Source: Chitinispirillaceae bacterium (GTDB lineage: Bacteria > Fibrobacterota > Chitinivibrionia > Chitinivibrionales > Chitinispirillaceae). From it: a DNA stretch of 25,914 nucleotides. The translations under genes and the position numbers were made by a program. A model generated the notes under the pieces. It made no database searches. It was not told the origin of the DNA and saw only the letters and a list, made by a program, of their open reading frames with translations. Each line of letters starts with the position of its first letter. Positions within the stretch are counted from its first letter, which is position 1. Shown piece by piece: positions 1 through 25,914 of the stretch. The DNA lies in contig DATAMG010000066.1 in the NCBI GenBank assembly GCA_036260705.1, positions 1-25,914 on the forward strand, given 5' to 3'.

Positions 1-44
1 TGATCATTTTGATTATCATATCTGGTGATAATTTTTTTTACTGT
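1..44. repeat. Window-edge copy of a 44-bp direct repeat (partner at 839-882)
   Basis: Bases 1-39 are identical to 839-877 (tgatcattttgattatcatatctggtgataatttttttt). Position 40 differs from 878 (a vs g), and 41-44 equal 879-882 (ctgt). The two copies lie in different reading frames of the same minus-strand ORF. Confidence 0.9.
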
Positions 45-1959
45 CCTGATCATTTGAAGCGGATTGGCTATCAAGGTCATTGAATGTAACATCGAAGTCA
101 GACATTTCAGAAACAGATACAGGTAAGAAACCCGGTGTAGAGGAGACTCGTATTCCCTGCGAATTTACTCCACTAATTATCAGTTCGAAGAAACCACATT
201 TAAGTGATTGATTTTTATTTTTAATCTCGCAATTAATCTGGTTGAAGCCCGTGGTGATTTCGCCGGTGGTGGTTACATCGTGAACATTGGAGAGAGTTAG
301 CGGTAAGATAATACCACCCAAAGAATTCGTATCACGATTGGTGTTATTGATAAGCTTGCAGTATTCGATTCTACAATCTGATAGAGGTGAATCAGAGTCC
401 AGTATAAAAGAAATTTGTTCCGGTGAGTTTTCTGTAATGTAATTTACAGGCAAGATTCTTGCTCTTGTTGAATTTGCATTACGATTAGAAGGGATTGCGC
501 CGATATCTGCAATGCTTCCGTCGGCATCACGAACTCCAGACGCAGCCCAGCCTTGATCAACTACAAAACGGTTCATCAGCGAATCGTTCCAATCTGGTAT
601 AAGGAAGTCATTGCTGGATGGATCTGTGGATTTGAATATTGGTTCCAGCCATCGGACATTTGCTCCGGATGGGAATGGTTTTTCTGCTGAAGACAGTATT
701 TTATTTCCAGGCAATTTTTCATTTGCCAGGACTGTGTCAAAATCACCATAGTAAAGGTGCAGATCTGTATTTTCAATCTGATCCATCTGGTTCATGATAC
801 GCGGTAAAAAAGAGGTGATTGTATCAAGAATGACAGTCTGATCATTTTGATTATCATATCTGGTGATAATTTTTTTTGCTGTTTTCAGAGCTGTAGTCTG
901 ACAGGCAAATAAACAGCTGAATGTTCTGTTTACATAAACCGGATCTGCAGCAAGGAATGAGTTTGCGAACAATCTATCATCAGACCAATACCTGAATGGC
1001 TTTGCGTAAAGATTATTGAAGATCAGATAGTGAGAACCAGGTCTCCATCCGGCAACCAGCAATAAAAAATTATTATAAAAAGTATTATTGTAAATAGCTA
1101 AAGGAGTTTTTTGGCTGTTTTTAAAATAGATCGCACCGCCGGGCAGGTTTAAACCTTCAGATGTAAGCGTTTTAACAAGCTCAGCAGCTGCATCGGTCTG
1201 GTGATGGTTCTCATAAAACAGGTTTTGGCGTATAACAGTACTGAAATCACTTTCATTTTCCAGAAATAAACCATAGGTGTTGTGGTGTATCCGGTTATTC
1301 TCAATCAGGTTATTACCTGTATACCCGATTGCAGCTTCCATAGGTGATGTGGATAATAGATCAATGCTACCGGAAGATGTCCGCACAAATCCATCGATAT
1401 ATATGCCATAAAATGCATTAGCAATATCACAACCGTCGATTATTACGTTACAGGATTGAAAAAGAACAATCGCCGTGTTACCGCTTTGCATCGGCCATCT
1501 GCATGATTCCAAATCACTCCAGACAGCGGGATAACCGAATGGATAGATTTCTTTGCCATTGATACTAATGTCTTTGACAACAATATTTGCCGATTCCATT
1601 ATTCGTAGTGCACCATTTTTGAAAAAAGTGATATTTGCCGTATCCTGTGCTTCTGAGCAATTCTTCGGCCCGACATTCAATTTGTCGGTATATGTAATGG
1701 ATGGTTTGGTTACCAGAGCAGGATCACTCATCAGAACGATATTCCTCTTCGATTTGAGCGTCACGCATTCCTCGTAGATATTGGAATCTTTAATGATGAT
1801 TGTGTCATTTTCTACAGCAGCATCAACTGCACTCTGAATGGTATTATAAATAGCTGTACCACCTTTCGAAACGGTAATTGTGGCAGCTTGCAATGATGCA
1901 GCTATGCCTGCAATAACAATACCATACAAAGATCTGTATCGTATTGACTTATTACACAT
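16..1959 (-). CDS. Secreted right-handed parallel beta-helix (pectin-lyase-fold, PbH1-type repeat) protein
   Basis: 647-aa ORF with a signal-like N-terminus (LYGIVIAGIAASLQA). It has successive beta-helix-turn motifs (NIVVKDISINGKE, CNVIIDGCDIANAFYGIYIDG, NNLIENNRIHHNTYGLFLEN, IRQNLFYENHH). AAGGAGG lies 5 nt upstream of the ATG at 1959. The last ~13 codons and the stop lie inside the window-edge repeat, so the true C-terminus is uncertain. Confidence 0.75.
   Translation of the reverse strand: MCNKSIRYRSLYGIVIAGIAASLQAATITVSKGGTAIYNTIQSAVDAAVENDTIIIKDSNIYEECVTLKSKRNIVLMSDPALVTKPSITYTDKLNVGPKNCSEAQDTANITFFKNGALRIMESANIVVKDISINGKEIYPFGYPAVWSDLESCRWPMQSGNTAIVLFQSCNVIIDGCDIANAFYGIYIDGFVRTSSGSIDLLSTSPMEAAIGYTGNNLIENNRIHHNTYGLFLENESDFSTVIRQNLFYENHHQTDAAAELVKTLTSEGLNLPGGAIYFKNSQKTPLAIYNNTFYNNFLLLVAGWRPGSHYLIFNNLYAKPFRYWSDDRLFANSFLAADPVYVNRTFSCLFACQTTALKTAKKIITRYDNQNDQTVILDTITSFLPRIMNQMDQIENTDLHLYYGDFDTVLANEKLPGNKILSSAEKPFPSGANVRWLEPIFKSTDPSSNDFLIPDWNDSLMNRFVVDQGWAASGVRDADGSIADIGAIPSNRNANSTRARILPVNYITENSPEQISFILDSDSPLSDCRIEYCKLINNTNRDTNSLGGIILPLTLSNVHDVTTTGEITTGFNQINCEIKNKNQSLKCGFFELIISGVNSQGIRVSSTPGFLPVSVSEMSDFDVTFNDLDSQSASNDQDSKKNYHQI
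839..882. repeat. Internal copy of the 44-bp direct repeat (partner at 1-44)
   Basis: Same comparison as above. This copy encodes AKKIITRYDNQNDQ within the 647-aa ORF. Confidence 0.9.
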
Positions 1960-2002
1960 AAAAACCTCCTTGGAAGGGAGAGGGTGAATTTGGTTCTATA
2001 AT

Positions 2003-2902
2003 CTATCGATCGATAATTTCAATCAAAACAGGATCTGACCACGCCAGGTACTGTCCATGGAATAACACCTGTGATTGAACAGGGTAAATACCTTTCTTAG
2101 TCCAGACATGGATCAATTTATTATCAAATGTCCAATTGGAAATACTGCCATCACCCCACGAAATCCTGTACGACCAGTTTCCATCAATCCTAAGAGCAGG
2201 ATCAACAATTGATAAAGAAAAAGTGTCGTTTACATGCCCCTGAGGACATGTCAGTATGGACTCTCCTTTTACACAGAAAGGTTTAGGAGAACGGGACGGG
2301 AGAATGAGCGTATTTCCTGGTATTATTTCAATACAAAGGTATTCTTTACCAAGATCAATCGTTTTGCCGGTTGTGGGATCGTATCCTTTAATCTGAATTA
2401 TTCCCTTTGGAACTTCAGTAAAAACCATGGCTGTTGGTTTATCGATAAAACTGTACTTTCTCAGTCCAGGAAAAAAGATCACACTTCCTTGCGGAAGATT
2501 TAATGAATCGGTTTCCATATATATGCTTCCGAAGGCATCGGCAATGATGACATCTGTGATTAAAATAGTGTCATCCACCTGGCATTTTTGTGTAAACCCG
2601 ATTTCACTGTATTCACTTTTGCCGGAGATGGTATAATTTCCCGAAAAAACGCTGTCAAATGAAAAAGCTCCATTTTCGTCTGTTGTTGTTGTATACAATA
2701 ATGCACTGGAGCTATCTGTCAGATGATTGTAATTGTCAGGAATGAGCTCAACTGTGGCATTTGGTAACGGATCGCCATAACGATCTTTGATAATCCCTGC
2801 CACCCGCGAGTTTCCGTGGTCGCTGCTTCCTCCACTCAGAGGATCTGTTCCGCAGCCGTAAAAAAGTGATATGCATAAAGCGATCAATACAACATTTTTC
2901 AT
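2003..2902 (-). CDS. Lipoprotein with carboxypeptidase-regulatory-like (CarboxypepD_reg) and PKD-like domains
   Basis: Lipobox LFYGC follows a hydrophobic leader (MKNVVLIALCISLFYGCG). The segment AGIIKDRYGDPLPNATVELIP...TTTDENGAFSFDSVFSGNYTISGK is typical of the CarboxypepD_reg fold. C-terminal YRISWGDGS...HVWTKKGIYPV matches the PKD WGDG signature. Its ATG overlaps the upstream gene's stop as ATGA. Confidence 0.8.
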   Translation of the reverse strand: MKNVVLIALCISLFYGCGTDPLSGGSSDHGNSRVAGIIKDRYGDPLPNATVELIPDNYNHLTDSSSALLYTTTTDENGAFSFDSVFSGNYTISGKSEYSEIGFTQKCQVDDTILITDVIIADAFGSIYMETDSLNLPQGSVIFFPGLRKYSFIDKPTAMVFTEVPKGIIQIKGYDPTTGKTIDLGKEYLCIEIIPGNTLILPSRSPKPFCVKGESILTCPQGHVNDTFSLSIVDPALRIDGNWSYRISWGDGSISNWTFDNKLIHVWTKKGIYPVQSQVLFHGQYLAWSDPVLIEIIDR

Positions 2903-3735
2903 GTATTTTTTTCTCCGGGATTATCAGATAATGGAAACAGGTGAAGATTAACATTGTAAACACGATCGCTGTCTTTATCATCATTGACAATACGTCTGAT
3001 TCGATCCTTGAACTCCTCAAATTCCTGCTCGATCTGCTTGTAAGCGTTTTGAGAAATACCGATTGTCATACTGGAGATGTAACGTTTGTCCGGAGAATGT
3101 TTTTCAACAGCTTCGGATGCCATCTCCGCGAAGGCTTTATTGAGACTTCTGACACCTGAGGCATGTACATGATTACCGCTGGTGATAACCGGGGTACTTT
3201 GCCTGTAATTACCTTGTCCATCTTTTTCAATGAATCCCAGGCGAAGCAGCATCATGACACTTTCTCTGGCTTGACTTTCTTTTAATGTGGGATTGACACA
3301 AGAAGCCAGAAACCTGTAATCTTCATTCCATTTGATTAAGCAGGCCAGCTCTCTAAGTACCGGATTGTACCACCTTGAGTAATATTCATAGTGCTCAGCC
3401 GGAATGACTTCTTTGTGTACTTTATCTCTGAATTTCTTGAGTTCTGTGGTATAAACGTCGCGTTCTTTTGGATCCTGTGCCTGATTAAGATGCACCAGAA
3501 CCGTGAAAAACGCTGCATCACTGTCAGTAAGACCCAGCCCCTTAATAAACAGGGGGATGGTTTTATCGGTTAGGTTGCGGCTGCCTTTGACCACTTCAGA
3601 AAAAAGCGAGGGAGATTTTATTCCGGCTTTCTGACAGAAATACCGGTTGGAGAAGAATTGAAACCTGGCTTTTCGGTCTTCAAACCAATCACTGAGAAAA
3701 TCCCGGTAATTGTCATAATGTTCGATTCGATTCAT
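2899..3735 (-). CDS. TIGR02147-family protein (putative HTH DNA-binding protein, Fibrobacter/Bdellovibrio paralogous family)
   Basis: The N-terminus YDNYRDFLSDWFEDRKARFQFFSNRYFCQKAGIKSPSLFSEVVKGSRNLT...GLGLTDSDAAFF matches the pattern I recall for TIGR02147 (YR-FL-D-Y-ERK...S-R-F...G-RNL). Size of 278 aa is typical. The stop is coupled (ATGA) to the downstream lipoprotein gene. Confidence 0.75.
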   Translation of the reverse strand: MNRIEHYDNYRDFLSDWFEDRKARFQFFSNRYFCQKAGIKSPSLFSEVVKGSRNLTDKTIPLFIKGLGLTDSDAAFFTVLVHLNQAQDPKERDVYTTELKKFRDKVHKEVIPAEHYEYYSRWYNPVLRELACLIKWNEDYRFLASCVNPTLKESQARESVMMLLRLGFIEKDGQGNYRQSTPVITSGNHVHASGVRSLNKAFAEMASEAVEKHSPDKRYISSMTIGISQNAYKQIEQEFEEFKDRIRRIVNDDKDSDRVYNVNLHLFPLSDNPGEKNT

Positions 3736-3926
3736 AGTTTTAACATACCTTATAATTTTACCAAATGCAACCGGAAGGCAGTTTTTTCGTATTCATTATG
3801 AGTACAATTATTAGCACAAAAACATATAAAAGGAGCGAAAATTTATTTAAATGAATAAAATATTGGATACAGTCGGGGTAACATGCATCAATAAATTTCC
3901 GCAGATCAGAGAGGGCTGCTTTTTTG

Positions 3927-6596
3927 TCAGTCTTGCCGCAATTCTTCCATAACAACCCTCAGGCCTTCCACTATTTTCTGCTCTTCAGAAAGACGCCCTT
4001 TTTCCACCCTTTTTTCTAATTCGGCAGTAGTTACCGGCATTCCGAAAGTAACATCTATACGACATGGGTGTATCATGGCTTCACCCACCGGAAGAGCTCG
4101 TTGTGTTCCCTCAATAATTACCGGAACTATCATAACCGGATGATGTTGCAGCAAAAATCCCAATCCGCGGTGGAACGGAAGAAATCCATTGCCATGCCCC
4201 AGACGCCCTTCCGGATACCAGATATAATTACGCTTTTGATTCAGTACTGCCGCAGAAATCGCCATATCACCCATAGCACTCATACTGTGAGTTATTGGTA
4301 CAGCTCCGGCAAGTCTGCTGACAAAACTGAATACCGGATTGCGGAATGCAACCTCCATTGCACCAGCCCAGCTACAGCGCCGCAAAAAGGGGTAGGGAAG
4401 TACTGCCGCAATGACAAACGAGTCAATATAACTCAAATGATTAGGGGTTATTATTATCTGTTGCCTGGTCAGTACATTTTTTAATCCATGAACACTGATT
4501 TTAAATATTGTATGCATGAAAATCCAGTTAAGGCAATAAAGAGCCGCACTTATTAATTCCAGGAAACCCCCTTTTGGCCGAAGGTATTTTTTCTGATTTG
4601 CATCAAGAAGTGATACCGGATTTATAAAAGGATCTTCATGATGCGAAAAAATACCGGCTTCTTTTTTAGAAACCGTTATTGTTATTAAATCCCTGATAGT
4701 CTCGATTTTTCTAATCGCCTGTTCATCGATCTCTATTCCGGTACGGTCGCGAATATCCAATGTAATTTCCAGCCATCCAAGCGAATCGATACCCAAGTCA
4801 AGTTGTGGTGATGTATCCAGGGTAAGAGAATAATCAGGGTAATAATGAACAAGTCTTTCCCATACCTGATTGGCAACAGGGTGCAGAAGCAGATTTCTAT
4901 CCTTTACAGACATGGATGCGATTGACTGCGGCTTATATTGGCCATGTTTATGATCTGTTAAAGTTTTCGCTTTGATATAATGATCATACAGCAAATGACG
5001 TCTGATCTTTCCCAGTCTTGTGCGCGGTATTTTTTCCCGAGTCATCACATACTCAGTAATACGTTTATAGGAAGGCAGAGACCTGTTCTGTTCATTAACT
5101 GCCCATCGAACCGCTTCAGGCACACTCATACCGCTTTCTGAAATAACCTGGAAATCCGGTATAATTACAGCTGTCAATTTGTGATCTGCCTTTAAGACAC
5201 CTGCCTCACTGATATAAGGACTCTTTTCATACCAAGCCTCCACTTCATCCGGTTGGATATTTTCTCCACTATCTGTGATAATAAGAGTAGATAATCTTCC
5301 AGTGATGAAAAGATCTCCGTTTTTATTGAGATATCCTGAATCTCCGGTTCGCAACCATCCGTCTTTTGTAAACATTTCTGCAGTTTCTTTTTGCAGATTT
5401 CTATATCCTTGAAATACACCGGGTCCCCTTGCCTGAATTTCTCCAATATTGCTGTTTTTATTATGGGGCATCGTTTTATCGATTCTCAAATCAACTCCAA
5501 TTACTGCTCTTCCAGCACTTGCCGGAACCGTTCTTGCAGGAGAACTGAGAGTCAATAATGGCGCAGTTTCAGTCAGGCCATAACCGACACTTATCTGCCA
5601 ACCCAGGACAGCAAGACCATTGAAAAGGCTTTCAGGAAGAGCCGCCCCACCTGAAGCAAGTAACCGGAGATGAGATCCGATTTTGTTCCGGACTGGTTTG
5701 AGTAATACCACACCTGCCCTGATTCTGGTGTGCTTCCATATAAATGTGGAAAGGTTAAGTGCTAAATGTGCCAATAAAGCGCCTGAACCTTTTTGCGTTT
5801 TAATAGAGCGGAGTATGCCGTCGTAAAGGGCCTGATACAGACGTGGTACACCGATTATCACAGTGGCATCACCTTCTTTAATGGCGCGGATCAGTTGTGG
5901 ACCGGTTACCGAGTAGGGTAAAATGATAGTAAGTCCCAGAAAAAGTGCAGTCAGTAATCCAATTACCAGAGGATATACATGGTGAAAAGGAAGTGGTAGC
6001 AAAATTCTATCATTTTTTCTGATTATATGTGCTTCATTCACTGCAGCAAATTGATATGAAATTGCCCTGTTATTTTGAGGTACGCCCTTTGGAGCACCTG
6101 TTGTTCCTGATGTGTAAAACAGAATCGCAATATCTTCCGGTTTCAGATCCGGTAAAACAACATCTTCTTTGGAAAGTAGGCTTACATTTGACAAATTAAT
6201 CAATTCCGGTTTATTTTTCAAATCAGTTTCTTTTATTTTCTCCATTACTTCATCATCAGCAATTAAAAGCCGCGGAGAACTATCTTTGAGTATATGGATC
6301 AATGATTTCCCGTTTATTTGGTGATCGATAGGAACGAGTGTTGCGCCTGTTCGTATTATCCCAAGTGCAGCAATGACTGCATCGATAGATGGGTTTGCCA
6401 TAAGAGCGATCCGTTCACCAGAGCTGATTCCTGAACTTATCAAACCTCGTGCTACTGATGCTGTTTTAGAATTAAGAATGCTGAAAGAGAGTCTGGTGAT
6501 CGTACTGCTTTTGCTGAACTGGATCAGGGCGGTTTCAGGCCCGTGGTGTTTTAAGGAATCGAAAAGGGATTGAAGCGAATCGGATTTGTTTTTCAT
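3927..6596 (-). CDS. Tri-domain enzyme: AMP-dependent acyl synthetase/ligase, carrier (phosphopantetheine-attachment) domain, and PlsC-type lysophospholipid acyltransferase
   Basis: Adenylation motifs YTSGTTGAPKGV (nt 6084-6116), GYGLTETAP, TGDSGYLNKNGDLFITGR and PRTRLGKIRR are present. There is a carrier-like LDLGIDSLGWLEI with Ser605 at nt 4782-4784. Acyltransferase motifs are HX4D (NHLSYID, His720 at nt 4437-4439) and YPEGRLG. GGAGG lies 4 nt upstream of the ATG. Confidence 0.9.
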   Translation of the reverse strand: MKNKSDSLQSLFDSLKHHGPETALIQFSKSSTITRLSFSILNSKTASVARGLISSGISSGERIALMANPSIDAVIAALGIIRTGATLVPIDHQINGKSLIHILKDSSPRLLIADDEVMEKIKETDLKNKPELINLSNVSLLSKEDVVLPDLKPEDIAILFYTSGTTGAPKGVPQNNRAISYQFAAVNEAHIIRKNDRILLPLPFHHVYPLVIGLLTALFLGLTIILPYSVTGPQLIRAIKEGDATVIIGVPRLYQALYDGILRSIKTQKGSGALLAHLALNLSTFIWKHTRIRAGVVLLKPVRNKIGSHLRLLASGGAALPESLFNGLAVLGWQISVGYGLTETAPLLTLSSPARTVPASAGRAVIGVDLRIDKTMPHNKNSNIGEIQARGPGVFQGYRNLQKETAEMFTKDGWLRTGDSGYLNKNGDLFITGRLSTLIITDSGENIQPDEVEAWYEKSPYISEAGVLKADHKLTAVIIPDFQVISESGMSVPEAVRWAVNEQNRSLPSYKRITEYVMTREKIPRTRLGKIRRHLLYDHYIKAKTLTDHKHGQYKPQSIASMSVKDRNLLLHPVANQVWERLVHYYPDYSLTLDTSPQLDLGIDSLGWLEITLDIRDRTGIEIDEQAIRKIETIRDLITITVSKKEAGIFSHHEDPFINPVSLLDANQKKYLRPKGGFLELISAALYCLNWIFMHTIFKISVHGLKNVLTRQQIIITPNHLSYIDSFVIAAVLPYPFLRRCSWAGAMEVAFRNPVFSFVSRLAGAVPITHSMSAMGDMAISAAVLNQKRNYIWYPEGRLGHGNGFLPFHRGLGFLLQHHPVMIVPVIIEGTQRALPVGEAMIHPCRIDVTFGMPVTTAELEKRVEKGRLSEEQKIVEGLRVVMEELRQD

Positions 6597-6758
6597 CTTA
6601 CCTCCGAAGCAGTAGCTGAAATTAAACTGATTCAGAAGGACCAGAAAGCAAGATTTGTGACAGGGGAAAAAGGGGGTACGGTTCGGCAGACCCGGTACGA
6701 GCCCGCCGAAGCCGAATTGCGAAAAAGTCTGAGTTATTCCATAACGTTTATCGGGACT

Positions 6759-7224
6759 CTATGGACATTTGACGAAAGAGTTCTGGTCAATTTTATGACC
6801 AAGACCCAATTCGCCTTGACGGTTATTTCCGGTTGCCCAAACGTTTCCCCAGCTCACGAGCATACTATGACAACCTCCACTTGCTATTGCCGTGGTATTT
6901 CCGTAAACAGTCTTTGTAAACAGGTTACAATTATTATTATGACCAAGACCCAATTGGCCGTGCCAGTTATCTCCTGTTGCCCAGACTTCGAAGTTACTCA
7001 AGAGCAAACTATGGTCGGTTCCGGCTTTTTTTATCGCCAAGGCCCAATTCGCCGTTGCTGTTTCCTCCGGTCGCAAAAAGGCTTCCGCCTTTTACCAATG
7101 CTAAGGTATGCCCCCCACCACAAGCGATGGCGATCACATCCCGGCGAATATCGTTTTCGTCGTTGGTAAACAAAACATCCGCGAATAGACATTTCTGAGG
7201 ATACCAACCGGAGTTATCTCCGGA
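6759..7224 (-). pseudogene. Decayed RCC1-repeat (beta-propeller) gene remnant, frameshifted and lacking a start
   Basis: Two minus-strand frames carry RCC1 signatures. One reads DVIAIACGGGHTLALVKGGSLFATGGNSNGELGLGD and ends at a stop just after an A7 run (T7 on the plus strand, 7026-7032). The other reads KKAGTDHSLLLSNFEVWATGDNWHGQLGLGH...ASGGCHSMLVSWGNVWATGNNRQGELGLGH. The DNA-level unit atgaccaagacccaattc/gcc recurs at 6795 and 6939 (144 nt apart), then at 7033 (94 nt, not a multiple of 3). The upstream frame has no ATG back to the stop at 7225-7227. Confidence 0.6.
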
Positions 7225-7228
7225 TTAT

Positions 7229-7275
7229 GCTCAGGCTCAGCGGACCTGAGCTGAGGGTCGATTTTTAATCGACCC
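7229..7275 (-). terminator. Tandem hairpins downstream of the 1380-aa gene (possible terminator)
   Basis: One hairpin has an 8-bp stem, gggtcgat/atcgaccc, with a 5-nt loop at 7255-7275, 27 nt past the stop. A second has a 6-bp stem, gctcag/ctgagc, at 7235-7251. No U-run follows either, so this is not a canonical intrinsic terminator. Confidence 0.35.
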
Positions 7276-7301
7276 CCGATGTAAAAGACCGGCTATGACT
7301 T

Positions 7302-10300
7302 TTACTGACCGAATACTCTGAACTCGTATAAGCTGGGACTATCGCTGCCCGGTGTTCCATTAATTGTGATGCGAACATAACGGGCGGTGGTGGTACTGAA
7401 ACCATACCGTTGTGTTTGACGTGTATCCCAGTTGGGGTTCTGGTTTACCTGGGTTGTCCAGTTGACATTGTTGGGAGATGTTTCAACCTTGAAATCGTAG
7501 CAGTCTCCAGATGTGCCAACGGAGGCGAACATCATTTCAACCTCGTTCAGGGTACGCTGTGATCCCAGGTCAACCTTCACCCATTGAGGAAATGTTGTGG
7601 ATGATGCTTCCCAACGAGTTGTTGTGTTGTCATCACACACATTTGCAGCGGAATAGGGCCCGCCTACTTCACTTGATGCGGTAACGGTCTTACCCAGAGA
7701 AAGATTGCCGTATCCGCCATTGGGTGTGGTTGCGGATGCGGTATTGGACCAATCGGAAGTTTCTGATCCTTTAAAGGCATTTACCCTGTACCAATAGGTA
7801 ACCCCACCAGTCAATTGGGCATCGGTGTAAGTTCTGGCATTTGCACCTGCAGTGGCAATCTGAGACCATGGTCCGCTTGATCCCAATGATCTTTCAATGG
7901 TGAATCCGTTTTGATTAGACCCATTGTAACTCCATGCGAGGTTTATCTGATTTGGCGCCACGGCGGTAGCGGTAAGATTTGATGGAGACTGCACTTCGGA
8001 AGAATAAAATTCCATTTCAGCGATGTTGCAATTGCTGCCATCCGGGCCCAGATAGCGGACCCAACGGTATGCCTTTGAATTGGAAATGGTCACTTCATGC
8101 CACTGGTCGTGAGAAGTATTGGAAAGAGTGTAAAGATCTTCGAAATCGCTGCTGTTTGATGTTTTACCCTGGAACTTTCCACCATCCATTCTCGATTCCA
8201 AATCATGAGGTGGATAATACCGGATTTTTGAGATGACCTTCGCGGTTCCAAAATCCAAACCAGTATAACCTCCATCGGCAAACTTGTAATCGTAAAAGGT
8301 GGCAGTGTTTCCATCGATTGCGTTACAATATTCAGATCCGGAGTAATTTGCCGGGCCCGCTCCGAATGCAGTACCATGGAGGCCATTTCCTCCCCCTTGA
8401 GCTCCTGAGCAGGGATCTTCAACAAAGTTAGCTACGATTTTGTGGTTTGTGGTAATATCGTTGAATGTGTAGGAGGATACTCCCGGTTGATCTTTATCGT
8501 CAATCGAAAGGTAACAGGAATAACCGTTTTGAGGAGTAATCGAATAGGTTGCGCTTGAGCCGATACTGTAAGTTCTGATTCCACTGGGAGTAATAGAACC
8601 ATTGGACCCGGCTTGCGAGGTAATGGTGCACTCAGAGGGAACCTGCATGGAAGTATTGGTAAGAGTTATATAATCAAGATTGATGCAATTCCAGCTCGAA
8701 GCCGTTGATTTGTATTCAATAGAGTTGAGTCCGGCTTTTAGTGTCACAATTTCCGTATCATTTGCCCAGGAGTCCCAATTGGCAGTACCTGAGCAGGTAA
8801 TATCCTTTACGGGAATCCCATTTACAGAGAGTCTGGTATTGGCACTTTCACCGTTACCTGCTGAATAACGCAGCATTATTTCATAGTTGCCGTCAAAAGG
8901 TACATTAACGGTAAAGTTCACCGCTGCCGAGGCGTTGTAGAAAAAGCCGTCGACGAATCCCGTTCCTGAATACCCGCTGTGATTATTATTACTGTTTGCT
9001 CCGCCCGAAAGCGCAGCATCTTCGGCTTCATAGAAGTCTGTCGGTGATGAAATACCTACAAGATCGGAGCAGGAATAAGCATTATCAGGCTCTCCAAACT
9101 TATGATTTTTAATTGTCCGTACGAATACCCGGATATTAGAATTATCAGGATTGATCGTCAGGGTGACCGAATTCTTGGGGTACTCGACAGATGTACAGCT
9201 CCATTCTCCACCAACGGCTTTGTAGAAAATCTGCGTATGGTCACACACATCACTTCCGCGAAATTGCCAGTTCAGTGCAGCCTGGTTGGAGCCGCTCTTG
9301 CTTACGACCAATTCTGCCGGTCGAACATTAATCGGATTGGTTAGAGAAGCAGGTGTTTTGAGATCAATGACATTCGACGATGCTTTGTCTATTTCATTTG
9401 CGGCACTCAAGCTTATTCCATAAGTCGAATTTGTAGGCAGATCCATACCCTTGGAGTAGGATTTGATTCTGCGACGCGGATACTCTTTAAACGGGCCATT
9501 GTACCAGTAGGTGCCATCGGGAAACTTCATCGCTGCCTGGAAAACAAACCCTAGTTCGTTTTCGTAACCAATAGCAAATTCACATTTCATCGAATAGGGA
9601 TTACCATTGAGGTAGGCACTTTTAAGGTCAGGCGCATAGAGGTTGCTTAAGGGCATCACAGAAACGGTGTCGGAGTTGGCACGCTGACCGAATTCGTTGA
9701 TAGCTGCGACTGTGTAATAATATGTGGTATTATTCATGATGTTACTGTCAAGAAAGGTTGTATGGGGTGTGTTGATGATTGTTACGAACGGACCATTGGA
9801 ACTGGTCGACCGTTTGAGGTTATACGATACCCCTGTTTCCGGCACTATGGACCAGGAAAGGTTTGCACTGTTTGAGCCCGCGATTGGGGTATATAGCTCA
9901 GGAGTGGCTGGAGGCAGAGTGTCATTATTGGATGTTAATGTTGTGGCTGAATCGATCAGTGAATAGCCGCTGGACAGGCCGTCTTTTTCAAAGGCTATAC
10001 GATACTTATACCTAGTGCCTTCACTCAGGTTCTCATCCAAATATTCAGTGCCAGAAATTCTATTTGTTGTGATATCAGCAAACCCGGCCCGTTTTGCTTT
10101 AGAAGTAAAATTCGTACTTCGCTGGATACGGTATCCGTTAGCGCCCGGACATGGATCCCAGGAGAGTCGAATCTGAGAATGTGAAATCGCGGCAGCTTTA
10201 AAATTCTGTGGAACTTGTGCTTTGTAAATTGTTGGCAGGTTGAGCGCGACCTCTGGACATCCATACAGCATAGTCCATTGCACGTTACTTGTTTGTTGCT

Positions 10301-11444
10301 GTAAGTGTAATGAGTCCAATGCTTCAGCTGCGCACAAGTTAGAGTCTATCAAGTAGCTGAAATAAGCCGGCATTGCAATCTTTTCATCGACATTAGTGCC
10401 TACACCTTCATGGCTTCCTACAGTTTCTGTCGCTCCTACATAAGAAATTGCATTTGCGAAAAGTGTTCTGGCTCCACAGTTATTTGAGGATCGCGGATTC
10501 ATGGTGCCGCAACTGGCAGCATAAACCATTGCCGGAAAGGTGTCATTGAGATTTTTTGCGCCAGTCGAGGATATTATTCCCGATGATGATGTATTCCCTC
10601 CATGTGCATGCCAGTATACAATTCCTGGTGTTTCGCTTATCCAGGCGTTGAGAAAATCAGATTCGTTGCAATGAACATTTTCCCAAAGCGGGTTTTTGTT
10701 CACCATTTCCGGAATGAGAAAGTGGGGTGGATTTTTATATTGGACATAGTTGTCATAAAGCCTGTAAGAATTCCATCCTTTTGAAGGTAAAGTCGTGAGA
10801 ACGCTCTCGCCTATTTTATAGTTTTCTTCCTCTGGTTTGCTGCCTAGCCCAAGCGGAGTCTGTGCTATAAGGAAATTGCGACGCCATTCTACATCTGTTG
10901 CGTTTGAATAGGCTATTACCCTGCTCAGGTAGTTATCTAAATTAGTAGTATCGTCATCATACACCGGAATTCGTCCCACACAAAGATCTGCCCTGGTTTG
11001 TTTTATCCAATCGTTGCTCATATTTGCATAAGCGAAATCGGTAGCGATGTTAGTAGATTTAGGATATTTGGCCAGGAACATAGGCACATCCCCGTAATCC
11101 GGACATGGATGACCAATGAGAAGGACAAACTTGTTTGTATTGCTGGAAACATACCATTTCTTAATCTCAGAACGTATGCTGTCGGCTATCTCTTCGGAAC
11201 CCGCTTTGCCGGTGGGATTTATTTGAGCATCGTCTCTTGTTTGTACACTCGCGCCGAGTCCCCTCAGATGAGCGATGTAATCGTTGAGTTTATGTGATTT
11301 ATCTCTAATCCGGTTTGAATAAATAATCAGGTAACCCCGCCCATTGACATGGTTAGTGGCAGGGGGAGAAGATTGGGCCATTAACTGCACCGTGGCAGAA
11401 ATAAATATAAGTCCACCGATAACCAATTGATTGAATAAGCGCAT
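7302..11444 (-). CDS. Large secreted clan-CD cysteine peptidase (gingipain/C25-like) fused to FN3, CBM6/35-like, InlB-B-repeat-like and two F5/8 type C (discoidin) domains
   Basis: Signal peptide is MRLFNQLVIGGLIFISATVQLMA. The His-Gly ... Ala-Ser-Cys dyad arrangement (VYWHAHGG, His281; MVYAASCGT, Cys312 at nt 10509-10511) is typical of clan CD. FN3-like segments include PQNFKAAAISHSQIRLSWDPCPGANGYRIQRS and others. The CBM6/35-like segment is DFYEAEDAALSGG...GYSGTGFVDGF...NWDSWAN...INLDYITL. Discoidin-like segments are NAIDGNTATFYD... and AANVCDDNTTTRWEA...FPQWVKVDLG. AAGGAGG lies 5 nt upstream of the ATG. Confidence 0.85.
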   Translation of the reverse strand: MRLFNQLVIGGLIFISATVQLMAQSSPPATNHVNGRGYLIIYSNRIRDKSHKLNDYIAHLRGLGASVQTRDDAQINPTGKAGSEEIADSIRSEIKKWYVSSNTNKFVLLIGHPCPDYGDVPMFLAKYPKSTNIATDFAYANMSNDWIKQTRADLCVGRIPVYDDDTTNLDNYLSRVIAYSNATDVEWRRNFLIAQTPLGLGSKPEEENYKIGESVLTTLPSKGWNSYRLYDNYVQYKNPPHFLIPEMVNKNPLWENVHCNESDFLNAWISETPGIVYWHAHGGNTSSSGIISSTGAKNLNDTFPAMVYAASCGTMNPRSSNNCGARTLFANAISYVGATETVGSHEGVGTNVDEKIAMPAYFSYLIDSNLCAAEALDSLHLQQQTSNVQWTMLYGCPEVALNLPTIYKAQVPQNFKAAAISHSQIRLSWDPCPGANGYRIQRSTNFTSKAKRAGFADITTNRISGTEYLDENLSEGTRYKYRIAFEKDGLSSGYSLIDSATTLTSNNDTLPPATPELYTPIAGSNSANLSWSIVPETGVSYNLKRSTSSNGPFVTIINTPHTTFLDSNIMNNTTYYYTVAAINEFGQRANSDTVSVMPLSNLYAPDLKSAYLNGNPYSMKCEFAIGYENELGFVFQAAMKFPDGTYWYNGPFKEYPRRRIKSYSKGMDLPTNSTYGISLSAANEIDKASSNVIDLKTPASLTNPINVRPAELVVSKSGSNQAALNWQFRGSDVCDHTQIFYKAVGGEWSCTSVEYPKNSVTLTINPDNSNIRVFVRTIKNHKFGEPDNAYSCSDLVGISSPTDFYEAEDAALSGGANSNNNHSGYSGTGFVDGFFYNASAAVNFTVNVPFDGNYEIMLRYSAGNGESANTRLSVNGIPVKDITCSGTANWDSWANDTEIVTLKAGLNSIEYKSTASSWNCINLDYITLTNTSMQVPSECTITSQAGSNGSITPSGIRTYSIGSSATYSITPQNGYSCYLSIDDKDQPGVSSYTFNDITTNHKIVANFVEDPCSGAQGGGNGLHGTAFGAGPANYSGSEYCNAIDGNTATFYDYKFADGGYTGLDFGTAKVISKIRYYPPHDLESRMDGGKFQGKTSNSSDFEDLYTLSNTSHDQWHEVTISNSKAYRWVRYLGPDGSNCNIAEMEFYSSEVQSPSNLTATAVAPNQINLAWSYNGSNQNGFTIERSLGSSGPWSQIATAGANARTYTDAQLTGGVTYWYRVNAFKGSETSDWSNTASATTPNGGYGNLSLGKTVTASSEVGGPYSAANVCDDNTTTRWEASSTTFPQWVKVDLGSQRTLNEVEMMFASVGTSGDCYDFKVETSPNNVNWTTQVNQNPNWDTRQTQRYGFSTTTARYVRITINGTPGSDSPSLYEFRVFGQ

Positions 11445-12177
11445 CGAAACCTCCTTGGTATATATGATGCTGATATGTGTTCTGGTGACAGTAATTTCTT
11501 TTTATGGTTAACCGTATATTCAGCTTAACACATTAATAAGTAATAACCATTCCTAAAATTCAGAATGGACGGAATAAAATGATACTTTAATAGCTGTGTA
11601 GTAATATCTGGCGGATATGAATACTTGTTTTTTTTAGCGGTGCACTTGAAGGCTTCCAGAATTGATTGATCAACCGGCATACTAAATCCAACTGATTCCT
11701 GAATGTCAAAAAACTGCCAGTTCAAGATCCTTTTTCCACGCACCACTTTAAAATTAATCTTTATTCTCGATAGGAATCTCCTGTTGAGGTATGTAATTGG
11801 TAACTGTGATGACAACCGGTTCTTTTTTGATTAGTCTGAACAAAAGGATGCTGCTGCAGTAAATAACAGAACCGAAAGCGAAATTCTCTGTGGTTGATTT
11901 TTTAACTCCTTCTGTTTAAGTTTTTATCCTTTGTAGAAAGGATCTCGTAAAGTCGGGGAAAAGTATTCAAATTTCGTGCCAAATGTGCTAAAGTGTTAAT
12001 TATGAAAGGATTATGACTATAATAATGGCACAAAGTAATATTTTTGGACTACAAGAAGAAAAAAGGTTGATTAAATGCAGGCAAAAATTACTCTTGAACA
12101 TGGGTCTGTAAGCCATAAAAACGGTTGACACAATTGAACTGGTAGTGCAACTCGTTTTAATTCAATAACATACGCCA

Positions 12178-12197
12178 CATGGGTCTATAGACCCATG
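12178..12197. repeat. 20-bp perfect palindrome catgggtctatagacccatg
   Basis: It is self-complementary when read directly. A third copy of the half-site catgggtct lies at 12099-12107. The palindrome sits about 100 nt downstream of the ybaK stop in a ~480-bp region without a convincing ORF. Confidence 0.8.
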
Positions 12198-12294
12198 GGA
12201 GGTTACAGAAAGTACTGTGCCATATACTCAAGGTTTGTAAAAGGGAGAAGAAATGAAGGTGAATATTAATGGAATTACAAATTAAAATCAGAAT

Positions 12295-12768
12295 TCAGTT
12301 TGCAACCAGATCTGCTGTTTTATACGAAGTAGCAGTTATTAAGTCATCGGGTGCTATCTTAAATTGCAAACCACGAGTGCCGGCACTGACAAAAATATGA
12401 TCGTAGAGTATGCAACTTTCATCAATAAATCCAGGATATTTCTTTTTCATGCCTAATGGCGAGCAGCCACCGCGAATATAGCCGGTAAGATTGAGTATCT
12501 CTTTCATGGGCACCATCTCTGCATTTTTGTTCCCGGAAATCTGAGCGGACTTTTTAAGGTCCAGCTCCTGTGCTCCTGGTATAACACATATAAAAACCCC
12601 GGTTTTGTCTCCCCTTAAAACCAGAGTTTTAAATACCTGTTCGACATTCTGGCCAAGCTTGCTGGCAACGGTGATTGCGCTAAGATCAGATTCATCAACC
12701 TGATAAGCAACAAGTTCATAGTGTATACCAAGATTATCCAGTATACGTGCAGCGTTGGTTTTGGACAT
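12295..12768 (-). CDS. ybaK: Cys-tRNA(Pro)/Cys-tRNA(Cys) deacylase YbaK
   Basis: The 157-aa ORF aligns by eye along its length with E. coli YbaK (FKTLV, LDLKK-A...G-K--EM, TGY-RGG-SPLG-KKK-P-FID, VSAG-RGL). Confidence 0.9.
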   Translation of the reverse strand: MSKTNAARILDNLGIHYELVAYQVDESDLSAITVASKLGQNVEQVFKTLVLRGDKTGVFICVIPGAQELDLKKSAQISGNKNAEMVPMKEILNLTGYIRGGCSPLGMKKKYPGFIDESCILYDHIFVSAGTRGLQFKIAPDDLITATSYKTADLVAN

Positions 12769-13559
12769 TGTTTATGACTTTTCCCGGCAGAAAATTTAGT
12801 GTAAAAAGAGTATAAATTTAATGAATTTCCGCTTAATAATCCACTTTTTTAGAAATCGACTGTGGCTTAGTTATTTCATTAGCTTGACTAAATTTGATCC
12901 GCTCTCCCTTCCCAGCCTCCGCAGTTCTGCCCACAGCACTAAGGAGGACGGTACGATCTTCGAAGACTCGATCTACAAGGATGAACCGCGGCAATATCTT
13001 ATTCTTTCTTAACGCAACTTTCGCTCGTACTTAGCATCCGTAGTTCTTACGAAGGATAGTCGAAGTATGAGCTTATTTTACTTTTTTCATAAGCTGACTG
13101 TTTCTCTTTGAGCAATTGATTTGCATTTTTTTGCAAGGCCTGCAAATCCGTGTCTCTGTGTAGAATGTGGCCCATTAGCTGTAGAGCGGGCAAGATCGAC
13201 ATTTCCTCTGCCCGGACAGGCTGCATCCCGCATCTCAATGGATCTGGGCAACGGATTCTTCAATAATTAATTCTTGTCTTACAAGTGATTGGAAACTTTA
13301 GACTCAGGCTACTTATATTTTAAATCAGAAAGATAAAAAATATCTGGCTGTTTCAATTCCTGATAAATGTGATATATGGCAGATAAATGTTAATGGCAAG
13401 GAGAGATCTCCTCTGATAGATGATGAGAATAAGATTCGAATAATTCTTCCGCAGAATGACTTTAACGGGCAGGATAATCAGAAAGTGGTGGTTAATGTTC
13501 TTAACGGTTATTTTTGCAGGTATTGCAGAAAGTTGATTTTTTTCAAAAAAACTTTTTTG

Positions 13560-13588
13560 GTGACAATCATAAGCTTGTAAAGTATAAT
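13560..13588 (+). promoter_or_regulatory. Sigma70-like promoter candidate for the WG-repeat gene
   Basis: GTGACA (13560-13565), a 17-nt spacer, then TATAAT (13583-13588), about 52 nt upstream of the ATG at 13641. GGAGA lies upstream of the start. Confidence 0.45.
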
Positions 13589-13640
13589 ATTCAGTCTATA
13601 TAACAAAACAGCAGTATATCTAAACTCACCGGAGAAGAAT

Positions 13641-15638
13641 ATGAAAGTTTCTTTTGCAGTTCTTTCTGCGTTTTTTATCATTATGTTTTCCACTGTAACA
13701 CATTCTAAAAACATTATTAAGCTTCTGGAATCACAGAATTTTTACGCAATAGTCGATTCTGCATCTGGTGGGATTATCAAAGCTTTAAAATATGAGCGTG
13801 TGGGTGAGTTCGAAGAGGGCTTTGCTACTGTATATTTGAACGGGTATGGATTCATTGATGAAAACGGAAAAGAGATAACACCTTTGATCTACAGTAGAAT
13901 TTCAAATTTCCGGGATGGATTTGGGCAGATCGAAATGAATCGGAAATGGGGCTGTGTAGATAAAACAGGAAAAGAGCTTACCGAGTTCAAATATGATTAT
14001 GTCTGTTCATTCAGCCGTGATATAGCCATGGTAAAACTTGGTAATAAAGCAGGATATATCAACCGTGAAATGATAGAGATAGTACCTCTAAAATATGATG
14101 ATGTTGAGTTTACCGGAAAGTACAGTAAAAACCTGTTTAGAGTGAAACTGAACGGGAAGTTTGGATATGTTGATAGGAGCGGAAAAGAAATCATACCGCC
14201 GAAATATGATGATGCTTGTCAAGGGGATGATTTCAAAGAAGGAATAGGAATAGTATGTGTTAATAATAAATGGGGTGTAATAGATGAGAGCGGAAAGGAA
14301 GTGTTGCCTTTTAAATACGATATAATAAACCTGGATGCCTTCAAGAACACAGGCCTGATCTGTATCTCTATTGATGGAAAATGGGGATGTATCAACATAA
14401 AAGACGAGGTAGTAGTTCCGATAAGTTATGAACATGTTTCATTATTCAGCAACAATCTGTTGCAAGTTGGTTTAAATGGCAAGTTTGGGTTGATAAATGT
14501 TAATAATAAGATAGTCGCTCAAATAATCCATGGTGATATAAAGCTATCATGTTACCCTGATCTTATCGAAGTCTCAAATGGCAAATTTTCTTCGTACGGC
14601 TTTATTGATTTCACAGGTAAAGTGGTCGTCCCTGCAAAATATAACAGTGCAATTATTGTTGATAGCTGCATTATTGTAGAAGAAACAAGGAAAACCGGGG
14701 CTGGCAGCATAACCGGACAAGGTATATTGAATCTGAAAGGTGAAGTGGTTTTGCCTACGAAATATAAGAAAGTGAAGCAGTACAAAAGATCTTTTTTTCT
14801 GGTGGAAACAGAACATCCTAAATATGGTCTTTGTAATAAATCAGGTAGATTAATAGTTGATCTTCATGATTTTATTATTCTACAGGACAGTCTTGTGTAT
14901 GTAAATAAGGGAGGAGTGCTTAGGAACAATAACATAAATGGAGGTAAAAATGGTCTTTACGATTTAGAAGGCAGAAAACTCACAGAAATAGTTTACGATT
15001 ACATATCAGCATTCAATGATGGACTTGCTGTTGTAGTTAAAGCTGGCAAAATGGGTTTCATTGATAAGAGCGGCAGAGAAGTCATCGGACTCAAATATGA
15101 TTATGTCTTTGACATGAGATTCCATAACGGGCTGGCAGCGGTAAATATCGGCGGTAAAATGGATGAGAACCTGGGATTTGTTTCCGGCAAATGGGGATTT
15201 ATAGACTCCAAAGGCGAAATGATTATCCCATACCAGTATGATGGTGCATCTGCTTTTAGCGCCGGTGTAGCGCCAGTCAAAAAAGATGGATTTTTCGGGG
15301 CTGTAGACAGGAACGGTAATGAAATAGTACCTTTTAAATATCAGGATATGGGACCGTTTTTTGAGGGCATAGCCTATTACAGAAGGGGTGAAAAATTTGG
15401 GTTCATCGATTCAACTGGTAAAGAGCTCTGTCCTAATGAATATAATTCTGCCGGAATTTTCAGTGATGGAATCGCCCCAGTATTAAAAGATAACAAAATC
15501 GGATTCGTAGACAAAAATGCAAAGCTTGTTATTCCTTGCCAATACGACGATGCAGGGAACTTTATTAACGGATACTGCCTTGTGAGAATCGGAGATAAAA
15601 ACCATCTGATAAATAAAAGAGGTGAGGTGATTAAATAA
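13641..15638 (+). CDS. Secreted WG-repeat (KWG-type) protein
   Basis: Signal peptide is MKVSFAVLSAFFIIMFSTVTHS. About 15-18 (by eye) tandem ~35-40-aa units follow, each with the G-(K/R)-(W/F)G-(F/Y/C/V)(I/V)D-x-xGKE-(I/V)-P-KYD pattern (KWGCVDKTGKE, KFGYVDRSGKEIIPPKYDD, KWGVIDESGKEVLPFKYD, KWGFIDSKGEMIIPYQYD). Confidence 0.9.
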   Translation: MKVSFAVLSAFFIIMFSTVTHSKNIIKLLESQNFYAIVDSASGGIIKALKYERVGEFEEGFATVYLNGYGFIDENGKEITPLIYSRISNFRDGFGQIEMNRKWGCVDKTGKELTEFKYDYVCSFSRDIAMVKLGNKAGYINREMIEIVPLKYDDVEFTGKYSKNLFRVKLNGKFGYVDRSGKEIIPPKYDDACQGDDFKEGIGIVCVNNKWGVIDESGKEVLPFKYDIINLDAFKNTGLICISIDGKWGCINIKDEVVVPISYEHVSLFSNNLLQVGLNGKFGLINVNNKIVAQIIHGDIKLSCYPDLIEVSNGKFSSYGFIDFTGKVVVPAKYNSAIIVDSCIIVEETRKTGAGSITGQGILNLKGEVVLPTKYKKVKQYKRSFFLVETEHPKYGLCNKSGRLIVDLHDFIILQDSLVYVNKGGVLRNNNINGGKNGLYDLEGRKLTEIVYDYISAFNDGLAVVVKAGKMGFIDKSGREVIGLKYDYVFDMRFHNGLAAVNIGGKMDENLGFVSGKWGFIDSKGEMIIPYQYDGASAFSAGVAPVKKDGFFGAVDRNGNEIVPFKYQDMGPFFEGIAYYRRGEKFGFIDSTGKELCPNEYNSAGIFSDGIAPVLKDNKIGFVDKNAKLVIPCQYDDAGNFINGYCLVRIGDKNHLINKRGEVIK

Positions 15639-15927
15639 TTCTTTCTGGAATCTGGTGATGTAAATACCTCAAATGCAGTCGAATGTTTTACCAGGTTTTA
15701 TAATTAAATCGCCGCTTCCGGATTTTTCGCGGGTAGTCCCTATATATTGTGGTAAAGGCATAATTTCACAATGAATTAAAAACAATTGAGTTACCATATA
15801 TGGTATATACCCACAAAAAGCCGGATGCCCCAAAGATATTAGAGGGGATTTTGATGTTTCAAAGGGAGTTGTTTTTAAACGCAGATCTCAAAAGAACAAG
15901 AAAGAATCCTTTGTTTTATATCAATCA

Positions 15928-16146
15928 ATGCAATCAAACAGAGCTCAAAAAATTCCCTTAATGCTGGAGGCATCACCAGAGCATATATTCGGGAAAAAAA
16001 TATTGGTTGTTGATGAACAGCCTGTATTGGAGCTGATTATTGGGAAAAAGAGTTATCTTACAGGAATTTTCACCGGCTACGGAGTCATTATCGTTTTTAT
16101 AATTACTGTGGTTTTAATTCAGAAGAAAAGAAACTTATTAAAATAG
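15928..16146 (+). CDS. Hypothetical small tail-anchored membrane protein (weak call)
   Basis: 72-aa ORF with one C-terminal hydrophobic helix (LTGIFTGYGVIIVFIITVVLI) followed by KKRNLLK. It has no recognisable RBS and no family match that I recognise. Confidence 0.25.
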   Translation: MQSNRAQKIPLMLEASPEHIFGKKILVVDEQPVLELIIGKKSYLTGIFTGYGVIIVFIITVVLIQKKRNLLK

Positions 16147-16265
16147 TGGTGATGCAAAATACAATTCACCTAACCCTCAGCGCACTCTACCGGGCTTCAA
16201 GGCTGGAGGTTCCTCAGTATATTCGGAATGACAAGTAATACAGTCAAAATGTGATTCTATTAAGT

Positions 16266-16290
16266 ATTCTGGCAAAAAACTTGCCAGAAT
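16266..16290. other. 10-bp-stem hairpin attctggcaa-aaaac-ttgccagaat
   Basis: The inverted repeat is perfect when read directly. It lies in a ~1-kb low-coding stretch. No U-run follows on either strand, so a terminator role is unproven. Confidence 0.6.
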
Positions 16291-16650
16291 TAACTTGCTA
16301 ATGTATCTTATTGCCCTATCGGTTAATTAAATTTGGCAGGCAAAAGCAGGGATTGCTATGATGATGCTTAAAAAGAGTGGACCGGTCAGGACATACATTA
16401 ACAAACCAAAGATTAGCGTTAATCTTAATATTGTAAAATCGGTAGATAAAATTTACAGTAGCCGTCTTAAAGATGTCCTTGGTATAACAGGTTTCAACAG
16501 CTTTATCCCAATTTTTAATCTCGCTGATACAATTCCTGACAGCTGCATTCATTTCTATTCTTCAATAGTGCAGCTAAAAAGTTGGGCAAATTTAAAAACA
16601 AATTGAGATAAAACTATTTTAAAAGTCAGTTAAGTATTGAAATTATGTGC

Positions 16651-16679
16651 TTTACAATAAATCGAATCAGAAATAATAA
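16651..16679 (+). promoter_or_regulatory. Sigma70-like promoter candidate upstream of the TIR gene
   Basis: TTTACA (16651-16656), a 17-nt spacer, then TAATAA (16674-16679), about 36 nt upstream of the ATG at 16715. The region is very AT-rich, so chance matches are likely. Confidence 0.3.
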
Positions 16680-16714
16680 ATTTCAAATTTAGTAATGCAT
16701 TTATGGAGGCGCTC

Positions 16715-17893
16715 ATGGCAAAACCACTCAGTGTATTTATTTCTTACTCTCACAAAGATAAAATATTTTGCTCGGATTTAAGAGAATATCTGACACTACT
16801 TGAAAAAGATGGATTAATTTCTCTCTGGTATGATGGTCAAATTGTGCCTGGAACTGAGTGGGATATTGAAATTAAAGAAAACCTCAGAAAAGCTGACATA
16901 ATTTTGTTATTAGTAAGTAACGATTTCATCAATTCTAATTATATCGATAAGATCGAATTAAAAGAAGCAATGGACAGGCATAACAATAAATCTGCAAGGG
17001 TAATTCCGATAATTACACGCACATGTGAGTGGGAGAGATTACTATTACACAAGCTGTCTGTTTTGCCAAAAAATGAGAATGATTCTGTTGAACCAATATT
17101 TAAATGGTCACAACCAGATGATGCCTATGTGAATATTGCTAAGGGGGTTCGCAGAGCTGTCGAGGATCTTATGTTATCATTAAAAATGGACGAAAAAATT
17201 AACAAGCCAGAATCAGGACAAAAAACACTGACACCACCCGATGAAAATTTGTATCATTTGTTTGGCTTAAAAGGCATTAGAACCGGTGATGTAACGATTC
17301 AGGATTTCGCTATCAGCAGAGTCGGAATGGGAGAAAAAAATATTAATGCAGTACAGTATTTGTGGGCAGACACATTTACCGGCTGTAAAATTAATGCAGT
17401 AATAAAAAAAGATAGAATTCCATGTCTGCGTGTGGAATTTGATCATAGAGGCGGGTGGGGATGCAATTTAGCAATTCGACCAAAATGTGAAATGGCTTAC
17501 CATAATAAAGGTTATAGATATTTAGTTTTTGATGCAATCCTACCTAAAGATATGGAAACTGAATCAAACGATCTGCTTAAGGAGGTGTCCGTAGCCGTTC
17601 GTATCGTAAATGGCCGGCTTCAGCATTGGGAGTATTCAGTTCATTCCAGAGAATACATAAATTTGATCGTTAAAGAATCGACATGGGGTTTGGAGCCTGT
17701 AAAAATCGACCTGATGTCGGATAATTGGCATTTGTTCACATCTGATGGTAATATCAAAACTTATGATGATGATCCAAATTTCTCAACTATTACATCAGTG
17801 ATTTTGAAATTCGGCAGCACACCAGATGTTACTGGCGAACCTGCCCGTGGGAAAGGTATAATAGAAATCAGATCACTATATTTATCTGATTGA
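16715..17893 (+). CDS. TIR-domain protein with an uncharacterised ~215-aa C-terminal domain
   Basis: TIR_2-type N-terminus: PLSVFISYSHKDKIFCSDLREYL...GLISLWYDGQIVPGTEWDIEI...ADIILLLVSNDFINSNYIDKIELKEAM. GGAGG lies 5 nt upstream of the ATG at 16715; the ORF track's earlier ATG at 16703 has no RBS. There is no signal peptide or TM segment. The C-terminal part (nt ~17240-17890) has no motif I recognise. Confidence 0.85.
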   Translation: MAKPLSVFISYSHKDKIFCSDLREYLTLLEKDGLISLWYDGQIVPGTEWDIEIKENLRKADIILLLVSNDFINSNYIDKIELKEAMDRHNNKSARVIPIITRTCEWERLLLHKLSVLPKNENDSVEPIFKWSQPDDAYVNIAKGVRRAVEDLMLSLKMDEKINKPESGQKTLTPPDENLYHLFGLKGIRTGDVTIQDFAISRVGMGEKNINAVQYLWADTFTGCKINAVIKKDRIPCLRVEFDHRGGWGCNLAIRPKCEMAYHNKGYRYLVFDAILPKDMETESNDLLKEVSVAVRIVNGRLQHWEYSVHSREYINLIVKESTWGLEPVKIDLMSDNWHLFTSDGNIKTYDDDPNFSTITSVILKFGSTPDVTGEPARGKGIIEIRSLYLSD

Positions 17894-17952
17894 AAATGTA
17901 ATTCGCTTCATGCTTACATATGTGTAAAAGCAGTATGAAGAAGGAGATGTGA

Positions 17953-19236
17953 ATGCTGATTATAAATAATGAATCAATGGATAAATATATTAAATCTCGA
18001 TATACTTATCAGAATATACAGGAAATTTTAAATGTTCTGGAAGCTCAAAAGACGCTGACTTTTTCTCCTTTAGATAACGGGCTTTTTCCTGCTGCCAAAA
18101 CTGGAAAAGAAACAGACTATACCGGATATTCTTCTATTTGGGTGAGAGATAATATCCATATAGCTCATGCTCATTCAGTGCTTGACAACTATGAAATTGC
18201 CCTGAAGACTATTAATGCTTTAATGTGCTATTTTAAAAAACACAAGAATCGGTTTGAAAAAATCATTTCTTTTCAATCAGATCCTTCTGATCCTATGAAC
18301 CGTCCGCATATCCGCTTTAATGGTTTTAACCTTGAGGAAATAGATCAGAAATGGGCACATGCTCAGAATGACGCTTTAGGCTATTTCTTATGGTTTTATT
18401 GTAAACTTGCTAATCAAGGCAGACTTAAAATTTTGGATGAGGATCTGGAATTATTACTTCTCTTTCCAAAATACTGGTCAACCATTCAGTTCTGGCAGGA
18501 TGAGGATAGTGGGCATTGGGAGGAAAATCGCAAAATTTCAGCTTCCAGCATTGGAGTTGTATTAGCTGCTTTACAAGAATTGAATCACTATTTATCCAAT
18601 CATAATCAAATAAAAATGGAGGTAATCGATCAGATAAAGTATTTGATTGGGATGGGTCAGCAGAGTTTAGATCTAATACTTCCATCAGAGTGCATTCAAT
18701 CTGATTCAAAGAAAAAAAGACGGTTTGATTCTGCTCTACTGTTTCTTATTTATCCTTTGGGGGTTGTAACTGGAAATATGGCAGATACAATCCTGAATGA
18801 TGTAATGACAAATCTGCAGGGTAAGTATGGAATCCGCCGGTATATTGGAGATTCTTATTGGTCAGCAGATTACAAAAAGAAACTCGAGCCCGGAGCACGG
18901 ACTGTTGATTTTAGCGACGATCTTTCTACAAGAGATTCTTTTCTTAAAGAAAATGAAGAAGCACAATGGTGCATATTTGATCCAATCATTTCAGTAATCT
19001 TTGGATTAAAATATCAGAAAACAAAGTCTGAACACGATTTTAACTTACAAATACACTATTTAAATCGTTCCCTTGGACAGATTACCGGTTTTCAAAGCAA
19101 TACAGGTGAATTTCTGTGCCCTGAAAGCTATTATTTGGAAGATGGTAAATATGTTCCAAGTGATCCGACTCCTCTTTATTGGACACAGGCTAATTTAATT
19201 TGCGCTCTTAAGACGATGGAACATTCTTTACAGTAA
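17953..19236 (+). CDS. Cytoplasmic glycoside hydrolase family 15-like (alpha/alpha)6-barrel protein (glucoamylase / phosphorylase-kinase alpha-beta-like)
   Basis: GH15 landmarks are present: YSSIWVRDN, the general-acid region DSGHWEEN, the general-base region FLCPESYY, and the closing PLYWTQANLI (compare PLTWSHA). There is no signal peptide. AAGGAG lies 6 nt upstream of the ATG. The gene starts 59 nt after the TIR gene stop. Confidence 0.75.
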   Translation: MLIINNESMDKYIKSRYTYQNIQEILNVLEAQKTLTFSPLDNGLFPAAKTGKETDYTGYSSIWVRDNIHIAHAHSVLDNYEIALKTINALMCYFKKHKNRFEKIISFQSDPSDPMNRPHIRFNGFNLEEIDQKWAHAQNDALGYFLWFYCKLANQGRLKILDEDLELLLLFPKYWSTIQFWQDEDSGHWEENRKISASSIGVVLAALQELNHYLSNHNQIKMEVIDQIKYLIGMGQQSLDLILPSECIQSDSKKKRRFDSALLFLIYPLGVVTGNMADTILNDVMTNLQGKYGIRRYIGDSYWSADYKKKLEPGARTVDFSDDLSTRDSFLKENEEAQWCIFDPIISVIFGLKYQKTKSEHDFNLQIHYLNRSLGQITGFQSNTGEFLCPESYYLEDGKYVPSDPTPLYWTQANLICALKTMEHSLQ

Positions 19237-19355
19237 ACGAATGTCAAAGTGAATGGAATCATATGAATACAGCATTGTGTCTCGCCAGACTATCCACAAA
19301 TTGCTCTGAAAAATTAAATTATCAATACCATCACCCCAAAAAGAAAAGAGACTGT

Positions 19356-19790
19356 ATGAAAACTTCTAATCTGAATTTTCTCCTGTTAACATTTCTCAGC
19401 TTAACTTTTGTATGGACAGCTGAGGGAAAGAAACCGGTTCAGGATTCTTCATTAACCCCCCTATCTGTGATAGAGAAGGCTTTTTTAAAAAAGACATCAA
19501 ACATTCAGGTAAAACAGGCTGGAACGATAATCAAATTATTACCAGATGACAACGATGGCGCCAGACATCAGAAGATGATAATAAAATTGGAAAATGGTCG
19601 CACACTTCTGATTTCACATAATATCGATCTGGCAAAGAGAATTCCGAATCCCAGAACTGGGAAAAATCTGAAATTCTATGGCGAATACGAATGGAATTCA
19701 AATGGTGGAGTCGTTCACTGGACTCATAAGGATCCCGGTGGTAAGCATATCAACGGTTGGTTGGAATACGAAGGGAAGAAATATCAGTGA
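19356..19790 (+). CDS. DUF3465-like secreted protein
   Basis: From the internal ATG at 19356 the product begins with a signal peptide (MKTSNLNFLLLTFLSLTFVWTAEG). The stretch LLPDDNDGARHQKMIIKLENGRTLLISHNIDLAKRIP...FYGEYEWNSNGGVVHWTHKDPGGKHINGW matches my memory of the DUF3465 consensus. The track's longer 19263 start adds a non-signal extension. Confidence 0.7.
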   Translation: MKTSNLNFLLLTFLSLTFVWTAEGKKPVQDSSLTPLSVIEKAFLKKTSNIQVKQAGTIIKLLPDDNDGARHQKMIIKLENGRTLLISHNIDLAKRIPNPRTGKNLKFYGEYEWNSNGGVVHWTHKDPGGKHINGWLEYEGKKYQ

Positions 19791-19944
19791 CGAGTGCAGA
19801 GTAACGAGTGGGGGAGCAGAGTGCCTACCCCAGTCGTACTCGAATTTGAAGCAAATTCACATTATAATTCGGTAGTACACAACGTACACTCTAATCTGCC
19901 TACAAACCTACCGCTACGATTGGCTCAATAACTATCTTATTTTC

Positions 19945-20682
19945 ATGGAACCTCAACAGACACATAACACTCATGACCACTATTTCCGGGAATCTGTCGA
20001 ACATCCAGAGATAATAAAAGACATATGCAGACTGACTATTCCAAAAAAGCTGCTTTCCATATTGGATTTAACTAAACTTGAAATAGTACACGATGTGTGG
20101 GTTGATAATGATCTAAGTATTCATTATGCAGATGTTCTGTACCGTGCACGGATTAAAGGAAAGAGACAGTGGGTCTATCTGCTGTTTGAGCATAAAAGTA
20201 GGATCAATGCTGATGTGTCTTATCAGATCCTTAGTTATATGATGCAGATCTGGGAGGAGTATCGTAAACAGAGCAGGCGTAACCTTAATAAGCACCCGCT
20301 TGTTATCTCAACCGTTTTATACCATGGTTATAAACCCTGGAAGAGATGCAATACTATAAAAGACATAACCGAAGTTTTAACAGATGCTGAAGATTATGTG
20401 CCTGAATTCAGGGCAAAAGTATTCGATGTGAGTGAATTATGTGAAACTCAATTGGGCAAAGTGAGCTTTTACGCTCAAGTGTTTCTTATTTCATTAAGAT
20501 ACTCTTATCATCCAGAAAAATGGGAAATTTTACCAGAGCTGATACAATTGTACCGTAAAGCAACTGGTAAGCAGAGGGAGTACCTGTCTGTATCATTCAA
20601 ATACATTTTGGGTTTGATGAATATAGGCAGAAAAAACAGCTTTTTGCAAAGGCAAGGGCGTATGATGGTGGGGATGAGTTGA
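19945..20682 (+). CDS. Rpn/YhgA-like (Transposase_31) PD-(D/E)XK recombination-promoting nuclease, N-terminal nuclease portion
   Basis: The sequence HDHYFRESVEHPEII...ADVLYRARIKGKRQWVYLLFEHKS...YQILSYMMQIWEEY fits the family pattern HD--FK ... D-(l/v) ... (l)-EHQ/K-S. The ORF ends at a TGA that overlaps the next ORF's ATG (TGATG at 20680-20684). Confidence 0.8.
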   Translation: MEPQQTHNTHDHYFRESVEHPEIIKDICRLTIPKKLLSILDLTKLEIVHDVWVDNDLSIHYADVLYRARIKGKRQWVYLLFEHKSRINADVSYQILSYMMQIWEEYRKQSRRNLNKHPLVISTVLYHGYKPWKRCNTIKDITEVLTDAEDYVPEFRAKVFDVSELCETQLGKVSFYAQVFLISLRYSYHPEKWEILPELIQLYRKATGKQREYLSVSFKYILGLMNIGRKNSFLQRQGRMMVGMS

Positions 20683-20921
20683 TGAGATCGATAGCAGATG
20701 TATTGCGTGATGAGGGCGTAAAAATAGGTGTAGGTAAGGGAATAAAAATAGGTGAGGAGATAGGCGAGAAGATAGGTGAGAAAAAGGTGCATAGTGAGAA
20801 TGAAATGCGGGATGCGAAAATGGTAATCAAAATGTATCATAAGGGTATTAGTATAAAAGACATACATGAGATAACCGGAATATCTATGCAGAAAATAAGG
20901 AAAATTCTAAAGAGTGACTGA
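20682..20921 (+). CDS. Rpn-family C-terminal region encoded as a separate, +1-shifted 79-aa ORF
   Basis: The sequence SIADVLRDEG-(KIGx repeats)-...MYHKGISIKDIHEITGISMQKIRKIL resembles the tail normally fused in frame to Rpn nucleases (SIAE-L-EEG repeat region plus a terminal HTH-like TG(L/I)S--EI--L). The ATG at 20682 overlaps the upstream stop. Confidence 0.6.
   Translation: MRSIADVLRDEGVKIGVGKGIKIGEEIGEKIGEKKVHSENEMRDAKMVIKMYHKGISIKDIHEITGISMQKIRKILKSD
20721..20780 (+). repeat. Imperfect 12-nt in-frame tandem repeat (a/g)a(a/g)ataggtgag
   Basis: The units are aaaataggtgag (20745-20756), gagataggcgag (20757-20768) and aagataggtgag (20769-20780), plus a partial aaaataggtg (20721-20730). Together they encode KIGVGKGIKIGEEIGEKIGEK. 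Confidence 0.8.
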
Positions 20922-21255
20922 AATTTTTCAGCAACGCTTAGTACTGGCTTTGAATGAAAATGCCATTTCCTTCATATAAATCTTGCTTAAAAGGTCCAGG
21001 GTCGATTTTTTCTTCACATCTCCTAAGGTACATTATAAATCTGGGGGGAGTGAAAATGATCAGGTTAACTATAAGTTAACTATAATAAGTAGGCTATCTT
21101 TCCAGCATAATAAGTGACCAGATAAGAATCTGCCATGTCACTTGATTTACCCCACTGCGGTTTCTTCCGCAAACCAGGATGGATTTATAGATCTGGATTC
21201 CATTTCCCGATCAACCCCCACCCGGAAAATAAATCAGCACCCCCCCAAAAAAACA

Positions 21256-23040
21256 TTAAAACCCTATCGCCGCAGCCCGCTCTCCTCTCATTTGACTTGT
21301 GTAAAGAGAATAATACCGGCCTTTTAATCCTATCAAATCAGAATGGCTGCCATCCTCAATAACCCTGCCTTCTCCGATGACAAGAATTCTGTCAGCACTC
21401 CGTATGGTCGAAAGTCTGTGAGCTATCACAAAACTGGTGCGTCCCTTTAAGAGTGTGGCAATGCCGTCCTGTATCAGATGTTCAGTAAGCGAATCGATTG
21501 AACTTGTCGCCTCATCCATGATTATAAGATCAGGATCAGAAACAAATACCCTGGCCAAACTTACTAACTGACGCTGTCCCATTGACAGTTTGCTGCCACC
21601 TTCACCAACCTCAGTATCATATCCATCGGGAAGCGACATGATTATTTCATGCGCATTTGCCATTTTCGCAGCATCAATGATCTGCTGGTCGGTAGCTTCA
21701 GGGTTTCCATATAGAATATTCTCCCTTACAGAGCCTGAAAACAGGTGAGGATGCTGCAACACCACTCCTATACGACTTTGCAAAGCTGACTGGGTATAAC
21801 TGCGATAATCTTTACCATCGAAAAGGATAGTACCCAAAACCGGTTCGTAATACCTTGCAACCAAATTAACAAGTGTAGACTTGCCTCCACCTGTTTCACC
21901 AACCAGTGCGATCATCTGCCCCGGTAGTACCTTCAGGTTAAGATTTTTAATTACAGGGTTGTCACTGCTGTAATGAAAACTGACATTACAAAACTCAACT
22001 TCACCTCTGAAACGAGCCTCAAGTTTCGCATCCGGCCTATCCTGAATATCGGATTTGGTATCGAGGAGAGTAAAAACCCTTTCTGCACTCGCAACCGATT
22101 GCTGCATCTCACCCATAACACGAGAGAGATCCAGAACCGGCCACATCATGAAGGTAATATACCCGATGAATGCTCTGAACTCTCCGGGAGTAAGTAAACC
22201 ATCCAGGAGCTGCCAGCCCCCAACAAGCAGAATTGCTGCAACCGCCAGAGTAGTAATAAATTGAACAAGTGGCAAAAATAACGCTGAAAGCCACCCGGCC
22301 CGAAACGATGCACCATGCATCTCCTGTGTGATCTGCTGAAAACAGCTGAGGTTCTTTTGCTCTCGGTTTAAAGCCTTAACTACTTTCACCCCTGCTATAT
22401 TCTCAGAGAACGCTTGAGTGATACGGGAATTTATAGATCTCACCTTGCGAAATTCCGTGATTATCAGTTTTTTGAAAAAAAGAGCCGTTAACACCAGTAC
22501 TGGAGCAATGAACGCCACCACCAGCGTCAAGCGGAAATTCATCCAGCCCATGAAAATAAAGGCCATGATTATATTTACCGATCCCCACACAATATCCAGT
22601 AACATCCATGAAGCCAACTGGGCTATGCGATGACTGTCACTTGTAATTCTGGACAATAACCACCCTGAGGAAGTTCTGTCAAAGAAAGAAAATGACAATG
22701 TCTGCAGATGCTCGAAGAGTCTGCGGCGAATATCGTACTGAATCTGCTCACCCAATCGTCCCGCACAGAAGAAAAAGACAAGCAAACTTATGCTGTTGAG
22801 CAGAAACATGCCTCCCAGTAACATCCCCCATCTCAATAGTTCATCCGGATTCTTCGAAGCAACACCCCTGTCAATCACAAGTGTTGATATATAGGTATTC
22901 ACTGAATCCATCAGCGCAGTAAAGCTTACTGCAACCAGAAACCCTACCATAAGTGGCCAGTGCGGGCGGGCAAGCCTCAGGATACGCACTAAGATCTGCC
23001 CCCGGAATTCTCCTTTATACGTAATATCTTCCAAACTCAT
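21256..23040 (-). CDS. ABC exporter fused permease/ATPase subunit (consensus Walker B, deviant signature)
   Basis: It has a six-helix TMD-type N-terminal half. NBD motifs are Walker A GETGGGKST, signature LSMGQRQ, Walker B LIIMDEATSSID and H-loop FVIAHRLST. The ATG overlaps the upstream gene's stop (ATGA). Confidence 0.92.
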   Translation of the reverse strand: MSLEDITYKGEFRGQILVRILRLARPHWPLMVGFLVAVSFTALMDSVNTYISTLVIDRGVASKNPDELLRWGMLLGGMFLLNSISLLVFFFCAGRLGEQIQYDIRRRLFEHLQTLSFSFFDRTSSGWLLSRITSDSHRIAQLASWMLLDIVWGSVNIIMAFIFMGWMNFRLTLVVAFIAPVLVLTALFFKKLIITEFRKVRSINSRITQAFSENIAGVKVVKALNREQKNLSCFQQITQEMHGASFRAGWLSALFLPLVQFITTLAVAAILLVGGWQLLDGLLTPGEFRAFIGYITFMMWPVLDLSRVMGEMQQSVASAERVFTLLDTKSDIQDRPDAKLEARFRGEVEFCNVSFHYSSDNPVIKNLNLKVLPGQMIALVGETGGGKSTLVNLVARYYEPVLGTILFDGKDYRSYTQSALQSRIGVVLQHPHLFSGSVRENILYGNPEATDQQIIDAAKMANAHEIIMSLPDGYDTEVGEGGSKLSMGQRQLVSLARVFVSDPDLIIMDEATSSIDSLTEHLIQDGIATLLKGRTSFVIAHRLSTIRSADRILVIGEGRVIEDGSHSDLIGLKGRYYSLYTSQMRGERAAAIGF

Positions 23041-24893
23041 AATAATCCCTTTGCTTCAGCTAAATTCCCTGTTTTACCAACGCTTTCATTCCCGACTTCT
23101 TTCTCTACCCGGGCCTGGATTTCAAATATATCCCGGTACAATCCTGACTTGCTGACCAGTTCCTGATGAGTACCCATCTGCACTATTTGCCCCTCGCTCA
23201 TAACTAAAATTTTATCTGCCTTCATCAGGCTTTGTATCCGGTGTGCAATAATAAAGGTAGTGCGTCCTTCCATCAATCTGTCAAGAGAATTCTGGATCTG
23301 AATTTCCGTACCAGCATCAACTGCTGAGGTGGAATCGTCCATAATGAGAATAAGGGGATTCTTCAGAAGTGCCCGTGCTATTGCAATGCGCTGTTTCTGG
23401 CCACCGGAGAGGCTCACACCTTTCTCTCCAACAAGAGTATCATAACCATCCTTAAACTCCATTATGGAATCGTGAATAGCTGCTGCTTTCGCCGCATTTT
23501 CCACCTCCTCACGTGTTACCTGACGATGCAGACCATAAGCAATGTTGGCCTCAATTGTGTCGGTAAAGAGAAATGGGTCCTGCTCAACCATTCCAATGTG
23601 ATTACGCAGGCTCTGGCGGCTATACTTATTGATCGATATACCATCAAGCCGAATCTCTCCACCTGTTACATTATAAAAACGGGGTATCAGATTTACTATC
23701 GAGCTTTTTCCACAACCCGTTTTACCGATCAGAGCAACCGTCTCTCCCTGTTTGCATGAAAATGAAACATCTTTAAGGACCGGAGTATTGTCAACATAGG
23801 AAAAATGTACATGATCAAAAATAATCTCGCCTCTTACCTGTTCAGTAACGATTCCCGCTTCATCATCAGTACACTCCTGTTCCTGCTGAAGTATTTCACT
23901 TATTCTGGCAAAAGAGACCACTCCACGGGAGATTTCAGTGACCAGACGTCCCAGTTCCTGTATAGGCCAGATAAGTGAATTTATCAGAAATGATGCGGCA
24001 ATCATACTCCCCAGAGTCAGATCCCCCCTCATCACCATATAACCAGCGTATATTATCGCTGCAATCGACTGTAAACCGCAAAGTAAATGAGCTGTTGGCC
24101 AGTAAAGCGTATGCCAAAAAATGACCCGAAAACCTTTTTCCCTCTGAAGACGGTTTCTCTTGTCAAAATCTGCACACTCCTGGTCGTGACGTGCAAAGGA
24201 GCGAACGACACGGTTTCCAACAATGTTTTCCTGAACAAACGTAGTCAGGACCGCCTCCTGATCCTGATGTTCCCCGTACGCCCGGTATATCCGGTTGAAA
24301 AAAAACACCGACACACCAGCAATCAGAGGCACAATAATCGAGGACAGCAATGCAAGCTTTACACTGATAATGGATAACGCTGCGAAATTTATCAGAAAGA
24401 GTGATACAATCCTTATAACCCCCAGCATGTGGTCAGCAAAAAACCTTCGCACTGAATCAACATCGGAAGTCGTTCTCTGAACCAATTCACCCGAAGGCAT
24501 ATTATCATGATAAGAAAACGAAAGCTTCTGGATATGATCAAAGAGACTCTCCCTTAAATTTTGTGCAAGGTTCTCTGCTGCTAAAACACGGCCACGCCCC
24601 TCAAGAAATGAAAAGAAGCCCTGTATTATCACTATGCCAAGATAAAATAGGGCTGCAGCTGCTACACCAGTTATAGCAAGCCGCCTCTCTAAAACACCAT
24701 CAACAACATGGCGAATAACCATTCTGCTGAATGCTTCCAGGGCTACTGCAATAATCAAAACTAAAACAGTTCCTGTTAACAATCCCTTTTCTTCAGCAGC
24801 AAAGTGCAATAGTCCGCTGATCGTGTTTCCTCTGTGATGCACTTTGACTTTTGTCTTTTTTTTCACCTGAATAATCCTTCTCAAAAATTTCAT
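23037..24893 (-). CDS. ABC exporter fused permease/ATPase subunit (degenerate Walker B Asp, canonical signature)
   Basis: NBD motifs are Walker A GKTGCGKSS, signature LSGGQKQR, Walker B LILIMDDSTSAVD (Asp where the catalytic Glu is expected) and H-loop FIIAHRIQS. I chose the first ATG (24893, MKFLRRI...). The track's 24935 start is a TTG lying inside the U-tract of the upstream terminator. Confidence 0.9.
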   Translation of the reverse strand: MKFLRRIIQVKKKTKVKVHHRGNTISGLLHFAAEEKGLLTGTVLVLIIAVALEAFSRMVIRHVVDGVLERRLAITGVAAAALFYLGIVIIQGFFSFLEGRGRVLAAENLAQNLRESLFDHIQKLSFSYHDNMPSGELVQRTTSDVDSVRRFFADHMLGVIRIVSLFLINFAALSIISVKLALLSSIIVPLIAGVSVFFFNRIYRAYGEHQDQEAVLTTFVQENIVGNRVVRSFARHDQECADFDKRNRLQREKGFRVIFWHTLYWPTAHLLCGLQSIAAIIYAGYMVMRGDLTLGSMIAASFLINSLIWPIQELGRLVTEISRGVVSFARISEILQQEQECTDDEAGIVTEQVRGEIIFDHVHFSYVDNTPVLKDVSFSCKQGETVALIGKTGCGKSSIVNLIPRFYNVTGGEIRLDGISINKYSRQSLRNHIGMVEQDPFLFTDTIEANIAYGLHRQVTREEVENAAKAAAIHDSIMEFKDGYDTLVGEKGVSLSGGQKQRIAIARALLKNPLILIMDDSTSAVDAGTEIQIQNSLDRLMEGRTTFIIAHRIQSLMKADKILVMSEGQIVQMGTHQELVSKSGLYRDIFEIQARVEKEVGNESVGKTGNLAEAKGLL

Positions 24894-24933
24894 CTTATCG
24901 TTAATTTGAATCGTTTTAATCCTGCAGCTATGC

Positions 24934-24977
24934 AAAAAAAAAGCCGCGGATCACTTTCAGTTATCCGCGGCTTTTTT
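24934..24977 (-). terminator. Strong intrinsic (bidirectional-type) terminator hairpin immediately upstream of the ABC operon
   Basis: A perfect 10-bp stem, agccgcggat/atccgcggct (24942-24951 / 24963-24972), encloses an 11-nt loop. It is flanked by A9 (24934-24942) and T6 (24972-24977). On the minus strand the hairpin is followed by U9. Confidence 0.8.
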
Positions 24978-25003
24978 AATATCTTTATTATGTAAATACA
25001 GAT

Positions 25004-25090
25004 CTATTGCGCGGACCTCCAGACACTCCTTGTTTCAAAGCGGGCAAGTGCCACAATGGTTATAATGTTTGATGGGTTGCAATGAAACAT
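25004..25090 (-). CDS. Candidate 28-aa upstream/leader ORF (MFHCNPSNIITIVALARFETRSVWRSAQ)
   Basis: The ATG is at 25090-25088 and the TAG at 25006-25004. AAGGAG lies 11 nt upstream. The stop lies 26 nt before the first base (24977) of the A/U-extended terminator hairpin. It is not in the ORF track because it is under 60 aa. Confidence 0.4.
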   Translation of the reverse strand: MFHCNPSNIITIVALARFETRSVWRSAQ

Positions 25091-25121
25091 TTGATCCGAC
25101 GCTCCTTTTTGATTGTCATCT

Positions 25122-25150
25122 AAATTACATTATCAGATTCAGAAAATCAA
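25122..25150 (-). promoter_or_regulatory. Sigma70-like promoter candidate for the leader ORF / ABC operon
   Basis: On the minus strand: TTGATT (25150-25145), a 17-nt spacer, then TAATTT (25127-25122), about 30 nt upstream of the leader ATG. Confidence 0.3.
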
Positions 25151-25368
25151 TGGAAATGAGATAAAGCTCACCCACTGTCCTCCTCCCCTTAGAGGCGATG
25201 GGTGAAGATGCTCTCTTAAAATTGTTTCTTGAACGGGGACGATTGTGTAATATCGATTATCTTGCCAGCCTGAAATCCTCACATTAATTTATACTCATTC
25301 TCTTTCCCCAAAGTTCACTTTTCCATGGTTAAATTTAAACCTTCTGCCCATAAGGAGAAATCCGTATT

Positions 25369-25914
25369 ATGGCAAAACCATGGCACGATATCAATATTCC
25401 ATCCTTTTACCATGCCCCAAAAGATGTACTGTCGGCTCCTACAAAAATCAATACCGGTGTTGATGATTATCCTGAGGATGAGAAAAAGAGCCTACCGGTT
25501 GAATACAGGATCAAATGGGTAAAACCGGTTGAACCTTGCGATGGGTTTAGAATAAATAAGCCTTTTATAATAGAAGGGGAAATCGAACCTCTGGTGGAAA
25601 CTATCACCAGCCCCCGGATTAAGATCCATCCGGTTGGTATTTACAAAGGAAATGAAGATGAATACTTTCCCAATGGAATCGATGCTTTTCCTGACAAGAA
25701 TGGAAGATTCCAGGTTACATGCGATCATCTTTTTGTCCCGATAAATTATGATGAAGATTCAGAAAAAACGCCAGATGCAACCTGGGATCTTGTCATTCGT
25801 GCAATTGGTAAAACTGCAGAAAAAAAAAGCAGAAGTGAACCGTTAACCTTCCCGCAACCTGAAAAACCTTTTATAGAGCTCAAAAAAGGACATTATGATG
25901 ATAATGGCGCAAAT
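25369..25914 (+). CDS. Hypothetical protein, 5' partial view (ORF runs off the window end)
   Basis: The frame is open for 182 codons from the ATG at 25369 to the last base (MAKPWHDINIPSFYHAPKDVLSAPTKINTGVDDYPEDEKK...GHYDDNGAN). AAGGAG lies 11 nt upstream. It is absent from the supplied track, presumably because it has no stop in the window. It is better supported than the two short overlapping track ORFs. Confidence 0.65.
   Translation, partial: MAKPWHDINIPSFYHAPKDVLSAPTKINTGVDDYPEDEKKSLPVEYRIKWVKPVEPCDGFRINKPFIIEGEIEPLVETITSPRIKIHPVGIYKGNEDEYFPNGIDAFPDKNGRFQVTCDHLFVPINYDEDSEKTPDATWDLVIRAIGKTAEKKSRSEPLTFPQPEKPFIELKKGHYDDNGAN

Follow-up and report, generated by a model that had tools for sequence, protein, structure and literature searches.

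To our knowledge, the well-understood bacterial proteins that fuse a TIR or transmembrane (TM) effector to a receiver all use a nucleotide-derived signal, supplied by a cyclase, a polymerase or a TIR. Pycsar pairs a PycC cyclase with PycTIR or PycTM, Thoeris a TIR protein (ThsB) with a ThsA-type partner of the SIR2-SLOG, TM-Macro or caspase-like kind, and TIR-SAVED (CBASS), TIR-STING and Cat1 (CARF-TIR) join a TIR NADase effector to a ligand sensor. The gene pair described here resembles each of these in part. As in Pycsar, it is a two-gene cassette in which an exchangeable N-terminal TIR or two-TM domain is followed by a C-terminal receiver, and 13 representatives of the receiver family bear the Pycsar-effector TIR subtype PF10137. 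However, the receiver is an unannotated, predicted β-sandwich with no cNMP-binding Pfam match, and its partner is a GH15-like (α/α)6 protein, with no cyclase in the window (the whole 25,914-nucleotide stretch of Chitinispirillaceae DNA that was analysed). The two-gene layout and the sequence of the TIR (model PDLC00420, 2.2e-42) are reminiscent of Thoeris and ThsB, but the cassette has no ThsA-type partner and its TIR can be replaced by non-enzymatic TM domains while the partner is retained. The TIR-sensor fusion is shared with TIR-SAVED, TIR-STING and Cat1, whereas the sensor domain and its presumed ligand class differ from theirs and are undescribed.

The partner protein has likenesses of its own. 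Its putative general-acid glutamate aligns with that of the GH15-like D1 of the phosphorylase kinase (PhK) α and β subunits, and both are associated with glycogen; the bacterial protein differs in standing alone, at about 430 aa, and in reading WEE where PhK α has WER. Classical bacterial GH15 glucoamylases and glucodextranases likewise belong to Pfam GH15, and their combination of an N-terminal β-sandwich and a catalytic barrel is conceptually mirrored here, although on separate polypeptides. The first-pass annotation of this DNA had remarked that the usual partners of a bacterial TIR were missing and that a glycosidase-fold partner was new to such systems. Both remarks hold: PADLOC scans of eight window ORFs and Pfam scans of all the long ones gave no ThsA-like, cyclase or Argonaute match, sister loci contain no ThsA-type gene, and no TIR system with a glycosidase-fold partner is described in PADLOC or in the literature searched. 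The features of the locus are as follows (CTD, C-terminal domain).

16705..16709, + strand: GGAGG, ribosome-binding site of gene 1, 5 nt before ATG 16715, read in the sequence.
16715..17893, + strand: gene 1, TIR-linker-CTD protein, 392 aa.
16733..17194, + strand: TIR domain, about aa 7-160 (Pfam TIR_2, PADLOC ThsB1, AF2/Foldseek).
16955-16957, + strand: putative catalytic Glu81 (392-aa numbering), from alignment to the Cat1 ELeqA motif.
17192..17362, + strand: low-complexity or disordered linker, about aa 160-216 (AF2 pLDDT <50 over residues 160-216).
17234..17890, + strand: CTD, ~220 aa, predicted all-β; no Pfam family, AF2 β-sandwich.
17894..17952, + strand: spacer, 59 nt, with AGGAG and a weak hairpin that has no U-run.
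17953..19236, + strand: gene 2, GH15-like protein of the phosphorylase-kinase α/β D1 type, 427 aa (PF00723).
18514..18528, + strand: HWEEN, aa 188-192, with putative general acid E190 (PhK α alignment, invariance).
19117..19134, + strand: CPESYY, aa 389-394, with putative general base E391 (motif resemblance).

Gene 1 and gene 2 lie on the same strand, and both ORFs were recovered with the 59 nt spacer that had been reported. The mechanical ORF of gene 1 begins further upstream (16703..17893, +, 396 aa). ATG 16715 is the likelier start, because GGAGG lies 5 nt upstream of it and the resulting length matches that of P0121, a protein 100% identical to the gene 1 product at 392 aa that NCBI annotates as a TIR protein of a Chitinispirillaceae MAG. 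Gene 2 is likewise preceded by a ribosome-binding site, AGGAG at 17942-17946, 6 nt 5' of its ATG at 17953. Inspection of the two proteins revealed no N-terminal signal peptide, in line with the earlier claim. The hairpin between the genes, described earlier as imperfect and lacking a U-run, is indeed a weak fold (-12.4 kcal/mol, z = -1.66); since 15 of 200 shuffled sequences were equally stable it is not significant, and it was rejected as a regulatory element. Terminator-like sites are absent from the + strand between 15600 and 20000, and the two genes are probably co-transcribed. The DUF3465 gene that follows (19263-19790) was considered as a third component and discarded, as it is not kept downstream in any sister locus.

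The N-terminal domain of gene 1 is recognised as a TIR by Pfam (TIR_2, E 1.8e-16, residues 11-111) and by the PADLOC ThsB1 model already mentioned, the match to which is confined to the TIR part (residues 10-158, profile positions 3-147 of 319). The AF2 model of this domain has a pLDDT of 80-90 and gives Foldseek matches to the NADases AbTir and SARM1 and to BtpA, PdTIR and Cat1, the last of which is also the best sequence match among solved structures. By alignment, Glu81 would be the catalytic glutamate that follows the SxxxW/Y...E helix in TIR NADases, and it is retained in all 9 TIR-bearing CTD homologues. The linker that follows differs in both sequence and length among homologues.

The CTD has no match in Pfam at E≤1 apart from noise. 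AF2 models it as a β-sandwich with a pLDDT of about 70-75, and a Foldseek search of PDB and BFVD gave nothing at E ≤ 1e-3, the best values being 7e-3 against PDB and 1.8e-3 against BFVD. The matches above 1e-3 are to jelly-rolls (CBM X584, the N-domain of an exo-β-agarase and CenC-like tail-fibre domains), and assignment of the predicted fold as a jelly-roll is accordingly weak. The domain defines a family of 281 representatives, in nearly all of which it is C-terminal, with a median tail of 3 residues after it; W217, F242, R296, W305, W338, F341 and G345 are near-invariant. The idea that the CTD is the detached N-domain of a bacterial glucoamylase received no support from Pfam or Foldseek.

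The protein encoded by gene 2 matches Glyco_hydro_15 (PF00723) with 37.7 bits against a Pfam gathering cut-off of 22, in an alignment that covers residues 41-209 only. Its length and the full-length family profile fit a protein that consists of the barrel alone. The annotation had pointed to the motifs HWEEN and CPESYY as landmarks of the two catalytic glutamates, and these are kept throughout the family: W189, E190 and E391 are invariant in 143 members, and E191 is near-invariant, with D at this position in just 2 distant sequences. The counterpart of E190 in PhK α D1 is, by alignment, Glu185, which has been named as catalytic (PMC10978961). The role of E391 as general base is putative and stays motif-based, as no alignment to a characterised GH15 enzyme was obtained: with Aspergillus niger glucoamylase, queried as a sequence whose numbering matched W178, E179 and E400, hmmsearch returned a spurious local match only and hhalign returned nothing. 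Similarly, a search of PDB with the family profile detected PhK α and β as the only solved relatives (1e-12) and no classical GH15 enzyme. The PhK α D1, the closest characterised relative, has an intact site and yet no detectable hydrolase activity, being inactive on maltose, isomaltose and glycogen (PMC10978961).

Homologues of the GH15-like protein form 2498 clusters across phyla at 53-65% identity, and the family is far more conserved than typical immune sensors. Most of its members have no CTD neighbour; this is so at 13 of 13 genome-representative loci, at locus L031 and in E. coli. The putative active-site residues are invariant in CTD-linked and unlinked members alike, and some members have an N-terminal TM domain of their own. 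Apparent matches on plasmids turned out to be distant genes of E. coli chromosomes that had been mislabelled, and Marichromatium sp. AB32 (P0011) was dropped as a cultured carrier, its GH15-like gene having IS remnants upstream and no CTD.

Is the pairing more than chance? A GH15-like gene lies directly downstream of the CTD-family gene, on the same strand, in 10 of the 15 distinct contexts that hold one, in a small census (4 loci from a metagenome scan with the CTD profile, 20 proteins from a word-indexed protein search). The linked contexts are the window, L001/L016/L017, L018/19, L020, L021, L022/23, L025, L026, L027 and L035/36; their spacers measure 17-106 nt, and their flanking genes differ. 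At L024 the contig ends within a downstream ORF that matches PF00723, and three CTD genes (L028, L029 and L033) have no GH15 neighbour. The GH15-like proteins of the linked pairs are 50-77% identical and evolve more slowly than the CTD, and the pairwise identities of the two partners co-vary (9 pairs, r = 0.64, permutation p = 0.002). That two unrelated genes happen to be neighbours, a possibility which the annotation had allowed for and which would sit well with the lack of any other known defence gene in the window, is contradicted by an ordered pair that recurs in 10 contexts across unrelated lineages. Since the pair is conserved we regard this explanation as refuted and its residual chance as vanishingly small. 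The proposed two-gene module, with constant order, strand and short spacer, is thereby borne out.

The N-terminal part of the CTD protein is the variable element. Within the linked set it is a TIR, two TM helices (2TM), a TM helix plus a coiled coil or, probably, an EAD11 domain, the last in the L024 protein and in P0132, the contig of which ends before any neighbour would be seen. Among 132 representatives of the CTD family TIR_2 is found in 28 besides the PF10137 subtype noted above, HTH in 3, DUF4062 and Pkinase in 2 each, and SIR2, EAD1, EAD11 and a lipase-like domain in 1 each; TM helices are predicted at the N-terminus of 60 of 150 representatives. From these sequences the TIR looks like one of several exchangeable output domains, although the 2TM form may have no effector function and serve just to tether the protein to the membrane. 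Because the pairing persists where 2TM, TM plus coiled coil or, likely, EAD11 replaces the TIR, it is the CTD, not the TIR, with which the GH15-like protein is constantly associated.

This bears directly on the suggestion that the glycosidase senses or processes an ADP-ribose derivative made by the TIR. A Thoeris-like arrangement of this type, in which the TIR protein would sense infection and the GH15-like protein would serve as effector, as immunity factor or as the enzyme that clears the signal, would account for the ThsB1 score of the TIR, for two adjacent and probably co-transcribed genes and for the conserved putative catalytic residues. However, TM domains replace the TIR while the GH15-like partner stays, and neither 2TM nor TM plus coiled coil is capable of producing ADPR-derived signals, which makes the TIR an unlikely source of the signal. 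In addition, no further domain for sensing a ligand is present in the GH15-like protein, its putative active site is nearly identical to that of TIR-free members, the TIRs of 13 family representatives are of the Pycsar-effector type, and the window has no ThsA-like gene. The suggestion is therefore disfavoured and we consider it improbable.

The fixed gene order and short spacers, together with the co-divergence of CTD and GH15-like protein, could also be those of a toxin/antitoxin-like system. Here the effector-CTD protein would be a toxin held inactive by a bound GH15-like antidote or guardee until a trigger removes or occupies the latter, and catalysis would be irrelevant, just as the PhK α D1 is a non-catalytic scaffold despite its intact active site. 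Invariance of the putative active-site residues over 143 sequences argues instead for catalysis or specific ligand binding, and a protein that evolves more slowly than the CTD and mostly occurs without it would be an unusual dedicated antitoxin. It would be surprising if this were the correct account.

A metabolic role, the fallback of the first-pass annotation, finds some support in the neighbourhoods. Locus L026 has the order GlgC, 2TM-CTD, GH15, GH77, all on the + strand, and in L035 GH77 and glgA lie beside the CTD-GH15 pair, so that glycogen genes flank or embed the pair in both. In L037 a Pkinase-CTD gene is followed by a GH13 α-amylase, and in L003 a GH13-like gene, a sugar MFS transporter and a GH15-like gene stand in a row. 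The GH15-like protein might thus be an ordinary cytoplasmic hydrolase of α-glucan housekeeping or regulation that the CTD anchors (in the 2TM form) or regulates, with the TIR, kinase and HTH forms coupling carbon stores to NAD+ metabolism, signalling or dormancy rather than to immunity. The wide distribution, high conservation and mostly CTD-free occurrence of the family, its homology to the glycogen-associated PhK α and β subunits and the N-terminal TM domain of some members would all agree with such a role. Yet glycogen genes are absent from 8 of the 10 linked contexts, the pair is patchily distributed in variable contexts with mobile-element neighbours, and outputs such as TIR, Pycsar-type TIR, SIR2, EAD1/EAD11, lipase-like and 2TM domains are typical of conflict and abortive-infection systems. 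We consider housekeeping possible, though doubtful.

The reading that we prefer, with a probability of about 0.5, is that the pair is a horizontally mobile cassette composed of a GH15-like input, a CTD receiver and an exchangeable output, which operates as an α-glucan-linked switch of cell fate or anti-phage defence. The input would be the cytoplasmic (α/α)6 protein with its intact-looking active site. Retained catalysis or specific ligand binding is suggested by the invariance of putative catalytic and substrate-binding residues over the 143 sequences, and the protein may act on or bind a conserved cellular glycoside, most likely an α-glucan or a glycogen-derived molecule. The CTD would read its state, either with the enzyme's product or substrate as a ligand or through direct contact with the enzyme itself, and would switch on the TIR to which the flexible linker joins it. 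The TIR would then assemble and cleave NAD+, and the cell would stop growing or die, as it might when a phage infects it. Sister cassettes would connect this input to a two-TM membrane domain instead. Other outputs in the CTD family may include SIR2, lipase-like, EAD adaptor and kinase domains; the pairing with a GH15-like gene is established for other N-termini only. We infer which way the signal runs, what kind of ligand is involved and that the TIR is an NADase, together with the anti-phage role, which is plausible.

In this cassette a protein of glycosidase fold is the conserved partner, and the receiver is a domain without family assignment. Should the coupling be real, glycan or glycogen state would be a new input chemistry for abortive-infection or cell-fate switches. 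A new sensor domain of about 280 representative clusters would be defined, and a first functional handle gained on a large bacterial family related to the GH15-like domains of PhK. A further-reaching proposal, which we rate as unlikely, is that the cassettes represent a hitherto undescribed class of signalling in bacterial immunity or cell fate, in which a PhK-type glycosidase-fold enzyme makes or removes a carbohydrate messenger, or reports glycogen status, and a β-sandwich receiver fires TIR, SIR2 or membrane effectors. Where CBASS, Pycsar and Thoeris rely on nucleotides, such a pathway would rely on sugars, and it would give a clue to what the GH15-like domains of eukaryotic phosphorylase kinase originally did.

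Some minor observations concern mobility and genomic surroundings. Relatives of the gene 1 and gene 2 proteins were absent from viral contigs, and the CTD from plasmids. A tRNA-linked integration site was rejected for the window, which has no tRNA gene. PADLOC and Pfam scans of the window gave no known defence neighbour. Only 2 of the 10 linked contexts have one (AbiEii in L020 and a second TIR gene in L018), in a sample too small for an enrichment statistic. Mu/TnsC-like genes lie near the pair in L020, and the window itself contains a low-GC stretch and an Rpn/YhgA-like gene; we count these features, with those of L018 and L020, as signs of mobility or defence.

The window, 25,914 bp long, is a contig from a Chitinispirillaceae MAG (Fibrobacterota). 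Gene 1 and gene 2 are co-directional and separated by a spacer of 59 nt, as the first-pass annotation had described, and each is preceded by the ribosome-binding site claimed for it:

16703..17893, + strand: gene 1 ORF, TIR-linker-CTD protein (CTD, C-terminal domain); likeliest start ATG 16715, giving 392 aa; GGAGG at 16705-16709
17953..19236, + strand: gene 2 ORF, GH15-like protein; AGGAG at 17942-17946

The 392 aa length of the gene 1 product is that of the NCBI-annotated protein P0121, and the N-terminus of gene 2, MLII.NE, is kept among its homologues. The imperfect hairpin, said to be the only structure in the spacer, folds no better than shuffled sequence (z = -1.66; 15 of 200 shuffles fold equally well), and a search of the + strand from 15600 to 20000 found no terminator-like site. 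Gene 1 contains a TIR_2 domain (1.8e-16) that retains the catalytic Glu81 in alignment, and it matches the PADLOC ThsB1 model (2.2e-42) over the TIR part only. Its CTD matches no Pfam family. Gene 2 scores above the Pfam GH15 threshold (37.7 bits vs 22), with only residues 41-209 aligned, and has no match in PADLOC or NCBIfam.

The pair is a conserved one, in which the constant link joins the CTD, not the TIR domain, to the GH15-like protein. Identity is 61-65% for the nearest GH15-like homologues and 39-50% for the full-length homologues of the TIR protein, and the contigs carrying the two sets match in length. The neighbourhood survey proposed in the first-pass annotation, which covered 15 distinct contexts, recovered the ordered, co-directional pair in fetched sister contigs with spacers of 17-106 nt. 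The linked loci, in which the GH15-like gene directly follows the CTD gene, are as follows:

L001, L016 and L017: Desulfobacterales / Desulfobacterium N47-like
L018 and L019: Syntrophaceae
L020: JGI contig
L021, L022/23, L025, L026, L027 and L035/36: further linked loci

The flanks of these pairs are unrelated, and include a biotin operon with recA, a PAS regulator, AbiEii with Mu-like genes, a purF-like gene and glycogen genes. The upstream protein itself also varies. Two transmembrane helices (2TM) replace the TIR domain in L021, L026 and L035, a TM segment with a coiled coil does so in L022, and P0132 probably has an EAD11 domain at the TIR position. All of these share the CTD, ~220 aa long, with motifs that include QDF, WAD, GGWGCNxAIR, RIVNGxLQHWEY and SDGN. 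Pairwise identities of the CTD are correlated with those of GH15 across nine pairs (r = 0.64, permutation p = 0.002), with the CTD diverging faster (37-66% identity vs 50-77% for the GH15-like protein). At L024 only 270 nt remain between the CTD gene and the contig end, and the downstream ORF fragment matches PF00723 (8e-5) outside the subfamily resembling phosphorylase kinase (PhK).

A profile search of 1.84 billion proteins with the CTD gave 281 representatives at 50% identity clustering. In nearly all of them the domain is C-terminal, with a median tail of 3 residues and 30-460 variable residues ahead. A Pfam scan of 132 representatives found TIR_2 in 28, the Pycsar-effector TIR in 13, HTH in 3, DUF4062 and Pkinase in 2 each, and SIR2_2, EAD1, EAD11, a lipase-like alpha/beta hydrolase and a ParA-like domain once each. 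Hydrophobicity analysis predicted N-terminal TM helices in 60 of 150 representatives, 38 of which have two. AlphaFold2 models the CTD as an all-beta sandwich (pLDDT ~70-80) after a disordered linker (residues 160-216). Foldseek returned only weak jelly-roll likenesses, none at E <= 1e-3, among them Eph ligand-binding domains, CBM X584, an exo-beta-agarase N-domain and CenC-like tail-fibre domains, and the fold assignment is weak. The near-invariant residues (Trp, Phe, Arg, Gln and Asp-rich) would be compatible with sugar binding, which they do not prove.

Gene 2 belongs to a large family, matching 2,498 clusters (90% identity level) at 53-65% identity in Cyanobacteria, Desulfobacterota, Planctomycetota, CPR and others, many of them annotated as ‘phosphorylase kinase alpha/beta subunit’. 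The only solved structures detectable by sequence with the family profile are human PhK alpha and beta (1e-12). E190 of gene 2 aligns with PhK alpha Glu185, one of two glutamates that PMC10978961 describes as of catalytic type; the same paper reports PhK to be inactive on maltose, isomaltose or glycogen. In 143 sequences, of which 10 are linked, 13 unlinked and 120 additional, W63, R65, D66, W134, D140, W189, E190, R296, D300, W339, P390, E391 and W410 vary little or not at all. E191 is also kept, except for Asp in two distant unlinked sequences.

The majority of family members are not linked to a CTD, and in 13 full loci from GTDB representatives (30-52% identity) the fetched flanks contain no CTD gene. 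A Marichromatium member (60% identity) is flanked by IS remnants. A neighbour-joining tree places the linked genes in one main clade (the window gene and P0002-P0011) and also in at least one other (L022, L027). Two members, P0025 and P0076, have their own N-terminal multi-TM extension of ~200 aa without a Pfam match, so some lineages have an enzyme that is tethered directly to the membrane or fused with a membrane domain. A distant member (27% identity, family HMM 8e-63) lies in the ETT2 island of the E. coli chromosome (L038:5782-7434), adjoining the SpaN/EivJ and YscQ/HrcQ type III secretion genes with no CTD gene nearby, and is present in ~4,000 of 5,426 E. coli genomes. In Melainabacteria/Obscuribacteraceae MAGs (L014:736-5088 and L015:5608-10049) a distant member (30% identity) is directly followed by a gene for a Ser/Thr kinase and TPR protein of ~905 aa. 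This pairing recalls phosphorylase kinase, in which GH15-like regulatory domains are combined with a kinase.

Three CTD genes have no GH15 neighbour. In L028 a TIR-CTD gene (31% identity) lacks one, and in L033/34 a 2TM-CTD gene stands alone. In L029/30 (L029:5346-7230) the TIR-CTD gene (P0388) comes directly after an SpbK-like TIR gene (205 aa) and has no GH15-like gene in its vicinity, an alternative partnership inside the CTD family. In L037 (5001-8634) a Ser/Thr kinase-CTD gene (P0333, 619 aa, from a genome of 8.3 Mb) lies 301 nt upstream of a GH13 alpha-amylase gene. Here the theme recurs with a kinase as output and with another alpha-glucan enzyme. L026 (28-5621) encodes GT1-like, GlgC, 2TM-CTD, GH15-like and GH77 proteins on a single strand, and in L035 (6001-11137) convergent genes for GH77 and GlgA come next after the 2TM-CTD/GH15-like pair. 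The neighbours in L026, L035 and L037 therefore tie the CTD more broadly to alpha-glucan-active enzymes, and molecules derived from alpha-glucans are the probable substrates or ligands of the GH15-like family.

The effectors of Pycsar, CBASS and Cat1 receive the signal through their C-terminal domain and use TIR as an NADase output. The logic of the cassette resembles that of these effector-receiver and enzyme systems, as an exchangeable N-terminal TIR, 2TM or SIR2 precedes a constant C-terminal domain and a constant enzyme gene lies beside the effector gene. Because of this architecture and the retained Glu81, the TIR domain would be the output, the CTD the receiver and the GH15-like protein the input; these mechanistic steps, beyond conservation and residue retention, are what we infer. 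Cassettes lacking TIR still keep the GH15-like gene, which conflicts with the earlier proposal that the glycosidase handles a TIR-made ADP-ribose derivative. That the GH15-like protein is so highly conserved speaks for recognition of a conserved molecule of the cell, not of a phage protein; this would fit a metabolic-state trigger, and also a purely regulatory role. It seems unlikely that the cassette represents a truly new, carbohydrate-based route of signalling.

The cassette may have an anti-phage role. Known defence genes lie beside the pair in 2 of 10 linked contexts (AbiEii in L020 and a second TIR in L018). The latter, ~3-6 kb downstream of the Syntrophaceae pair (L018:12764-15020), comprises a MAP3K_TRAF_bd/TPR-S protein followed by a separate TIR protein (296 aa) matching the PADLOC TIR-effector and SAVED_TIR models, and is apparently another TIR conflict module, unrelated to the pair. 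PADLOC, suggested as a check, detected no known defence system among the window ORFs scanned and has no model covering the CTD or the GH15-like protein. The literature search found no paper in which TIR, Thoeris or anti-phage defence is linked to GH15 or glucoamylase-like proteins, and the earlier statement that no described TIR system has a glycosidase-fold partner thus holds for PADLOC and the searched literature.

The pair lies in a stretch of low GC (11500-21000; 0.33-0.40 vs 0.42-0.49 in the flanks) together with a tRNA_edit gene, a protein of 665 aa containing 14 WG repeats, an Rpn/YhgA-like gene and a DUF3465 protein that, by inspection, is secreted. Such a stretch suggests a horizontally acquired island, and the window contains no tRNA gene. 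The Rpn/YhgA-like (Transposase_31) ORF (19945-20682) overlaps by 4 nt an ORF (20679-20921; TTG start, 80 aa) with a resolvase-type HTH_7 domain, and the two could represent a frameshifted or two-part recombination-promoting nuclease. Finally, a 1,380-aa protein encoded at 7302-11444 on the - strand contains CBM35/CBM6 together with two domains each of the fibronectin type III and F5/8 type C families. Such a protein, of a kind typical of Fibrobacterota, probably binds polysaccharides at the cell surface or after secretion, and is unrelated to the TIR-CTD/GH15 pair.

Follow-up and report, generated by a model that had tools for sequence, protein, structure and literature searches.

A candidate two-gene conflict cassette pairing a TIR/jelly-roll fusion protein with a GH15-family protein in a Chitinispirillaceae bacterium

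The control of TIR effectors by a sensor fused to them is familiar from bacterial immunity, and the known sensors of TIR effectors read nucleotides or phage proteins. Exchangeable N-termini placed before one shared domain are the pattern known from the sensors of CBASS, Pycsar, and Thoeris effectors. In this study, we analysed a stretch of 25,914 nucleotides from a Chitinispirillaceae bacterium (the window), which contains a gene for a TIR domain fused to a beta-jelly-roll domain without a family name (C-dom), followed on the same strand by a gene for a GH15-family protein (Table 1). We estimate at about 0.5 the probability that the two genes form a horizontally mobile two-gene conflict cassette, in which the GH15 protein and the jelly-roll sense or regulate and the TIR domain is an NAD+-depleting effector. 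Within this reading, an anti-phage system of the abortive-infection type is most likely.

The longest ORF of gene 1 spans positions 16703-17893 (396 aa). Because the ATG at 16715 follows GGAGG at a distance of 5 nt, and because homologues begin with 'MAKPL', this ATG, which had been chosen in an earlier reading of the letters alone (the sequence-only reading), is favoured as the likely true start over 16703. Since gene 1 has full-length homologues with 47-50% identity in Desulfobacterium sp. N47, a Syntrophaceae MAG, and others, it is, judged by conservation, a genuine gene and no chance ORF. The 59 nt between gene 1 and the GH15-like gene hold no terminator-like site, scans for promoters and terminators gave nothing beyond shuffled expectation, and Rfam and tRNA searches gave no matches.

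Table 1. Features of the TIR/jelly-roll and GH15-like genes (positions are those of the window)
Feature	Position	Strand	Basis
Gene 1, 392-aa TIR/jelly-roll fusion protein (P0001)	16715..17893	+	Sequence, homologues, Shine-Dalgarno
Shine-Dalgarno of gene 1, GGAGG, 5 nt before the ATG at 16715	16705..16709	+	Read from sequence
TIR domain of gene 1, aa 10-158 (ORF-396 numbering)	16730..17176	+	Pfam TIR_2 E=1.8e-16; PADLOC ThsB1 E=2.2e-42
Codon of putative catalytic Glu, E81 of the 392-aa protein (E85 of the ORF)	16955..16957	+	Translation; Cat1 alignment
C-dom, unnamed beta-jelly-roll, about 215-217 aa, predicted CBM11-like fold	17240..17890	+	HMM envelope; AF2; Foldseek
Shine-Dalgarno of partner gene, AGGAG, 6 nt upstream of the GH15-like gene	17942..17946	+	Sequence
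Partner gene, 427-aa cytoplasmic GH15-family (alpha/alpha)6 protein, phosphorylase-kinase-alpha/beta-D1-like clade	17953..19236	+	Pfam PF00723; PDB 8jfk; conserved downstream of C-dom genes
Codon of GH15-like E190 (A. niger glucoamylase general acid E179)	18520..18522	+	Alignment; invariant in 121/121 relatives
Codon of GH15-like E391 (A. niger glucoamylase general base E400)	19123..19125	+	Alignment; invariant in 121/121 relatives

The N-terminal part of gene 1, which had been assigned to TIR_2 by its pattern, scored above the curated threshold of Pfam TIR_2 (61.2 bits, cut-off 28; aa 11-111) and also above that of Pfam TIR (25.1 bits, cut-off 21.3). Its best sequence match in the PDB, as determined by HMMER, is Cat1 (PDB 9mud, E=2e-5). 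The segment SNDFINSNYIDKIELKEAM, translated from positions 16916-16972, contains the Glu codon, and the HMMER alignment of 'NYIDKIEL' of gene 1 with 'DWCW-DEL' of Cat1 sets E81 opposite the Glu in the W-C-x-x-E-L motif, given an insertion of one residue and a Y where the motif has W. Thus, the proposal that this Glu sits at the NAD+-cleaving position holds when gene 1 is aligned to the TIR NADase Cat1. Among 18 TIR_2-type family members, all 14 that are aligned at the catalytic column have Glu, and the remaining 4 are gapped. We infer that the TIR domain of gene 1 is an NAD+-consuming effector.

The rest of the protein had been described as an unrecognised, possibly beta-sandwich domain loosely like CBM or CIA30 folds, with three quoted peptides that are all present in the gene 1 translation. 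The Pfam search bore out the lack of a family: C-dom has no family match in Pfam, NCBIfam, or PADLOC, no sequence relative in the PDB, and no membership in any Pfam CBM model. The sole Pfam match at E<=1 is a sub-threshold IceA2 stretch (E=0.023, 15 bits, cut-off 25; PDB 7xfp, E=0.0054 over 35 residues), which we regard as chance. An AlphaFold2 model built from an alignment of 116 sequences, which replaced a model from 16 sequences (pLDDT 64.6, uninformative Foldseek matches), predicts an all-beta jelly-roll with a pLDDT of 95 and a pTM of 0.92. The top Foldseek match of this model is the CBM11 structure 6r31_A (E=2.8e-5, probability 1.0, TM 0.52/0.65, 10% identity), in agreement with the fold guessed from the letters; the likeness of the predicted fold to CBM11 is moderate and is no proof of sugar binding. 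C-dom resembles CBM11 of Clostridium thermocellum (PDB 6r31, 2lro) and galactose-binding-domain-like jelly-rolls in fold at 10-12% identity. Unlike CBM11, it is ~50 residues larger, cytoplasmic, and fused to death-effector modules. No viral contig encoding C-dom was found in the viral collections searched, and its neighbours in BFVD are weak ones of fold only, namely phage tail-fibre-like and F5/8-type-C-like domains.

C-dom is C-terminal in all 116 cluster representatives, and what precedes it varies: TIR_2 in 34, a CAP12/Pycsar-type TIR in 8, DUF4062 and EAD11 in 2 each, and EAD1, a DUF676/PGAP1-like (lipase-like) hydrolase, and a ParA-like domain in 1 each. About 40 of the 116 (about a third) carry two TM helices and no TIR before C-dom. 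At one locus (L011), an EAD11-C-dom gene and a GH15 gene are accompanied by a convergent gene for an EAD11-CHAT protease. The non-TIR domain had been singled out as the likeliest place of new biology, and C-dom turned out to be a mobile module, placed after effector-type N-termini that replace one another.

The partner gene product matches Pfam PF00723 with 37.7 bits (cut-off 22), and its homologues are annotated either as 'phosphorylase kinase alpha/beta' or as GH15. Among solved structures it is closest to the D1 domains of phosphorylase kinase (PhK) alpha/beta (PDB 8jfk M/B), at E=1e-6 (1.5e-12 when a profile was used), and of the bacterial relatives of this D1 domain the partner is the nearest. 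We mapped the partner on A. niger glucoamylase (reference sequence identical to PDB 3eqa) by MAFFT alignment, using the GH15 sequence of L011 as a bridge. In addition to the two catalytic Glu residues listed in Table 1, the partner residues W63/R65/D66, W189/E191, R296, D300, and W410 align to W52/R54/D55, W178/E180, R305, D309, and W417 of the A. niger enzyme, and the active-site residues are invariant or near-invariant among 121 relatives. In having an intact active site the partner is like PhK alpha D1, which nevertheless proved inactive when given maltose, isomaltose, or glycogen (PMC10978961). Unlike PhK and bacterial glucoamylases, the partner is a single domain of 427 aa, without PhK D2-D5 and without the glucoamylase N-terminal beta-sandwich; and it stands in an operon with effector fusions. 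C-dom was also considered as the missing N-terminal beta-sandwich of a split bacterial glucoamylase, and this was rejected, as Foldseek gave CBM11, FlaA1, and generic jelly-rolls and neither a glucoamylase N-domain nor a PhK chain.

The combination of a TIR and a glycosidase homologue could also be read in terms of Thoeris-like chemistry, where a ThsB1-like TIR would make a glycosidic ADP-ribose isomer, an inverting GH15 protein would process or destroy its ribose-ribose O-glycosidic bond, and the jelly-roll would bind the nucleotide-sugar. The TIR does match PADLOC ThsB1 (PDLC00420) with E=2.2e-42, covering only 3-147 of the 319 model positions, and there is a precedent in the phage protein RyDEP, an inverting glycosidase shown to act on 2'cADPR and 3'cADPR by cleaving their ribose-ribose bond (2026 preprint, PMC13232231). 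However, none of the window ORFs has a ThsA domain (SIR2 or Macro/TM with a SLOG-type sensor), the -1 subsite residues of the GH15 protein match those of glucose-acting GH15 enzymes, and the two-TM members keep GH15 even though they lack a TIR and hence a signal producer. We therefore consider this chemistry quite improbable.

Irrespective of the N-terminal module, 19 of the 25 independent loci have a GH15-family ORF directly downstream of the C-dom gene on the same strand. The flanks of these loci are unrelated, and the gaps between the two genes range from -17 to 119 nt (13 loci measured). In the six other loci (L022, L024, L026, L028, L029, and L033) no GH15 neighbour was found; these, together with the tail-fibre and F5/8-type-C-like fold neighbours of C-dom, would suit the model implicit in the sequence-only reading, in which the jelly-roll of a stand-alone TIR sensor recognises a phage protein or glycan by itself and GH15 is incidental. 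A pairing with operon-like spacing that recurs in 19 loci among unrelated flanks and varied N-termini is far beyond incidental, which makes this model highly improbable. In L011 and L014, the partner belongs to another GH15 clade, being 20% identical to the window partner with Kribbella isomaltose glucohydrolase as its closest PDB match, and it stands beside a C-dom that is 48% identical to that of the window. This swap argues, as far as sequence comparison goes, that the requirement would be for GH15 chemistry and not for one particular protein. The pairwise identities of C-dom and GH15 co-vary (r=0.64, 13 loci), and GH15 is the more conserved of the two (mean identity 0.54 vs 0.39).

A multi-TM protein of ~200 aa also precedes members of the GH15 clade of the window partner or is fused with them (L037, L038, L040, P0276, and P0327), with direct fusion to the TM module in P0276 and P0327, and because of these arrangements GH15 would appear to be a hub that couples to effector-like partners. 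Solitary relatives with 54-55% identity are found in Rippkaea PCC 8801 and Halothece PCC 7418; therefore, the GH15 enzyme also lives outside cassettes. Since sensing itself may be done by the conserved GH15 partner and not solely by the jelly-roll, which could be an adaptor or co-sensor, C-dom is best called a presumptive sensor. Alternatively, GH15 could be mainly a protein inhibitor that sits on the jelly-roll and holds the TIR (or TM) toxin off, as in a guard or toxin-antitoxin-like system, and the trigger would be the degradation, titration, or inhibition of GH15, for example by a phage factor directed against host glucan metabolism. The tight operon with the effector gene first, the higher conservation of GH15, and its fusion to a TM module are all consistent with a guard, and an enzyme that is also an ordinary solitary gene could be a guarded host function. 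On the other hand, an active site invariant in 121/121 relatives and a tolerated swap of GH15 clade favour catalysis or ligand binding over a fixed protein interface, and we hold the guard arrangement to be an unlikely explanation.

C-dom is patchy in its distribution, with only 4 of 185,579 species representatives found in a pattern scan. Several homologous loci are flanked by mobile-element or defence genes, including AbiEii, integrases, transposases, MNT/HEPN, an E2-CBASS/ThiF pair, and SocA, and the cassette of the window lies inside a low-GC stretch adjoining a YhgA-type transposase. In L005, L024, and L026, the adjoining genes are those of alpha-glucan metabolism (GH77 MalQ, a GT5 GlgA-like glycogen-synthase-like gene, and TreY). 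A non-immune role in glycogen, maltodextrin, or trehalose metabolism, in which C-dom would tether its N-terminal module to a glucan, GH15 would trim that glucan, and TIR would be a scaffold or a metabolic NADase, would account for these neighbours as well as for the solitary cyanobacterial orthologues; the chemistry of GH15 is alpha-glucoside hydrolysis, and the closest solved relative of the partner, PhK alpha/beta, is a glycogen-pathway regulator. Nevertheless, N-termini that change from one TIR type to another, to two-TM modules, to a lipase-like hydrolase, or to EAD11 with a partnered CHAT protease typify conflict systems and not housekeeping, and neither the patchy distribution nor the unrelated, often mobile flanks fit a metabolic function, which leaves this role doubtful.

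Returning to the conflict cassette, the analysis establishes which domains are present, their catalytic residues, the exchange of modules, and the pairing of the genes; we infer a physical interaction of the two proteins, a ligand, NADase activity, and an immune role, which could be combined as follows. Gene 1 encodes a cytoplasmic protein made up of a TIR domain with the catalytic Glu, a short linker, and a ~215-aa CBM11-like jelly-roll, and the product of gene 2 is glycosidase-like, with an (alpha/alpha)6 fold and an intact active site. The jelly-roll may dock onto, or cooperate with, the GH15 protein to form a sensing or regulatory unit, and this unit would read the appearance, hydrolysis, or loss of a glycosidic ligand. 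The change in ligand would cause the N-terminal module to oligomerise, leading to lethal NAD+ depletion, as the TIR of gene 1 would need TIR-TIR assembly for its activity. In the relatives, the same unit would drive two-TM modules, other TIR types, a lipase-like hydrolase, or, via EAD11, a CHAT protease. A more specific and rather speculative version, which we think improbable, is that the GH15-like enzyme and the CBM-like domain constitute a glycoside-based immune sensing pathway. Here, a glycosidic small molecule would be produced or broken down by the enzyme, or the enzyme would detect a glycosylated component of the phage, with sugar-modified DNA and a TIR-made ribose-ribose-linked nucleotide as candidate targets, and the jelly-roll would be the receptor that switches on TIR, TM, or protease effectors.

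In the control unit proposed here, a sugar-binding-like fold, as predicted, goes together with a homologue of glycoside hydrolases whose active site is strictly conserved, and this unit recurs in combination with six or more kinds of killing or adaptor module. If the cassette is a defence system, it would bring a new sensing chemistry to bacterial immunity. If the glycoside-sensing version is true, it would be the first carbohydrate- or glycosidase-centred sensor in bacterial immunity, and would hint at the ligand of the homologous eukaryotic PhK alpha/beta D1 domains; the ligand of the bacterial partner, once found, could make the PhK alpha/beta D1 substrate question testable. With only two genes, the cassette is compact and easily tested.

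PADLOC-DB 2.0.0 gave no match for C-dom, the GH15 partner, the TM-C-dom relatives, or the multi-TM partner, and a literature search on GH15 or glucoamylase with TIR or defence returned nothing relevant and no description of the two-gene cassette. No nucleotide cyclase was found in the window or in homologous loci, no CRISPR partner was found for gene 1, and C-dom has no Pfam match to SAVED, STING, or cNMP-binding domains. Like TIR-SAVED and TIR-STING of CBASS, the TIR effectors of Pycsar, and the CRISPR-associated Cat1, the gene 1 protein combines a TIR containing the catalytic Glu with a separate, presumably regulatory domain, and, also like them, it has relatives that carry the same domain behind TM effectors. 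In contrast to these fusions, its second domain is CBM11-like in predicted fold rather than SAVED, STING, CARF, or cNMP-binding, and its partner is a GH15 protein. Unlike ThsB of Thoeris, it has an extra C-terminal domain in addition to the GH15 partner. By analogy only, the arrangement is like that of two-gene systems of an enzyme and a membrane or TIR effector (Panoptes-type logic), where a conserved enzyme is combined with an exchangeable killing module; the enzyme here, however, is a glycoside hydrolase homologue and not a nucleotide cyclase.

The C-terminal domain of the TIR protein, a predicted beta-jelly-roll (C-dom), belongs to a two-gene cassette whose second member encodes a GH15-family protein. 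In the window, the ORF of this GH15 partner, overlooked in the sequence-only reading, starts 59 nt after the TIR stop codon and is preceded by AGGAG, and no terminator-like site lies between the two genes. The homologous loci examined first were those of Desulfobacterium N47 and of a Syntrophaceae MAG, two that encode TM-C-dom proteins, and one with a different TIR type; all of them have GH15 downstream of the C-dom gene, irrespective of the N-terminal module, and their flanks are entirely different. When all retrieved loci were scanned by HMM, 19 of 25 independent ones proved to have a same-strand GH15-family ORF as the immediate downstream neighbour. The two genes are separated by -17 to 119 nt, and the pairwise identities of C-dom and GH15 co-vary with r=0.64 (13 loci each). 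The closest relatives of the TIR and GH15 genes are from Desulfobacterales and Syntrophaceae. In two loci, L011 and L014, the C-dom is 48% identical to that of the window, and the partner is a 365-aa protein from a different GH15 clade; it shares 20% identity with the one in the window, and its nearest PDB match is Kribbella isomaltose glucohydrolase. Thus, the partner has been replaced within its enzyme family, which argues that GH15 chemistry matters rather than one particular interface.

Six loci have no GH15 neighbour: L022, L024, L026, L028, L029, and L033. Downstream of the C-dom gene is an IS110-type transposase in L022, and GH77 MalQ in L024 and L026, in which C-dom is joined to DUF4062 (L026 also contains TreY). 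Alpha-glucan genes adjoining C-dom genes in L005, L024, and L026 comprise GH77 4-alpha-glucanotransferase, maltooligosyl-trehalose-synthase-like, and GT5 glycogen-synthase-like genes. The MalQ, GlgA-like, or TreY neighbours in these three loci would fit a non-immune role in alpha-glucan metabolism, which we consider quite unlikely. That the TIR protein is a stand-alone sensor seems the most improbable of the readings considered. In L012 and L015, only a GH15 fragment (profile positions 281-353) lies downstream of a TM-coiled-coil-C-dom gene, which results from either gene decay or misassembly.

The sequence-only reading had described the C-terminal part of the TIR protein as a beta-sandwich loosely like CBM or CIA30 folds and belonging to no recognized family, and structure prediction bears this out. 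Searches of Pfam, NCBIfam, and PADLOC gave no match to these ~215 aa, nor did the PDB yield any relative by sequence. An initial AlphaFold model, based on 16 sequences, was of low confidence (pLDDT 64.6). With an alignment of the 116 cluster representatives containing C-dom that an exhaustive profile search yielded, the model reached pLDDT 95 and pTM 0.92, with ~15 strands and an essentially all-beta structure. The top Foldseek match in the PDB was CBM11 of C. thermocellum (6r31_A, E=2.8e-5, probability 1.0, TM 0.52/0.65, 10% identity), followed by the spirochaete sheath protein FlaA1 and generic jelly-rolls; viral structures gave only weak tail-fibre and F5/8-type-C-like matches. The modelled fold is carbohydrate-binding-module-like, a resemblance that does not by itself prove sugar binding. 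Near-invariant among the 116 members are W44, D46, F69, N78, R123, W132, W165, F168, and D171 (domain numbering), which we infer to be of the kind found in sugar sites. A likeness of C-dom residues 118-152 (window ~17585-17690) to H. pylori IceA2, which includes PDB 7xfp (E=0.0054) and spans the VRIVNGxLQHWEY strand pair, was judged to be due to chance. The Pfam match (E=0.023, 15 bits) is below the cut-off of 25.

Among solved structures, only the GH15-like D1 domains of phosphorylase kinase (PhK) alpha and beta are sequence relatives of the GH15 partner (8jfk; E=1e-6 for the single sequence, 1.5e-12 for the profile). Homologues of the partner are annotated by JGI/NCBI as 'phosphorylase kinase alpha/beta subunit' or GH15. 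GH15 catalysis uses a general acid and a general base, E179 and E400 in A. niger glucoamylase. By MAFFT alignment with the L011 enzyme as a bridge, using an A. niger sequence identical to PDB 3eqa, W63/R65/D66 of the partner correspond to W52/R54/D55, W189/E190/E191 to W178/E179/E180, R296 to R305, D300 to D309, E391 to E400, and W410 to W417. These residues are invariant in 121/121 sequences (the 120 best homologues and the window), the sole exception being one R65Q, which indicates strong selection on the site. The partner has neither a signal peptide nor the N-terminal beta-sandwich of bacterial glucoamylases; Foldseek gave no support for C-dom as this missing beta-sandwich. PhK alpha D1 likewise has an intact active site, but when given maltose, isomaltose, or glycogen it showed no detectable activity (PMC10978961).

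The longest ORF spanning the TIR gene starts at 16703. The second ATG, at 16715, follows a GGAGG Shine-Dalgarno sequence (16705-16709) with a spacing of 5 nt, and homologues start with 'MAKPL', so the bounds proposed from the sequence alone hold. Residues 11-111 match Pfam TIR_2 (61.2 bits, cut-off 28) and TIR (25.1, cut-off 21.3), and residues 10-158 match the PADLOC ThsB1 model PDLC00420 (E=2.2e-42). The glutamate earlier placed at the NAD+-cleaving position (E81; E85 in the longest ORF) is encoded exactly at 16955-16957, within SNDFINSNYIDKIELKEAM (16916-16972). The nearest solved sequence relative of this TIR is the TIR NADase Cat1 (9mud, E=2e-5). HMMER pairs 'NYIDKIEL' with 'DWCW-DEL' of Cat1, thereby setting the window Glu on that of the canonical W-C-x-x-E-L motif; the window sequence has Tyr where the motif has Trp, and one extra residue. 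Among 18 family members with this TIR type, all 14 that align in this column have Glu and four have a gap, with no other residue found.

C-dom is a mobile module, C-terminal in 116/116 proteins, and carries exchangeable, effector-type N-termini. Their Pfam census gave TIR_2 (34), CAP12/Pycsar-type TIR (8), DUF4062 (2), EAD11 (2), and one each of EAD1, DUF676/PGAP1-like alpha/beta-hydrolase, and ParA-like ATPase, and a hydropathy scan found two N-terminal TM helices in ~40 proteins. Metagenome loci added a nucleoside-deoxyribosyltransferase/TIR-like module and more 2-TM and EAD11 forms. When TIR, TM, and hydrolase modules are exchanged on a domain that stays the same, this is the signature of regulated death effectors in CBASS, Pycsar, and Thoeris. 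Thoeris-like ribose-ribose glycoside chemistry is conceivable through the RyDEP glycosidase precedent (PMC13232231), but is hard to reconcile with family members lacking TIR, and we regard it as very improbable.

The GH15 clade is itself a hub. The partner family is large (at least 2498 matches), and sampling it irrespective of C-dom revealed three situations. GH15 is solitary in Rippkaea PCC 8801 and Halothece PCC 7418; it directly follows a ~190-260-aa multi-TM protein in a Campbellbacteria-type contig, a Gallionella MAG, and a metagenome contig (L037, L038, L040); and in two proteins, P0276 and P0327, it carries this TM module as an N-terminal fusion. The multi-TM protein matches no Pfam family, and PADLOC has no models for it, C-dom, or GH15. 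Near these loci are recombinases, integrases, SocA, an E2-CBASS/ThiF pair, or PLD/Tle1-like genes. The jelly-roll may serve as an adaptor to GH15 instead of being the primary sensor, given that GH15 is also coupled directly to a TM module. In L011, the EAD11-C-dom/GH15 pair is faced by a convergent EAD11-CHAT protease gene, a layout that suggests recruitment of a protease effector via EAD11-EAD11 pairing; such EAD-EAD logic is described in PMC7159879, which does not mention GH15. In L003, genes for a MAP3K_TRAF_bd/TPR-S protein and a distinct TIR_2 protein may be a further pair of defence genes in the vicinity of the cassette.

The window cassette lies within a stretch of GC 0.33-0.39 (~11.5-20.5 kb; flanks 0.42-0.49). 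Together with the YhgA-like gene just downstream, the low GC is consistent with horizontal acquisition and suggests an acquired island. The DUF3465 gene is not conserved beside the pair in the homologous loci first examined and is thus probably not part of the cassette. Promoter-like sites in 15640-16700 did not exceed shuffled expectation.

Features of the window and of homologous loci
Locus	Feature	Position	Strand	Remarks
Window	DUF4423 protein gene	2899-3735	-	
Window	AMP-binding/carrier-protein/acyltransferase fusion	3927-6596	-	889 aa, Aas-like
Window	CBM6/CBM35, fibronectin-III, F5/8 type C protein	7302-11444	-	1380 aa; unrelated to cassette
Window	Secreted-looking WG_beta_rep protein	13641-15638	+	665 aa, ~15 repeats, E=3e-123
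Window	~1 kb upstream of TIR gene	15640-16700		only short ORFs, <=82 aa
Window	ORF with hydrophobic stretch	15928-16146		72 aa; upstream of TIR gene
Window	Longest ORF over TIR gene	16703-17893		396 aa
Window	TIR gene	16715-17893		392 aa
Window	C-dom	17240-17890		
Window	GH15 partner	17953-19236	+	427 aa; Pfam Glyco_hydro_15 37.7 bits (cut-off 22)
Window	DUF3465 gene	19263-19790	+	E=7.6e-48; hydrophobic N-terminal segment; 27 nt after GH15 gene
Window	YhgA-like Transposase_31 gene	19945-20682	+	E=7e-34
L003	MAP3K_TRAF_bd/TPR-S and TIR_2	13764-16020		Syntrophaceae; ~3-5 kb downstream of pair
L005	Alpha-glucan gene	8217-11137	-	
L011	EAD11-C-dom	5707-6657		Bacteroidales MAG
L011	GH15	6724-7821		
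L011	EAD11-CHAT protease	7859-8956	-	
L012	GH15 fragment	7077-7322		Calothrix MAG
L024	Alpha-glucan gene	1586-2035		
L026	Alpha-glucan gene	5868-7433		
L026	Alpha-glucan gene	7386-10490	-	
L037	Multi-TM protein	4238-5017		
L038	Multi-TM protein	3355-3984		
L040	Multi-TM protein	3447-4007		

The best-supported reading is that the cassette is a two-gene conflict unit, with its immune role and its ligand as the main uncertainties. TIR NADase sites need TIR-TIR assembly, as in SARM1, AbTir, Cat1, and others. Gene pairing, modularity, domain identities, and catalytic residues are established by the analysis, whereas we infer that the two proteins interact, and that the cassette has a ligand, an activity, and an immune role: the GH15 protein and the jelly-roll would form a sensing or regulatory unit, and the N-terminal module, in the window a Glu-competent TIR, would be the effector. 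Ligand-dependent assembly would bring the TIR domains together and lead to NAD+ depletion. A guard or toxin-antitoxin-like variant is possible, albeit unlikely. Neither the papers found nor the PADLOC models connect TIR or defence with GH15 or with a CBM-like domain. A TIR effector controlled by a sensor unit with exchangeable effectors is already known, and what is new here is the control unit of the cassette.
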